Source: Planctomycetota bacterium
Lineage (GTDB): Bacteria > Planctomycetota > B15-G4
Assembly: GCA_038212275.1 (NCBI GenBank)
Contig: JBBQUR010000022.1
Coordinates: 1-64,000, forward strand
Direction of reading: 5' to 3'
DNA length: 64,000 nt
Position 1 is the first letter of the stretch. Every line of letters begins with the position of its first letter. Shown here in pieces: positions 1 through 64,000 of the stretch. The notes beneath the pieces were generated by a model. The model saw nothing but the letters and a program-made list of their open reading frames with translations, had not been told where the DNA came from and did not search any database. The position numbers were made by a program, and so were the translations under genes.

Positions 1-306
1 CCCGCGCGGGGACGCGGCGCGCGGGGGGGGGGGGCCCGGGCGCTTTGGGCCGCCGTGGGCGGGGGTCCGGTACCCCGGGCCGCCGCGGGTGGGGCGGCTG
101 GTGTTCTGTTGAGCCTGGCCAAAACCACCCCACGGCTGCCGGGGCGAGGGTGCGCGGTCGTGCGGACCGCCGCGATCGGCGCATGCGCGCGGTCCCGGCC
201 AGAGTTGCTGCGCGCGACCGCGCGTCGGCGGCCGGAGGGGACGGCAGGGGGACCCGTCGACTGGAGCAGCGTTGTGATCGCGGCACCCGCCGCAGACAAT
301 GCCGCG

Positions 307-1317
307 ATGGACCTCGCCGCGTTCGTCAGCCTGGCCGCGGCGCGCGGCGCCAGCGACCTGCACCTTCAGGCGGGGCAAGCGCCGCAGCTGCGCGTCCTCG
401 GGCAGCTCGAGCGGCTGAGCGATGAGCCGCTGGCCGCGGCGGAGGTGGCCGGTCTGCTTGACGGCCTGCTCTCCGCGACGGACCGCACGCGCCTGACCCA
501 GCAGCGATCGCTGGACTTCGCGCGCGACCTCGCCGGTGTGCGCTGCCGCATCAACGTGCTCATGAGCCACGGCTCGGCGGGTTTCGCCGTGCGCCTGCTC
601 AGCCAGGAACCGCCGACGCTCGCCTCGTTGAACCTGCACCCGGACTTTGCGCGCCTGCTCGACGCGCGCCACGGCCTGCTGCTCGTGAGCGGCGCGACCG
701 GCAGCGGCAAGTCGTCCACGCTGGCCGCCTTCGTGGATGAGCTCAATCGCACGCGGCCGTGCCACATCATCACGATCGAACAGCCGGTTGAGTTCGATCA
801 CCGGCCGCAGCGCGCACTCATCCGCCAGCGCGAGGTGGGGCGCGACACGCCGTCGGTGGAACAGGCGCTGAGGGACGCGCTGCGCGAGGACATCGACGTG
901 CTCATGGTGGGGGAGATGCGCGAGCCCGAGACGATGCGCCTCACGCTCGCCGCGTGCGAGACCGGCCATCTCGTGCTGGCCACGTTGCATTCGTCGACTG
1001 CTGCGGAGGCCCTGCAGCGGCTGGTGTCGGCCTTTCCCGCCGAAGAGCAGCCGTCGGTGTGCAGCCAGCTGGCGGACTGTCTGCAGGCCGTCATCTGTCA
1101 GCGCCTGCCGTGGCGCGAGGCCGCCGGGATGCGCGTGCCGGAGTGCGAGGTCCTCGTGGGCAACACGGCGGTGCGCGCCAACATCCGGCAGGGGCAGTTC
1201 TTCAAGCTCGGTTCGCTGCTCGAGACCAACGCCCGCGCCGGCATGTGGACCTACGAGCGCTACCGGGGCTGGCTCGATGCGCGCACGGCGTTCGAGGGAT
1301 CGCGGCACGCGCGCTGA
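307..1317 (+). CDS. pilT: PilT/PilU-family type IV pilus retraction ATPase
   Basis: N-terminal GASDLHL, Walker A SGATGSGKSST, HIITIEQPVEF, QREVG, ALREDIDVLMVGEMRE, His box ETGHLVLATLH, AVRANIRQ (AIRNLIRE-like). Start placed at ATG 307 rather than 55. Confidence 0.9.
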   Translation: MDLAAFVSLAAARGASDLHLQAGQAPQLRVLGQLERLSDEPLAAAEVAGLLDGLLSATDRTRLTQQRSLDFARDLAGVRCRINVLMSHGSAGFAVRLLSQEPPTLASLNLHPDFARLLDARHGLLLVSGATGSGKSSTLAAFVDELNRTRPCHIITIEQPVEFDHRPQRALIRQREVGRDTPSVEQALRDALREDIDVLMVGEMREPETMRLTLAACETGHLVLATLHSSTAAEALQRLVSAFPAEEQPSVCSQLADCLQAVICQRLPWREAAGMRVPECEVLVGNTAVRANIRQGQFFKLGSLLETNARAGMWTYERYRGWLDARTAFEGSRHAR

Positions 1318-1460
1318 CCGCGGATTCGTGACATCCGTCCGTCCGCTCCGGTGAAGCTTCCGGACGCGCTGCCCCCGTTGCGTGACAGGGCGGTAGCATG
1401 GCCGGACGGCACGCCGAACCGGGCCGGCGCGCACCGCACGGACTCGTGGTCGAGGTAAGC

Positions 1461-4400
1461 ATGGCCTTCGTCGCAGCCGCTCTTGGACTGCTTGTCGTCG
1501 CCGCGGCCCCGGCGCTACCCGCTGCGCTACCCCCGGCGGTGCAGTCGGGGCCGGCCGTCGCGTCGGCGGCGCACGCGCCCTTCGTCAACTTCGAGTCGGG
1601 GCCGGTGAACGCGCTGCTGCTCGCGCCCGACGGGCGCACGCTCTGCGTGCTCAACACGGCCGACGACCGCGTGGAGTTCTGGGACCCGCGGCACTTCATG
1701 AAGCCGGAGACCGGGCGCAGCCTGTCGGTGAGCGGCCCGACGAGCATGCCCAGCGGCGTGTCCGGTGGCTCTGCGGGCGTGGCCGTGCCGAAGCTCCCGG
1801 ACGGCGGCGTCGCCCCTCTCGGCCTGCTCGGCCTGACCTTCCGCGGCGCGGTGCTGACGGGACTGTCGCCGGTGGCGATGGCCTTCGATCCGAGCGATGG
1901 CACGCGGCTCTTCGTGTCCAACAACGTCTCGGACAGCGTGTCGGTGGTGGACATCGTCAAGCGCCAGGTCATCGCGACCATCCGCGTCGGCGACGAACCG
2001 CAGGGGCTTGCGATCAGCAACGGCCGGCTCTTCGTCGCCTGCGCGCGCGCACCGGCCGTGCCACTCGCCGCCGGACAGACGGAGCCTGGGCCGCTGGACG
2101 AGAACGTGGTGGTGGTCACGCAGGCGAGCGCGCCATGGACGTGGCTGGCCAACGTGCCGATCGGCGCGGTGGCGCCGCGCGACGTCGTCGCGGCGAACGG
2201 CATCGTCTACGCCATCCCGGAGCACTCGGGCAATCACACGACGCTGCTCGACGAGACGGCTGCGACGCAGCTGCAACTCGCGCAGAGCGTGCCCGATGCC
2301 TTCGATGCGCCCTTCAGCGTGAACCCCGTGCTGCTGCGCTCCGAGTTCGCCTTTCCTGCGTACACGCGCGGCTGGATCATCCCGGTGGCCGGCCGCATCG
2401 TCTTCGACGACGAGCATCCGGGCCTCGTGCCGCAGCTCCTGGACCGCGACATCGTGGGCATCGACGCGCGCAGCCTGACGCCGCAGCCCTTCGCCACGAC
2501 CGGCGTGGGCACGACGCTGTTCGACGTCGAGCGCAATCCGGCGACGGGAGCGCTGTGGGTGGCGAACTCCGACGCGCGCAACCGGACGCGCTTCGAACCC
2601 GCCCTGCGCGGCGCGGCGCTGGACAACCGCGTGAGCATCGCGCTGGCCGGCGGCACCGTGCAGCAGGTGCTGGAGCTCGCGCCGCCGTTCACGCCGCACA
2701 CGCACGCGCAGCCGGCCGTCATCGCCTTCGGCGGCGCGGCCTCGCCGGGGCCTTATGCCTTCGTGGCCTGCCTCGGCACCGCGAGCATCGTCGTGCTGGA
2801 CGCAGTCAACGCCGCGTTCGTCGCGGAGATCGACACCGGCGAGCAGCCCCTCGGTCTCGCGGTGGACGAGCCGCGTCAACTGCTGCACGTCTTCTGCCGC
2901 GGCGACCTCACGCTGCGCAGCTACGACCTCTCGCACGCTTTCGCGCCGACGGGCCCCGTGCGCCACCTGTCGTATGACCCCGAACCGGCGCTGGTGAGCG
3001 CGGGCCGCGCGCATCTCTACGACGCGCGCGCCTCCACCGGGCACGGCAACGACAGCATGTCCTGCGCGAGCTGCCATGTCTTCGGCCACGACGACCGGCT
3101 CGCCTGGGATCTCGGCGATCCGGGCGGCAGCTTCGCCTACTACTTCCCCGATGAAATGACGGGACTGGGCGGCTACGCGGGAGAGGTCGTCACCGCGCCG
3201 ACCACGCCCATTCTCAATCCGCTCAAGGGGCCGATGGTGACGCAATCGCTGCGCGGCCTGCTCGACCCGGACACGATGGACACGCTGCCACTGCACTGGC
3301 GCGGCGACCGGCGCGCGCTGCAGCAGTTCGGCGGGGCCTTCGGCAGCCTGCTCGGCGGCACGGGACTGGCTCTGCGGCAGGTGCAGGAATTGTCGGGATT
3401 CCTGCGCAGCCTGCGCTTCCCGCCCAATCCGCACGGACCGCGCGACCGGCAGTACACCGGGCAGGTCGCGCACGGCCGCGACCTCTACGGATTGAACGGA
3501 GAGGTGCCGGGCAAGGACTACGTCGCCAACTCGGGCTTCCAGTGCGCCAAGTGCCACCTGGCGGATTTCGACGGCAAGACCGACTTCACCGGCAGCCGGC
3601 CCACGGTCAGCTCGGGCAGCTTCACGCAGCTGTTCAACACGGCGCAGCTGCGCGACACCTACGAGAAGGACATGCGCGACGTGTCGGGCTTCGGCGCGCT
3701 GCACGACGGCGCGGTGAACGGCGTGCGCGGCTTCATGGACTTCGTCGTGCCCAACGGCGGCCTGCCGACCTTTCCCAACTTCGACGACTCCGACAAGGAT
3801 GCCGTCGCGGCATTCGTGCACGCCTGGGACACGGGCTTCTCCTCGCTGGTCGGCAACCAGTGCAGCCTCAGCCCCGAGGTGCTGCATGCGCCCGGCGGCG
3901 CGGCCCAGGCCGGCGCGGAACTCGACCTGTTCGAGGCGCAGGTGCGGCCGCCCGCCTCCAACGTGGACCTCATCGTGAAGGGCTTCCGCTTCGCGCAGGA
4001 CGGCACGCTGCTCCCGCGCGGCGGCTACTACCGCTTCGATGCGGCGCTGGGCATCTGGAACTACCTTTTCGATTCCGGCTTCACCGCGGACAGGCAGACC
4101 CTGCTCGACCTGATCGCCGCCGACCTGGCCACGTTCACCTTCACCTGCGTGCCGCGCGGCATGGGCGAGCGTCTCGGCCTCGACCGCGACGAGGACGGTC
4201 TCCCCGACTGGCAGGAGGTGGTCGCGGGCACGAACGCCGCCAACCCCGACACCGACGGGGACGGCTACCTCGACGGCATCGAAGCCGCGCTGGGCGGCAA
4301 CCCGACCAAACCGGACGCGCTGCTCGCCGACACGACGGCGCCGGTGGTGAGCGAGGCGCGCGCGCTGGAGATCTTCGCGCACATCGCGTCGCTCTCGTGC

Positions 4401-4991
4401 CGCACCGACGAGCCGGCGACGCTCGTCGTGGAACTCGGACTGATGCCGGACGCCTACACGCTGGCCTCCGTGGCGGGGCCGGCGGGCGGCCGCCGCATGC
4501 ACGACGTGATCCTCGAGAAGCTGCCGGCCGGCCGCACGCTCTTCTTCCGCGTGCGCGCCACGGACCGCAACGGCAATGAGGGCACGGCCGAGGGCAGTTT
4601 CGTCACGCTGCCGCCGATGCTGCACGTCGCGGACATCACGCTGCAGAAGCTCGGCGGCGGCCCCGGGCCGGTGGCGCTGACGGCGCGCGTGAAGGTCGTC
4701 GACCACGCGGGCACCGTGCAGGCCGGCGTGCCGGTGCACGGCTTCTGGGCCGGCGACATCGGAGGCCAGGCCTGGGAGGCTCAGGCCTCCACGGACGCCG
4801 AGGGCTGGGCGGCTTTCGCGCTGGCCCCGTACACGCCGGCCACGCCCGGCGACGTGAGCTTCAGCCCCGGCTACATCGGCACGCCGTATCCGAACCAGCC
4901 CTTCTTCGTGGGGATCGGTGGCCCGACGCCGACGTTCTTCTACGATCAGACGGCGAATGCGGTGCACTACCGCAGCGTGGCCGTGCCGTAG
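1461..4991 (+). CDS. Secreted YncE/YVTN beta-propeller protein with two c-type heme motifs, TSP3-like Ca-binding repeat and C-terminal FN3/Ig-like domains
   Basis: GAGG upstream of ATG 1461; hydrophobic signal peptide; YVTN-like repeats (LFVSNNVSDSVSVVD, IRVGDEPQGLA); CASCH at 3063-3077 and CAKCH at 3543-3557; DRDEDGLPD...NPDTDGDGYLDG; HDVILEKLPAGRTLFFRVRATD. Confidence 0.75.
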   Translation: MAFVAAALGLLVVAAAPALPAALPPAVQSGPAVASAAHAPFVNFESGPVNALLLAPDGRTLCVLNTADDRVEFWDPRHFMKPETGRSLSVSGPTSMPSGVSGGSAGVAVPKLPDGGVAPLGLLGLTFRGAVLTGLSPVAMAFDPSDGTRLFVSNNVSDSVSVVDIVKRQVIATIRVGDEPQGLAISNGRLFVACARAPAVPLAAGQTEPGPLDENVVVVTQASAPWTWLANVPIGAVAPRDVVAANGIVYAIPEHSGNHTTLLDETAATQLQLAQSVPDAFDAPFSVNPVLLRSEFAFPAYTRGWIIPVAGRIVFDDEHPGLVPQLLDRDIVGIDARSLTPQPFATTGVGTTLFDVERNPATGALWVANSDARNRTRFEPALRGAALDNRVSIALAGGTVQQVLELAPPFTPHTHAQPAVIAFGGAASPGPYAFVACLGTASIVVLDAVNAAFVAEIDTGEQPLGLAVDEPRQLLHVFCRGDLTLRSYDLSHAFAPTGPVRHLSYDPEPALVSAGRAHLYDARASTGHGNDSMSCASCHVFGHDDRLAWDLGDPGGSFAYYFPDEMTGLGGYAGEVVTAPTTPILNPLKGPMVTQSLRGLLDPDTMDTLPLHWRGDRRALQQFGGAFGSLLGGTGLALRQVQELSGFLRSLRFPPNPHGPRDRQYTGQVAHGRDLYGLNGEVPGKDYVANSGFQCAKCHLADFDGKTDFTGSRPTVSSGSFTQLFNTAQLRDTYEKDMRDVSGFGALHDGAVNGVRGFMDFVVPNGGLPTFPNFDDSDKDAVAAFVHAWDTGFSSLVGNQCSLSPEVLHAPGGAAQAGAELDLFEAQVRPPASNVDLIVKGFRFAQDGTLLPRGGYYRFDAALGIWNYLFDSGFTADRQTLLDLIAADLATFTFTCVPRGMGERLGLDRDEDGLPDWQEVVAGTNAANPDTDGDGYLDGIEAALGGNPTKPDALLADTTAPVVSEARALEIFAHIASLSCRTDEPATLVVELGLMPDAYTLASVAGPAGGRRMHDVILEKLPAGRTLFFRVRATDRNGNEGTAEGSFVTLPPMLHVADITLQKLGGGPGPVALTARVKVVDHAGTVQAGVPVHGFWAGDIGGQAWEAQASTDAEGWAAFALAPYTPATPGDVSFSPGYIGTPYPNQPFFVGIGGPTPTFFYDQTANAVHYRSVAVP

Positions 4992-5050
4992 CGGACTCCG
5001 GCGTGGTCGGGGCGCGTGACGGCGGCGCCGGGTTGTCCACGAGGATCTCC

Positions 5051-5803
5051 ATGCATCACGACGCGCCGGCTCTCCGCGTGGCGGCCGCGGTCGCGCTCCT
5101 GCTCCCGGCCTGCGTGCGAGCCTCCGACGGTGCAGCCCTCGCGGCGCCTGCCGGCACGGCGACTGCCGCCGCACCGGACGTGACCTCGACAGCCTCGGCC
5201 GCTCCGACGATCATCGCGAGCGACATGCGCTTCCGCGACAAGTCCCTGCACCTGTTGACTGCCGGTCCGGAGGACGCGCCGCTCACGCTGGTGCTGCTGC
5301 ACGGCGCTCGCTTCGACGCGGAGGACTGGCGCGCGCTCGGAACCATCGACCTCGCGGCGGCTGCCGGCTACCGCGTGGTGGCCCTGGATCTGCCGGGCTA
5401 CGGGGCGTCGGAGCCGGACGGCGTCGCGCCCGAGGTGCTGCTCGAGCAACTGCTGCCGGTGCTGCACCTGCGGCGGCCGGTGCTCGTGTCGCCGTCCATG
5501 AGCGGCCGATACGTGCTGCCTTATCTGAGCGAGCACGCGGCGGAGGCGGCGGGCTTCGTCGCCCTGGCGCCTGTGGGCGTCGAGGCACACGCCGCGTCGC
5601 TCGCGACGCTGGCGCTGCCGACGCTCATCGTGTGGGGCAGCAAGGACGACGTGCTGCCGGTGGGCCGGGCCTCGGAGCTGGCCCGCCTCGTCCGGGGCAG
5701 CCGGCTGCTGATTCTCGACGGCGCCGGTCACCCGGCGTATCGGGAGCAGCCGCAGGCCTTCCACGCGGCGCTGCTCGACTTCCTGCAGTCGCTGCCACGC
5801 TGA
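5051..5803 (+). CDS. Alpha/beta hydrolase, ABHD14-like, probable lipoprotein
   Basis: LLHGARF, ALDLPGYG, nucleophile elbow VLVSPSMSG, LIVWGSKD, GAGHPAY; lipobox-like LLPAC. Confidence 0.8.
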   Translation: MHHDAPALRVAAAVALLLPACVRASDGAALAAPAGTATAAAPDVTSTASAAPTIIASDMRFRDKSLHLLTAGPEDAPLTLVLLHGARFDAEDWRALGTIDLAAAAGYRVVALDLPGYGASEPDGVAPEVLLEQLLPVLHLRRPVLVSPSMSGRYVLPYLSEHAAEAAGFVALAPVGVEAHAASLATLALPTLIVWGSKDDVLPVGRASELARLVRGSRLLILDGAGHPAYREQPQAFHAALLDFLQSLPR

Positions 5804-5833
5804 GGCGACACGCGCCGCGGATACGATCCCGCG

Positions 5834-7111
5834 ATGACCGCGCGCACGCCCACCTTCGTCGCCCTGCAGCACAGGAATTACAGGCTGCTGTGGATCGGGC
5901 AGCTGCTGTCGATGTCGGGCTCGCTCATGCAGTCCACGGCGGTGCTGTGGCACGTGACGCTGCTCGTGCCGGAGCACAAGGCGCTTGCGCTCGGATTGGT
6001 GGGGCTCGTGCGCGTCGTGCCCATCGTCGTGTTCTCGATGATCGGCGGCGTCGTCGCGGACGCGCTCGACCGGCGTCGGCTCCTGCTCGTCACGCAATCG
6101 GCGATGACGGTGTGCGCCGCGCTGCTCGCGTGGTTCACGCTGCGCGGCATGACGACCGTCTGGCCGATCTACCTGCTCACGGCGCTGTCCGCGGCGGCGG
6201 CCTCCTTCGACAGTCCAGCGCGTCAGGCGCTGCTGCCCTCGCTCGTGCCGCTGCCGCACCTGCCCAACGCGCTCTCGCTGAACAGCATCATGTTCCAGGC
6301 GGCGTCGGTCGTCGGGCCGGCGCTGGCCGGGCCACTCATCGCGGGCTTCGGCGTCGGCTGGGTGTATGCGCTCAACGCGGCGTCCTTCGTGGCGGTCATC
6401 GCGTCGCTGCTCATGATGCGCGACATTCCGCCGCGGCCCGAGGGCGGTCCGAAACCCGAGGTGAGCTGGGCGGCGGGCATGGAAGGTCTGCGCTTCGTCT
6501 TCCGCGCGCCGCTCATGCGCAGCACGATGCTGCTCGACTTCTTTGCCACCTTCTTCAGCTCGGCCACGGCGATGCTTCCGATCTTCGCGCAGGACATCCT
6601 GCACGTGGGGCCGCACGGTTTCGGCTGGCTCTACGCGGCGCCGGCGCTCGGTGCGGTGATCACCGGTGCGGCGATGGCGCGCTGGGAATACAAGCTGCAG
6701 CGCCGCGGGCGCACCCTGCTCTGGGCCGTGGTGGTCTACGGCCTGGCGACCGTGGGCTTCGGCCTGTCCACCAGCTTCGCGCTGACCTTCGGCTTCCTGG
6801 CGCTCACCGGGGCCGCCGACACGGTGTCCATGGTGCTGCGCAACATCATCCGCCAGCTCGGCACGCCGGACCGCCTGCGCGGCCGCATGACCTCCGTGAA
6901 CATGGTCTTCTTCATGGGTGGCCCCCAGCTGGGCGAGTTCGAGGCGGGCCTCGTGGCGCAGGGCTTCGGCGCGCCGTTCTCCGTGGTCAGCGGCGGCATC
7001 GGCTGCCTGATCGCCACCGCCTTCCTCGCGAAGCGCACACCGGAACTCGTGCAGCTGAAGCGGGACGTGCCCGTCGCGGAGCCCGACGGGGGGCTGGTGT
7101 CGCCCCTTTGA
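5834..7111 (+). CDS. MFS transporter (EntS/MFS_3-like exporter)
   Basis: About 12 hydrophobic segments; ALQHRNYRLLWIGQ; motif A GGVVADALDRRRLL; PDRLRGRMTS. Confidence 0.9.
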   Translation: MTARTPTFVALQHRNYRLLWIGQLLSMSGSLMQSTAVLWHVTLLVPEHKALALGLVGLVRVVPIVVFSMIGGVVADALDRRRLLLVTQSAMTVCAALLAWFTLRGMTTVWPIYLLTALSAAAASFDSPARQALLPSLVPLPHLPNALSLNSIMFQAASVVGPALAGPLIAGFGVGWVYALNAASFVAVIASLLMMRDIPPRPEGGPKPEVSWAAGMEGLRFVFRAPLMRSTMLLDFFATFFSSATAMLPIFAQDILHVGPHGFGWLYAAPALGAVITGAAMARWEYKLQRRGRTLLWAVVVYGLATVGFGLSTSFALTFGFLALTGAADTVSMVLRNIIRQLGTPDRLRGRMTSVNMVFFMGGPQLGEFEAGLVAQGFGAPFSVVSGGIGCLIATAFLAKRTPELVQLKRDVPVAEPDGGLVSPL

Positions 7112-7165
7112 GTCGGTAGGCTACTGGCCCTTTCAAAACCGAGTCCGTATCCGGAGTGCCCGCCG

Positions 7166-8794
7166 ATGTTTCCCGCTGCCCGCAACCCCCGCCGCATGGC
7201 TCTCGTGTTCGGACTCTCCCTCGCGTGGACGATGCTCTCCGCGTCCTTCGCCGCTGCGCAGGCGCCCGAACTCTACGCGCTCAACAGCAGCGGACTGCTG
7301 ACGGTCAACGCCACGAAGATCGACGACCTCTCCGGCTCCGGCTGGGTGGGCCTGGCGGTGGACGGTGCGGACCGCTACGCGATCAAGACGGATGGCACGG
7401 TCGACAAGAACGGCCTGGAGCTCTACAAGCTCAAGTTCACCGACATCAACAACAACAAGGTGGACGTGGGCGACTGGGTCGGCATCACCTTCGTCGACGG
7501 CTCGCTCTGGGCGCTCAGCGAGTTCGGTTACATCGCGCAGGATGGCGTGGTGGGCTCCCAGTTCAGCCCCAGCGCCTTCCTGTTCACGGCGATTTTCTCC
7601 GGGCCGACGGGAACATGGTCGCTGCGCGCGGATGGCGCGGTGTTTGCCAACACGACCTTCAACAGCACCTTTGCCTTCGACGCCGGCACGGGACTCAACG
7701 GTGCCACCGAAGGCACCACCCCGGACACGACCTGGGAGTCGGGCACGGTCGGACCGGACGGCAAGGTCTACGCCGTCCGTCGTGACGGCAAGGTCGTGCG
7801 CGGCGACGTCCTCGGCGGCATGAGTCCGTTTCCGGGGACTGTCGTCGCGGCGCTGCCCTTCGGCACCGTTCCGTCGGACGCGATGCTGTACGCAGACATC
7901 GCCTTCACGGAAGCCGGCAGCCGGATCGTGCTCCGCGGAAACGGCGAGCTCTACGATGAGTCCAACAACCTGACGCCGCTCATCGAGTTCAAGAGCACGA
8001 GCCCGGTCTACGTCGACCTGCTGCCGCTGCCGGCGGACATGGAGTTCGGCACCACCGACATGTCCTTCTTCGCGTTGCGGAGCGACGGCAAGCTCTACCG
8101 CGAGACCAGCCAGGACGCGCTCTTCGACCTGGACAAGTCCAAGTACTGCTGCCTTGCTCTCTCGCTGACGCCGCCGAACCTGGACAACATCGACAATGCG
8201 TCGCCGGTGGTCACCAAGTACACGCTGCAGGCCATCTCGGGCACGGAGATCGCCTTCCCGATCCTCGCGACGGACACGGACCTGGACTCCGCGGAACTCG
8301 TCGTCACCGTGGATGAGACCACGCTGCCCGTCGGCGCCAGTTTCGACGAGATCGCGCGCACGGTCACATGGCCCGATCCCGTGAAGGGCAGCGCCAAGAT
8401 CAAGGTCTCGGTCAACGACGGCGTGAACAAGCCGGTCAACGTGACCTACTCGGTGAAGGTGTCCGATCCCGACACCAACCCCGACAAGAACAAGAGCCCG
8501 AAGGTCAGCAAGATCAAGAGCAAGAGCGTGCAGGGCCTCGTCGGCTTCGAGCTGGCGTTGCCCATCCTCGCAGTCGATCCGGACGGCGACACGCTCACGA
8601 TCACCGTCGACGACACGCAGGAGCCGTTCACGCTGGGCGCGACCTTCGACGAGCTGACCAACACCTTCCTCTGGACCGACCCCACGCTGCAGGACATCGG
8701 CACCTACAAGATCCAGTTCAACGTGAGCGACGGGATCAAGACGGTCAAGCTCTCGGTGACCATCGAGATCGTGAGCAGCCTGCTGTCGATCTGA
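7166..8794 (+). CDS. Secreted protein with a 7-repeat beta-propeller-like region and two cadherin/Ig-like repeats
   Basis: Signal peptide; seven (Y/W/F)-(A/S)-L-x-x-D-G-type repeats; two N-x-SP...ILA-D-D...GA-FD...V(N/S)DG repeats; strong GC3 codon bias. Confidence 0.7.
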   Translation: MFPAARNPRRMALVFGLSLAWTMLSASFAAAQAPELYALNSSGLLTVNATKIDDLSGSGWVGLAVDGADRYAIKTDGTVDKNGLELYKLKFTDINNNKVDVGDWVGITFVDGSLWALSEFGYIAQDGVVGSQFSPSAFLFTAIFSGPTGTWSLRADGAVFANTTFNSTFAFDAGTGLNGATEGTTPDTTWESGTVGPDGKVYAVRRDGKVVRGDVLGGMSPFPGTVVAALPFGTVPSDAMLYADIAFTEAGSRIVLRGNGELYDESNNLTPLIEFKSTSPVYVDLLPLPADMEFGTTDMSFFALRSDGKLYRETSQDALFDLDKSKYCCLALSLTPPNLDNIDNASPVVTKYTLQAISGTEIAFPILATDTDLDSAELVVTVDETTLPVGASFDEIARTVTWPDPVKGSAKIKVSVNDGVNKPVNVTYSVKVSDPDTNPDKNKSPKVSKIKSKSVQGLVGFELALPILAVDPDGDTLTITVDDTQEPFTLGATFDELTNTFLWTDPTLQDIGTYKIQFNVSDGIKTVKLSVTIEIVSSLLSI

Positions 8795-9063
8795 GGCGCC
8801 TCGACGACGGCGGCCGCGAGGAGGTGCACGCGCACCTCGACGCCATCTCCGTGGACGATGCTGCTCGAGCCGGCGCGCGAGGCCATCGCGCGGCGCTGAG
8901 CATGCTGGGATCCTCGCGGAGGAGTACATTGTCGAGCAGAGCGCCCCCGGGACGGGCCCTGCGGCAGGCATGCGCGGGTCGAGCCATGAGGGCGTCGCGG
9001 AGATGCTGCGATGCGATGGCCAGACATTCCCGGTCCGGGTGAGACCTGCCGCTCTCGGGGTGG

Positions 9064-11154
9064 ATGGATCGAGGTTCCACCCCGGCGTCGATCGCACGTC
9101 GACCACTGCTCCTCGCAGGCATGCTCGTCGCAATGGCGACAGGCGGCGCTGCGCAGGTCCATAACGACGATTGCGCGACGGCCTGGTTGATCCCGGAGGG
9201 TGTCGTCAGCGGCAACAACACGCTCGCTCTTACGCAGTTCCAGACCGGGTGCGGCTTCGAGGCGCCCTTCACGCACGACATGTGGTACGTGCACGTGCCG
9301 CTCCACACGGGGCACCTCACGGCGACCTTCGGCTGTGACGGAGCCGGCTTCGACACGGGCCTCTTCATGTACAAGGGCAGTTGCGACGGCCTGCAGCTCA
9401 TCGGCTGCAACGACGACTCCTGCGGTCTGCTGTCGGCGTTGACGGTGCCTGTCGAGGCGGGCGAGCCCGTGTTCATCGTGGTGTCGGGCCTGGAGCCGTC
9501 CTCGTTCGGGTCGTTCACCATGAAGGTGAGCACGACTCCTTCCCCGCCAGTGTTCGATCCGCACATCGTGCTCGGACAGACCCTCGTCGGCATGGACCTC
9601 GGCGGGTTCACGGGCCCGATCCAGGGCGGTGACGAGTTCGGCGAGGTTGCGATCGTGGGCGATCTCGACCTGGACGGCGTGCCGGATCTCGCCGTCGGAG
9701 CTGCCCTGGACGACGACGGCAGCAAGGACGCCGGCGCGGTGTGGATGCTTCACCTCCATGCGGATGGCAGCGTGAAGTCGCAGCTGAAGGTCAGCCGGCT
9801 CAGCGGTGGATTTGCCGGTGACATCGGCACGAACGATCAGTTCGGTGCGGCGGTGGCAGGCCTCGGCGACCTCGACGGCGACGGCACGCCCGACCTCGCG
9901 GTCGGTTCGCCGACGGACTCCGATGTCTTCTTCTTCTCGGGTGCAGTGTGGGTGCTGTTCCTCAACCCGGACGGGAGCGTGAAGGACCAGCGCAAGATCG
10001 GACAGTCGGCTGGCGGTTTCGGCGGCGTGCTCCACGCCCAGGATCGCTTCGGAGGCGGAGTCGCCGGCCTCGGTGACGTCGATGGTGATGGCATTCCGGA
10101 CCTTGCCGTGGGTGCGGAACAGGACAACGACTTCGCAGTGAATGCCGGCGCTGTCTGGATCCTCTTCATGAACCGCGACGGCACGGTGCGCACGCAGCAG
10201 AAAATCAGCGCGACAGCCGGCGGCTTCGGCTTTCCCCTGGAAGAAGTGGGCTGGTTCGGTTCGAGCGTCGCGTCCGCGGGTGACGTCAATGGCGATGGCG
10301 TCCCTGATCTGGCAGTCGGGGCGCCACTCTCGAACACGGAGGAGACGGGCCTGTTGTGGCTGCTGTTCCTCCGCTCCGACGGAACGGTGAAGGAAGCGTT
10401 GCCGATCGGCCCATCTCACGGCGGATTTACGCTCGAGTTGAGTGATGGAGCACACTTCGGCGAGTCGGTCACCGGCATCGGCGACCTTGATGCCGATGGG
10501 GTTCCGGACCTCGCGGTCGGCGCTCCCGACCACAAGTTTCCAGGCAGTGGAACCGTCTCCCCAGGCGCCATCGCACTGCTTTTCCTGCGCGCGGACGGAA
10601 CGCTGAAGAAGCAGCGACTCATCGACGGCTCAACCGAGAATCTCGGTGACACGGGACGTCTCGGCTCGGCGCTCACGTCGCCCGGTGACCTGGATGGCGA
10701 CGGCAGACTCGACCTGATCGCCGGGGAACGCGTGCCCGTCTTTCCAACCGACAAGCTGCGGACACTTTTCCTGGACGCCGCCAATCCATGGACCTTCACC
10801 GCGGGCGCGCTCGCTGGAATCGACGGATTCCCGGTCCTCACGGGCTCAGGTTCCCTCGTGCCCTCCTCACCGACGACGCTGTCGTTGGCGAGCGCGGCGC
10901 CGCACAGTCACGCGACCCTGTTCATCGGATTCAGTCTCCTGAACGCGCCGTTCCTCGGCGGCCTGCTCGTGCCGGCGCGTGACCTTGTGATGACAGGCCT
11001 CGCCACCGACGCGCGGGGACGGCTGGATGTCAGCGGGATCTGGCCCGACGGCTTGCCGGAACAGTTTCCGGTGTGGTTCCAGATCTGGACGACGGACGCG
11101 GCCGGACTCAAGGGATTCAGCGCCAGCAACGGACTTGTCGGCACGACGCCGTGA
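9064..11154 (+). CDS. Secreted FG-GAP (integrin-alpha beta-propeller) repeat protein
   Basis: Six FG...GDLDGDG-PDLAVGA repeats; N-terminal NDDC...DMWY...FDT...GCNDDSC domain; signal peptide. Start is 9064 or 9121. Confidence 0.85.
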   Translation: MDRGSTPASIARRPLLLAGMLVAMATGGAAQVHNDDCATAWLIPEGVVSGNNTLALTQFQTGCGFEAPFTHDMWYVHVPLHTGHLTATFGCDGAGFDTGLFMYKGSCDGLQLIGCNDDSCGLLSALTVPVEAGEPVFIVVSGLEPSSFGSFTMKVSTTPSPPVFDPHIVLGQTLVGMDLGGFTGPIQGGDEFGEVAIVGDLDLDGVPDLAVGAALDDDGSKDAGAVWMLHLHADGSVKSQLKVSRLSGGFAGDIGTNDQFGAAVAGLGDLDGDGTPDLAVGSPTDSDVFFFSGAVWVLFLNPDGSVKDQRKIGQSAGGFGGVLHAQDRFGGGVAGLGDVDGDGIPDLAVGAEQDNDFAVNAGAVWILFMNRDGTVRTQQKISATAGGFGFPLEEVGWFGSSVASAGDVNGDGVPDLAVGAPLSNTEETGLLWLLFLRSDGTVKEALPIGPSHGGFTLELSDGAHFGESVTGIGDLDADGVPDLAVGAPDHKFPGSGTVSPGAIALLFLRADGTLKKQRLIDGSTENLGDTGRLGSALTSPGDLDGDGRLDLIAGERVPVFPTDKLRTLFLDAANPWTFTAGALAGIDGFPVLTGSGSLVPSSPTTLSLASAAPHSHATLFIGFSLLNAPFLGGLLVPARDLVMTGLATDARGRLDVSGIWPDGLPEQFPVWFQIWTTDAAGLKGFSASNGLVGTTP

Positions 11155-11264
11155 GTGCGGGCGGCAACGGGGCGGCGGGTGCCGCGGCGTCTGAGCCCGC
11201 CGCCACTTGCTGAACCGCACCATGCCCTGACTGCGGCAGGGCAGGCCGAGCGGGCCAGACCGGA

Positions 11265-11370
11265 TGACTCTGCAGCTGCGGAGATCCTGTCGGAGGACGG
11301 CCGCGTCGCTGATCTGCACTCGTTGCGCGTCTCACCGGGCACGACTGAGGCACGGCTCGGCGTCTCGCCG
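11265..11370 (+). pseudogene. Remnant of tyrosine recombinase/phage integrase catalytic region
   Basis: Translation DDSAAAEILSEDGRVADLHSLRVSPGTTEARLGVSP resembles the integrase segment DLxAAGI...DGRVADFHSLRHT...LARxGVxP (H-x-L-R motif); lies about 95 bp from the tRNA 3' end. Confidence 0.55.
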
Positions 11371-11464
11371 GTTCACACGCCGCCGGCGCGATCGCGAGCG
11401 ATGGCAACCCCGCATTACCCGAGGACTGTTGCGAAACACTGCGAGTTGTTGCGTCAGAAACCGC

Positions 11465-11541
<77 letters not shown>

Positions 11542-11620
11542 CTGGGGGGACATTGAACCCTTCGCGGCGCGGCGAAGGAACGGCGCGACCGCCGCGAGCG
11601 CGCCACGCCGCCGCACCCGC

Positions 11621-13639
11621 TCAGTACGGCCCGAGCTTCCTTCGCGGCTGGGCGGCCATCGCGTCGAGCTGGCCGCGCAGTTCGACGAGGTAGGCGGGGT
11701 CGGCCTGCGGCTCCTTCCGGATGTAGGTGTCCAGCATCTGGCGCGCGAGCGCCGGATTGCGGTCGAGGTTGATGAGCGACTTCGCGGCATCGAGCAGCAG
11801 CGCCGGACACTGCTCCTGGTAGTAGAGGGCGAGGAGGTCCGAGAAGACCAGCCAGGCCTCTTCGTAGCGCTCGACCGCGTAGTAGGCGCGGCCCAGCGCG
11901 AAGAAGGTCTCGGCGCTCTCGGGGCCGCGATGACTGGAGATCGCGTCGCGCAGCGGCTCGATGGCGAGCTGCGGCCGGCCGAGCTGCAGCTCGATCATGC
12001 CGATGGCGTTGAGCGTGCGGAAGTTGCGTGGTGCGCGGGCATCGGCGAGGCGGCTGTCGGCCAGCGCCTCGTCGAAACGGCCGAGCGAGAAGAGCAGTTC
12101 CGCGCGATGTGTCAGCAGGTTGGCGCGGTACGGGAAGCAGCGGTCCGCGGCGAGCAGTCCGTCCAGTGCGCGGTCCATGAGCGGCTTGGCGTGGCGCAGG
12201 TCGCCGCGGGCCTGCGCGGCGCGCGCGGCGCGTTCGTCGGCAACGCTCTGCACGGCCAGCGCCCCGGAACGCCCGTAGTCGATCCAGCTGGGGTAGACCA
12301 CGCCGAGCAGGCATGCGATCGCGATCAGCCCCGCGGCCGCCGGCAGCTTGCCGCCGACCCTCTCGCGCGAGACGCAGCCGGCCCGCGTCACGATCGCGAG
12401 CAGGATCATGATCAGGCTGCCGGCCTCGGGCCACTTCAGCGGCGTCTCGATGAGGAAGTAGACGAGCGCGGCGACCAGCGCGGCGCCGGCGGCGTGAAAG
12501 CTCGCGCGCCGCGAGTCGTCGTTCGTCAGCAGCGCCGCGCCCTTGCGCACGGCGTGCGTCGCATGCCGCAGCACGAACAGGAAGGCGATGAGTCCGGGCA
12601 GGCCCAGCTCGGCGAGCACGTGCAGGAATTGATCGTGTGCGTGCGGCACGGAGCGCAGCGCGTAGTGGTAGCTGGGCAGCACGGCGTCGAAGGCGCCCGG
12701 ACCGACGCCGGTGAGAAGATGGTCTGCGGCCATCCGGAGCGTGTCGAACCAGATGCGCAGGCGCGAGAAGTTGAAGTCGCTGGCATCCGGGTCGAAGACC
12801 AGCAGCACGCGCTCCACGGCGTGGCTCACGACGCCGGGCAGCAGGCCCGCCAGCGTGGCCAGCACGAGCGCCACCATGCCGAAGGCGCCGAACAGCGCGG
12901 CGCGTCGCAGCAGCGCGGCGGCGCGCCCGCCTCCGCGGCCCGCTGCACGCGCCCGCAGCGTCAGGTGCACGATCGCCGCCACGCCGATCGCCAGGTAGGC
13001 GCCGCGGCTCCCGATGGCGAGCAGGAAGATGCCGATGGGGACGAGCGCCGCGCCGACCGCGAGGGACCACGCGCGCGACAGGCCGCGATCGTAGAGCAGC
13101 ACGGCCCCGCCGACGAAGACCATGACGAGGTACTGGGCCGCGAGGTAGCTGTGCGGAAACAGCGGCGTGGCGAGGGCGCCGCTGCGCTCCTGCTCCGGAG
13201 CGCCGCTGGCGAGGAATCGCTGGTAGGCGAAGAGGCCGAGCACCGCGATCACGACCGCGGCGCCCAGCGCGGCGCCGAGGACGCTGCGCACGTCGCGCGG
13301 CGAGCGCAGCGCCTTGACGGCCAGCACGTAGGTGAGCGCCGTCGCGAGCAGCTCGCCCACCTGGTAGCGGGCCAGGCCCGAACTCTCTGCCCAGATCGTG
13401 GCGGGGATGGCCGTGGCGAAGAAGGCGGCCAGCGCGAAGTCCGTCGGCGTGCCGAGGGCCGGCGACGCACCGTCGCCCAGCGTGTCGAAGAGCAGGAAAA
13501 GCACGCCCGCCGTCGCGAGCGCGAGGTAGACGAGGACCTTGCTCGCGATGATCGTCTCGCCCGGCGGCACGAGCGGCATGAGGAAGGCGAGCCCGAGGAG
13601 GCACGCGAGAGCCAGGCGCGCGGCGGTCGATCGGGGCAT
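11621..13639 (-). CDS. O-antigen ligase (Wzy_C) family membrane protein with C-terminal TPRs
   Basis: Many TM helices; GSRGAYL; RLRIW..TLRM; TGVGPGAF; PHAHDQFLHVLAELGLPG; C-terminal TPR helices. Confidence 0.85.
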   Translation of the reverse strand: MPRSTAARLALACLLGLAFLMPLVPPGETIIASKVLVYLALATAGVLFLLFDTLGDGASPALGTPTDFALAAFFATAIPATIWAESSGLARYQVGELLATALTYVLAVKALRSPRDVRSVLGAALGAAVVIAVLGLFAYQRFLASGAPEQERSGALATPLFPHSYLAAQYLVMVFVGGAVLLYDRGLSRAWSLAVGAALVPIGIFLLAIGSRGAYLAIGVAAIVHLTLRARAAGRGGGRAAALLRRAALFGAFGMVALVLATLAGLLPGVVSHAVERVLLVFDPDASDFNFSRLRIWFDTLRMAADHLLTGVGPGAFDAVLPSYHYALRSVPHAHDQFLHVLAELGLPGLIAFLFVLRHATHAVRKGAALLTNDDSRRASFHAAGAALVAALVYFLIETPLKWPEAGSLIMILLAIVTRAGCVSRERVGGKLPAAAGLIAIACLLGVVYPSWIDYGRSGALAVQSVADERAARAAQARGDLRHAKPLMDRALDGLLAADRCFPYRANLLTHRAELLFSLGRFDEALADSRLADARAPRNFRTLNAIGMIELQLGRPQLAIEPLRDAISSHRGPESAETFFALGRAYYAVERYEEAWLVFSDLLALYYQEQCPALLLDAAKSLINLDRNPALARQMLDTYIRKEPQADPAYLVELRGQLDAMAAQPRRKLGPY

Positions 13640-13767
13640 GGGCGTCCGTTCTAACCGATGCGGCGACGCGGACCACGCGTCGATGCACGCGTCGTGGTGC
13701 GGCGGGCCGCACCGCGCGCGGGCCGAGCCCGGGGCCTACCGCATCGCGCCGGCGGCCCGTCGGTCGG

Positions 13768-13773
13768 TACAAT
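13768..13773 (+). promoter_or_regulatory. Putative -10 element for a leaderless purD transcript
   Basis: TACAAT followed by 6 nt and then ATG 13780; no Shine-Dalgarno. Confidence 0.5.
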
Positions 13774-13779
13774 CGCCGC

Positions 13780-15087
13780 ATGAACGTGCTGGTTGTGGGT
13801 CCGGGCGGGCGCTGCCACGCCATTCTTGAAGCGCTCGCGCGCAGTCCGTCCGCGGGGCGCCTGCTCGTGGCGCCCGGCAACGCGGGCATGTCGGGCCTCG
13901 CCGAGGTTCTGGACATCCCCGTCACCGACAACGAGCGACTGGTCGCGCTGTGTCAGGCGCAGCAGGTGGGGCTGGTGATCGTGGGCCCGGAGGCGCCGCT
14001 GGTCGGCGGCCTCGTGGACGCGCTCCAGCTCGCCGGCATCCCCGCACTCGGGCCGACGAAGGCTGCCGCGCACATCGAGGGCAGCAAGGCCTACATGAAG
14101 GACCTCTGCCGGCGCGCGCGCATTCCGACAGCCGGATACAAGGTCTTCACGAGCAGCTCCGAGGCGATCGCCTACGCCGAGATGCACGATCGCTGGCCCA
14201 CCGTGATCAAGGCGGACGGCCTGGCGGCGGGCAAGGGTGTCGTCATCGCGCAGAACAATGCCGAGGCGGTGCTCGCCGTGCGCTCGATGATGCTGGACCG
14301 GGCCTTCGGCGAGGCCGGCGAACGCATCGTCTTCGAGGACTTCCTCGTCGGCGAGGAACTCTCGGTCATGGCGCTCGTGGACGGCGAGACCATCGCCGTG
14401 CTCGAACCCTCGCGCGATCACAAGGCCGCCTTCGACGGCGACAGCGGACCGAACACCGGCGGCATGGGCGCCTTCTCGCCCAGCAAGCTGCTGACGCGCC
14501 GCACCTACGAGCAGATCGAGGAGCGCATCCTGATCCCGGTCGTGCACACGCTCGTGCGCGAGGGCCGGCCCTTTCGCGGCATCCTGTACGCAGGGCTGAT
14601 GCTCACCGACGAGGGACCGATGGTGCTCGAGTTCAACGCGCGCGGCGGCGATCCCGAGATCGAGGTCCTCATGCCGCGCCTGCTGAGCGATCCGCTCGAG
14701 CTCTTCCTGGCGACGGCGACCGGCCGGCTCGCGGCGCACGAGGACATCCGCTGGAGCCCCGAGCACGCCTGCGGCGTGGTGCTCGTGGACGGCAACTACC
14801 CGGGTCCCGTCACGCCGGGCAAGCGCATCACCGGCGTCGATGCGGCCGCCGCGCGGCCGGGCGTGCACGTCTATCACATGGCGACGCGGATGCGGAACGG
14901 CCACCTCGAGACTGCGGGCGGTCGCGTGCTGTGCGTCGTGGGGCTCGGCGCCGACCTGGCCGCGGCGCGCGCCACGGCCTACGCCGCCGTCACCGACATC
15001 CGCTTCGATGGCATGCGCTTCCGCACGGACATCGGCTGGCGCGAGCTGCCCGGCGCACGGCGCGAGGAGCTGGCGGGCGCGCCGTGA
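13780..15087 (+). CDS. purD: Phosphoribosylamine--glycine ligase
   Basis: [86 protein letters not shown]. Confidence 0.97.
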
Positions 15088-15106
15088 CACGCACGCGGCG
15101 CGTGTC

Positions 15107-15616
15107 ATGAGCCAGGACAGCTCCATGAAGCAGATCGCGGAGCGCTTCGAGAAGTTCCTGCGCACGAAGGGCCTGCGCTTCACGCGCCAGCGCAGTGCCA
15201 TCCTGAGAGCGATCTACGCGACGCATCGCCACGTCTCCGCGGACCAGCTCTACGCGCTGCTCCACAAGGACGGCAAGGCGACGGAGCTGAACATCAGCCG
15301 AGCGACCGTCTACCGCACGCTCGCGCTGCTGGCCGAGGGGGGCTTCGTTCAGGCGCTCGATCTCGGGCGCGACTCGGGGGCGCTCTACGAGCACACGCTG
15401 GGCCACGAGCACCACGACCACATGATCTGCCTCGAGTGCGGGCGCATCCTCGAGTTCAGCGACAGCCGTCTCGAGGCGGTGCAGGAGGAGGCCGTCCGCA
15501 AGCACGGCTTCCTGGCCCGGAGCCACCGGCTCAATGTCTTCGGGACCTGCGATCGCTGCGCTCGCAGCGCCGACGAGGCCGGCAGCGCGGGCGGGGCGGC
15601 GACGGAAAGCGGCTGA
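15107..15616 (+). CDS. fur: Fur-family transcriptional repressor
   Basis: LRFTRQR, HVSADQLY, SRATVYRTL, HEHHDHMICLECG, C-terminal CDRC. Alternative start at 15125. Confidence 0.92.
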   Translation: MSQDSSMKQIAERFEKFLRTKGLRFTRQRSAILRAIYATHRHVSADQLYALLHKDGKATELNISRATVYRTLALLAEGGFVQALDLGRDSGALYEHTLGHEHHDHMICLECGRILEFSDSRLEAVQEEAVRKHGFLARSHRLNVFGTCDRCARSADEAGSAGGAATESG

Positions 15617-15656
15617 CGTTGCGGCACGAGCGTCCCGCCGTGCTACGCTTCCGGGC

Positions 15657-15674
15657 TTGAGATCGCGTCTCATT
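15657..15674 (+). promoter_or_regulatory. Putative Fur operator upstream of feoA
   Basis: TTGAGATCGCGTCTCATT, i.e. TGAGA-N5-TCTCA inverted repeat with 7-1-7 geometry, just downstream of an extended -10-like TGCTACGCT (15641-15649). Confidence 0.55.
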
Positions 15675-15720
15675 TGACCCTGCGCGGCCCCGGCGCCGAA
15701 CGCCGGGCGACGGACTCCCC

Positions 15721-15974
15721 TTGATCACCGCTCTCTCCGCCCTTCGCAACGACCAGCGGGCCGTGCTGCTCCGCGTGAGGGGCGAGCACGGCTACCGGCG
15801 CCGGCTGCTGGAACTCGGCTTCCTGCCCGGCACGCCGCTGCGCATGGTCCGGCGCGTCGACGTCGGCGACATCCTGGAGGTCGAGCTGCGCCACAGCCGC
15901 GTGTCGCTGCGCCTCAGCGAGGCGCGCGGCATCGAGGTGGACCTGTCGGTGCCGCCGGCCGCGGCGAGCAAGCC

Positions 15975-15978
<4 letters not shown>
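15721..15978 (+). CDS. feoA: Ferrous iron transport protein A
   Basis: RRRLLELGFLPGT...GD...SRVSLRLSEA; overlaps the feoB start. Confidence 0.9.
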
Positions 15979-18170
<2,192 letters not shown>

Positions 18171-18349
18171 CGCCGCCGATGCCGCCGCCAGCGGCCGTGA
18201 CGCCGCCGACGCCTGCTGCGGTCTGCCCGGTCCCGACGATGCTGCGACTCGGCACGGCTATACTGCGGAAGCTCGGTGCGACGACGTGCATAGGGAGTGC
18301 GGACGTGCTCAAATTCCTGGTCGTCGGGCCCGCATCCCGGGGAAGATCC

Positions 18350-21300
18350 ATGTCGATCCACCACCCAGCGTCGGTCGGCGCGTCTCTGCTGACCGTGCTT
18401 TGCTTCTTCCTTGCGCCGCTGGCCGCGCCGCTGGCCGCGCAGGTCGACTCGCGCCCGGCCGCGGTGGCACCGCCGTCGCCCGCCGCGACGGAACACGTGA
18501 AGCCTCTCGAGGCGCCGCCTGCGCCGCCGCGCGAGGCAGACGGCGACGTCGGCGCTCCGGAGTCCGGTGCGCAGTCCAGCGACTGCGGCTGCCATGCCTG
18601 CACCGCGGATGCAGACGGCGGTTGCGGTTGCGGCTGCACCTCTGCGCTGTCCATCGGACTGCCGGAGGGCTTCCTCGACGAGACGCAGCCCGGCGACCTC
18701 GAACAGGCGGTGGGGCTGGTGTTCGGCGAGGACGGGCACCTTTTCGTCTGGGAGAAGGCCGGCCGCGTGTGGTTGCTGGAGAACGGCGTGAAGTCGGCCA
18801 CGCCCTTCCTCGACATCTCCGAGGAAGTGGGCGACTGGTTCGACTACGGCCTGCTCGGCTTCACGCTCGACCCGGCGTTCGCGGTGAACGGTTACGTCTA
18901 CGCCTTCTATGTCGTCGACTACCACTACCTGACGAAGTTCGGCACGCCCGAGTACGACCCGCACGTCAACGAGTTCAACAAGGACACGATCGCGCGCATC
19001 ACGCGCTTCACGGCCAACGCCGCCAACGGCTTTCACAGCGTGCTCCCCGGAAGCCGCCACGTGCTGCTCGGCGAGAGCATCACGACCGGCATCCCGCTGT
19101 GCGGCACCTCGCACGGCGCGGGCAGCCTCGTCTTCGGCAGCGACGGCACGCTCATGGCCTCGTGCGGTGATGGCAGCTCCGGGCTCACGACGATGACCTG
19201 CCTCAGCGACGGCATCATCAAGCCCAAGGAAGACGTCGGCGCCTTCCGCCCCCAGCTCGTGGATTCGCTGTCGGGCAAGCTGCTGCGCCTCGACCCCGCC
19301 ACGGGCGACGGCGTGCCGGGCAACCCTTTCTACGACGGGCTCGATCCGCGCGCGCCGAGGTCGCGCGTCTGGGCGCTGGGCCTGCGCCAGCCGTGCCGCT
19401 TCAACCTGCGCCCCGGCACCGGCAGCCTCAACCCGGCGGATGCGCAACCCGGCACCTTCTATGTCGGCGACGTGGGCGCCGGCTTCTGGGAGGAGCTGAA
19501 TGTCGTGCGCGGCCCGGGGCTCAACTTCGGCTGGCCGATCTGGGAGGGCCCCAACCTCTTCGCGATGGCGACCAACCTGCAGGACAATCTCGACGCGCCC
19601 AATCCGCTCTTCGGCGGCGCGTGCACGCAGCCCTTCTTCCATTTCCAGGACCTGCTCGCTGCGGACAGCAACAATGCGCCGCAGTGGAAGAACCCCTGCA
19701 ACCCGGCCGTGCCCATCGTCACGTCGGCGCCGCTCTTCGTGCACAAGCGCCCCGTGCTCACCTGGCAGCACGGCGGTGAGGCCTTCGTGCCGACGTATGC
19801 CTTGTCCGGCGCGGCCAGCCTCACGATGCTCGGCACGCCGGCCAGTCCGGTGGAAGGTGACTCCTTCGGCGGCAACTGTTCGATCGGCGGCACCTGGTAC
19901 ACGGGGACCGCGTTTCCCGGGGAGTATCAGGGCACGTACTTCCACGCCGACTATGGCGAGGGCTGGATCCGCAACCTCGCGTTCACCGCCGATGACCGGC
20001 TGATCGAGGTGCGTCCTTTCGCCAGCACGGTGGGGCGCATCGTGAGCCTAAGCGAAAACCCCGTCGACGGCAGCCTCTGGTACATCAACTACACGGACCT
20101 CGGCGCGTCGCGCCTGCACCGGATCCGCTACGTGGCGGGCAACTTCCCGCCGATCGCGAAGCTCGGCGCGAGCGCCTTGTGGGGGCCCGCGCCGCTCGTC
20201 GTGAACTTCGATGCTGGTGCATCGACGGATCCCGAACAGCAGCCGCTCGAGTACACGTGGACCTTCGGCGACGGCACGCCGGACAGCCATCTCGTCGCGC
20301 CGGTGCACACCTTTCCGTCCGAGGACATCACCGCGCTCGGGACCGTGCACGCCAAGTGCTACGACCTGAACCCGCCCGGCCCGAAGGGGCCCGGCAACCC
20401 GGATCCCGAGGTCATGCGCGACGGTGACTATCCGCCCGTCGGCACGCTCGACACGCAGCGACAGTTCCTCACGATGCACCTCGACGCCGGCGGCCAGAAC
20501 GACAACGGCGGCGTGGACTACGTGGGCTGGACCTTCAGCCAGCCGCGCACCTTCGTCGGCCTGCTCTACCAGGAAGGTCTCTACTACGCCGGCGGCGGCT
20601 GGTGGGACACGTGGCGCGTGCAGGTGCGCGTCAACGGCGTGTGGACCACGGTCAACAACGTCACATCCACTCCGCCCTATCCCGGCCAGCTCTATCCGCA
20701 CTTCGAGACCTTCGAGATGCGCTTCCCGCCGACGACCGGCACCGGCATCCGCCTCAATGGCAAGCCTGGCGGCATCGGCACGATCAAGTTCATCTCCGTG
20801 GGTGAGTTGCGCGTGCTCGCGACGCCGCTCGCGCCGGTGACGGACGCGACCAACTATCCGGTGTCCCTCGAGGTGACGGACTCGGCGGGCGGCAGCACGA
20901 CGGCGGCGGTCTCGATCTCGCTCAACAACTCGCCGCCGAAGGCGAAGATCCGCGATCCGGCCGACCTCTCGCTCTACTCCAACAGCGAGCCGATGCTCGG
21001 CCTGCTCAAGGGCAGCTACTCGGATCCCGAGCAGGCGGATGCCGCGCTGAGCTGTCGCTGGGAGATCATCGACCACCACAACGACCACACGCACCCGCAG
21101 CCGGTGCTGCACGACTGCGAGGCGCAGGCGGTCCTCGCGGGCGAGTGTTGCGATGGCGACGTGCACTACATCGAGGTCGTGTACACCGTCACCGACCCGT
21201 TCGGGCTCTCCGCGAGCGATCGGCACTGGCTCATTCCCGATGTCGACCGCAACCTGAACGGCGTCGATGACGTGCTCGAGATCGCCGCAGACCCGTCGCT

Positions 21301-21472
21301 CGACGTCAACCTGGATGGAATCCCCGACGACGCCCAGTGGGATTGCAACCAGAACGACCGGCCCGACCTGTACGACATCTTCTTCAAGTACGTGCCCGAC
21401 GCGAACCGCGACGGACACCCGGACGACTGCGCGCCGGTGACCTGGAAGCTCCTGCAGACCAAGAGCTACTGA
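18350..21472 (+). CDS. Secreted glucose/sorbosone dehydrogenase (PQQ-dependent, GSDH)-like protein with PKD, carbohydrate-binding-like and Ca-binding repeats
   Basis: Signal peptide; PFLDI, GLLGFTLDPAF..NGYVY, SHGAGSLVFGSDG, GKLLRLDP.TG.G.PGNPF, WALGLRQP, GDVG...WEELN, NFGWP; PKD YTWTFGDG; D-N--G-PD repeats. Confidence 0.85.
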   Translation: MSIHHPASVGASLLTVLCFFLAPLAAPLAAQVDSRPAAVAPPSPAATEHVKPLEAPPAPPREADGDVGAPESGAQSSDCGCHACTADADGGCGCGCTSALSIGLPEGFLDETQPGDLEQAVGLVFGEDGHLFVWEKAGRVWLLENGVKSATPFLDISEEVGDWFDYGLLGFTLDPAFAVNGYVYAFYVVDYHYLTKFGTPEYDPHVNEFNKDTIARITRFTANAANGFHSVLPGSRHVLLGESITTGIPLCGTSHGAGSLVFGSDGTLMASCGDGSSGLTTMTCLSDGIIKPKEDVGAFRPQLVDSLSGKLLRLDPATGDGVPGNPFYDGLDPRAPRSRVWALGLRQPCRFNLRPGTGSLNPADAQPGTFYVGDVGAGFWEELNVVRGPGLNFGWPIWEGPNLFAMATNLQDNLDAPNPLFGGACTQPFFHFQDLLAADSNNAPQWKNPCNPAVPIVTSAPLFVHKRPVLTWQHGGEAFVPTYALSGAASLTMLGTPASPVEGDSFGGNCSIGGTWYTGTAFPGEYQGTYFHADYGEGWIRNLAFTADDRLIEVRPFASTVGRIVSLSENPVDGSLWYINYTDLGASRLHRIRYVAGNFPPIAKLGASALWGPAPLVVNFDAGASTDPEQQPLEYTWTFGDGTPDSHLVAPVHTFPSEDITALGTVHAKCYDLNPPGPKGPGNPDPEVMRDGDYPPVGTLDTQRQFLTMHLDAGGQNDNGGVDYVGWTFSQPRTFVGLLYQEGLYYAGGGWWDTWRVQVRVNGVWTTVNNVTSTPPYPGQLYPHFETFEMRFPPTTGTGIRLNGKPGGIGTIKFISVGELRVLATPLAPVTDATNYPVSLEVTDSAGGSTTAAVSISLNNSPPKAKIRDPADLSLYSNSEPMLGLLKGSYSDPEQADAALSCRWEIIDHHNDHTHPQPVLHDCEAQAVLAGECCDGDVHYIEVVYTVTDPFGLSASDRHWLIPDVDRNLNGVDDVLEIAADPSLDVNLDGIPDDAQWDCNQNDRPDLYDIFFKYVPDANRDGHPDDCAPVTWKLLQTKSY

Positions 21473-21523
21473 GGCGCCCGCCTCCGGTCGGGTCACGCCG
21501 ATCGAAGCCTGCCTCCCGACCGC

Positions 21524-23203
21524 TCAGCGCGACGCGTGTGGTGCGTGCGGCGCGAGCCGGGCCAGCCGCGTGCGGGCGGCTGCCACCGCAGCCGCGAAGA
21601 TCGGCCCCGCAGCGGGCTGAGCGGCCATCAATTCGCGTCCGCGCACGGCGAGCATGCGCTGCACGTCGACATCACCCGGGTCGGCCTCCGCCGCAGCGAC
21701 CAGCAGTCCGAGATTGTCGGCTGCAATGCCCTCGGTCGCGGCCCGCAGGTAGAAGGCCCGCAGGCGCAGTTGAGCATCGAGCCGCGGGACGGCCAGCGCC
21801 GTCAGCGCCACGACCATCGCGAGGATGAGGGCGATCGTGGCGGTGCGAAGCGCCGGCGTTTCGTTGCGCAGCACGTGTTCGCTTGGCAGGCCGGTGCGTG
21901 CACGATCGGCGGCGAGCAGACCCCACACGGCGCCGGCGGCGGCGAAGATCGGCAGCGCGGTGCCGGGCGAGGTCCACGCGTTCTGCACGCATCCGACGAC
22001 GACGCCCGTCGCGAAGACGCCCAGTGCGAGTCGCGCCATCGCCGGGCTGTCGTGGCGGCGGGCGAGCCGGAAGCCGTGCCAGAGCGTGAGCGCTGCGAAC
22101 GCGGCGAGAGCGAGACCCGCCGCCAGGCCGCCCTCCGCGGCCGCCAGCAGGAACTCGTCGTGCGGATGGTCGACCTCGGTCGTCGCGCCCTGCAGGCCGG
22201 GCAGCGCGGCTTCGACCGGATCGCGGAAGGGCGGGAACTGCGCGCGGAAGTTGCCGAGTCCGTAACCGAGCAGCGGTCGCTGCGCGACCATCCTGCCCGT
22301 GGCGCGCCACACCGAGAGGCGCACGTTGGTGGTGAGGTCCCCGCCGGAGAGCACGGGCGCCGAAGCGGGCAGCTTGCCCGCCGTGAAGATCTCCGTGCCG
22401 CCAGCCAGCACGGCCGCAAGGATCGCACCCACCGCAAGGCGCGGCATCCACAGCTTGAACCGTGCGAGGACCGCCCCCCGGTTGCTGGCGGTGACGACCG
22501 CCACGCCGACCAGGGCGCCCAGCAGGCCGCCCCGTGCGCGCGTGAGCACGAGCGCCGCCGTGCCGAGCAGCAGCGCGGCGAGGGCGACGCGCATGCGGGC
22601 ATCGCGCACCGCAAGCTCCGCCTGCGTGACGGTGGCAAAGGCCGCCACGACGCCCAGCGCCAGCAGCGCCCCGGCGCGCGTCGAGTTGCCCATCAGCCCG
22701 ACGAACTCGCGCAGCAGGACGTCGGCGGTCGGCGGCGAGAAGCGCTGCTCGATGTCCACCGCCTGCAGCAGCACGACGACGGCCGTGAGCAGCGTGGCGA
22801 GCTGCAGCGCGGACGCGAGCGGCAGCTTGTCCGCGGCTGCGCGTGCGGCGCGCATGCCGAGGCTTGCTGCGAGCGCCGAGAGCAGCACGATCTGCACGCG
22901 GTCCGAGACGGAGGAGCTCCACGGGCTGGCCAGCGCCGCAGGCACCGCAAGCAGCGCCGCGAGCAGCGAGAGCTGTCCGCCGCGGCACGCGAGCCACGCG
23001 CGCACGTCGTTGCGGGCGACCAGCGCCGCCCAGGGCAGCAGCACGGCTGCCGCGAGCAGCGACATGCACGCCGTCTTGAAGCTGTCCATGTCGAACAGGT
23101 CGGGCAGCGCGCAGCCGGCGGCCGCGACGAGCAGCAGCGCGAGCGCCCAGCCGGTGCCCGAGGGCGATGCGGCGGGCCGGGGCGATGGCGCGGGACGGCT
23201 CAT
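21524..23203 (-). CDS. O-antigen ligase (Wzy_C) family membrane protein
   Basis: TM-rich; LTRARGGLL; VRLSVW..TGRM..QRPLLGYGLGNF; DHPHDEFL..AAEGG. Confidence 0.82.
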   Translation of the reverse strand: MSRPAPSPRPAASPSGTGWALALLLVAAAGCALPDLFDMDSFKTACMSLLAAAVLLPWAALVARNDVRAWLACRGGQLSLLAALLAVPAALASPWSSSVSDRVQIVLLSALAASLGMRAARAAADKLPLASALQLATLLTAVVVLLQAVDIEQRFSPPTADVLLREFVGLMGNSTRAGALLALGVVAAFATVTQAELAVRDARMRVALAALLLGTAALVLTRARGGLLGALVGVAVVTASNRGAVLARFKLWMPRLAVGAILAAVLAGGTEIFTAGKLPASAPVLSGGDLTTNVRLSVWRATGRMVAQRPLLGYGLGNFRAQFPPFRDPVEAALPGLQGATTEVDHPHDEFLLAAAEGGLAAGLALAAFAALTLWHGFRLARRHDSPAMARLALGVFATGVVVGCVQNAWTSPGTALPIFAAAGAVWGLLAADRARTGLPSEHVLRNETPALRTATIALILAMVVALTALAVPRLDAQLRLRAFYLRAATEGIAADNLGLLVAAAEADPGDVDVQRMLAVRGRELMAAQPAAGPIFAAAVAAARTRLARLAPHAPHASR

Positions 23204-24135
23204 GCCGCCTTGAACAAGGCGTCCACGAAGGCCTGCGCGTCGAAGCGCTCGATGTCCTCGGGAGATTCTCCGAGGCCGACGAAGCGCACGGGGATGCCGA
23301 GCTGCTGGTGGATGGACACCACCGCGCCGCCACGCGCCGTGCCGTCGAGCTTGGTGACCATGAGGCCGGTCACGGCCACCACCTCCTTGAAGGTGGCGGC
23401 CTGCGCGATCGCGTTCTGCCCCGTCGTGCCGTCGAGGATGAGCAGGACTTCATGCGGCGCGCCGGGAATGCGCTTGCCGAGCACGCGACGGATCTTCTCG
23501 AGCTCCGCCATGAGCGGGCGCTGGGTGTGCAGGCGTCCCGCGGTGTCGACGAGCAGCACGTCGATGCCGTCGCGCACGGCTGCGTCGGCCGCATCGAAGG
23601 CAAGGCCCGACGGGTCGCTGCCGGTGGGGCGCTTCACGATCGGGATCTCCAGACGCTGCGCCCAGATGGTGAGCTGCTCGACGGCTGCCGCGCGGAAGGT
23701 GTCGCACGCGGCGAGCATCACCGCGCGGCCCTCGCCGCGGAACAGGTGAGCCAGCTTGGCGATGGAAGTCGTCTTGCCCGAGCCGTTCACGCCGACCACG
23801 AGGATGACGTGCGGCTTGTGCGCGAGAGGCGCAGCAGCGCCGGCCCCCGCCGTGGAGGAGCCGTCGCGGGATGCGGCGCCCATGAGCGCCAGCAGTCGCT
23901 CGCGCACGAAGGGCTCGATCTGCTCGGCCTGCGTGAGCGTGCCCTTGCGATAGCCCTCGCGGATGGACGCCACGAGTTCGACGGCCGCGGGCCCGAGGTC
24001 CGCGGTGTAGAGCAGCTCCTCGATGCGGTCCAGCGTGGCGGCGTCCAGCGTGCCGCGGCCGAGCAGCTTGCGCAGGCCCGAGACCAGCGTCTCGCGCGTC
24101 TTCTTCAGGCCGGCGAAGAGCTTGCCGAAGACCAC
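23200..24135 (-). CDS. ftsY: Signal recognition particle receptor FtsY
   Basis: GLKKTR, GVNGSGKTTSIAKL, DTFRAAA, DTAGRL, DGTTGQNA, TKLDGTARGG. Confidence 0.97.
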   Translation of the reverse strand: MVFGKLFAGLKKTRETLVSGLRKLLGRGTLDAATLDRIEELLYTADLGPAAVELVASIREGYRKGTLTQAEQIEPFVRERLLALMGAASRDGSSTAGAGAAAPLAHKPHVILVVGVNGSGKTTSIAKLAHLFRGEGRAVMLAACDTFRAAAVEQLTIWAQRLEIPIVKRPTGSDPSGLAFDAADAAVRDGIDVLLVDTAGRLHTQRPLMAELEKIRRVLGKRIPGAPHEVLLILDGTTGQNAIAQAATFKEVVAVTGLMVTKLDGTARGGAVVSIHQQLGIPVRFVGLGESPEDIERFDAQAFVDALFKAA

Positions 24136-24139
24136 CGGG

Positions 24140-24667
24140 TCAGCCGTCCTGCGGGGGCGCGGAGAGCGGCGATGCGGGATGGAAGCGCGTGACGGCGGGC
24201 TCGGACGGCGCGGCCGCCTCGTCCGGAGCGGGCTCGCCTTCGCCGTCGCTGTCGGCGGGCAGGTTCAGGTCCCGGCGGATGCGGTCCAGGATGCCGTTGA
24301 TGAAGGCGCCGGACTGCGCCGTGGAGAAGCGCTTGCCGAGCTCGATGGCCTCGTTGATGGAGACCTTGGCCGGGATGTCGCGGCGCCCGAGCAGTTCGTG
24401 GACGGAGAGTCTCAGGATGTTGCGGTCGACGACCGCGAGGCGCGAGAGGTCCCAGTTCTCCGCAGCGCCCGCGATGAGCCTGTCGAGCTCGTCGCGCTGG
24501 CCGAGGACGCCGTCGACGAGTTCCCGGGCGAAGGCCTTCACCTCGACCGAGGCCTCGGTGTCTTCCAGCGTGAGCTGCCACGCGCGGCTGTCCGGCCGGT
24601 TCTCGTGATCGCAGGAGTAGAGCACCTGCAGCGCGATCTCGCGCGAGCGACTGCGGCTGCCGATCAT
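24140..24667 (-). CDS. nusB: Transcription antitermination factor NusB
   Basis: RSRSREIALQVLY, NWDLSRLAVVDRNILR, VSINEAIELGKRF, FINGILD. Confidence 0.95.
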   Translation of the reverse strand: MIGSRSRSREIALQVLYSCDHENRPDSRAWQLTLEDTEASVEVKAFARELVDGVLGQRDELDRLIAGAAENWDLSRLAVVDRNILRLSVHELLGRRDIPAKVSINEAIELGKRFSTAQSGAFINGILDRIRRDLNLPADSDGEGEPAPDEAAAPSEPAVTRFHPASPLSAPPQDG

Positions 24668-25203
24668 GGTGCGTCGCCGGAAGGCGCGCGAGTGGGCGCG
24701 CCGGATGCTTTGCCGGACGGCGCTCGGGCAGCGGACAGCTTGCGCACCTGGCCGAGCACGTCGATCATCTCGAGCGCGGCGCGCGCCGCCTCGACGCCCT
24801 TGTTCTTTGCGGCGCCGCCGGCGCGTGCCTGCGCCTGCGCGAGGGTCTCGCACGTGAGCACGCCGAAGGCCACGGGCACGCCGGTGTCCAGCGCCACGCG
24901 GCTGCAGCCCGCCGCCGTCTCCGTGCAGACGTAGTCGTAGTGGTCGGTCTCCCCGCGGATGACGGCGCCCAGCGCGAGGACGGCGTCGTGTCCGCCGTGC
25001 AGCGCGAGCTGCTGCACCGCGAGCGGCAGTTCCAGCGCGCCGGGCACGTGCACGACGGTGATCGCGTCGTCGGCGACGCCGGCCTGGCGCAGGCTTGCCA
25101 GCGCGCCGTCCAGCAGGCCGCGCGTGATGCTCTCGTTGTAGCTGGCGACCGCCATGCCGACGCGACATGCACGGCCATCGGGATTTCCGCGGATGTCGCG
25201 CAT
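24664..25203 (-). CDS. ribH: 6,7-dimethyl-8-ribityllumazine synthase
   Basis: VPGALELP, LGAVIRGETDHYDYV, PVAFGVLT, NKGVEAA; canonical ribH-nusB pair. Confidence 0.95.
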   Translation of the reverse strand: MRDIRGNPDGRACRVGMAVASYNESITRGLLDGALASLRQAGVADDAITVVHVPGALELPLAVQQLALHGGHDAVLALGAVIRGETDHYDYVCTETAAGCSRVALDTGVPVAFGVLTCETLAQAQARAGGAAKNKGVEAARAALEMIDVLGQVRKLSAARAPSGKASGAPTRAPSGDAP

Positions 25204-25239
25204 GGGAGAGCCGGGTTCCAAAGGAGCGGGCGCGCGATC

Positions 25240-28200
25240 CTAGCGATCGCCCTGCGAGGGGGCCAGCGGCGTGTCGGCCGCGGCCTCAGCGGGAGGGGCA
25301 AGCAGGGCACTCGCCATGGCGAGGTGGTCGAGCGCCCCGGCGGTCTCTCCGAGGCGCATGAGCCGGAGGGCGCGCGCGTGCAGGTTGTCGGCGGCGATCC
25401 GCACCGGGGGCGCGAGCGGCGCGTCGCCCGACTGCCGCGCCTGCAGGGCGTCGGCAAGCGAGATCTCGGCGCGCATGAAGCGCTCGCGCTCGTCGCCGAG
25501 CGAGGCCTCATCGAGCAGCGTCAGCAGCTTGTGGCCCTCCTCGCTGCGGCCCCCGATCACGGCATCGAGACCTGCCGACTTGCGCGCGATCATCGCGCCC
25601 AGCTCGGGCAGCTCCTCGCGCGGGATCGGGCGGCCGGGCAGGTCCTGCTGCGCGAGGCGCTCCGCGAGGCCGAAGTAAAGCTGCGCGCGCCACACCATGC
25701 GCTGGATGCTGCCCACCATGTCGGGTGGAGGTGTCGCATCCACGGACGGAGGAGGCGCCGGCTTGCGGCTCGCGATGCCCGCGGCGTAGCGCACCACGTT
25801 CTCCAGCAGTCGCCTCACGAAGGGATCGGCCAGGTTGTTCGCATCGAAGGGCAGGGTGGACAGCACGATGTGTCCCTTGCCGTAAGGCACCGCCTGCACC
25901 GCGGCGCCCGCAAAGCTGCCGTCCGAGGAGATCGCGCCGAGCTGGACGTCCACCGGCAGGCCGGCGCCCGCGAGCAGCACGTGCTCCGGGATGAGCGCCG
26001 AAAAGCGCTCGTCGGGAAGCGGCTGCGCGGACGGGATGTCCGCGAGCAGCAACGAGGCCGGCGTGAACGCGAAGAAGCATTCCACGCCCGCGCCGCGCGT
26101 GCGGCGGCTGGACATGTCGAAGGGCAGGTCCGCGACCTGCCCGCAGCCGTCGGCTGCAGTGAAGTGCTGCGGTACCGGCTGGCCGGCGTCCGGTGGTGCG
26201 AGCCACAGCAGCGTGCCACCGTCGCGCACGAGACGCAGCAGCGCCACCGTGACGTTGATGTTCTTCGCATCCCACGGCTCGGGGCGCGCACCCAGCACCA
26301 CGAGGCGCGGCATGCCGCCGAAGGATTCGGGGCGGCGGTCCACCAGCGGCGACACGACGTCGGCGATCTCCGGCGTCAGGTCCACCAGCGATCCGGCAGC
26401 GATGGGGCGCACCGGCCGGTCGGCCAGCGCTGGAAAGGCATCGCGCACGGCGGGAGCCACAACGCCTGCAGTGCCGGTCGCGCTGGTCGCGCTGGTCGCG
26501 CCGGTCGCGCCGGTTGCGCTGGTTGCGCTGGTTGCGCTGGTTGCGCTGGTTGCGCTGGACGCGTTGGATGCGCTGGCGCGGTGCAGCGACGCCAGCGCCG
26601 CCAGCGCGGGCTTGGGCGCACCCCAGACCGAGCACAGCCCGGCCGCGTCCTCCCATGCGGCGTCACGCCACGGCTCGAAGCAGATGCCGGCGACGCGCGG
26701 ATTGGCGAGCAGGAGCCGCCCGAGCTCGTCGACGCCGCGCGCCTGGGACGCCGCGCCCAGCGCGGTGAGCTGCGTCGCGTCGCCCGCAAGCGCGGAGAGC
26801 GGCGTGCCCGCCTTGAGCAGCGGACCGACTGCTTCGAGTTTCCGCACGTATTCGCGCGCATCCTGCGACTGCAGTCGCCCGCCGAAGCCGGTCAGCGCCT
26901 CCTTGAACGACGGCGTACCGGACACGCCCCACGAGGAGACCCACACGAGCCGGTCATGGCCGGCTCCCAGGTGCGCCACTTGCTCGCGGAGCGCGGCCGA
27001 GGGCGTGCCTGTCCGCGGCAGGTGCACATCGTCGATCTGCAGCGGCGTGTCGTCGTGCGGATTCCACGCGTGCGCGCTGCCCTGCCAGCCGCCGGATTCG
27101 TCGATGAGCAGGCGCTCGGGCATGCGCGCGCGCGCGCAGGCGACCAGCTCGTCCATCCGCTGCCAGAGATCGCCGGAGAGTTCATCGAGCACGTTCACCA
27201 TGACGACGCTCGGGTGGCCCGAGACGGCGTCGGCCAGCACCGTGACGGCTTGCAGCGCGGCAGGGCCCGTCTCCGGCAGCGTGTGCGTCACCACGCCGAG
27301 CGAGGCCTCGGCGCACACCATGAGGCCCAGCTCGTCGCAGAGCTCGTACAGATCCGGTTGCGTGCGCGAGGACGCGCGCACGAGATTGAAGCCCGCCGCG
27401 CGCATCGTGACCAGCTCGCGCCGCAGGAAGGTCTCGTCCGGCGGGTGCGCCAGGCTGCGCGGATAGCAAGGCGGATAGAGCACTCCGCGCACGGCCAGTG
27501 GATCGCCGTCCAGCGTGAAGCGACCGTCCTGCACGGCGAAGCGGCGCAAGGCGAGGTGGACGTTCCAGCGGGCGGCATGCTCTCCGTCGTTCACGTCGAT
27601 GGACAGCGCATGTGCGACGGGCCGCGACGGGCTCCAGTGCTCCAGCGCCTCGGCACCAGGCAGTGGCACGAAAAGTCGCGTCTCACCGGGCGGCAGCTCG
27701 GCTGCGTGGCGCCAGGTGAGCGTCCGGCCGGGCCTCGCGGCGAGGTCCAGCGTCACGGCGCGCGACGCCTCGCCGTGGTTCTGGAGGTCGAGGCGAAGCT
27801 GCACGGTGCCGTCGGGCAGGAGCTGGCTGTCGTGACGCAGCACCTCGACGAGCGGCACGCGGCACAACCGCACGCTGCCGGTGATGCCGCCCCAGTTGTA
27901 GGCGCTGCTTTCCGCGGCGTTGGGCAGTCCTGCGAGCACGAGCCCGTCCACGGGCCGATTGCCGGGGTCGACGCAGCGCACGATGAGCACCACGCCCGGC
28001 TTGTCCAGCTTGCCCGTGACGTCGAAGCGGAAGGGCGCATCGCCGCCGTCGTGGCGCCCGAGGAACTCGCCGCCGAGCCAGACGTCGGCGCGCCAGTTCA
28101 CGGCGGCGAACTCCAGCAGCAGCCGGCCCGCGTCTGCGGCGGGCGAATCGGCCCGAGGCAGCCTGGTGCGATACCACGCCACGCCGTCGTAGTCTGCCGA

Positions 28201-28632
28201 GGCCGCGCTGGCCTCGAGCACCCCTGGCACGAAGACGCGGCCGGCCTCGAACCAGGCGGCGTCCTCGCCACGGGGAAGTCCCTTGGCTAGGCCGCGGTTC
28301 TCGGGGTCGAGCAGCAGCTCCCACCGGCCTTCGAGCGACGCCACGATGGTGATTGCGTCGGTGCGCTCCGCGTCGCCCGCGTCGCCCGCGCTGCCCGCGC
28401 TGCCCGCGCTGCCCGCGCTGCCTGCGCTGCCCGCGCTGCTCGCGCTGCTCGTGCTGCCTGCGCTGCCTGCGCTGCCTGCGCTGCCCGCGGCAGCCGAGGC
28501 GGGCGCGTCGCCGTCGAAGCGGGTCGGGGGAACGCCGAACGGCTCTGCCTGAGCGAACAGTCCGGCCTGCGCACCGAGGGCGATCGCCAGCCCGAGGCAA
28601 CGGAGAGCGAGCTTCCCGAGCGTCGTCGACAT
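25240..28632 (-). CDS. Secreted glycoside hydrolase family 2-fold protein, possibly non-catalytic
   Basis: Signal peptide; YDGVAWYR, LEFAAVNWRADVWLGG...H-GG..PF-FDVT, GGITGSV, GFNLVR, YELCDELGLMV, HPSVVM. Start placed at ATG 28632. Confidence 0.8.
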   Translation of the reverse strand: MSTTLGKLALRCLGLAIALGAQAGLFAQAEPFGVPPTRFDGDAPASAAAGSAGSAGSAGSTSSASSAGSAGSAGSAGSAGSAGDAGDAERTDAITIVASLEGRWELLLDPENRGLAKGLPRGEDAAWFEAGRVFVPGVLEASAASADYDGVAWYRTRLPRADSPAADAGRLLLEFAAVNWRADVWLGGEFLGRHDGGDAPFRFDVTGKLDKPGVVLIVRCVDPGNRPVDGLVLAGLPNAAESSAYNWGGITGSVRLCRVPLVEVLRHDSQLLPDGTVQLRLDLQNHGEASRAVTLDLAARPGRTLTWRHAAELPPGETRLFVPLPGAEALEHWSPSRPVAHALSIDVNDGEHAARWNVHLALRRFAVQDGRFTLDGDPLAVRGVLYPPCYPRSLAHPPDETFLRRELVTMRAAGFNLVRASSRTQPDLYELCDELGLMVCAEASLGVVTHTLPETGPAALQAVTVLADAVSGHPSVVMVNVLDELSGDLWQRMDELVACARARMPERLLIDESGGWQGSAHAWNPHDDTPLQIDDVHLPRTGTPSAALREQVAHLGAGHDRLVWVSSWGVSGTPSFKEALTGFGGRLQSQDAREYVRKLEAVGPLLKAGTPLSALAGDATQLTALGAASQARGVDELGRLLLANPRVAGICFEPWRDAAWEDAAGLCSVWGAPKPALAALASLHRASASNASSATSATSATSATSATGATGATSATSATGTAGVVAPAVRDAFPALADRPVRPIAAGSLVDLTPEIADVVSPLVDRRPESFGGMPRLVVLGARPEPWDAKNINVTVALLRLVRDGGTLLWLAPPDAGQPVPQHFTAADGCGQVADLPFDMSSRRTRGAGVECFFAFTPASLLLADIPSAQPLPDERFSALIPEHVLLAGAGLPVDVQLGAISSDGSFAGAAVQAVPYGKGHIVLSTLPFDANNLADPFVRRLLENVVRYAAGIASRKPAPPPSVDATPPPDMVGSIQRMVWRAQLYFGLAERLAQQDLPGRPIPREELPELGAMIARKSAGLDAVIGGRSEEGHKLLTLLDEASLGDERERFMRAEISLADALQARQSGDAPLAPPVRIAADNLHARALRLMRLGETAGALDHLAMASALLAPPAEAAADTPLAPSQGDR
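26474..26576. repeat. In-frame 9-bp tandem repeat (about 11 copies) encoding an (ATS/ATG)n linker
   Basis: GGT(C/T)GCGC(T/C) units visible in the sequence. Confidence 0.9.
28369..28488. repeat. In-frame 9-bp tandem repeat (about 13 copies) encoding an (SAG)n linker
   Basis: GCC(C/T)GCGCT units visible in the sequence. Confidence 0.9.
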
Positions 28633-28749
28633 CCCGGTGATGATACGAGACAAGGCGTGCCTGCGGCTCGGGCGCGGATTATCATCCCGCGGCGGATGCG
28701 GCGCCGCAGGGTTGCCGGACGTTGCGGTCTGTTGCGGGAGTGGATCGAC

Positions 28750-29949
28750 ATGCGCGTGGCCGGTGTGTCGTTGCTGATCGCGAGCCTGGTCGGTCCGGTC
28801 GCGGCACAGGATCCACCGGCGCCGCCCGCCGTGCTCGTGTGGGGGCATGGCGCCGCGCGCATGGACCTCGTGTCGGGCGCCACCACGCCGTGGCTCGACG
28901 ACACGCACGTCGTGCAGAAGGTCTGCTGGATGGCCGGGCCGGGTCACGCCGCGGCCACCGTGTTCGTGGTGGAGGACGGGCAGGTCACGTCGCTGGATGC
29001 CGACACCGGCAGGCCCGTCGTCGAGCCGGCGAGCGGGGAGGGCGACGGCCGTCTCCCTGTCACGGCGCGACCGGTCGTGTCCCGCCACGTCATCGGCCTC
29101 GCGGCGCGGGGCGACCTGCTCTGCACGGTGCAGCTCGATCGCGCGCCGGATGGTGCTGGCAGCGGCCGGCCCTTCCAGTGGTGCGGCGATCCGATGCTGC
29201 CCTGGTTGCCCGCCGAGTCCGGCTGGCTGAACGAGGCGCCCGACCGGGTCGGCGTCAACCTCGCGCTCGAGCGGCGCGGCCTGGATGCCGTGGTCTTCGC
29301 CGCGCTCTCGCCGGCGCATGGGCTCGGCCCGCGGCTCTGGAACGCGGAGGGCGAGGTGCCGCGCCCGGAGCCGAAGCCCGTCGAAGAGACCTGGTTCGTG
29401 CAGGGCTTTGCCATGGCCGAGACCGCACCGCGCTGCTACGCGCTCATGGCCTCGCCCTTCGCCCAGACGCGCCTCATGGCCTGCGACTTCACTGACGGTC
29501 TTGCCAGCGGCACGTGGACCACGGTCAACACGAAACCACCCGAGGCCGATCCGCAGTTCATGTCGCTCTACCTGTGTTCGGGCGACGGGGCGGCCGTGCT
29601 CATCGGCAACGGCTATCGCATCGACGTGATCGACGGAGTCCACGGCGGACGCCGGACGAGCCTCGCGCTGCAGGGCGTGGTGCGCGACAGCGATGCCGTG
29701 CTCGACCTGTGCCTGCTGCCTCTGCCGGACGGCAGCGTCTGGGTCGCCGGGTTGTGCCGCGCGCTCGACGAGCACGGCAGCGAGACGGGCGGCCTGAAGG
29801 TTGCGGCCTGGGATCTCGCCACCGGCCAGCTGAAGCGTTGCTTCGACGCGCCGCGCGGCATGAGCCAGCTCACGGCGCTCGGTGCCGGCGCGACGGACAC
29901 CGCCCGTGACGCCGTCCCCGGCGCGGGTCCCGGCGCCGGACCGCGCTGA
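28750..29949 (+). CDS. Hypothetical secreted protein (beta-rich, possibly propeller)
   Basis: Signal peptide MRVAGVSLLIASLVGPVAA-Q, GGAG upstream, coding-like GC3; no family motif recognised. Confidence 0.6.
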   Translation: MRVAGVSLLIASLVGPVAAQDPPAPPAVLVWGHGAARMDLVSGATTPWLDDTHVVQKVCWMAGPGHAAATVFVVEDGQVTSLDADTGRPVVEPASGEGDGRLPVTARPVVSRHVIGLAARGDLLCTVQLDRAPDGAGSGRPFQWCGDPMLPWLPAESGWLNEAPDRVGVNLALERRGLDAVVFAALSPAHGLGPRLWNAEGEVPRPEPKPVEETWFVQGFAMAETAPRCYALMASPFAQTRLMACDFTDGLASGTWTTVNTKPPEADPQFMSLYLCSGDGAAVLIGNGYRIDVIDGVHGGRRTSLALQGVVRDSDAVLDLCLLPLPDGSVWVAGLCRALDEHGSETGGLKVAAWDLATGQLKRCFDAPRGMSQLTALGAGATDTARDAVPGAGPGAGPR

Positions 29950-29953
29950 GCGG

Positions 29954-31333
29954 ATGCTCGCACGCGTCGCCGCGCGACTCGCGGATCTCGCGCAGCGCTT
30001 CGTCCCCGACCCGTTCGTCATCGCGCTGGGGCTGACCGCGGCGACCTTCGCGCTGGGTTGGTCGACCATGCCTCCTCCCGCGACGGGCAGCGGCGTGGCG
30101 GTGCTCGCGGCGGGCTGGTTCCAGCGCTTCTCCAGCACCGAGACGCTGGCCTTCACGACGCAGATGGCGCTGGTGCTCGTCGCGGGCTCGGCACTCGCGC
30201 GTGCCCGACTCGTGCGCAGCCTGCTGGCGCGCCTGGCCGACGTGCCGCGCGGCACCGCGGGCGCTGCGGCCCTGACGGCGCTGGTCGCGCTGCTTGCCTC
30301 CTTTCTCAACTGGGGTTTCGGCCTCGTCGTCGGTGCGCTGCTGGCGCGCGAGATCGGTGCGCGCGCATCGGCTGCACGGCGCCCGCTGAATTATCCGCTC
30401 GTCGCGACGGCGGGTTACGTCGGACTCATGGTGTGGCACGGTGGACTCTCCGGCAGCGCGCCGCTGAAGATGGCGGAGGCCGCGCCCTTCGGCCTCGCGA
30501 CGATTCCGCTCTCGGAAACGACCTTCTCGCCGCTGAACCTCGCGCTCGGCGCGGGGCTGCTCGTGTTCGTGCCGTGGCTCTTCGCGCGGATGGCCGCCGC
30601 GCAGGGAGCCGCGCCGCGCGTCTGGGAGGTGCAGAGCCTGGTCGCGGGCGACGCGGCCGATGCGGTCGATGCGGAGGGCACGGCCCCTCGCCGACGCGCA
30701 CTGCCGCTGCTGCTGCTGCTCTTCGTGCTGGCCCTCGGCGCGCTGGCGCTGGGCGGGCTCTTCGCCGAGGCGGGCGTGCTGCGCGCGCTGTCCCTGAACA
30801 CGGTCATCCTCATGCTGATGCTTGGCGGCCTCGCGCTGTTCGGCTCGCCGCAACGCTATGCGGCCGCGTTCGTGTCCAGCGTGGGCGAGGCGGGCGGGAT
30901 CCTGCTGCAATTCCCTTTCTATTTCGGGATCCTCGGCCTGCTCGAGGCCTCCGGTCTCGGGGTCCGGCTCTCGGGCGGCACCGTCGACGCGGCGCGCGGA
31001 CTCTCTGCGCTGGGCTTCCCGCTGGCATGGAGCTTCGACATGGTCACGTGGCTCTCGGCCGCGACGGTCAATCTCTTCGTGCCGTCGGGCGGCGGGCAGT
31101 GGGCCGTGCAGGGGCCGATCGTCGTGCACGCCGCGGGCGAGCTGCAGCTCCCGGCCGCGCGCGCCGTGATGGCCTTCGCATATGGCGACGAATGGAGCAA
31201 CATGCTGCAGCCCTTCTGGGCGTTGCCGCTGCTCGGCATCACCGGCTTGCGGGCGCGTGACATCCTGGGCTACTCGCTGACGGTGATGCTCGCTTCGGGC
31301 GCACTCTTCGCGCTGGCGTTCGCGCTCTTCTGA
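29954..31333 (+). CDS. atoE: Short-chain fatty acid transporter family (AtoE-like)
   Basis: RFVPDPFV, FTTQMAL, LNWGFGLVVG, NYPLVA..GY, WHGGLSGSAPL, LLQFPFYFGI, NLFVPSGGGQWAVQGP, GDEWSNMLQPFWALP. Confidence 0.9.
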   Translation: MLARVAARLADLAQRFVPDPFVIALGLTAATFALGWSTMPPPATGSGVAVLAAGWFQRFSSTETLAFTTQMALVLVAGSALARARLVRSLLARLADVPRGTAGAAALTALVALLASFLNWGFGLVVGALLAREIGARASAARRPLNYPLVATAGYVGLMVWHGGLSGSAPLKMAEAAPFGLATIPLSETTFSPLNLALGAGLLVFVPWLFARMAAAQGAAPRVWEVQSLVAGDAADAVDAEGTAPRRRALPLLLLLFVLALGALALGGLFAEAGVLRALSLNTVILMLMLGGLALFGSPQRYAAAFVSSVGEAGGILLQFPFYFGILGLLEASGLGVRLSGGTVDAARGLSALGFPLAWSFDMVTWLSAATVNLFVPSGGGQWAVQGPIVVHAAGELQLPAARAVMAFAYGDEWSNMLQPFWALPLLGITGLRARDILGYSLTVMLASGALFALAFALF

Positions 31334-31524
31334 GCCCGGTCCGTGCGCGGGTGCGGCGCGCGCCGCCCGCAGGCCCGTGACCCTCCGGCGGCCCAGTCCT
31401 AACTCCAGACTTCCGCGTCCCCGCGCCGGTCGGCCTGCTTCATTCACACCACCGCAAATGGACGCCTGCGGTACGGTCTTGGTAGCGTGCCCTCCCCGAA
31501 CGCCCGAGGATCACAGACTCCGCC

Positions 31525-33420
31525 GTGGCCCGTATCAACCCGATCGACGATGAGCAGGTGCACGTCCTGCACGTGGACGAGCCGGGCGCTGGCGGCGGCC
31601 GGTTGCCGATGCTCCTCGCGGGGATCGCGCTGCTGGTCGTGGCCGGGGCCGGAGTGTGGCTCTGGCTGCACCCCGAACTGCTCGAGGGCTTCACCTCGAC
31701 CTCCGTGAAGACCGCGCCCGCCCCAGGCGAGGAGAATCGCCTCGGCGACAGCTGGTCCTTCGAGACCACGGAGTCCACCAGCGCGAGCCAGGCGTGGGTG
31801 GTGCCGCCCGAGGCTCCGTCCGGCTTCCGGTTCGCGGCCTCGGGTGCGGTGAGCGGTGAACTCGGCGCCGTTGCCGAGCCGGGCGTGGTGGCTGCCGCCG
31901 CAGAGGCACCCGCGGGCGCGGCCGGTTCCCCGGCTGCCGCTGCGCACGGGAGCGCGGAGGCGGAGAACGCCGGCTGGTGTCGCATCGTCACCGAGAAGGC
32001 CGTGCCGCTCGGGGCGCATCGCGGCGCCGTGCGCCTCTCGGCGATGTCGCACGCCCCGGGCATCGAATTGCTCGTGCGCTTCGTGGGCAGGGATGGCCGC
32101 CCGCTCGACATCGTCGTGGCGCGCGGCGAGGGGCCGATCAGCGGCGAGGTGCTCGTGCCGCCGGGCGCCACGGCCGTGCAGGCCGGCTTGCAGTGCATCG
32201 GCCCGGGCAGCGCGGACGACCTGAGCCTGGAATTCGTGCCGGCGGGCGGGCTGTCCCTCCAGCGGCGCGGCATCTTCGACATGCTCGCCTTCGCGGACGG
32301 CGCCGCCGTCTTCCGCGGCGAGCAAGGCGTGCTCGCGGTGTCGGGCCTCTCCGCCGCCGACCCGTCCGGCGCGCTGCCGCCTGCGAGTCTGCGCGCCGCG
32401 AGCGGCGAGCCCGGCGCGGACCTCGGCCTCACGCTGCCCGATGGCCGCGTGCTGCCGCGGCACGCAAGCCTCACGCGCGACGAGCGCAGCGTCACGTTGA
32501 GCGAGACGGTGGACGATGTGCCGGCGGACGTCACGCTGGTGCGCACGCTCATCGTGTCCGGCGCGCTGGCGGACGCCGCCCTCGGCATCGTGTCGGCGCG
32601 CGGCATCGAGCAATTCGCCGGCGACTTCCGCGTGGAGGGCGTGAGCTCCCTCGTGCTCGGTCACACGCAGGACCGGCTCGCGCTGCGCTTCGAACCGGAG
32701 ACAACGCTCTCGGCCGTGCGGCAGCCGGACGGGGCAGTCGTCGTGCGCGCGGAGCTGTCCGGCGGCGGCCGCGTGTCGCAGACCATCGTGTCTCAGACGA
32801 GCTTCCAGGAGGAGCGCGTGGCGGCAGCGCAGCACCGCGATGCGGCGCTTGCGGCCGAAGCCGCCGGGCGTTTCGGCGAAGCGCTGGGAGAGGCCGGCAT
32901 CATCGTCACGCAGTTCCCGCACGACGAAGACGTGCTGGCTGCGGCGCAGGCGCTTCGAGGACGCGTGCAATTGCTCATGCAGCAGCGCCTCGACGTGATC
33001 GACCGCGGCCTGTCCGATGCGCTGTTCCTCGACTCCGCGAGCCGCTGCCGCGAGGTGCTCGCCGACTGCCGGGCGGCGGCCGTCACCTTCGCGGGCAGCG
33101 ATGCCGCCGCACTCTTCGAGGAGCGCGCGCTGAGCGTGGAGCAGCGCGCCGCGAAGCTGCTCGAGGACGACCGTTCGCGCCGTGAGCGACGCCTTTCCGC
33201 GATCATGGAGTCCTTCCGCGCGACGGGCCGCCATGCCGCCCCTGCCGGCGAGATCGAAGACACGCTGGAGCGCTTTCTCGCGCCGCCCGCCGCCGACTCC
33301 GAGGCCGGCAAGACGGGACGAGGCGCGCCGCCCGCCGGCACGCCGCCCGCCGGCGCGCCGCCTGGCGACGGCAGGCTGGCCACCGAGGGCACGCCGGACG
33401 CTGCGGAGGGCGGGCGATGA
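31525..33420 (+). CDS. Hypothetical single-pass membrane protein, first gene of the pilus-like operon
   Basis: One N-terminal TM, beta-rich middle, helical C-terminus; ATGA overlap with the next gene. Confidence 0.65.
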   Translation: MARINPIDDEQVHVLHVDEPGAGGGRLPMLLAGIALLVVAGAGVWLWLHPELLEGFTSTSVKTAPAPGEENRLGDSWSFETTESTSASQAWVVPPEAPSGFRFAASGAVSGELGAVAEPGVVAAAAEAPAGAAGSPAAAAHGSAEAENAGWCRIVTEKAVPLGAHRGAVRLSAMSHAPGIELLVRFVGRDGRPLDIVVARGEGPISGEVLVPPGATAVQAGLQCIGPGSADDLSLEFVPAGGLSLQRRGIFDMLAFADGAAVFRGEQGVLAVSGLSAADPSGALPPASLRAASGEPGADLGLTLPDGRVLPRHASLTRDERSVTLSETVDDVPADVTLVRTLIVSGALADAALGIVSARGIEQFAGDFRVEGVSSLVLGHTQDRLALRFEPETTLSAVRQPDGAVVVRAELSGGGRVSQTIVSQTSFQEERVAAAQHRDAALAAEAAGRFGEALGEAGIIVTQFPHDEDVLAAAQALRGRVQLLMQQRLDVIDRGLSDALFLDSASRCREVLADCRAAAVTFAGSDAAALFEERALSVEQRAAKLLEDDRSRRERRLSAIMESFRATGRHAAPAGEIEDTLERFLAPPAADSEAGKTGRGAPPAGTPPAGAPPGDGRLATEGTPDAAEGGR

Positions 33421-35060
33421 GCTCCGTCGTCGGTCTCGACATCGGCGAGGGCAGCACGCGCCTGGTGGAGGGCCGCCTCAAGAAGGGGGCCTTCGAGATC
33501 CTGCGCGCGGAGAGCTTTCCCACCGGGCAGCTGCGGGCGAAATTCGGCGAGTTCAAGCTCAAGGGCCGCCGCACCATCGTGGGCGTGACGGGCCGCGACA
33601 TGATCCTGCGCATCACGCAGGTGCCCTCCGTTCCGGCCTGGCAGCTCCGCGACCTCATGGCGCTGGAAATCGAGGACATCGCCGAACAATCCGGCGACGA
33701 ACTCTCCGCGGATTTCGGGCTGCTGGCCGCTGCGGGCGACGACGAGGACCGGGTGCTGCTCGCGCTGGTGCGCAACAGCCTCATTGCGGAGCGCACCGAG
33801 GCCATCGCGGTCGCAGGCGGCAAGCTGCTGGCCTTTTCCCCCAATGCGATCGCGCTTCACAACGCGGTGGTGGCCACGGACGGCGGTGACGGCACGCTGC
33901 TCGTCGCGGCGCTCGGCGGTCGCAACACGGACATCGCCTTGCTGCGCGACGGCGAGCTGCTGTTCGCGCGCAATCTCGCCGGTGGCGGAGATCTGTTCAC
34001 CGACGCGATCGCCGACAGCTTCCGGCTCGACTTCGACAAGGCCGAGAAGGCCAAGCTGAGCCTCGGCGTCTTCCCGGCTCGCGGCGAAACGCTGGCCGGT
34101 CAGCAGGGCGCCGTGGCGCGCGTGCTCGAGGCGCCGTTGCGACAGGTGGTCGGCATGCTGCAGTCGTCCACGGTGCTCGCGCGCAGCCAGCTCAAGCTGC
34201 CCGATCTGGAGGTGGAGCGCGTGCTGCTCTGCGGGCCCGGCGCCTCGCTGCCCGGCTTCGCGGAGGCACTCTCGTCGGCGCTCGGCCTGACGGTCACGCG
34301 CTTCGATCCGACCGACGGCTATCTCGTCGGCGGACAGAGCGTGCAGCCCGCGCGCGGCCCCGACTTCGCGGTGGCGGCCGGGCTCGCGCTCATGGGCGTG
34401 CTGCCGTCGGCGTATCGCGTGGCCATCCTCCCGGACGCGCTGCGCAAGCGTCAGCACTTCCGGACGCGCACGCTGTGGTTGCTGCTCGCGGCGGCGCTCG
34501 TGTTCGGGCACCTTGTGCTGGCCTTCGTCACCGCGCGCGAGAACTCGGCGGCCGCTGCCGCGGATCTCGGGCGGCTGCGGCGCGAGGTCGAATCGCGCAA
34601 GGCCGACATGGCGGGCCACGCCCGCGTGCTCGCCGAGACGCAGGAGCTGGCCGCCAAGCTGTCCACGCTGGAGGACCTGACGGCGCCGGGCAGCGGCGTG
34701 CTCACGGCCCTCGGGGAGCTCGAAGCCAGCCTGCCCGCGGAACTGTGGATCACCAGCATGAAGAGCACGCGCGGCATCGAGCCGCAGCTCGGCCACGGTG
34801 GAGCGCGTCGCCCGTTCATCGCGGTGGATGGTCATGGCAAGGAGCAGTCGCGCAACCTCTCCGATGCGGTGACCGAGCTCACGACGCGACTGCGCGGGCA
34901 GCCGGGCATCTCCACGGTGCTGCCGCGCGTGACGACCGACAGCCGCGGCGCCTTCAACTTCAGCCTGACCATCGACACCAGCGTCACGCCGAAGAGCGCG
35001 GACGACGATGGCTCGGAAGCGGACGCCCGCGCCACGCCCGCGCAGGGGAGCGGTGGCTGA
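33417..35060 (+). CDS. pilM: PilM-PilN fusion (actin-like domain, TM, PilN-like periplasmic domain)
   Basis: VVGLDIG, R-VLLA, FARNLAGGGDLFTDAIA..AEKAK, VLLCGPGA.LPG; then VAILP (INLLP-like), TM, coiled coil, LPAELWITSM. Confidence 0.8.
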   Translation: MSSVVGLDIGEGSTRLVEGRLKKGAFEILRAESFPTGQLRAKFGEFKLKGRRTIVGVTGRDMILRITQVPSVPAWQLRDLMALEIEDIAEQSGDELSADFGLLAAAGDDEDRVLLALVRNSLIAERTEAIAVAGGKLLAFSPNAIALHNAVVATDGGDGTLLVAALGGRNTDIALLRDGELLFARNLAGGGDLFTDAIADSFRLDFDKAEKAKLSLGVFPARGETLAGQQGAVARVLEAPLRQVVGMLQSSTVLARSQLKLPDLEVERVLLCGPGASLPGFAEALSSALGLTVTRFDPTDGYLVGGQSVQPARGPDFAVAAGLALMGVLPSAYRVAILPDALRKRQHFRTRTLWLLLAAALVFGHLVLAFVTARENSAAAAADLGRLRREVESRKADMAGHARVLAETQELAAKLSTLEDLTAPGSGVLTALGELEASLPAELWITSMKSTRGIEPQLGHGGARRPFIAVDGHGKEQSRNLSDAVTELTTRLRGQPGISTVLPRVTTDSRGAFNFSLTIDTSVTPKSADDDGSEADARATPAQGSGG

Positions 35061-35824
35061 TGGATCGCGACCTGCGCCGCACCCTCATCGTCGCCGCCGC
35101 GCTCCTCGTGGCGCTGTTCACGGGCCTCGCGCTCATCTCCGCGCTCTACGACGAGGGCGATGCGGCGCGACAGGCCACCGCGTTGCGCACCAAGCTGCGC
35201 GCCGGCGGCGAGGCCGACAGCCGTCCCGCGGCGGGGGACATGGCGGCGGCCACGGCACTGCGCGACGAGTTGTCCGCGGAGCTGGCCGCGCTCGTGCCGG
35301 GCCTGTCGTACACGCAGCCGGCGAACTTCTCCGTCGGGGCCGGCGAAAGCGCCGACCTGCGCTACATCGAGATCGTGCGCCGCGAGCAGGAAGCGCTCGT
35401 GAAGGGCGGCGCCTTCCGCGGGCAGTCGGTGCCGAGCAATCTCGGCTTGCCGGAGCTGAACCCGACCGGCCTCGAGGACGTGCTGCGCACCTTGCGCTCG
35501 CTGCACATCGTGCACCTCGTGGTGGACGCGGGCCTGAAGTCCGGCATCGAGGGCGTGGACGAGATCCGCATGCCGCCGGTCACGCGCAAGGGCAAGGCCG
35601 AATCCGGTTTCGTGCGCCAGCAGAAGGTGGATTTCGAGCTGCACGGTTCGCCGGCCGCCGTGCGGCGCACTCTGGCCGCGATCGCCGGCGGCACTCCTTA
35701 TCTCGCGCTGGATGACGTGCGCCTCGATCGCCTCGACGACGACGGCGCCCGGCTGCGCGCACGCTTTTCGGCCGCCGCGCTGAACCTCGATGCCGAGCAG
35801 GCCGTCCAGGAGATCGGCGGATGA
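35060..35824 (+). CDS. PilO/GspM-like inner-membrane assembly protein
   Basis: N-terminal TM, coiled coil, C-terminal VDFELHGS...YLALDDVRL ferredoxin-like pattern; directly follows pilMN. Confidence 0.55.
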   Translation: MDRDLRRTLIVAAALLVALFTGLALISALYDEGDAARQATALRTKLRAGGEADSRPAAGDMAAATALRDELSAELAALVPGLSYTQPANFSVGAGESADLRYIEIVRREQEALVKGGAFRGQSVPSNLGLPELNPTGLEDVLRTLRSLHIVHLVVDAGLKSGIEGVDEIRMPPVTRKGKAESGFVRQQKVDFELHGSPAAVRRTLAAIAGGTPYLALDDVRLDRLDDDGARLRARFSAAALNLDAEQAVQEIGG

Positions 35825-38619
35825 AGGACGGGGCGCGCGAGCAACTGCTGTTCGCCGGCGTGGCCGTGCTGGTGGGGCTGCTCACGTGGCAGCGCCTCGC
35901 CGACAGCTACACGGCGGCCGGCGTGCCGTCGCCGAAGCGCGTGGAGGCCGCCGTCGTGGAGCGGCCGGCGCTCGCGCACATCGGCGCGGTGGCGGAACTG
36001 CCGCCGGGCACGCGCGAGGAGTCCGTCTTCGCGCCGCCGCGCGAGCTGCTGCCGCTCGATCCGCTGCAGCTTCCGCCGCCGCCGTTGCCGCCGCTCTCCG
36101 TGCGCCGCCCGGCGGTGCAGCCGTCGATGGCCGGCCAGGCGGCGCGCGCCTATCGCGTGGCGCCCGATTCGCTGGGTTCGCTCGTGCTTTCGGAGCGGGT
36201 TCTGGATGCCTCCGAAGGGGACATCGGCGACGACGATCCGGACGCCGCCCCGGGTGGAGTCGGCGCGCCGAAGCAGGCTGCGACTGCTTCCGGCGGCACG
36301 AAGGACCCGTCCGGCAAGGGCGTCGGCGCCAAGCCTGCGCCGAACGGCAAGGCCGGCGTGGCCGACAAGACGGCCGGCGGCGCCAAGGCCGGCGGCGCCG
36401 CGCTCGACGAGACGCAGGAGAAGGCCGCCGAAGCGCGCTTCGACTGGATCGCGCGCGCCGACAGCAAGGGCCGTCTTTACGGCACGCTGCTGAACGAGGA
36501 CCCGATCGGACTCGCACAGCGCCCCGGCGAGGATCTCGTCCTGCAGCAGTTGTCCGAGAGCACGGGCCGCGCGCTCGGCGCGCCCTTCGTCGTGGCGCGC
36601 ACCGACGTGCTGGAGTTCGGACTCGCCGCGACGTTCGACAACGCGTATCTGCTGAAGTCGCGCGCACTGGGCGCGGGCGGTTCGGCGTCCGCCCGGCGTG
36701 CGCTGGCGCTGGAGATGCTGGCGGCCGAGGAGCTCGAGCCGCACGCGCTGGACTACGCCCTCAAGGAAGCGACGGCTGCCCTTGCCGCGGGTCCGAGCGA
36801 TCCCGCGAATCTGCACCTCATGGCCCATGTCTACCGTCGCGCCTTCGACCTGCAGGGCGAGCTGTCCGTGTGCGAGGAGGCGCTGCTGCGCGGAGCCGCC
36901 GACCCCGCGCTCGTGGCGGCGCACGTGCGCCTCGTGCGCTCGCTCGGACTGACCGAGCGTGCCTGGGAGCTGCTCGCAGCGGCGCGCACGCTGGGCCGCC
37001 AGACGGCGGAGGTCGGCGTGGCGCATGCGCTGCTGCTCTGCGACGACGGCCGCTGGCAGGACGCGGCCGTCGTGCTGGCCGAGGCCGAAAACCTGCCTTT
37101 CCTCGGGCCGTTCGAAGAACTTCAGAAGCGGGAGCTCGCGCTGCTCGGTGGCGAGGTGCAGCTGGCCCTCGGCAAGCCCGACGAGGCTCTGCGCGCCAGC
37201 GCCCGCGTGCTGCTCGACGAGCCGCGCGATCTGCGCGCGCTGCTGCTGGCCGGCGCGGCGCAGGCAGCGCAGGATGCGCTCGTGCCGGCAGCCGAGTCCT
37301 TCGAGGCCGCGCTTGTCGTCGAATCGCGTGACAGTCGTGCGCTGACCGACGCCGGCATCATCGCGTGGCGCCAGCGCGACGGCGACACCGCGCGGCGACG
37401 CTTCCTCGATGCGGTCTCCGCCGATCCCTGGCGCGCCGTGTCGCCGCTGCTGGCGCTCGGCTTTCTGTACGAGGATGCGAGCGACGCCAGCAAGGCAGCC
37501 GATGCCTACGCTGCGGCGCTGGACATCGATCCCGAGAATGCCGAGGCGCTCTACCGGCTCGGCCGCAGCCAGCGGCTGGACGGCGACCCCGAGGCCGCCA
37601 CGCAGACCCTGCGTCGCGCGCTGCGGCTGGCCGGCCCGGATCTGCTCGTGCTGCTCGAGCTGGGCCGCGCGGCGGTGGATGGCGGCCGTCACGACGAGGC
37701 GCTGCGCTACTTCCGCGAGGCCGAGCGGCTCGAGCCGGACAATGCCGAAGTGCAGTGGTCGCTGGGGCTGGCCGCGCTGGCGTCGGGCGACACGCTCGGC
37801 TGCCGGCAGCCGCTCGGCTTCGCGGCGGCGCACGGCAAGCCGGGAGCCCACGTCGCGCTGGGCGTCGCGAGCTACCGCCGCGGCGATGCGCAGGAGGCGC
37901 TCGATCACTTCGACGAGGCGCTGAAGGCCTACGCCGGCCACGCCGACGATCCGCAGGCGCGCTACGCCGCCGAGCAGTCGGTCGCGGTGCGCGACAACCT
38001 CGCCAAGCGCCAGTGGCTCGACCGCTTCGGACGCAGCTCGCTGCAGCGCGGCTGGGTCGAGCATGCCTGGGACGGCAGCCCGCGCATCGTGAGCGACGCC
38101 GGCCACGTCGCCATCACCGGGCGCATGGAGAAGCCGCGCGACGACGAGCGACCGGGCATCGGCCGCACGCTGGACGGGCGCGCCTTCTTCGGCGCCGCTG
38201 CGGAGCTGCTGCTCGCGGAAGGCGGCGACACGCGTGCCGGACTCTCGCTGACCTACAGCCAGGTCAAGGGCGCGCAGGGCCGGCTGCCCAAGGCGCAACT
38301 GGACATCTGGCTGGACACCGACGGCCAGGTGCGCCTCTCCGTCCTCGACAACTTCGACACGCGCGTGCTCGACGGCGTCGCGGTGACGGGGGCGGTCGCC
38401 ACGCCCGGCACGCCGATCGTGCTCGGCATCGAGCGGCTCGATGACGTGACCGGCCGATTCGCTTTCAGTGTGGACGGCCGGCGTGTCGGCGCGCCCGTGG
38501 AGGTCAAGAGCTTGCGCAGTTTCAAGAACCCGCTCGACCTGCAGGTCTGGGCCGAAGCCGCGCCCGGTCGCACCGTGTCCGCCTCCGTCGCACTCGTGCG
38601 CATCGTGCAGGCGCCGTGA
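35821..38619 (+). CDS. Membrane-anchored TPR protein with C-terminal beta-sandwich
   Basis: N-terminal TM, Pro-rich linker, multiple TPRs (ALDIDPENAEALYRLG, AERLEPDNAEVQWSLG), beta-rich C-terminus (FSVDG). Confidence 0.8.
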   Translation: MKDGAREQLLFAGVAVLVGLLTWQRLADSYTAAGVPSPKRVEAAVVERPALAHIGAVAELPPGTREESVFAPPRELLPLDPLQLPPPPLPPLSVRRPAVQPSMAGQAARAYRVAPDSLGSLVLSERVLDASEGDIGDDDPDAAPGGVGAPKQAATASGGTKDPSGKGVGAKPAPNGKAGVADKTAGGAKAGGAALDETQEKAAEARFDWIARADSKGRLYGTLLNEDPIGLAQRPGEDLVLQQLSESTGRALGAPFVVARTDVLEFGLAATFDNAYLLKSRALGAGGSASARRALALEMLAAEELEPHALDYALKEATAALAAGPSDPANLHLMAHVYRRAFDLQGELSVCEEALLRGAADPALVAAHVRLVRSLGLTERAWELLAAARTLGRQTAEVGVAHALLLCDDGRWQDAAVVLAEAENLPFLGPFEELQKRELALLGGEVQLALGKPDEALRASARVLLDEPRDLRALLLAGAAQAAQDALVPAAESFEAALVVESRDSRALTDAGIIAWRQRDGDTARRRFLDAVSADPWRAVSPLLALGFLYEDASDASKAADAYAAALDIDPENAEALYRLGRSQRLDGDPEAATQTLRRALRLAGPDLLVLLELGRAAVDGGRHDEALRYFREAERLEPDNAEVQWSLGLAALASGDTLGCRQPLGFAAAHGKPGAHVALGVASYRRGDAQEALDHFDEALKAYAGHADDPQARYAAEQSVAVRDNLAKRQWLDRFGRSSLQRGWVEHAWDGSPRIVSDAGHVAITGRMEKPRDDERPGIGRTLDGRAFFGAAAELLLAEGGDTRAGLSLTYSQVKGAQGRLPKAQLDIWLDTDGQVRLSVLDNFDTRVLDGVAVTGAVATPGTPIVLGIERLDDVTGRFAFSVDGRRVGAPVEVKSLRSFKNPLDLQVWAEAAPGRTVSASVALVRIVQAP

Positions 38620-39272
38620 GCTGCGCTGCCGCCACGCGCTGCGCGATGCCGGCCCGCCGCGCGGGCTTCACGCTCATCGAGATTCTCGTCGTCATCTCGA
38701 TCATCGGGCTGCTCATGGGCCTCGTGGCCGTGGCCGTCAGCCGTCACGGTCAGGCGGGACGCATCGCCGACTGCAAGGCGCGCATCGACACGCTCTCGCT
38801 CATGGTGGCCTCGTGGGCGGATCGCAACGGCGACGTGCCGCCCTCACGCCTCGCCCAGGTGGGCGTGACCGACGGCAACGGCGTCAACGAGGGCATCGAG
38901 GCTCTGGTCGTCGCGCTCAAGGGCAAGGCGTGGGCCGGGCGCCGCCCCGAGGAGCGCTGGCTGGCCAACGTGGACGGCGACTCCAGCAAGGGCCTCAAGC
39001 TGGCGGACGGCAGCAGCGCGCTGCTCGAGGTGGTCGATCCGTGGGAGAATCCCATGGTCTACATCTCCAGCGCGGACTACGGCGCCGAGTTCACCTACCG
39101 CTTCGAGACGGAGAGCGGCGCGGACGACCAGACGGTGCACAGCGCCATCGATCGCCTGACCGGCGCGCCGCATCAGTTCGATTCGTTCCAGATCCTGTCG
39201 GCGGGCCCGGACGGCGTGCTGGGCACGGAAGACGACCTTGCCAACTACGAGATCGACACGGGCGAGCACTGA
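38616..39272 (+). CDS. Prepilin, GspG-like major pseudopilin
   Basis: RRAG/FTLIEILVVISII class III signal; VDPWENP..Y and SAGPDGVLGTEDDL GspG-type motifs. Confidence 0.85.
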   Translation: MSCAAATRCAMPARRAGFTLIEILVVISIIGLLMGLVAVAVSRHGQAGRIADCKARIDTLSLMVASWADRNGDVPPSRLAQVGVTDGNGVNEGIEALVVALKGKAWAGRRPEERWLANVDGDSSKGLKLADGSSALLEVVDPWENPMVYISSADYGAEFTYRFETESGADDQTVHSAIDRLTGAPHQFDSFQILSAGPDGVLGTEDDLANYEIDTGEH

Positions 39273-40263
39273 GCGCCGGAGCGCCGGCTTCACGCTGCTC
39301 GAGCTGCTGGTGGTGATGGCCATCATCGGCACGCTCATGGGCATCGGGGTCGGAGCCTTCGCCAGCCTCGGGCGCGCGGACCGCCAGGCCACCGGCCAGG
39401 TGAAGGACGCCCTGCGCGCGGCGCGACTCTATGCGTTGCGCGCGAGCGCACCCGCCGCCGTCGTCGTCGATCCCGCCAACCGCGAGGTCTTCGCCACGGG
39501 GCTCACCGCGACGGGCAACTGGCACTTCGAGGACGACGCGGGCACCGGCTGGCCCGTGCCGGCCCGCTACGAACCCGGCACGCTGCTGCGCGAGGGCGTC
39601 ATCGGCTCGGCGCTCTCCATCGGCGGCGACGACGTGCTGCTGATCACCGACCTGCCCTCGCGTTTCGACTCGCCGCAGGGCTTCGGCGTGGACGTCTTCC
39701 TGCGCCCCGCCGCGGAGCCGCGCCCGATGACGCTGCTCGAACGCCCGGGCCGCTGGCAGCTGCGCCTCGACGACAACGACCGGCTCGAAGTGCGCCTCAT
39801 GCTCGCCGCGCACCCCGAGCCCGAGGAATTCCGCGTGTCCTTCGATGCGCAGCTGCCCGACACGCGCTTCACCGAGCTCTCCGTGCTCTTCGACGGGCGC
39901 GTCCTGCACGTGGCGCTTGACGGGAGGCGCGTCGGCGAGGACACGCTGCTCACGACGCCGCGCACGCTGGCCGCCGCGCCGGGCTCGGTGCTCCGCAGCG
40001 GCGACGGCGTGCTGCGCTTCCGCGGCGCGATCGATGAACTCTCCGTGGCCGCGGTGGTGGAGGGCGATCACCGCCCGCTGCCGGCGGACGTCACGCTGGA
40101 TGGCGCCCTGCGCGTGCTGCGCCTCGACGGCTTCGGGCACCTCGATCCGGCCTGGCATCGCACGCCGCAGCAGGTCTCGTTCGAGACCGGCGAACCGCCG
40201 CGCCGCACGGTCATCGAACTGGGCGTGCTGGGCACCGTGCGCAGCTGGACGGATGCGCCATGA
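39238..40263 (+). CDS. Prepilin, GspH/FimT-like, with inserted LamG-like domain
   Basis: AG/FTLLELLVVMAII; ALRAARLYA; WHFED...GVIGSAL...VLFDG...LDG...FRGAIDEL. The only in-frame start seen is TTG 39238. Confidence 0.8.
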   Translation: MPTTRSTRASTERRSAGFTLLELLVVMAIIGTLMGIGVGAFASLGRADRQATGQVKDALRAARLYALRASAPAAVVVDPANREVFATGLTATGNWHFEDDAGTGWPVPARYEPGTLLREGVIGSALSIGGDDVLLITDLPSRFDSPQGFGVDVFLRPAAEPRPMTLLERPGRWQLRLDDNDRLEVRLMLAAHPEPEEFRVSFDAQLPDTRFTELSVLFDGRVLHVALDGRRVGEDTLLTTPRTLAAAPGSVLRSGDGVLRFRGAIDELSVAAVVEGDHRPLPADVTLDGALRVLRLDGFGHLDPAWHRTPQQVSFETGEPPRRTVIELGVLGTVRSWTDAP

Positions 40264-43200
40264 GCGAGGCGCCGCACGGGGGGGGATCTCGCGGCGAGCG
40301 CGGCATCGCGCTGATCACGGTGATCCTCGCGCTGGTGGCGCTGGCGGTCATCGCCACGCCCTTTGCGCTCTCCATGCGCGGACTGCAGGCGCAGGCGCTC
40401 TACGGCTTCGAGCAGGAGGCTGCGCGCGCGGATTGCGATCTCGCTCTGGCCGCGGCGCGCGCTCATCTCGAGCAGACGCACCCGTTCCTCGACTCGGCCA
40501 CGCCCTGGAGCGACGACCGGAGCGAGCTGTCCCCGCCGGACCTCGCGCAGCGCTATCCGGAGCTGCTGTCGCGCGCGCCACTGGGCACGATCCGCTCCGT
40601 GAGCATCACCGACGAGCAGGGCAAAGTGGACCTCGCGACGGCCTCGCCCTACCTGCTCGGAAACATCCTCGGCGGGCGCACGCTGCTCACGGCGGACATC
40701 GACGAGCGCGCGACGTCGCTGCCCGTCGCCTCCACCGCGGGTTTCCCGGACACGGGCCTCGCGTGGCTGGGGCGCGAGCAGGTGGAGTATTCGCTGCGCG
40801 AACCGACGCTGCTGGGTGAAGTGCGGCGCGGCCTTCCCAGCGCGGCCATGCCGCTCTCGCCGGCGCTTCCCCACGCCACGGAAGACGACGTGCTCGACGG
40901 GCGGCTGCTGCTGCTGTGCCAGCACGGCTGGCGCATCCGACCCGGAGTCTTCGACGGCTTCCGCCGCGTCGACGGCCTCAAGGAGATTTCGCTCTACGGC
41001 GAGCTCGCCTACACGGCGGAGGATCTTGACCGCGCGCGCGCCTCGCTCACCGTCGCGGGCGGTCCGCTGCGCTTCGTCGCCAGCCAGCGCGTGCTGACGC
41101 TGGCCACCGGGCGAGAGGGCGGGCCCGAGCTGGTCGTGCCGGACGGACGGCGCTTCGGTGCCGGCACCGTGCTGCAACTGACCACCGGCGGTGGCGACAC
41201 GGAGTGGAATCTTGCGCTGGACTGCGTGGACTGGGGTGGCGGTGAGGGCTGGCACGTGGCCCTGCTGCTGCCGACGACGCTGCGGCACGACAGCGGCAGC
41301 ACGGTGGCCGCGCTCGCGCGACATCCCGTGAACGTGGCCTCGGCGAGCCCGCGCGTGCTGGGGGCGCTCTTCGCGGGCGTGGGCCGCTCGCCGACGACCG
41401 ACGTCATCAACGCACGCGAGGCCGCCGTGCTGTCCACCGCGCTGCTCGCGGTGGATGCCGGCACCGACAAGAATGACCTGTTCGATGCGCTGGCGCCGGC
41501 GATCCGCCGCGGAGAGTTCAGCCTGGACGATCTGGACACCGCGCTCGACGCGATCGGCGGGGCGCGCGGGCTGCGGACGGCTCCCGATGCGGAGGCGCTG
41601 GCCGGCCAGCTGGCCGGGCTGGTCACGCGCCGGTCGCCGCAGCGCGTGAGCACCGTCGCAGCGCGCGAGCTTGCCGAGCGCCTCACTGCCAGGCCGCCGC
41701 GCTCACATGAAGACTTCGCCCTGCGGCTCGACGAAGCCGTCGCGCAGGGTGTGCTGCGGGCACCGCAGCGCGATGCGCTGCTGCGCAACGCCCTCGACAG
41801 CAGCGACGCGGCACTGTCGGGCGGGACCGCGCCGTTCACCTACGCTTCGGGCGGCGTGTTCAGCGTGGACGCCGCCGTGAGCCGCAACTTTCCCAACGGG
41901 CGCGAACAGGTGCGCGCGCTGCGCTCGCAGATCCTGTCGGTGGCGCCGCAAGGCGAGAGCGCCCACACGCTGGTGAGCCAGCGCGATTTCGAGGAGGCCA
42001 GCGAACCCGGTGCGGGGCAGCACGGCTGGAGCAGCGCTCCCCGCCTGCTGCAGTCGGGGCCCGGACCGGCGGGCACGGCCGGCGGTGTCGACGCCTTTGC
42101 CGAGGCGCTGGCTCTCGGCGGAGCCGGCGTGTCGCGCGCCGGCACGCTGGTCGCCGGTCGGCCGGGTCCCGCGGAGGACGGCGCGTCGGCCGTGTCGCCG
42201 TCCACGCTGCGCAGCACGCTGCCCGACACGCTGCACTTCGACGAGGGGCTCGTCGGGCTCACGGGCGACTCGCCGAAGGGCTACTCGTTCGCGCAGGGGC
42301 CGGTGAGTCTTCCGCTGGCGGGGATCGTGCCGTCCCTCGTCAGCAAGCAGCCGCTGCTCGGGACCTTCGCGGTGGAGTTCTGGTGGCAGGTGCCCGACAC
42401 GAAGGCCGAGGTCATCCTCTTCGACGGTGGTGCCGGCGAGCTGGAAGACCGCATCCTCATCGCGCTCATCGGCGGCGAGCTGGTGCTCCGCGTCAGCGAC
42501 ACCAGCCTCCCCGACTTCGAGGCCGTCATGCCGAAGGGGCACGCGCCGCCCGCCGGCGAGATCCGCTATGCCTTCGATGACGGCCTGAAGCTGCTGCCCG
42601 ACACGCCCTACCACGTGCTCGCGTCCGTCGGCGGCGCACGCGACACGCAGCTTGCGCTCTTCGTCGACGGCCTGCCGCGCGGACACCGCTCGTTCACGAC
42701 CGCGCTCGCGGAGGACCTCGCGTCCGCCAACACGCAGCTCGAGGGCATCGCGGGGTACGGCGGCGAGGAGAAGGTGCGCGTGGAATCCACGGCGGGCTTC
42801 CCGGATCGCGGCGCCGTGCGCATCGGCACCGAAATCCTCGAGTACGTGGAAAAGACCGACGACAGCTTCGTGGTGCGGCGCGCCGGCGAGGTGGACAGCT
42901 TCGGCGGACGCGGCCGCCGCGGCACCGCTGCGCTGAAGCACGACGCCACCGAGCTCGTGGAGCTGGTCGGCTGGAGCCGCGCGCTCGGCAGCGAGCGGGC
43001 GAGTCAGGGCATCGCCAGTCTCAACGGCGACATGGACGTGTTCACGATCGCGGAGCTCGACCCGACGCGCCTCACCGACGAGATTTCCGTGAGCATCGTG
43101 CCGAACAGCGGCGGCGCACCGGTCACCGTCCCGCTGGGCACGGGGCTCGCCTACGGCAACAGCACCCTGCCGCTGCGCGGTGGCGGCGGCTCGGCGTTGA

Positions 43201-45443
43201 AGTCCGGCTCCTTCCAGTCGGGCGGCGGCTTCGCCATCCTGTTCTGCGATTACGGCCGCAGTGCGGTGGCGGGCCAGCGGATCCCCAACCCGAACGCGCC
43301 CAACAATCCGCAGGACAGCGTCACGCTGCCGGCGCAGACGACGGGCGGCTGGCTCGGCGGCGGCGAGATCGTGCGCTACTCCGGCTTCGACGGCAGCCAG
43401 CTCACCGGCGTGCAGCGCAACCAGGCGGGCATCCCGGTGGCCACGGGGGGGAAGGGCAGCAGCCTCGCGGGCACCGATCAGGTGGATTCGGTCTCCGGCG
43501 GCAGCACGGGCTGGGCCGAGCAGCGCGAATACGTCACCACCTTCGATGCGGCCATTCTCGGCGCCATCCAGGGGCTGCCCGAGAATCCCCGCGTCTTCGT
43601 GTTCCCGCTGTCGGTCGGCGTCACCGGCAGCAACCTGTTCGAGGACTTTCATCCGGCGCCCGACGGCCGCCTCAGTGCGCCGTCGGCCGTGGTGCAGGTG
43701 GGCATCGATTTCGAGGATGCGGACAACGCCACCGAGTGGATGCGCTGGAACACCGCCACCGACCTCGGCTTCGTGCGCGACGACAGCACGGCACTCGACA
43801 GCGGCCTGACCTACCTCATGGCCACCGGCCTGTGGGACCCGGGCAACGGCGCACCCGACGACGACACGGCCAAGGCGCTCAACGACGAGCTGGACTTCCG
43901 CGCCCAGGATGGCACGCCGATGAGCCATCACGGCAGCGGTGACCGCGTGCTGCCGACGATCGTGCTCGGCCGCTGGTTCTCCAGCGGCAACGACCCGCTC
44001 GTGGGCATTCCCGGCCGCCACGATTCCGTGACGCTGGTGAACACCGACGGCGACAAGGAATGGAACCGCATCAATCACGCCAGCAACCAGGATCCCGAAT
44101 GGGGCAGCAACTTCTGCCTCGTCGGCCTGCGCGAGGCGGTCTCCGGCGAGTTCCTCTACACCGACGAGACGGACGACTCGAACTACGCGCTGGCGGGCCT
44201 GCCGCTGCAGGGCCAGGTCAGCGCGGACAGCACGGCCTTCGACATCATCAAGTCGCTCAACGCCGACAGCCGGCTGTACACGCGCATGCTCTGCTCGCCC
44301 TCGGGGGAGCTGCCCACGGCGCCGATCGAGGCCTTTCACATGGGAGCCGACTGGAGCGGCCGTCCGAGCACGGGACTCGCCATCGTGGACGAGCTGCGCT
44401 TCCACGCGCCCGTCGGATCCGGCGAATACCTGCCCGACAACGGCCGCTGCCTGCTTGGCGAGGATCTCGAGCTGGAGGAAAACCGCCAGCTGCGCCTCGG
44501 CGTCGAGGCGCTGGCTTTCCCGTACGGTCAGCGGCGCGATCCCGTCCTCGGCGGCGGGGCGCTGGAGGTGCTCGGCTCGCTGGGACAGGCGGGCGGGCTG
44601 CTGCTCGTGGGCGAGGAGATCGTCGGCTACGCAGGGCTCGACGCCGTGGACTCCGGCAATGTCTTCCTCACGGCGCGCGGGCTCTACGGCACGCAGCGGG
44701 CCTTCCACCGGGCCGGCGAGGCCGTCACCGCGCTGCAGTTCTGGCCGGTGTCGCCGCTGGCGTCGTCGGTGACGGCCAGCTCGGGCCACCTGCCGCTCGC
44801 AGACAGTTCAGGCTTTCCCGCGGACGGCGGCCTGGTGTGGGTCGGCGACGAACTGATCGACTACACCTCGCGCGACGAGAGCGGTCTGAACCTTCCGGTG
44901 GCCACCACCGGCTCGCGCCTGCAGCTCTCGTCGGAAGGCCTGCTGCGCGGGCGCTTCGGAACCGTCGCCGCCGAGCATCCGGCCGGCACGCTGGTGCGCT
45001 GGATGCCGGCGCGCGTGGCCGACCGCGCGATGCTCGGCCACGACGTGCCGGAGTCCGAGAGCCTGCGGCTCACGGTGCGTGCGCCCGGAGCTTTCTTCAC
45101 CGACCTCATCGTGGACGCGTTGCTGCCGGACAGCAAGGTGTCGTTGCAACTGCGCGCCGTACTCGACGGCCGCGCCTCGGCGCACGACGACGCGACGAAG
45201 CACCCCGGGCTGCTCGCCCTCGCACCGGCCGACGGCCGCGTGCAGCCTTCCGGCCGCATGCAGTTCGCGCTCGGCCGACAGGCCGACGTGCTCGAGCTTT
45301 TCCTGTTCTCCGAGTGGGCGCGCGACGCCTTCGATGCGCGCAGCTACACGAGCAATGCCTGGAAGCTTGCGCCGGAAGTGCGCGCCCTCGTGGTGGGGCA
45401 CGCCCAGCCGACGCTCGTGCTCGAGCAGGAGGATCGTCGATGA
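40260..45443 (+). CDS. Giant GspK/PilX-like minor pilin (1727 aa) with LamG and phage-structural-like repeats
   Basis: ERG/IALITV (no Glu5); GspK motifs SITDEQGKVDL and PVNVASASPRVLGAL; FAVEFWW...LFVDG...IVDELRF; repeated STAGFP modules. Confidence 0.8.
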   Translation: MSEAPHGGGSRGERGIALITVILALVALAVIATPFALSMRGLQAQALYGFEQEAARADCDLALAAARAHLEQTHPFLDSATPWSDDRSELSPPDLAQRYPELLSRAPLGTIRSVSITDEQGKVDLATASPYLLGNILGGRTLLTADIDERATSLPVASTAGFPDTGLAWLGREQVEYSLREPTLLGEVRRGLPSAAMPLSPALPHATEDDVLDGRLLLLCQHGWRIRPGVFDGFRRVDGLKEISLYGELAYTAEDLDRARASLTVAGGPLRFVASQRVLTLATGREGGPELVVPDGRRFGAGTVLQLTTGGGDTEWNLALDCVDWGGGEGWHVALLLPTTLRHDSGSTVAALARHPVNVASASPRVLGALFAGVGRSPTTDVINAREAAVLSTALLAVDAGTDKNDLFDALAPAIRRGEFSLDDLDTALDAIGGARGLRTAPDAEALAGQLAGLVTRRSPQRVSTVAARELAERLTARPPRSHEDFALRLDEAVAQGVLRAPQRDALLRNALDSSDAALSGGTAPFTYASGGVFSVDAAVSRNFPNGREQVRALRSQILSVAPQGESAHTLVSQRDFEEASEPGAGQHGWSSAPRLLQSGPGPAGTAGGVDAFAEALALGGAGVSRAGTLVAGRPGPAEDGASAVSPSTLRSTLPDTLHFDEGLVGLTGDSPKGYSFAQGPVSLPLAGIVPSLVSKQPLLGTFAVEFWWQVPDTKAEVILFDGGAGELEDRILIALIGGELVLRVSDTSLPDFEAVMPKGHAPPAGEIRYAFDDGLKLLPDTPYHVLASVGGARDTQLALFVDGLPRGHRSFTTALAEDLASANTQLEGIAGYGGEEKVRVESTAGFPDRGAVRIGTEILEYVEKTDDSFVVRRAGEVDSFGGRGRRGTAALKHDATELVELVGWSRALGSERASQGIASLNGDMDVFTIAELDPTRLTDEISVSIVPNSGGAPVTVPLGTGLAYGNSTLPLRGGGGSALKSGSFQSGGGFAILFCDYGRSAVAGQRIPNPNAPNNPQDSVTLPAQTTGGWLGGGEIVRYSGFDGSQLTGVQRNQAGIPVATGGKGSSLAGTDQVDSVSGGSTGWAEQREYVTTFDAAILGAIQGLPENPRVFVFPLSVGVTGSNLFEDFHPAPDGRLSAPSAVVQVGIDFEDADNATEWMRWNTATDLGFVRDDSTALDSGLTYLMATGLWDPGNGAPDDDTAKALNDELDFRAQDGTPMSHHGSGDRVLPTIVLGRWFSSGNDPLVGIPGRHDSVTLVNTDGDKEWNRINHASNQDPEWGSNFCLVGLREAVSGEFLYTDETDDSNYALAGLPLQGQVSADSTAFDIIKSLNADSRLYTRMLCSPSGELPTAPIEAFHMGADWSGRPSTGLAIVDELRFHAPVGSGEYLPDNGRCLLGEDLELEENRQLRLGVEALAFPYGQRRDPVLGGGALEVLGSLGQAGGLLLVGEEIVGYAGLDAVDSGNVFLTARGLYGTQRAFHRAGEAVTALQFWPVSPLASSVTASSGHLPLADSSGFPADGGLVWVGDELIDYTSRDESGLNLPVATTGSRLQLSSEGLLRGRFGTVAAEHPAGTLVRWMPARVADRAMLGHDVPESESLRLTVRAPGAFFTDLIVDALLPDSKVSLQLRAVLDGRASAHDDATKHPGLLALAPADGRVQPSGRMQFALGRQADVLELFLFSEWARDAFDARSYTSNAWKLAPEVRALVVGHAQPTLVLEQEDRR

Positions 45444-46609
45444 GACGCCCGCGCGGCTTCACGCTCATCGAGGTGCTCGCGGCCACCGCGCTTTTCGCGC
45501 TGCTCGGCACGATGTTGTTCACCGTGGTGCGCGGCGCGATGGACCTGTGGACGATCGGCGAGCGCAATCGCGAGCTCAACGACCGCGCCAGTGCCGCGCT
45601 CGACCTGATGGCGGAGGACCTGCGCACGACGTGGCCCGGTCTGCCCGGCGCGACCGAGCAGGACAGCCGCTTCCTGGTGGCGCAACGCACCGACGATCGT
45701 CCGCCGGGCGCGACGGGGAGCTCGTCGCTGCTGGCCTTCGCGCGGCTCTGCCACGAACAGCGGGCGCTGGACTGGTTGCGCCGTGCGGGTGACACGCCGG
45801 GGGCGCAGGGCACCGCCAGCCTCGCGTCGCCGTCGGATCCCGCGCAGCTGCAGCCCACCGGCGGACTCGCCGAGGCGCTGTTCATGCTCGCGAGAGCACC
45901 CGGCGACGTGCTGCCCTCGCTCATCCGCCGCGTGCGCACGCCGCTCGGCGGCACGGGCTCGCTGCTCGACGAGGACAGCTGGGTGACGCCCGCCGGCGCA
46001 CCGTCGGGCGGAGGTCTGCGCGACCAGCTGCAGGCGGCCGAAGCGCGCGGAGCCGGCGTGTGGCGCGACGGAGTGGTCCTCGCCGACCGGGTGCTGTGGT
46101 TCGGCGTGCTCTGCTGGGGCGCCGACACGACCTGCTGGGATCGACTGCCGACCGACCCGGCCGATGCCGTGCCGGCGCTGCCCGTGTGGGACAGCACGCG
46201 CGGACTCGCTCCGGCCGGCACGGAGGGATTTCCGCTGGCGGTGGGCCCGGCCTCGCTGCTCGACGGCAGCGACGACGTCTTCCCGCAGCGCGTGCGCCTG
46301 ACGCTCGTGCTCGAACGCGACGAGGGCAATGCCACCACGGGCGTACTGTCCGATGAGTTGAGCCTGACGGGCCGCACGCTGACCCTGGCCTCCGCCAGAA
46401 TTCTGGAGGACGAGCAGGCTCCCGACTTCGTGCTCGTGGACGCCGAATGGCTGGGCGTGACGGCCGCCGACGGGCGGAACCTGACCGTCACGCGTGGCGC
46501 GCGGGGCACGCGGCCGGCGCAGCATTCCAGCGGGACGAAGCTGCGCGTCGGCCGGCGCTTCGATCGCGTGGTGGACCTGCCCTGCGGGCGGGAGAACTGG
46601 AACCCGTGA
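45440..46609 (+). CDS. Prepilin, GspJ/PilW-like
   Basis: RG/FTLIEVLAA; ALDLMAEDLR; VLADRV; FPQRVRLTL. Confidence 0.8.
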   Translation: MRRPRGFTLIEVLAATALFALLGTMLFTVVRGAMDLWTIGERNRELNDRASAALDLMAEDLRTTWPGLPGATEQDSRFLVAQRTDDRPPGATGSSSLLAFARLCHEQRALDWLRRAGDTPGAQGTASLASPSDPAQLQPTGGLAEALFMLARAPGDVLPSLIRRVRTPLGGTGSLLDEDSWVTPAGAPSGGGLRDQLQAAEARGAGVWRDGVVLADRVLWFGVLCWGADTTCWDRLPTDPADAVPALPVWDSTRGLAPAGTEGFPLAVGPASLLDGSDDVFPQRVRLTLVLERDEGNATTGVLSDELSLTGRTLTLASARILEDEQAPDFVLVDAEWLGVTAADGRNLTVTRGARGTRPAQHSSGTKLRVGRRFDRVVDLPCGRENWNP

Positions 46610-47043
46610 ACCAGCGCGGCTTCACGCTCATCGAGGTGCTCGTGGCCATGCTGGTCTTTGTGACCGGCGTGGCGGGGTTGCTCGCGCTCATCGTCACGGC
46701 GCTGGCGCTGCACCGCGACGGCCTCAACCTGGCGCGGGCCACACGGGACTTCGACGCACTGCGGGCGACCATCGTCGCGGAGGTGGCGGCGGGCGGGCAC
46801 TTCGACGCGGACCGGCACGCCTTTGTCGATGTGGCCGTCGCGGCCCTGCCGGACGGCACCACCTACGCGGTGCACTTCATCCCGGGCGACGGGGTGGAGC
46901 CCGACCGGGCCGAACTCCGCTTCGGGGCCAACGAGGCCGAACTCCGCACCGCGCGGCCGGTGGTCTTCGCGCTGCCGACCGGCCCGCCCCTGGCGTCCAC
47001 GGTGGCGCGCTGGCGGGAACGCCAGGCTCGCCCGGAACACTGA
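46606..47043 (+). CDS. Prepilin, GspI/PilV-like
   Basis: GTG start overlapping the previous stop; QRG/FTLIEVLVAMLVFVTGVAGLL. Confidence 0.8.
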   Translation: MNQRGFTLIEVLVAMLVFVTGVAGLLALIVTALALHRDGLNLARATRDFDALRATIVAEVAAGGHFDADRHAFVDVAVAALPDGTTYAVHFIPGDGVEPDRAELRFGANEAELRTARPVVFALPTGPPLASTVARWRERQARPEH

Positions 47044-47069
47044 TCCCGATCACTAGAATGCGACGACCC

Positions 47070-48581
47070 ATGCACACACCCGGCTCATGCCCGACTCGAT
47101 TCCTCCGCGCCGCCGTCGCCGCTGCCGTCGCGCTGCTGCTGCTGCTGCCGTCGCTGTCCGCGGAGATCATCCGTCTGCGCGACGGCACGCTGGTGCACGG
47201 CGAGATCACGGAGTTCGACGAGGGCACGGGCTTCACGGTCGTGCGCGCCGACAACGGTGGGCAGGTGCACCTGCGCTGGGAGCACCTGCCGGCCGCCGAG
47301 GTCAAGCGCCTGAAGGAGGCGCGCGGCTTCACCGGCGAGGATCCGCAACCCTGGCTCGTGGACGTCGTGCAGCTCGTGATGAAGAACGGCACGACCGAGG
47401 CCGGCGTGCTGGTGGACAACGGCAGGCCCGACGTCTACTCGCTGCGGCGGCGCAACGGAGTCGACACCTTCCCTCGGCAGTACGTGCACACGCTGGAGAC
47501 GAGTCGCGTGGACGGGCTCTCCGTGTACTCGCCCGACGACCTGTACGGCGTCATCGTCGCGGAGCTGGGCACGCCGAACACAGCCGCGCAGCACTTCGCG
47601 CTGGCCGTCGCGTGCGAAGGCGCCGGGCTCTACAACCAGGCGCTCGAACAGTATGCGGCCGTGCAGGCCCTCGACCCGACGCTGAAGACCGACCTCATCG
47701 CGGCGCGACTTCCGCGCCTGGCGATCAAGCTCGAGGACAAGGCCGAGACCGCGTTCCTGGACGACATCCGCAACAAGCTGTACCGCCGCCTCTTCGACGA
47801 CGCGCTCGCGATGGTCAAGCAGTTCCGCACGCAATACCCGGCCAGCCGGCAGCTCGGCGAGCTGGCCGCGCTGGAAGGCGATGTCGCACGCCAGCGCAAG
47901 GCCTTCTACTCGGCCAGGATCGTCTCGGACTACTTCTCGTTTCTCGGCAAGGCGCTCAACGAGATCGCCCGGCGCGACGGCATGACGCTGGGCGCGGCGG
48001 TGCAGCTCGTCGACGAAACCGTGCACAAGGACGTCGTGAAGCGCATCTCCGCGTCGTACTCCACCTCGGAGGAGCAGACCGAGCAGCTGTGGAAGGCGCG
48101 GCACGGCGGCAGCGTGAGGACCAGCTCCTACGGCACCGGCACCTTCGTGCTGGGCGAGCAGAAGGCGCTCGACTTCTTCGATCACTCGAACGCCGCGGCC
48201 GACAAGGCGCCCGACGAGGAGAAGGCGCCCGACGAGAACGCGAGCCTCGAGCAGCGCATCGAGGACGTGCTGAAGCAGCGCGCGGCCCAGGCCGATTCGC
48301 GCGCCAAGTCCAAGTCCTCCCAGCGCGATCTCTCGGAGGGCCTCACGCCCGACGGCTGGTGGGCCTCGGTCTCCATCGACGACAAGGTCGCCTGGCTCTC
48401 CGGCTACTTCGCCGAGTTCTCCGGCCAGGTGAACGTGGTGCGCGCCAAGCCCAGGCCGTGCCGCACCTGCGACGCGCTCGGCACGGTCGACCAGCTGAAC
48501 GAGGAGAAGGCCCAGATCGAGGCGGTGACCTGCCCGACCTGCAAGGGCCTCAAGATCGAGCGCCTCGTCAACTACCGCTGA
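47070..48581 (+). CDS. Hypothetical secreted protein with TPR-like helices and C-terminal CxxC...CxxC
   Basis: Signal peptide (LLLPSLSA-E); two L-x-(D/N)G-T-x-x-G modules; CRTCDALG...CPTCKG. Confidence 0.7.
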   Translation: MHTPGSCPTRFLRAAVAAAVALLLLLPSLSAEIIRLRDGTLVHGEITEFDEGTGFTVVRADNGGQVHLRWEHLPAAEVKRLKEARGFTGEDPQPWLVDVVQLVMKNGTTEAGVLVDNGRPDVYSLRRRNGVDTFPRQYVHTLETSRVDGLSVYSPDDLYGVIVAELGTPNTAAQHFALAVACEGAGLYNQALEQYAAVQALDPTLKTDLIAARLPRLAIKLEDKAETAFLDDIRNKLYRRLFDDALAMVKQFRTQYPASRQLGELAALEGDVARQRKAFYSARIVSDYFSFLGKALNEIARRDGMTLGAAVQLVDETVHKDVVKRISASYSTSEEQTEQLWKARHGGSVRTSSYGTGTFVLGEQKALDFFDHSNAAADKAPDEEKAPDENASLEQRIEDVLKQRAAQADSRAKSKSSQRDLSEGLTPDGWWASVSIDDKVAWLSGYFAEFSGQVNVVRAKPRPCRTCDALGTVDQLNEEKAQIEAVTCPTCKGLKIERLVNYR

Positions 48582-48601
48582 GCCGCAGGAGAGTGCCCAC
48601 G

Positions 48602-49624
48602 ATGTCTTTCGCAAGCTGCCGGGCTGTCTGTGTCCGGCTGGTGTTCGCCCTGTGCTGCGCGCGGGCCGTGTCGGCGCAGGATGCGCCCGTGCCCTCGCCG
48701 GACGAAGCGGCTGCGTCCGCGGCGCCGGCCGATACGGCGTCGCCCGGCACGGCGCCGGCAGACAGCCTCGTCACGGCGGACGGCCGCATCGGCGTGGCGT
48801 CGCTGGAGTCGCTCGCCCGCAACGACGATGGCCTCGTGGCGCGAGTCGGTGACATCGAGCTGCGGCGCAGCGATGCCTTCCGCATCCTCGACCTGGCGGC
48901 GCCGGCGCGTTCGGCCGAGGTCATCCGCCAGATGGTGCTGACCACCGGCGCCCAGCTCGAGGCCGCCCGCGAGGGCATCGACGTGCCGGCCGGGCAGCTG
49001 GCTGCCGACATCGAGTCCGCCATCTCGGCCCAGAAGGCGAGTTTCGCGCTTGAGGTGGACGAGCACATGCCGCTGGAGGAGTACCTGCGCCTGCGCCACG
49101 GCCTGAGTCCCGAGGAATACCGCGCCGAGGTCCGCCGCATGGTGCTGGCCTCGCTGCTCATGGAGCGTGCCGCGCGCCTGGATCAACTGCGCTCGGACCA
49201 CGACGAACTCGAGCTCATCGTGGTGGAGGACGAGGTGCTCGCGCGCGACCTGGCCTCGCAGCTGGAGGGCGGTGCGTCGTTCTCGGTGCTGGCGAAGAAG
49301 CATTCGGTGCATCCGTCGGCCTCGTCGGGCGGGGCCTTGCCGCCCGTCCCGTCCAGCGGAGAGATCCCGCTGCTCGACGGCAGGGCGGGGCTGGCGCCCG
49401 GGGAGCGCCTGGGGCCCGTCTCCATCGTCGTGAAGGGCAAGACGCTGTGGCGGCTGCTGCGACTCGTGGAACGGGTGTCGGCGACGGCCGCACCGTGGTC
49501 CGAACTGCGGGACAGGATCGAGCGGAGCCTCGCCGAGCGGCCGCTCACTCCCGACGAGCTGGCTCTCTTTGAAGCGCACATCGTCGACCGCTATGGTGTG
49601 ACCCGTTTCACGAGGCCGCCATGA
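48602..49624 (+). CDS. Parvulin (PpiC)-type peptidyl-prolyl isomerase / PrsA-SurA-like foldase
   Basis: Signal peptide; LIVVEDE.LA..L..QLEGGASFSVLAKKHSVHPSASSGGAL. Confidence 0.75.
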   Translation: MSFASCRAVCVRLVFALCCARAVSAQDAPVPSPDEAAASAAPADTASPGTAPADSLVTADGRIGVASLESLARNDDGLVARVGDIELRRSDAFRILDLAAPARSAEVIRQMVLTTGAQLEAAREGIDVPAGQLAADIESAISAQKASFALEVDEHMPLEEYLRLRHGLSPEEYRAEVRRMVLASLLMERAARLDQLRSDHDELELIVVEDEVLARDLASQLEGGASFSVLAKKHSVHPSASSGGALPPVPSSGEIPLLDGRAGLAPGERLGPVSIVVKGKTLWRLLRLVERVSATAAPWSELRDRIERSLAERPLTPDELALFEAHIVDRYGVTRFTRPP

Positions 49625-50352
49625 TCGAGAAAGCCCAGGACCTGCTGCCGGCCGAAGATGGCGATGCCACGCCCGAGGGTCCGCCTGCGCCTGGCCGGGG
49701 GCGCCTGTCGGATCGCGTCGACGACGAAGCTGCCGGTGCCGATCGGGGCGAGACCGCGATCGATGCCGCTGATGCGACGGACGCGGCCGGTCATGAGCCT
49801 GAGGACTCCGTGGCGGACGCCGAGGCGTCCGCGCTGCTGCCGCTCGGGGCGCGGATCGAGGCCCTGTTGTTCGCCTCCGCGCAGCCGCTCTCGCCCATGC
49901 GCCTGGCCAATGTGCTCGGCGTGGACGTCGCCGCGGTGCACGCGGCGCTTGCTGGCCTCGTCGCGGCCTGGCAGCAGCGCGCCGGCGCCGTGGATCTCGT
50001 GGAGATTGCCGGAGGTTTCCGCTTCCTCACGCGGCCCGAATACCACACCGATGTCGGCAACCTGCGGGGCAAGGTCGGCACCGAGCGGCTCTCGCCGGCC
50101 GCGCTCGAGACGCTGGCCGTCGTGGCCTATCGCCAGCCCATCGGGCGCGCGGAGGTCGAGGCCGTCCGCGGCGTGCAGGTCGGGCCCGTGTTGCGGCTGC
50201 TGCTCGATCGTGATCTGATCCGCATCACCGGCCGTTCGGCCGAACCCGGCCATCCCCTGCTTTACGCAACCACGAGGCGCTTCCTCGACCACTTCGGCCT
50301 GAAGTCGCTCAAGGCGTTGCCGGACCTCAAGGATCTTCTGGAATCACCATGA
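49621..50352 (+). CDS. scpB: SMC-Scp complex subunit ScpB
   Basis: IEALLFAS..PL, EIAGGFRFLT, LSPAALETLAVVAYRQPI.RAEVEAVRGV, PLLYATT..FLDHFGL. Confidence 0.95.
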   Translation: MIEKAQDLLPAEDGDATPEGPPAPGRGRLSDRVDDEAAGADRGETAIDAADATDAAGHEPEDSVADAEASALLPLGARIEALLFASAQPLSPMRLANVLGVDVAAVHAALAGLVAAWQQRAGAVDLVEIAGGFRFLTRPEYHTDVGNLRGKVGTERLSPAALETLAVVAYRQPIGRAEVEAVRGVQVGPVLRLLLDRDLIRITGRSAEPGHPLLYATTRRFLDHFGLKSLKALPDLKDLLESP

Positions 50353-52208
50353 GTTTTGTCTGGTTTCGCAAGTACCACAAGCCCTTCCTGTGGTTCGCCG
50401 TCATTTTCACCATCGTGGTCTTCGCCACCTTCTCGGGCATGTCCGACCTGAAGACGATGCTCTCCGGGCACCCGTCCGACCGGGTCGTCGGCGAGTTCAC
50501 GGTGGCAGGCACCGGCGCGGTGAGCGTCGTCAGCATCGACGACTTCCAGCGCGTGCGCACCGAGTTGAACCGGTGGAACTACCTGGTTTCGCGCGGTGGA
50601 AGCATCAACGACGACTTCGTCTGGGCGCACATCATCGCGCTGACCGATGCGCGGGCCGCGGGCCTGAACGTCGCCGACAGCGACGTGAGCACGGTGGTCA
50701 CGCGTTTCGTCGGGCAGATGGTGCAGCCCGGCGTCACGCCCACCAAGGACGACTACCGCCAGCTGTGGAGCACCAACCTGCAGTTTCCTTCCGCCCGTGA
50801 CTTCGAGGAGTTCATCAGGGGGCTGCTGCTCGCGAACCGCTATCGCGAAGTGACCGTCGAGGCGGCGGGGCTCGTGGACGCCGACGAGGTCTACCTGCGC
50901 TGGCGCGCCGACAACGAGCTCTTCGATGTCGACGCCGTCGTCATCCCGGATGTCGAGCTGGACAAGGTGCCCGATCCGACGCCGGAGGTGCTGGCCGCGT
51001 GGTGGGACGCCATGCCCGAGGCGAATCGCGATGCGCGCTTCGTCGAACCGCAGAAGCAGGACATCGTCTACGCCTGGCTGCCGCTGGATGCAGGCCCCGA
51101 GCTGATCGCCGATGAGTTGCTCGCCGCGCTGGCCGAGCCCGATCCGCAGGAGGTCGAGGGGCGCTTCCAGCAGTTCCGGACGACCCGCTGGCCCGATGCC
51201 AACGAGCTGGACGACACCGTGCGGGCCGCGATCGTCCGCGAGCTGAAGATCGTGGCGCTCGCGCAGAAGGCGCAGGACGAGTTCGAAGCGCGCACCGACA
51301 AGGCTGCAGCGACCTTCATCGAGGCCATGACGGCGGCCGGCCTGAAGGTGGTGAACCCCGAGGGCGAGATCGGCCCCGAGCAGTTGAAGTCGCTGGAAGG
51401 CATCGGCGACGAGACGCTGCAGTACTGGCTGGGCCAGCGGAAGGCCGGCGAGACGCATTTCGGCTACCCCTACGGCGGTCAGAACTTCGTGGACGTCGTC
51501 TATGTCGAGACGGTCACGCCGAGTCATCCGCTCAGCTTCGAAGCGGCGCACGACGCCGCCGTGAAGGCGTGGAAGGAACTGCAGCGCGACAAGCCTGCCG
51601 AAGAATTCCGCGAGAAGATCCGCAGTGCGACGCGGGCCTTGCCCGAGGTCGCCGCCGTGCTGGCTCCGCTCATCGAGGCCGCCGACAAGCGTGCCGACGA
51701 AGCCGTCGCCGCGGCCACGGAGCTCGACGACGCCGCCAAGGCGGCCCTGCGCAGCCAGATGCTGGCCGACTCCGAAACGAACGACATCGTGCCGCGCCTC
51801 GCCGAGTACGAGCACCTGGTCTGGAAGGACATTCCGCTGCCCGGGGGAGCGCGCCGGATCGAGCTGAAGGACGTGTCCCACGCCTACGCCCGCAAGCCGG
51901 ACGATGCGCTGGAGGCGGCGAACAGCATCGAGCGCTTCCTGAAAACCAACGGCGCCATCTTCAGGCTGGGCGTGGATGCGATCTCGGAGCCGCTGCGCCA
52001 CGCCGCGTCCAACCAGTCGGTGGTGGTGGAAGTCGTGGGGCGTTCGTTCCCCGACAAGGCGGTCATGCTCGGCGATCCGGCGAGCCTTGAAGTCGCGCGC
52101 AATCAGCTGGCCGCTCAGAGGCAGAACGAGGCGAACGCCAGCTTTGCCGCGGACATCGTCAAGACCAGCCATCACCTGAAGCTGGCAGCCAAGCCCGAGG
52201 TGAACTGA
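50349..52208 (+). CDS. PpiD/SurA-N-like membrane-anchored periplasmic chaperone
   Basis: WFRKYHK plus TM anchor; A..AGLNVADSDV; PDPTPEVLAAWW...F.EP; PLSFE.A. Confidence 0.55.
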   Translation: MSFVWFRKYHKPFLWFAVIFTIVVFATFSGMSDLKTMLSGHPSDRVVGEFTVAGTGAVSVVSIDDFQRVRTELNRWNYLVSRGGSINDDFVWAHIIALTDARAAGLNVADSDVSTVVTRFVGQMVQPGVTPTKDDYRQLWSTNLQFPSARDFEEFIRGLLLANRYREVTVEAAGLVDADEVYLRWRADNELFDVDAVVIPDVELDKVPDPTPEVLAAWWDAMPEANRDARFVEPQKQDIVYAWLPLDAGPELIADELLAALAEPDPQEVEGRFQQFRTTRWPDANELDDTVRAAIVRELKIVALAQKAQDEFEARTDKAAATFIEAMTAAGLKVVNPEGEIGPEQLKSLEGIGDETLQYWLGQRKAGETHFGYPYGGQNFVDVVYVETVTPSHPLSFEAAHDAAVKAWKELQRDKPAEEFREKIRSATRALPEVAAVLAPLIEAADKRADEAVAAATELDDAAKAALRSQMLADSETNDIVPRLAEYEHLVWKDIPLPGGARRIELKDVSHAYARKPDDALEAANSIERFLKTNGAIFRLGVDAISEPLRHAASNQSVVVEVVGRSFPDKAVMLGDPASLEVARNQLAAQRQNEANASFAADIVKTSHHLKLAAKPEVN

Positions 52209-52220
52209 AGCGCTCGCGCC

Positions 52221-52466
52221 TCAGGCCTGCGGCGAGGGCCGGCACGGCGGCCGGCTGCGGATCACGGGGTCGAATCCGCCCTTGCACAGCGGGTTGCAGC
52301 GCAGGACGCGCCAGGCGGCAAGAGGCAGCCCGAGGCACAGGCCGCGGCGCATGACCACCTCCGCTGCGTAGTGCGAGCAGCTCGGCGTGAAGCGGCAGCT
52401 GTCCGGCACCAGCAGCCCGAAGCTGTGACGCCACAGGGAGCCGAGCGCCGAGAACAGGGCGCCCAT
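52221..52466 (-). CDS. yidD: Membrane protein insertion efficiency factor YidD
   Basis: CRFTPSCSHYA...WRVLRCNPLCKGGFDPV. Confidence 0.93.
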   Translation of the reverse strand: MGALFSALGSLWRHSFGLLVPDSCRFTPSCSHYAAEVVMRRGLCLGLPLAAWRVLRCNPLCKGGFDPVIRSRPPCRPSPQA

Positions 52467-52885
52467 CAGCTCGGGCTCTCCGGGCGTCGCGGCTGCGCTG
52501 CTGCGCGTGCTGCGGCCCGCGCCCAGCGCTCCAGCACGCGCTGAAGGGCGGCGCGCGCCTCGGGCAGGCTGGTGGGGGCGGAGCCGGCGCGCGCCACGAG
52601 CACGAGGTCGCAGGCGCCCTGCAGCGCAGCGCGCTCGTGGCGGAAGGCCTCGCGCAGCACGCGCTTGACCCGGTTCCGGGCGGGCGCTCCGCCGACGCGC
52701 CGGCTCACCGAGAGGCCGATGCGCCAGCCGCGTGCGGCGTCCTCCGGCGGAGCGGCGAGCACGAAGGCCACGACGGCGCGGTCCACGAGCTTCAAGCCGT
52801 CGCGATAGGTCACGTCGAAGCCGGCCTGCCCGCGCAGCCGTGCCTCCGGCGGATGACTGCGCTCAGCGAGGCGTTTGCGCGACAT
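52466..52885 (-). CDS. rnpA: Ribonuclease P protein component
   Basis: RL....F..TY; RIGLSVSRRVGGAPARNRVKRVLREAFR; DLVLVAR. Confidence 0.92.
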   Translation of the reverse strand: MSRKRLAERSHPPEARLRGQAGFDVTYRDGLKLVDRAVVAFVLAAPPEDAARGWRIGLSVSRRVGGAPARNRVKRVLREAFRHERAALQGACDLVLVARAGSAPTSLPEARAALQRVLERWARAAARAAAQPRRPESPS

Positions 52886-53939
52886 CGCTCGCTGCGCGGG
52901 CACGGAGCGTCTCGATGCGTCGGAACACCTCGGGCGCCATGTCGTCATCCTCGAAGCTGAGGCGCTTCACGCGCAGTCGCAGGAATTTCTCGAGGTCGTC
53001 GGCGGCGGCGGCATAGTGGCCGAGCTGCTCGTTGACGTCGGCGCGGTTGTAGTACTGGAGCTCGCCGATGAGCTTGCGCTGCTCCAGGATGGCCATCTGC
53101 GCAAAGAATCCGTCCAGGTCGCCGGCGTTGTAGCTCACCGTGGCGACGAGGTCGCGCAGCATGACTTCCTTCTGGCGGTTGTTCGCGATGCGTTGCTCGA
53201 GGTCCACCTTGGCCGACGCGGAGATCTTGGAGTTCTTCTGAAGCTGGCTCTGCGTGAAGTAGGTGTCGGAATCGAGCTGCCCGAGCGCGCGCAGCGCAAG
53301 CGGAAGTGATTCCTTGTCGCGATCGCCCAGGGCGTTGAGCGTCAGCACCAGGTCGACCATCGCGAAGGCATTGTCCTTCTGCAGCGGGTCCGCGAGCACG
53401 CGGCGCAGGGCGGCCTCGCCCTGCTGCAGGCGGTCATGACGCGCGGACTGTTCCTGCAGCAGCGCCTGTTCGTCCTGCTGGCGCGTGCCGACCGAGAGGA
53501 AGTCGCTGGCAAGCCGCTTCTGGATGCGCTTGATTTCGCGGTCGTGCTCGAAAGCGCGTGCGAGGCTGGCGCTGCCGAGGCCCATGGAGGCGCGGAAGTC
53601 GTCGCGACCTTCGCTCGTGTCGAGGATCGCGTCGAAGATCGAGATCGACTCGTCCAGCAGGATCGAGTTGTTGGAGATGTTGCCGATCTTGATCAGGCAG
53701 AAGGCCTTGATCAGCAGCATGTTCTCGTCGTCGGGCTCGATGGCGAGCGCCATGTTGGCCTGATGCAACGCCTGCGGATACGAGCCGCGGTCGTAGTAGC
53801 TCTGGCTGTTCTCGCGAAACAGGCCGAAGCGCTCGTTCGAGCCGTCCGGGGTGGATGAGCAACCCGAGGCGGGAAGGAGCAGCGCAAGCAGCGCGAGCGT
53901 CGCGAGCTTCAGGAGAGGTCTTCCGCGTCGTAGACCCAT
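52863..53939 (-). CDS. TPR-like lipoprotein
   Basis: Lipobox ASGC after a hydrophobic stretch; helical TPR-like repeats (YYNRA..NEQLG.Y..A..DLEKFL). Confidence 0.7.
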   Translation of the reverse strand: MGLRRGRPLLKLATLALLALLLPASGCSSTPDGSNERFGLFRENSQSYYDRGSYPQALHQANMALAIEPDDENMLLIKAFCLIKIGNISNNSILLDESISIFDAILDTSEGRDDFRASMGLGSASLARAFEHDREIKRIQKRLASDFLSVGTRQQDEQALLQEQSARHDRLQQGEAALRRVLADPLQKDNAFAMVDLVLTLNALGDRDKESLPLALRALGQLDSDTYFTQSQLQKNSKISASAKVDLEQRIANNRQKEVMLRDLVATVSYNAGDLDGFFAQMAILEQRKLIGELQYYNRADVNEQLGHYAAAADDLEKFLRLRVKRLSFEDDDMAPEVFRRIETLRARAASDVAQTPR

Positions 53940-54373
53940 GTGTGCCCTGCGGGTTGCCACTCGACGATTTCGTTCGCGTCGAAGAAAAGGCCGATCTCGC
54001 GCTCCGCTGCCGCCGGAGAGTCGCTGCCGTGGATGAGGTTGTACGAGCGCGAGACGCCGAAGTCACCGCGGATGGTGCCGGGCTCGGCGTCGCGGCCGAA
54101 GGTGGCACCCATCATCTTGCGGCAGACGGAAATGGCGCCGACGCCTTCCAGAGCGAGCACCAGCACGGGGCTTTCGCTCATGAAGCGCACCAGGCCCGGG
54201 TAGAACGAGCGGCTTTTGTGGGCTTCGTAGTGCTTCTCGAGCAGACTGGGAGCAAGGCGCGTGAAGCGCGCGGCGACGACCTTCAGGCCCTTGGCCTCGA
54301 AGCGCGCCAGAATGGCGCCCATCAGGCCGCGCTGGATCGCATCGGGCTTGAGGATGATCAGCGTACGTTCCAT
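53909..54373 (-). CDS. ndk: Nucleoside diphosphate kinase
   Basis: MERTLIILKPDA, PGTIRGDF, NLIHGSDS, EREI. Confidence 0.97.
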   Translation of the reverse strand: MERTLIILKPDAIQRGLMGAILARFEAKGLKVVAARFTRLAPSLLEKHYEAHKSRSFYPGLVRFMSESPVLVLALEGVGAISVCRKMMGATFGRDAEPGTIRGDFGVSRSYNLIHGSDSPAAAEREIGLFFDANEIVEWQPAGHTWVYDAEDLS

Positions 54374-54476
54374 GGACACTCCGTCGTGCGGGGGCTGGCG
54401 GCTGCAGGCCTTGCTTGCCGGCGACCGGAAAAGCGGCGCATTGTAGGCCGGGCCTGCGGAGAAGGGGAAGGCCGGC

Positions 54477-54513
54477 CCCACGGCGCCACCGCGCCACGGC
54501 GCCACGGCGCCAT
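54477..54513. repeat. Short 8-bp tandem repeat (CACGGCGC, about 4 copies) in divergent intergenic region
   Basis: cccacggcgccaccgcgccacggcgccacggcgccat. Confidence 0.65.
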
Positions 54514-54582
54514 GCCCCGGGATTTTCCCGTCCGTCGGGCGGTCGGCCTTGAGCCGGATGGCGGGGTCGCTAGTCTGTTGGC

Positions 54583-55296
54583 ATGCCAGTCCGCATGCCG
54601 CTGACCCCGCGCCGTCTGTTCGCGCCTCTCCTGGTCGGCGCAGTGCTCGTTGCGGGCTGCGGCGTGCCGCGGTCGACGCCGCCCCCGGGGCTGCTTGCCG
54701 ACGACTCCACGGTGCCGAATCTCCGGCGCGGCCAGGAGGCGCTGCGCGACCGCATCGCCCTCGAAAAGGAACACGTCGAGGCCCTCAACCTGCAGCTGTC
54801 GGGCCTGCGCGGCGACGAGGAGCGCCTGTACGCGACGTATCTCGCGGCCGAGGCCGACTATCAGCTGCGCGCGCAGGATCTCGCCGGCGTGGAGAACGAC
54901 ATCGCCGGTGTGCGCCATCAGCTCGAGGACACGCGCGCGCAGCTCGCGGCCTCGCGGATAGATCTCGCGCAGTTGCAGGCCGACCTCACCGCCACCGGAA
55001 TCGAGGTCGTGAGCCTGCGCCAGCAGCTCGACGCCGCGCACGCCCTGCGCGACGTGCTCGCCACGCAGCTCGGGGGCGAGTCGGCAGCCGGCGCGGTGAC
55101 CGAATCGCCGAAGCCCCCGGCGTCGGAGCCGGATCCCGCGGCCGAAGCGCCGCAGCCGCCAACCGAGGAACCGACACCCGCGGCGGAAGAGCCGGCGCCC
55201 GCGGCCGAAGAGCCGGCGCCCGCGGTGGCGGAACCGGAACCGCCCGCCACTCCCGGCTCCGTCGGCAGCGGCGGTGGCGGGGGCAGCAACGCGTGA
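54583..55296 (+). CDS. Coiled-coil lipoprotein with Pro/Glu/Ala-rich tail
   Basis: Lipobox VAGC; heptad pattern; AAEEPAP repeats; upstream TTGAGC-N16-TAGTCT. Confidence 0.7.
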   Translation: MPVRMPLTPRRLFAPLLVGAVLVAGCGVPRSTPPPGLLADDSTVPNLRRGQEALRDRIALEKEHVEALNLQLSGLRGDEERLYATYLAAEADYQLRAQDLAGVENDIAGVRHQLEDTRAQLAASRIDLAQLQADLTATGIEVVSLRQQLDAAHALRDVLATQLGGESAAGAVTESPKPPASEPDPAAEAPQPPTEEPTPAAEEPAPAAEEPAPAVAEPEPPATPGSVGSGGGGGSNA

Positions 55297-55496
55297 CGGC
55301 CGCACACCCGCCGGGAGACCTTCGGGTCCTCGGCTCGGGTTGTTCTCCCGCGCACGACACGCGGGCGAGAAAGGCCGCTTGACCCAGCGAAGCCGACCCG
55401 TACGATGTCGCCCTTTTCTGTACCTAGGCCGGAAAATCGGGTACGCGACACACGCCGCGGCCTCGCGAGCCGGGTCCTTCGCGGGGCCAGGTCAAC

Positions 55497-55820
55497 GTGC
55501 CTAAGTTGCGTAAGAAAAACGACTTGGATCTGCTGCTGTGCGGCTCGCTGGGCCTTGAACTGGCGCTCGCCCTCGGCTGCGGTGCCTGGCTCGGAATCAA
55601 ACTGGACACATGGCTCTCAACCACCCCAATCCTGCTCGTGACCGGCTGCACGCTCGGCCTTCTGGCCGGGATGCTGCGAGTCGTCCGTACGGTGTCGGGC
55701 CTGCAGGCCCGCGGGCCGCGCAAGGAGCCGCCCGGTGATGACGGCCCCGACCAGTCCGCAGGTCGGCCAGCAGGGGAGCCCCGTGTCCGGCGACCGGAGC
55801 AACCCACGGACGAGCCGTGA
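55497..55820 (+). CDS. AtpZ/AtpI-family ATP synthase gene-1 protein
   Basis: LGLELA...GAWLGIKLDTWLSTTPILLV.G..LGL.AG; first gene of the atp operon. Confidence 0.8.
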   Translation: MPKLRKKNDLDLLLCGSLGLELALALGCGAWLGIKLDTWLSTTPILLVTGCTLGLLAGMLRVVRTVSGLQARGPRKEPPGDDGPDQSAGRPAGEPRVRRPEQPTDEP

Positions 55821-56202
55821 CCTGCGCTTTGCCCTGGGCGCGCTGCTGCTGACCGTTCTCGTCCCCGGCGTGCTGCTGCTCGCGACTCCCTTTGGCGAGG
55901 CGCGCAGCCAGCTCGGCACGCTGGCAGGCTGGGGCTCGGCCCTCGTGATCATGGTGCCCAGCTACCTGCTCGTCGTGCGCTCGATGGAGAGCACGGACAG
56001 CCACCGCTTCCTGCGCGCGTTCATGCTCGGAACGCTGATGCGGCTGCTGCTCACCGTCGCGGCCGTGCTGCTGTTCGTGACGCAGGTGCCGGACGCGCCC
56101 TCCAAGTCCTTCGTGCTCGCTTTCTTCCTCGGCTACATGCTGCTGATGGGACTCGAACTCATGCTGACGGTGCGAGTCGGCGTCCGGAGGGCGGACGCAT
56201 GA
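55783..56202 (+). CDS. ATP synthase I-like membrane protein
   Basis: Four TM segments, F.RAFMLG.LMRL; directly upstream of atpB. Start uncertain (55735 or GTG 55783). Confidence 0.65.
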   Translation: MSGDRSNPRTSRDLRFALGALLLTVLVPGVLLLATPFGEARSQLGTLAGWGSALVIMVPSYLLVVRSMESTDSHRFLRAFMLGTLMRLLLTVAAVLLFVTQVPDAPSKSFVLAFFLGYMLLMGLELMLTVRVGVRRADA

Positions 56203-57332
56203 GCCTGCTTTCGGCTCTGCTTGCTTCGCTGTTCGCACTTGCGCTCCAGCACGCGCCTGCGCCCCAGGCTGCTGCGCCGCAGGTCGCCGCGCCGCAGGCC
56301 CAGTCCGCCGTGCAGCACATCGAGGAGCAGGTCGAGGGACTCGAAGACGAGGCCGAGCACCTCGAGAGCCAGATCGCCGCGCACGCTCCCGGCCACGACG
56401 GCAAGCCGACGTCGAGCCAGATCTTCCAGGGGCTCTTCAAGCACCTCGAGCCACACGCCGTGACGGCGTTGTGGTTCGGCGGCAGCAAGAAGATGTTCGG
56501 CCTCGTGCCGGCCTACGCGGCGGACACGGACGGCAACGCCCTGCACGAGGACGAGCACGGGAATCCGGCCGTTTTCCACAGCCGCGCCGAGCTCAACGCC
56601 CACTACGCCGCCGACTTCGGCGGGGGGCAGGGCATCCTGATCTACAACATCAACACGGCGCAGTGGCTCGCCGCGATCACGCTGGTGATCGTCGTGCTGC
56701 TCGCCGCGCGCTCGGCGCGACGGCAGTCCGGCCAGGCGCCGCGCGGCACGGGCTACCACATCCTCGAATCGATCGTGCTCTACGTGCGCGACGACATGGT
56801 CTACACCGTGATGGGGAAGCACCACGGCGAGCGCTTCGTGCCGCTTTTCCTCACGCAGTTCTTCTTCATCCTGTTCATGAACCTGTTCGGGCTCATGTAT
56901 CTGGGAAGCATCGGCGGCACGGCCACGGCCAACCTCGCGGTGACCGGCGGCATGGCGCTGACCACGCTGCTCTTCATCCATTTTTCGGGCATGCGGGAGC
57001 ACGGCTTCCTCCATCACTGGAAGAACTTCGTGCCGGCCGGACTGCCCTGGTTCGTGCTGCCGATCATCATCCCGGTCGAGCTCATGGGCATGATCGTGAA
57101 GCCTGCCGCGCTGACCATCCGCCTCTTCGCGAACATGACCGCGGGGCACCTGGTCGTGCTGGGCTTCTTCGGCCTGATCTACCTGTTCGGCAGTTATGCG
57201 ATCGGCGTGCCCGTGCTCGGCATGAGCATCGCGATCTACTGCCTCGAACTCTTCGTCTGCTTCGTGCAGGCGTACATCTTCACCTACCTCTCGATCATCT
57301 TTGTCGGGGCGTCCGTTCACCCCGAACACTAG
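56199..57332 (+). CDS. atpB: F0F1 ATP synthase subunit a
   Basis: FFFILFMNLFGL, TATANL.VT, PVELMG..VKP.ALTIRLFANMTAGH, ELFVCFVQAYIFTYL. Confidence 0.95.
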   Translation: MSLLSALLASLFALALQHAPAPQAAAPQVAAPQAQSAVQHIEEQVEGLEDEAEHLESQIAAHAPGHDGKPTSSQIFQGLFKHLEPHAVTALWFGGSKKMFGLVPAYAADTDGNALHEDEHGNPAVFHSRAELNAHYAADFGGGQGILIYNINTAQWLAAITLVIVVLLAARSARRQSGQAPRGTGYHILESIVLYVRDDMVYTVMGKHHGERFVPLFLTQFFFILFMNLFGLMYLGSIGGTATANLAVTGGMALTTLLFIHFSGMREHGFLHHWKNFVPAGLPWFVLPIIIPVELMGMIVKPAALTIRLFANMTAGHLVVLGFFGLIYLFGSYAIGVPVLGMSIAIYCLELFVCFVQAYIFTYLSIIFVGASVHPEH

Positions 57333-57395
57333 TCGTTCGCACCAGTCACGTTCCCTGGGGGCAACTGCTCCCGAATATTCCTGGAGATTGTCTCG

Positions 57396-57638
57396 ATGGA
57401 CATGAATGTCGGTCTCGTTGGTATTGGCGCCGGTATCGGCGCGGGTCTGGCCATCATCGGCGGCGGCGGCGGCATTTCGCGCCTCGCAGCTGCGGCGATG
57501 GAAGGCATGGCGCGCCAGCCGGAGGCCGCTGGTGACATCAAGGGCACCACGATCATCACGGCCGCATTCATCGAGGGCGTCACCCTCTTCGCCGTCGTCG
57601 TGTGCCTCATGCTCGCGCTGAACACGGTTCAGAAGTGA
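57396..57638 (+). CDS. atpE: F0F1 ATP synthase subunit c
   Basis: GxGxG helix, EGMARQPEA loop, AAFIEGV. Confidence 0.96.
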   Translation: MDMNVGLVGIGAGIGAGLAIIGGGGGISRLAAAAMEGMARQPEAAGDIKGTTIITAAFIEGVTLFAVVVCLMLALNTVQK

Positions 57639-57825
57639 CCTTGGCGTGGGTCAGGCCGGGCCGGTGCGACCCCGCGGCGCACCGCCCGACCTGACGAACG
57701 CGGCGATTGTGGCCGGCGGCACCTGGCGCCGCCGGCTCCCAGTCGCATCCCTGTTCGAATCGCGCGCTCCGTGAGGAACGCGCTCGTCTGACTTTCAGCG
57801 ACCGATCTGCTCCAAAGGATCCGCG

Positions 57826-58389
57826 ATGCTCGCGACATACGCAGCCATGTTCCCGACTGTCCTGCTGAGCGAAGGCGCTGGTTTCAACCCGCTGAACTTC
57901 GATCCGGCGGCCATGGTCCTGACGCTGATCACGTTCTTCGGTCTGCTGTTCATCCTCACCAAGTTCGCGTGGAAGCCGATTCTGGCGGCGGTCCACACGC
58001 GCGAGAAGAAGATCGACGATGCACTGGCCAAGTCTGCGGCGGATCAGGCCGAGGCGGCCCGCTTGCTCGTCGAATACAAGCGCAGCCTCGCCAACGTGGA
58101 CGCCGAGCTGGGTGCGCTGCGCGAAAAGGGCCGCGTCGAGGCCGAAGCCATGCGCCGCGAGCTCATCGCGCAGGCCGAGAAGGATGCCGGCGCCGTGGCC
58201 GAGAAGGCCCGCCGCGACATCGAGCTGGCCCGCAACCAGGCGCTGCAGGACATCCGCAAGGAGGCCGTCACGCTCGGTCTCGCGGTGGCCGGCAAGGTCG
58301 TCGGCCGCAGCGTCGACAACGCCGACCAGCGCCGCATCGCCACCGAGGTCGTCTCCGGCCTGAGCACCGTGGCGCACGGGGGACGCTGA
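57826..58389 (+). CDS. atpF: F0F1 ATP synthase subunit b
   Basis: TM followed by KFAWKPIL...RE.KI; coiled coil. Confidence 0.93.
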   Translation: MLATYAAMFPTVLLSEGAGFNPLNFDPAAMVLTLITFFGLLFILTKFAWKPILAAVHTREKKIDDALAKSAADQAEAARLLVEYKRSLANVDAELGALREKGRVEAEAMRRELIAQAEKDAGAVAEKARRDIELARNQALQDIRKEAVTLGLAVAGKVVGRSVDNADQRRIATEVVSGLSTVAHGGR

Positions 58390-58393
58390 ACCG

Positions 58394-58954
58394 ATGTCCT
58401 CCGGCAACCTCGTCCTCCAGCGGTATGCGACCGCGCTGCTCGAGCTGGCCACGGCGGCCGGCGCGACCGAGCGCGTGCAGGCCGATCTGGCGGCGCTCAC
58501 GGCGCGCATCATGGAAGACCCCGCGATGGGCCGGCGGCTGGCCAGTCCGCGCCTGACGCGGCAGGCCAAGCGCGCGCTGCTGCAGTCGCTGCTGGCGGCC
58601 GACGGCAACGACCTCGTGCGCCGCACCGTGCTGCTGCTGACCGACAAGGGGCGCGCCGCCATGGTGGCCGACCTGTCCGCGGTCTTCACCGCCGTGGCGA
58701 TGACCGCTGCGGGTCGCGCCGTGGGCTTCGTGTCCACGCCGGCGCCGCTCGATGACACCACGAAGCTTGCTCTCGCGCAGCGCCTCGGCGCGATCACCGG
58801 CCTGAAGGTGACGCTGGAGGAGCGCGTGGAGCCCGAACTCGTCGCGGGGATGCGCGTCGTCGTCGGCTCGCAGATGATCGACGGAACGGTGAAAACGAGG
58901 CTCGAACGGATACGCGAAGCGCTGCTGGCTGTCCCCCTGCCGGCCGCGGATTGA
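58394..58954 (+). CDS. atpH: F0F1 ATP synthase subunit delta
   Basis: [34 protein letters not shown]. Confidence 0.93.
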
Positions 58955-59009
58955 CCGGCGCCGCACGGCACCGCACGGACACACGACATCAACGGATCAC
59001 GAGGAAACC

Positions 59010-60551
<1,542 letters not shown>

Positions 60552-60563
60552 GGCAGACCTCCG

Positions 60564-61478
60564 ATGGCCAAGGGCACCAAGGAACTCAAGCGCCGGATCA
60601 CGGGTGTCAAGAACATCCAGCAGATCACCAAGGCGATGGAGATGGTCGCGACGCAGAAGCTGAAGAGGCTTCAGTCGCGCGCCGAGGCCGCGCGTCCGTT
60701 CAGCGACAAGATCCAGCAGATGGTGGCGCGGCTCGCGGGCTCGGTGCGCAGCGACCTGTCGCCGCTGCTGCAGGCGCGCGCCGAGATCAAGCTGCGCAGC
60801 GTGCTCGTCGTGTCCTCGGACAAGGGCCTGTGCGGCGGTTTCAACAGCAACCTCGTGCGCCTCGTGCAGCACGAGGTGCCGCGCGATGCGGCGGCCACGC
60901 ACCGCACGCGGGTGCTCGGCAACAAGGGCGCGCTGCTGCTGCGCGGCAAGGGCATCGCGCTGCACCACAAGTATCCCGACCACGTCGAGAAGCTCGACTT
61001 CACGCGCGTGCGCCAGCTCGTGCGCGAACTCGTCGCGGAGTTCATCGAGGGCAAGGTGGACGAGGTCTCGGTGATCTACACCTCGTTCAAGTCTTCGGTG
61101 AGCCAGAAGCCGGTGGCCGTCACGCTGCTGCCGATCCGCCCCGAGACCCTGTTGTCCGCGGTGCCGTCTGCCAAGGGCGCCAAGGACTCCAGCGCGGGCG
61201 GCGACGAAGCGGCCGGCGCGACCGACGTGATCATCGAGCCGTCCACCGACGAACTGCTCAAGCAGCTGCTGCCCAAGTTCCTCGAGGTCAAGGTCTACTC
61301 GGCCATCCTCGAGTCGCTGGCCAGCGAGTTCACCTCGCGCCGCAACGCCATGAAGCAGGCGACCGACGCGGCGGACGAGATGATCAGCAGCCTCAAGCGC
61401 CAGTACAACCGCGCCCGCCAGGAGAGCATCACCAAGGAGCTGCTCGAAGTGGTGAGCGGAGCCGAAGCCCTGAAGTGA
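60564..61478 (+). CDS. atpG: F0F1 ATP synthase subunit gamma
   Basis: QITKAMEMVA, SDKGLCGGFN, ASE..SR..AM, YNRARQESITKEL. Confidence 0.97.
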   Translation: MAKGTKELKRRITGVKNIQQITKAMEMVATQKLKRLQSRAEAARPFSDKIQQMVARLAGSVRSDLSPLLQARAEIKLRSVLVVSSDKGLCGGFNSNLVRLVQHEVPRDAAATHRTRVLGNKGALLLRGKGIALHHKYPDHVEKLDFTRVRQLVRELVAEFIEGKVDEVSVIYTSFKSSVSQKPVAVTLLPIRPETLLSAVPSAKGAKDSSAGGDEAAGATDVIIEPSTDELLKQLLPKFLEVKVYSAILESLASEFTSRRNAMKQATDAADEMISSLKRQYNRARQESITKELLEVVSGAEALK

Positions 61479-63020
<1,542 letters not shown>

Positions 63021-63024
63021 ACCG

Positions 63025-63540
63025 ATGGCGACGCACGACACAGGCATCGCAGGCAGGGAAGGCGCCGGCAGCGCTCGCGCGGCCGGCGATCTGTCGGCGC
63101 CGCCGGAACCCGGCGCGGACCTCTTCCACGCGGGGCGCCTCTGGGCGGAGATCCGCAGCCCGGACGGCGTGCTGTTCGCCGGCTGGGCCGACTCGGTCGT
63201 CGTTCCTGGCGCGAAGGGCAGCCTCGGCGTCATGCCGCGTCATGCCCCGCTCATGTCCTCGCTGGTCGTCGGACTCACGAAGGTGCGCGCGAGCGACGGC
63301 AGGGAAGTGCGCCTCGTCACCGGGGCGGGCTTCGTGGAGGTCGCGCGCAACCGCGTGCTGCTCCTGGTGGATTTTGCGGACGATCCGGCCAAAGTGGACA
63401 TCAAGCGCGCGACGGCCGCACGCGAGCGGGCGCAGAAGCGCCTGCGTTCCGGTGCGGAGGACGTGGATCTGGCCCGTGCCGAAGCGGCGCTGGATCGCGC
63501 GCTCATGCGCCTGCGCTTCGCCGGCTCTCCGCGGCTCTAG
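63025..63540 (+). CDS. atpC: F0F1 ATP synthase subunit epsilon
   Basis: EIRSPDG.LF, G.LGVMPRHAPL, GFVEV, AEAAL.RA..RL; about 35 aa N-terminal extension. Confidence 0.93.
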   Translation: MATHDTGIAGREGAGSARAAGDLSAPPEPGADLFHAGRLWAEIRSPDGVLFAGWADSVVVPGAKGSLGVMPRHAPLMSSLVVGLTKVRASDGREVRLVTGAGFVEVARNRVLLLVDFADDPAKVDIKRATAARERAQKRLRSGAEDVDLARAEAALDRALMRLRFAGSPRL

Positions 63541-63543
63541 GTC

Positions 63544-63999
63544 TCAGCGCTTCGGGCGCACCCAGAACGCGAAGCCTGCGCCTGTCTCGGCCAGCCGGTA
63601 ATGGCGCGCCACGGCTGCGAGCACCGCTCCCGTCGGACCTCCGAGAGGCCGGGTCGGATCGAGCTCCGCCGGCAGCAGCACGAGGTCCGCTGCACCGCGC
63701 TTGAGCGCCGCCACGAGCGGCGTCGGGCTGAGCGTGCCTTGGCCCCAGAGGATGCTGTAGAGCCACGGATCGTTGAGGAATCCTGCGCGCCACAGCGAGT
63801 CCGTCCGCGGTGATCCGCCGCCCGGGGGCCGCTCGCCGGCGAGTCGCTCGCCACTCAGCCACTCAAAGGTGTGCTGAAAGCCGAAGACATCCAGGATGAC
63901 GGCGTCCGGCCCGGCGAGGCGAAGGCAGCGCGTCCGCAGCTCGTCGGCAAGCGCCACGCGGTACGAGGCCGTCTCCGGGTCGGCAAAGGACACGTCGCG
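63544..63999 (-). CDS. Hypothetical protein, C-terminal part (5' end outside the window)
   Basis: Frame open to the window edge; stops 3 nt from the convergent atpC stop. Confidence 0.5.
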   Translation of the reverse strand, partial: RDVSFADPETASYRVALADELRTRCLRLAGPDAVILDVFGFQHTFEWLSGERLAGERPPGGGSPRTDSLWRAGFLNDPWLYSILWGQGTLSPTPLVAALKRGAADLVLLPAELDPTRPLGGPTGAVLAAVARHYRLAETGAGFAFWVRPKR

Positions 64000-64000
64000 C

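Follow-up and report, generated by a model that had tools for sequence, protein, structure and literature searches.

What is a protein of 1727 residues doing in a pseudopilin operon, where the cap subunit GspK is normally small? The question is raised by a stretch of 64,000 nucleotides from a Planctomycetota bacterium (the window), in which one open ORF, 40260..45443, here called K, carries a lectin-like domain and repeated barrels. All features described below lie on the forward strand. The first-pass annotation, made from the letters of the window, read K as a GspK-like prepilin standing among other pseudopilin genes, with a repeated module of the kind seen in tailed-phage structural proteins, and proposed an undescribed filament with a tip built from such domains, which might serve attachment, prey contact or substrate capture.

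The operon and the GspK likeness of K

The first recognisable filament-machinery gene in the operon (33417..35060) encodes a PilM-like assembly protein of 547 aa with a PilM/FtsA-type ATPase-fold domain (PF11104 PilM_2, E 1.6e-17, residues 45-326) and a C-terminal extension. It is followed by a 256-aa ORF (35054..35824), which gave no match at E<=0.05 in a Pfam scan and which, to judge by its position, may fill the usual PilN/PilO-type slot, and by a 932-aa TPR-repeat protein (35821..38619; TPR_2 E 4.4e-19, and other TPR families) conserved 5' of the pseudopilin genes; a distant genome, G397, has a 954-aa ORF in its place. Then come a G-like (major) pseudopilin of 218 aa (38616..39272; N_methyl E 9.6e-8), an H-like minor pseudopilin of 341 aa (39238..40263; N_methyl E 9.3e-8), K itself, a J-like minor pseudopilin of 389 aa (45440..46609; N_methyl PF07963 E 6.9e-7, residues 1-27) and an I/PilV-like one of 145 aa (46606..47043; N_methyl E 1e-7). 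The H-like protein carries a LamG/ConA-like lectin domain that scores over the cut-off (PF13385 Laminin_G_3, E 3.8e-10, 40.5 bits). The matches to subunit models all stay under their cut-offs: TIGR01710 GspG (E 1.4e-10) and TIGR01711 GspJ (E 0.0012), both in the N-terminal part only, TIGR01708 GspH (E 2.7e-6) and TIGR02523 PilV (E 1.2e-6, for the I-like protein).

Two partners lie downstream. X (47058..48581, 507 aa) has a signal-peptide-like start, weak TPR likeness, weak Pfam hints only and a C-terminal CxxC...CxxC; in the distant genomes G397, G119 and G256 the gene that follows I aligns with almost the whole of X at 24-26% identity (E 3e-42 to 6e-34). Y (48602..49624, 340 aa) is weakly SurA/PpiC-like (SurA_N_3 E 0.0038, Rotamase E 0.007, both under their cut-offs) and resembles its counterparts in G256 (E 3e-18) and G119 (E 2e-10). 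The conserved operon consists of PilM-like protein, TPR protein, G, H with its LamG domain, K, J, I, X and Y, and holds no ATPase, platform protein or secretin. A T2SSE ATPase is found at 55-1317 of the window. Genome-wide there are one A24 prepilin peptidase, 10 T2SSF domain matches in 5 ORFs and 8 secretin matches, none of the 8 on the contig of K.

K is GspK-like by several lines that are weak but concordant, namely its N-terminus, two motifs, a match to XcpX, its place in the operon and a predicted complex. Residues 1-72 (40260..40475) hold a GspK-type N-terminal hydrophobic segment, GERGIALITVILALVALAVIATPF, without Glu5, and a long alpha-1 helix, which spans residues 11-72 in the AF2 model. 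The GspK model NF037980 aligns with K 13-123 at E 0.0038 and 16.8 bits against a cut-off of 130, and every match of K to the curated GspK models is far under threshold. Neither PF03934 nor PF07963 matches the K of the window at E<=0.1; PF03934 T2SSK matches 6 of 27 members of the K family (E<=0.01; best 1.1e-4). The motif 'ITDEQGKVDL' (40605..40634) is aligned by profile search with RIEDPSGRFNLN of XcpX (5vtm_X), a piece of alignment which alone is not significant. The second motif, 'HPVNVASAS' (41322..41348), is a helix-hairpin-helix motif of the GspK/ComEA type; it was aligned with 'APLNVNTAS' of the same XcpX chain, its consensus in the family is PVNVNTAS, and the family alignments keep the GspK motifs across the phylum. 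Against 177,635 PDB sequences the N-terminal profile of the family had XcpX/GspK 5vtm_X as its top match (E 0.064) and the full-length profile had it as its sole match (E 0.2), both alignments running through 'PVNVNTAS'.

In structure comparison with VIA, on whose own scale Z values of 6-9 are middling, the N-terminal model of K aligned with 5vtm_X over 144 residues (Z 6.6, rmsd 5.5 A, 21% identity; rank 38 among its matches), and the helix-hairpin-helix part with ComEA at Z 7.4. The models cover residues 1-420 and 1330-1727 of the 1727, and within them the pilin beta-sheet was not identified. When K(1-420) was modelled with J and I the ipSAE was 0.64, compared to 0.25 for the best of three controls; among solved complexes 116 of 157 attain the mark used, among mismatched pairs 2 of 215. 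The runs share at least 74% of contacts, with a partner pLDDT of at least 73, and the contacts run mainly along the alpha-1 helices, so that the prediction is a bundle of the three helices of K, J and I, such as the solved GspI-J-K tip complexes show. It should be noted that because such solved complexes exist the result is to be read as likeness, possibly as memory of the model. With the motifs, the XcpX match and the neighbouring G-, H-, J- and I-like genes, the GspK-like assignment of the first-pass annotation is supported. A GspK scaffold has about 350 residues; in K about 1,300 residues have been added onto it.

The repeated barrel and the other added domains

The module is about 65 aa long, is predicted to fold as a small six-stranded beta-barrel, and has a near-invariant Glu...Arg-Gly...His signature (Glu 97%, Arg 93% and His 86% over 961 module matches). 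About five copies had been claimed for K. Four are statistically clear: M1 (K 149-216, 40704..40907; profile domain E 6e-12), which sits inside the helix-hairpin-helix region, M2 (K 835-902, 42762..42965; E 5e-21), M4 (K 1435-1490, 44562..44729; E 3e-11), which lacks the 'GFP' start, and M5 (K 1506-1582, 44775..45005; E 4e-21). The remaining one, M3, is split by an insert of about 155 aa into M3a (K 1034-1054, 43359..43421) and M3b (K 1209-1232, 43884..43955). Its halves match the corresponding profile halves in the correct order, without significance; in the alignment of 27 sequences they read 'GGxExIRY' and 'FRGQxGTxxxxHxxGxxV', with Y1040, R1214, T1219 and H1224 invariant. We regard the third copy as real but split. 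A further copy, M6, had been claimed in the next gene and was recovered there at J 313-369 (46376..46546). The refined coordinates all fall within the ranges first proposed.

The mutual likeness of the copies was tested by local alignment of the originally proposed segments with 300 shuffles each. No shuffle reached the score of M1-M2 (z 10.0), M1-M5 (z 9.8), M2-M5 (z 10.3), M4-M5 (z 7.6) or M4-M6 (z 6.1), and 2 of 300 reached that of M5-M6 (z 3.3). The pairs M1-M4 (z 0.5), M2-M4 (z 1.4), M1-M6 (z -0.9) and M2-M6 (z 1.5) were not significant by this test, nor was any pair with the 'degenerate' third copy (z <=2.2). A profile built from 108 segments (M1, M2, M4 and M5 of 27 family members, the K of the window included and J excluded) was run against the 38,109 six-frame ORFs of at least 60 aa in the genome. 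It found only K and the J copy on which it had not been trained (E 5e-5), the next-best ORF having E 0.17.

Phages have barrels of the same domain family in their tail-tip/hub (J-type) proteins, in tail fibres and in baseplate/virion giants. What links K to phages is a set of sequence profiles whose E-values for K are modest, and a barrel of this fold (EF-Tu domain II / E1 FCCH-like) is common. Against PHROG, K matched phrog_4406 virion structural protein (2.3e-9), phrog_2885 baseplate wedge (9.5e-7) and phrog_1101 tail protein (1.2e-6); the M2 segment alone matched the first two (E 4e-5 and 4.7e-4), and the J copy matched phrog_1101 at E 4.3e-7. M5 matched PF23666 at E 5.7e-4 and 20.6 bits, under the cut-off of 27. 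Among PDB sequences (E<=10) the module profile retrieved only the phage Chi tail-tip minor tail protein 8vjh_A (0.037) and 8rk3_o (0.28), the 'tip attachment protein J' of JBD30. Both chains also rank among the top structural matches to each modelled copy, with 75-78 residues superposed at rmsd 1.7-2.2 A: the M1 barrel gave 9in6_M Z 9.3, 8vjh_A Z 9.1 (rmsd 1.7, 76 aligned), 8jov_1 Z 8.9 and 8rk3_o Z 8.6, and the M5 barrel 9in6_M Z 7.8, 8vjh_A Z 7.5, 8jov_1 Z 7.3 and 8rk3_o Z 6.9. One and the same model had 53 matches in BFVD at E<=0.001 (best 9e-9) versus 1 in the PDB. By tblastn 14 phage records were found, 13 of them Synechococcus phages with the annotation structural protein or baseplate wedge; the best match, M5 against cyanophage structural proteins, had E 2e-3. 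In JBD30 a domain of matching description is reported to brace the structure next to fibronectin-like domains. The claim that the module occurs in tailed-phage structural proteins is thus borne out, in PHROG tail, tail-fibre, baseplate and virion families as well as in the Chi and JBD30 chains. Since the profile also matches giant cellular proteins, Planctomycetota surface proteins that are filled with the domain, in which Planctomycetota-type leaders go together with FG-GAP, cadherin or PA14 domains and no pilin part is present, 'phage-type' means common to phages and does not imply derivation from them.

The additions to K are five related barrels (one split), a barrel without signature, a LamG-like domain and a C-terminal beta-sandwich. 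The signature-less barrel (K 269-356, 41064..41327) has the same general fold; the module profile gives no match there, and VIA matches it to 7w1c_A (Z 9.9), lambda gpJ 8iyk_J residues 490-567 (Z 8.2) and EF-Tu domain 2 (Z ~8). A LamG/ConA-like region with 'FAVEFWW...LFVDGLPRG' was placed approximately, by reading the alignment, at about K 703-808 (42366..42683); PF13385 has no match to the K of the window at E<=0.01; of the 27 family members, 10 do match it (best E 2e-6). The AF2 model of about K 1586-1718 (45015..45413) predicts a sandwich of a common, generic fold, with discoidin/DS-like, GOLD, collagen-binding and carbohydrate-binding-module sandwiches at Z 6-7.6 and none prominent. The phage-type reading holds for the barrels as domains common to phages, but they are not exclusive to phages and the head has LamG-like, barrel and sandwich parts as well.

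Conservation in the phylum

Of the 401 Planctomycetota genomes sampled, 188 carry the K family, whose architecture is very uniform: among 108 full-length K-like proteins 104 have exactly four significant module copies, 3 have five and 1 has three. The system is conserved across the phylum and is no one-off. K is followed by J and I in 8 of 8 genomes of the same family, the copy in the J gene is kept in 8 of 8 relatives scanned with the profile, and the order G-H-K-J-I-X recurs in all three distant genomes with pilin neighbours (G397, G119 and G256). Every source annotation name seen for a K-family protein was 'hypothetical protein', and our literature search found no study or description of the family, in agreement with the original naming of it as a candidate for an undescribed system.

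The role of K

We consider it likely that K is the cap minor subunit of a Planctomycetota type IV filament machine (T2SS pseudopilus / type IV pilus class) with a large binding head. Counted against a tip subunit are a head of about 190 kDa, which would have to pass a secretin or sit outside it, the lack of ATPase, platform protein and secretin genes in the operon, and a distant genome, G008, whose K-like gene (1332 aa, 6 module matches) had no pilin-like neighbours by a motif-based check of 20 kb.

K could also cap a T2SS pseudopilus which works as a short periplasmic piston and stays in the cell, with the head inside the periplasm or the secretin vestibule as a substrate-recognition platform or plug for secreted proteins, for example glycoside hydrolases, and no external adhesin. 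This we find rather unlikely. The nearest curated models, taken for all five subunits, are T2SS models (GspG, H, J, K), the best PDB match of K is the T2SS protein XcpX, the conserved partners are a candidate periplasmic chaperone (Y) and a secreted protein (X), and a head of this mass would pass the pore of a secretin with difficulty. However, a PilM-like gene opens the operon, and PilM is typical of the type IVa pilus and related machines rather than of the GspL/GspM pair; the I-like subunit matches PilV best; and the subunit matches all rest on the common N-terminal helix and so cannot separate T2SS from type IV pili. With lectin-like domains in both H and K, and with domains common to phage adsorption organelles, outward-facing binding is the better fit.

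It is improbable that K is no filament subunit at all, its GspK likeness being an evolutionary remnant in a bitopic envelope protein anchored by the N-terminal helix, whose large beta-rich ectodomain acts alone, as scaffold or binding protein of the periplasm or the cell surface. The sub-threshold scores with all curated pilin and GspK models, G008 and the cellular giants with a module would fit this, but synteny with G, H, J and I is strict in all 11 checked genomes having pilin neighbours, J carries the same module, the helix bundle with J and I is predicted well above its controls, and the GspK motifs are kept phylum-wide. That the region is the remnant of a prophage or phage-tail-like particle, with K as tail fibre or tail-tip protein, is suggested by the matches to phage families and is effectively refuted: K lies in a conserved pseudopilin operon and belongs to a widespread family, the GC level over the region is even (0.71-0.74), the scanned ORFs of the window yielded no further phage-type gene, the module profile finds nothing beyond K and J in the 4.65-Mb genome, and a Pfam scan found no hub, tail-collar or fibre-chaperone domain in K.

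For the cap subunit with a binding head we envisage that the single A24 prepilin peptidase would process the subunits and that a K-J-I(-H) complex would prime assembly of the G-like fibre through one GspE/F/secretin set encoded elsewhere. K would then most likely remain at the fibre tip. Its barrels would be rigid beads, acting as spacers or scaffold, from which the lectin-like domains stand out in a large binding head, and the ligand would most likely be a glycan or another cell-surface polymer. K would be a modular minor pilin, and modular minor pilins are already a known kind. The whole tip complex would be enlarged, because with J comes a sixth signature barrel and with H a second LamG domain.

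The giant GspK-like protein and its operon

The genes between 33417 and 49624 on the + strand are tightly packed or overlapping, and the composition is level across this region of a window with about 72% G+C. They begin with a PilM-like protein (33417-35060; PF11104, E 1.6e-17), an ORF of 256 amino acids whose family was not recognised (35054-35824; no Pfam match) and a TPR protein of 932 amino acids (35821-38619; TPR families). Then follow a G-like pseudopilin (38616-39272; prepilin motif, GspG model), an H-like pseudopilin with a LamG domain (39238-40263; PF13385 at 40.5 bits, above the cut-off), the protein K of 1727 amino acids (40260-45443), a J-like pilin of 389 amino acids (45440-46609; prepilin motif, GspJ model) and an I/PilV-like pilin of 145 amino acids (46606-47043; prepilin motif, PilV model). 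N-methylation motifs are clear in all four small pilins, G, H, J and I (E 1e-7 to 7e-7); K has none, PF07963 being unmatched at E<=0.1. Two secreted-looking proteins, X (507 aa, 47058-48581) and Y (340 aa, 48602-49624), are conserved operon partners: among three distant Planctomycetota genomes X has a matched counterpart in all three and Y in two. X starts like a signal peptide, matches TPR weakly and has a C-terminal CxxC...CxxC similar to the DnaJ zinc finger; Y is weakly SurA/PpiC-like. Both may serve the giant subunit in assembly or as chaperones. At the other end the operon may begin with a 631-aa ORF of no known family (31525-33420), the stop of which overlaps the PilM-like gene at its start.

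K is GspK-like by several lines of evidence, each of them weak and all in agreement. The N-terminus carries a prepilin-like hydrophobic segment, 'GERG-IALITVILALVALAVIATPF', which is without Glu at +5, aligns to the start of NF037980 and is conserved in 28 sequences. NF037980 (GspK) matches K 13-123 with 16.8 bits (E 0.0038) against a cut-off of 130 bits; PF03934 (T2SSK) does not match K itself at E<=0.1 and matches 6 of 27 relatives at E<=0.01, the best at 1.1e-4. When 177,635 PDB sequences were searched with a profile of the N-terminal part of the family the best match was XcpX/GspK 5vtm_X (E 0.064), which was also the sole PDB match of the full-length family profile (E 0.2). The XcpX alignments pass through 'PVNVNTAS' and, non-significantly, through 'veDeqGkvdLn'.

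Two parts of the protein were modelled with AlphaFold2 from alignments of 28-29 phylum-wide sequences, K 1-420 (mean pLDDT 81) and K 1330-1727 (mean pLDDT 80). The N-terminal model has an alpha-1 helix of 62 residues and a helix-hairpin-helix unit (ComEA, Z 7.4) into which the first copy of a repeated module is inserted, and it also holds a second barrel (K 269-356) and further helices. Its superposition with XcpX 5vtm_X covers 144 residues (Z 6.6, rmsd 5.5, 21% identity) and stands at rank 38. The pilin beta-sheet of K was not located in either of the two models. The modelled C-terminus is a beta-sandwich, which was considered as the missing sheet; this is not claimed, the matches being to generic sandwiches.

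Of the K-J-I-H complex which the first-pass annotation had proposed for modelling, the part made up of J, I and K(1-420) was predicted, with an own alignment for each. Its ipSAE is 0.64, where the best of three controls has 0.25, and it passes the mark of the tool, a mark reached by 116 of 157 solved complexes and by 2 of 215 mismatched pairs; the contact agreement is at least 74% and the partner pLDDT at least 73. Most of the predicted contacts lie along the three alpha-1 helices, and a few are globular. It should be noted that GspI-J-K complexes have already been solved, so the prediction shows likeness, which may derive from those structures, and does not demonstrate binding. The N-terminus, the two motifs, the XcpX match, the neighbouring G, H, J and I genes and the predicted bundle concur with the original suggestion that K is a GspK/PilX-like prepilin.

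GspK/XcpX/EpsK (NF037980, PF03934; 5VTM, 6UTU chain X, 3CI0) is the apical minor pseudopilin of the type II secretion system. Common to K and these proteins is the hydrophobic N-terminal segment without Glu5, and K and GspK have in common the helix-hairpin-helix motifs 'DxxGKxNL' and 'PxNVNTAS', adjoining I- and J-like genes, a predicted helix bundle with I and J and, putatively, a non-pilin domain inserted into the pilin scaffold. K differs from GspK in that it scores far under the curated cut-offs, is about five times larger (1727 aa against 273 aa in the solved XcpX chain) and has beta-barrel repeats, a LamG-like domain and a beta-sandwich. Its partners also differ from those of GspK, J having a barrel and H a LamG domain.

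The repeated barrel

The first-pass annotation had seen about five copies of a module in K, the third of them degenerate, and one more in J. These six segments, of about 65 residues per module, were cut out as defined there and all pairs were locally aligned and compared with 300 shuffles. Copies 1, 2 and 5 are similar to each other with z about 10, and copy 4 resembles copy 5 (z 7.6) and also the J copy (z 6.1); between copy 5 and the J copy z is 3.3, a score reached by 2 of the 300 shuffles. By the same test copies 1 and 2 have no direct match to copy 4 or the J copy, and the third copy has no significant partner. In a self-BLAST of K and J, off-diagonal K-K pairs were absent and the J-K pairs were weak.

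A module profile was built from copies 1, 2, 4 and 5 of 27 full-length homologues (108 segments) and run on all 38,109 six-frame ORFs of the 4.65-Mb genome. K and J were its sole finds, the next ORF having E 0.17, and the J copy, which is absent from the training set, was found with E 5e-5. The third copy turns out to be a split module: K 1034-1054 and K 1209-1232 match the corresponding halves of the profile in the correct order, though without significance. These halves, 'GGxExIRY' and 'FRGQxGTxxxxHxxGxxV', are among the best conserved stretches of the family alignment, in which Y1040, R1214, T1219 and H1224 are invariant. Both the repetition within K, by the shuffle scores and the family profile, and the copy in J are thus borne out. 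Every copy but the third aligns significantly with at least one other; the third fails as a pairwise match and stands as a split module.

When 30 copies from this genome and five relatives are aligned one Glu and one His are invariant, and over the 961 profile hits in all collected proteins the signature is kept to 97% at the Glu, 93% at the Arg and 86% at the His. The second barrel of the N-terminal model, encoded at 41064-41327 (K 269-356), has the same general fold as the modules and matches lambda gpJ 490-567, a phage K1 capsule lyase and domain 2 of EF-Tu. The module profile gives no hit to it; it may be a very diverged extra copy.

By sequence the module is best called a distant relative of PF23666, the Rcc01698-like C-terminal domain, whose name comes from the 'megatron', a baseplate protein in the gene transfer agent of Rhodobacter. 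This wording is chosen because K is under the gathering cut-off (20.6 bits against 27), because the family and its modules match only in part (8 of 27 family members at E<=0.01; 7 of 30 single modules at E<=1, the best at 0.0018, with no other Pfam family recurring) and because two pilin-like, module-bearing proteins, P0147 (31.5 bits) and P0167 (32.4 bits), exceed the cut-off. The single modules of the window match nothing in Pfam save PF23666 for copy 5.

The first-pass annotation had placed the module among those of tailed-phage structural proteins, and the comparisons with viral sequences and structures agree with this. Among the PHROGs K matches the virion structural protein phrog_4406 (2.3e-9), the baseplate wedge phrog_2885 (9.5e-7) and the tail protein phrog_1101 (1.2e-6), and the J copy matches phrog_1101 (4.3e-7), always at module positions. 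A tblastn search of 50,697 phage genomes with copies 4 and 5 gave 14 records, 13 of which are Synechococcus phages with the match annotated as structural protein or baseplate wedge (best E 2e-3, 33% identity over 83 residues). The module profile has two matches at E<=10 among all PDB sequences, and both are tail-tip proteins: the phage Chi minor tail protein 8vjh_A (E 0.037) and the 'tip attachment protein J' of JBD30, 8rk3_o (E 0.28).

The modelled copies are small beta-barrels, and the same two chains are among the top VIA-align matches of both. Copy 1 superposes on 8vjh_A with Z 9.1 (rmsd 1.7 A over 76 residues) and on 8rk3_o with Z 8.6 (rmsd 2.1 over 75), copy 5 with Z 7.5 and 6.9; phage VP1 chain 9in6_M, phage GP4 8jov_1 and phage Mystique 9n71_B also rank near the top. 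The tool classes such Z values as middling, and a fold of the EF-Tu domain II type is common; the superpositions therefore support the sequence evidence and are insufficient alone. Foldseek against the PDB told less than VIA-align and gave few matches at E<=0.001, all with low TM and reflecting the barrels: a Kp9 phage tail complex for the C-terminal model and, for the N-terminal one, two entries that contain IF2. Among predicted viral structures 53 match the C-terminal model at E<=0.001, the best at 9e-9; those with a name include proteins of the tail fibre, fibre, structural and S74-chaperone kinds.

The module is not confined to phages. Among 1.84 billion cluster representatives the profile finds 4,328 proteins at E<=0.001 and 864 at 1e-10. 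The best 150 of the 4,328 include 137 new ones, of which 75 have a K-type N-terminus by our own criterion and 62 do not; among the 62 are K-like fragments, pilin-like proteins of other kinds and, with as many as 25 barrel copies, giants of 3,600-8,000 residues. Nineteen of these non-K proteins were picked by hand for many copies or odd lengths, so that they are not a random sample; 17 of the 19 match PHROG tail or head-and-packaging families at E<=1e-5, and Pfam finds the phage tail-collar domain in two, the fibre chaperone S74 in one and, in a further two, FG-GAP, cadherin, PA14 or C-type lectin domains. Of the giants P0057-P0068 and P0102, which are 3,800-8,000 residues long, some have phage tail-collar and tailspike matches and others are cellular-looking.

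Several giants begin with an arginine-rich leader ending in 'LEPLE(D/A)R..L', and such leaders are typical of secreted proteins of the Planctomycetota; the giants which combine it with FG-GAP or cadherin domains look cellular. The barrel is common to phage adsorption organelles and cellular surface proteins, and being present in both types it is not a phage-only domain. Of the 'phage-type' label first given to the module, the presence in phage structural proteins stands, and the label is to be read as shared with phages. P0147 (836 aa) and P0167 (880 aa) are pilin-like with a classical 'TLVE(L/V)LV' N-terminus and several barrel copies, which shows that grafting of the barrel onto pilins is not confined to the K family. 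The Glu...Arg-Gly...His barrel is a domain definition which reaches thousands of protein clusters at E<=0.001 and for which Pfam coverage is marginal.

Distribution of the family

A word-indexed search found 55 homologues of K, mostly of 1,700-1,800 residues with a few shorter or partial. Wherever the source gives a name it is 'hypothetical protein', and the organisms given are 'Planctomycetota bacterium' MAGs, 'Planctomycetes bacterium Poly30' and one 'Pseudohongiellaceae' MAG fragment. A second search with the N-terminal profile gave 34 proteins, all unnamed or 'hypothetical'. At E<=1e-10 K is present in at least 188 of 401 sampled Planctomycetota genomes, at least 115 of the 244 of high quality and at least 9 of the 10 in the window's own family, all of these counts being lower bounds, and the open frames of the matches across the phylum are mostly of 1,300-2,200 aa. 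Few large unannotated proteins in the sampled genomes are as widely conserved as the K family.

The survey of related genomes shows that the modules are kept. Among 108 full-length K-like proteins 104 have four significant module hits, three have five and one has three, and J carries the module in all 8 relatives scanned with the profile. K is followed by J and I in 8 of 8 genomes of the same family, and in the distant Planctomycetota genomes G397, G119 and G256 the order G-H-K-J-I-X recurs with at least four modules in K and one in J. A Planctomycetota genome of 36% GC and 9.3 Mb (G008) has a K-like protein of 1,332 aa with six module hits (locus L055, G008:C1:4634000-4653999, 9424-13422, - strand), and there are no pilin-like neighbours within the 20 kb examined.

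In open PMC and bioRxiv no paper on giant GspK-like pseudopilins in Planctomycetota was found, in line with the first-pass annotation, which had named this its best candidate for an undescribed system. K is a giant, phylum-wide and, by this search, unstudied protein, probably a modular tip pilin of the GspK type.

Related systems and a possible role

Modular type IV pilins include PilB (vWA) and PilC (ConA-like lectin) of S. sanguinis, CofB and ComZ, and were surveyed by Raynaud et al. (2021), who selected by the N-terminal motif IPR012902; in that survey the largest extreme is 860 residues with 12 repeats, LamG/ConA-like lectin modules (PF13385) are a common graft, and GspK is cited as a pilin with an inserted domain (PMC8179133). 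K falls under this concept. As in the pilins of that survey it has grafted modules on a pilin-type carrier, with exposure expected at the tip; it differs in being twice the 860-residue extreme, in being a K-type and not a classical pilin, and in using a domain common to phage tails. The signature of IPR012902/PF07963 with an extra domain is not found in K, and having no PF07963 match it would probably be missed by a screen based on IPR012902. H has both PF07963 and PF13385 above the cut-off, as in the modular-pilin definition, and J has PF07963 with a barrel module which gives no gathering-level Pfam match.

A functional analogy may be drawn with PilY1/PilC of type IVa pili, a large adhesin (>1000 aa) displayed at the fibre tip on a priming complex of minor pilins, PilVWX (PMC8179133, PMC7541494). 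PilY1 is not a pilin but a protein of its own, with a beta-propeller at the C-terminus, whereas the head of K is fused to a K-type pilin; in function K is like a PilX-type pilin joined to an adhesin of the PilY1 type, minus the propeller, for which Pfam has no match in K at E<=0.1.

With J-type tail-tip and hub proteins and fibres of phages (PF23666; RcGTA g15; JBD30 gp53 8rk3_o; Chi 8vjh_A) K has in common the same six-stranded barrel, and by profile and predicted fold the signature E...RG..T....H..G..V is common to the modules and the Rcc01698_C-like barrels. K is without the hub, tube-like or fibre domains of the tail-tip proteins, and none of the Pfam hub, tail-collar or fibre families is found in it at E<=0.1. 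The C-terminal region of the RcGTA megatron is called a fibre-binding domain (PMC7296036), and no such partner is known for K. The phage-hub barrel reported to brace neighbouring domains is probably the domain matched by the module.

The cassette proteins A-D of Verru_Chthon (TIGR02596-TIGR02600) are pseudopilin-like proteins of the Verrucomicrobiota, and their cassette presumably has a very large member. G and H of the window have weak N-terminal matches to cassette proteins D and C, and K matches no Verru_Chthon model at E<=0.1. Both sets are pseudopilin genes of the PVC superphylum.

The function of a type IV filament is decided by the minor pilins at its tip. In the reading we prefer, and consider probable, K is the cap subunit of such a filament. 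The sequence features, the repeats, the gene order and the conservation are established directly, and the barrel fold and the K-J-I helix bundle are predictions. An A24 prepilin peptidase would process the subunits, a K-J-I(-H) complex would prime a G-like fibre on a PilM-containing platform, and K would stay at the fibre tip. The head, consisting of the LamG-like domain, five signature barrels, one plain barrel and the beta-sandwich, with the barrel of J and the LamG domain of H, would be a ligand-binding device in which the barrels are rigid spacers and the lectin-like domains the binding elements; the spacer role is suggested by analogy with phage hub proteins, where a similar barrel braces neighbouring domains. 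The ligand is probably a glycan, and any particular ligand is proposed with much less confidence than the place at the tip.

The genome has a single prepilin peptidase, five ORFs of the GspF/PilC type and eight matches to secretins, all of which lie on contigs other than that of the window. As the main rival reading, K could be part of a strictly periplasmic T2SS pseudopilus with its head handling secretion substrates. This appears unlikely to us, though the data are compatible with either reading. A reading of the region as a prophage was rejected: among the scanned ORFs of the window no other phage-type gene was found, the GC content is level, the module profile hits nothing else in the genome and the operon is conserved across the phylum. 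A T2SSE-type (GspE/PilB/PilT) ATPase gene lies at the start of the window (55-1317), 30 kb upstream of the pseudopilin operon, and the gene after it encodes a protein of 1,197 aa that bears a bacterial TSP3 repeat.

If K is such a tip subunit, it shows that the cap can grow five-fold in the K type, and J and H with it, by means of a barrel which phages employ in their adsorption organelles. In the Planctomycetota dextran decorates pilus-like fibres which come from crateriform structures (Boedeker et al., 2017, PMC5394234), and the mechanisms and players of macromolecule uptake are still called unknown in a 2025 review (PMC12673574). That the G-H-K-J-I-X-Y operon encodes these long-sought fibres, which bind high-molecular-weight polysaccharide, is a long shot which we would rate as improbable. 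If it were true, the K head, the J barrel and the lectin domain of H would be a phage-tail-like adsorption device on a filament, by which whole polymers, or other cells, would be captured for uptake into the enlarged periplasm. K is in any case a concrete gene with which the idea of fibre-mediated uptake can be tested.

Other genes of the window include two Wzy_C (O-antigen ligase-like) membrane proteins at 11621-13639 and 21524-23203, both on the - strand, one of which is fused to TPR repeats. A putative 1,689-aa ORF (25240-30309, - strand) has GH2-like domains in its C-terminal part and triplet-repeat tracts of Ser/Ala/Gly/Thr; a putative ORF of 430 aa (28657-29949, + strand) overlaps it and has an equally high third-position GC.
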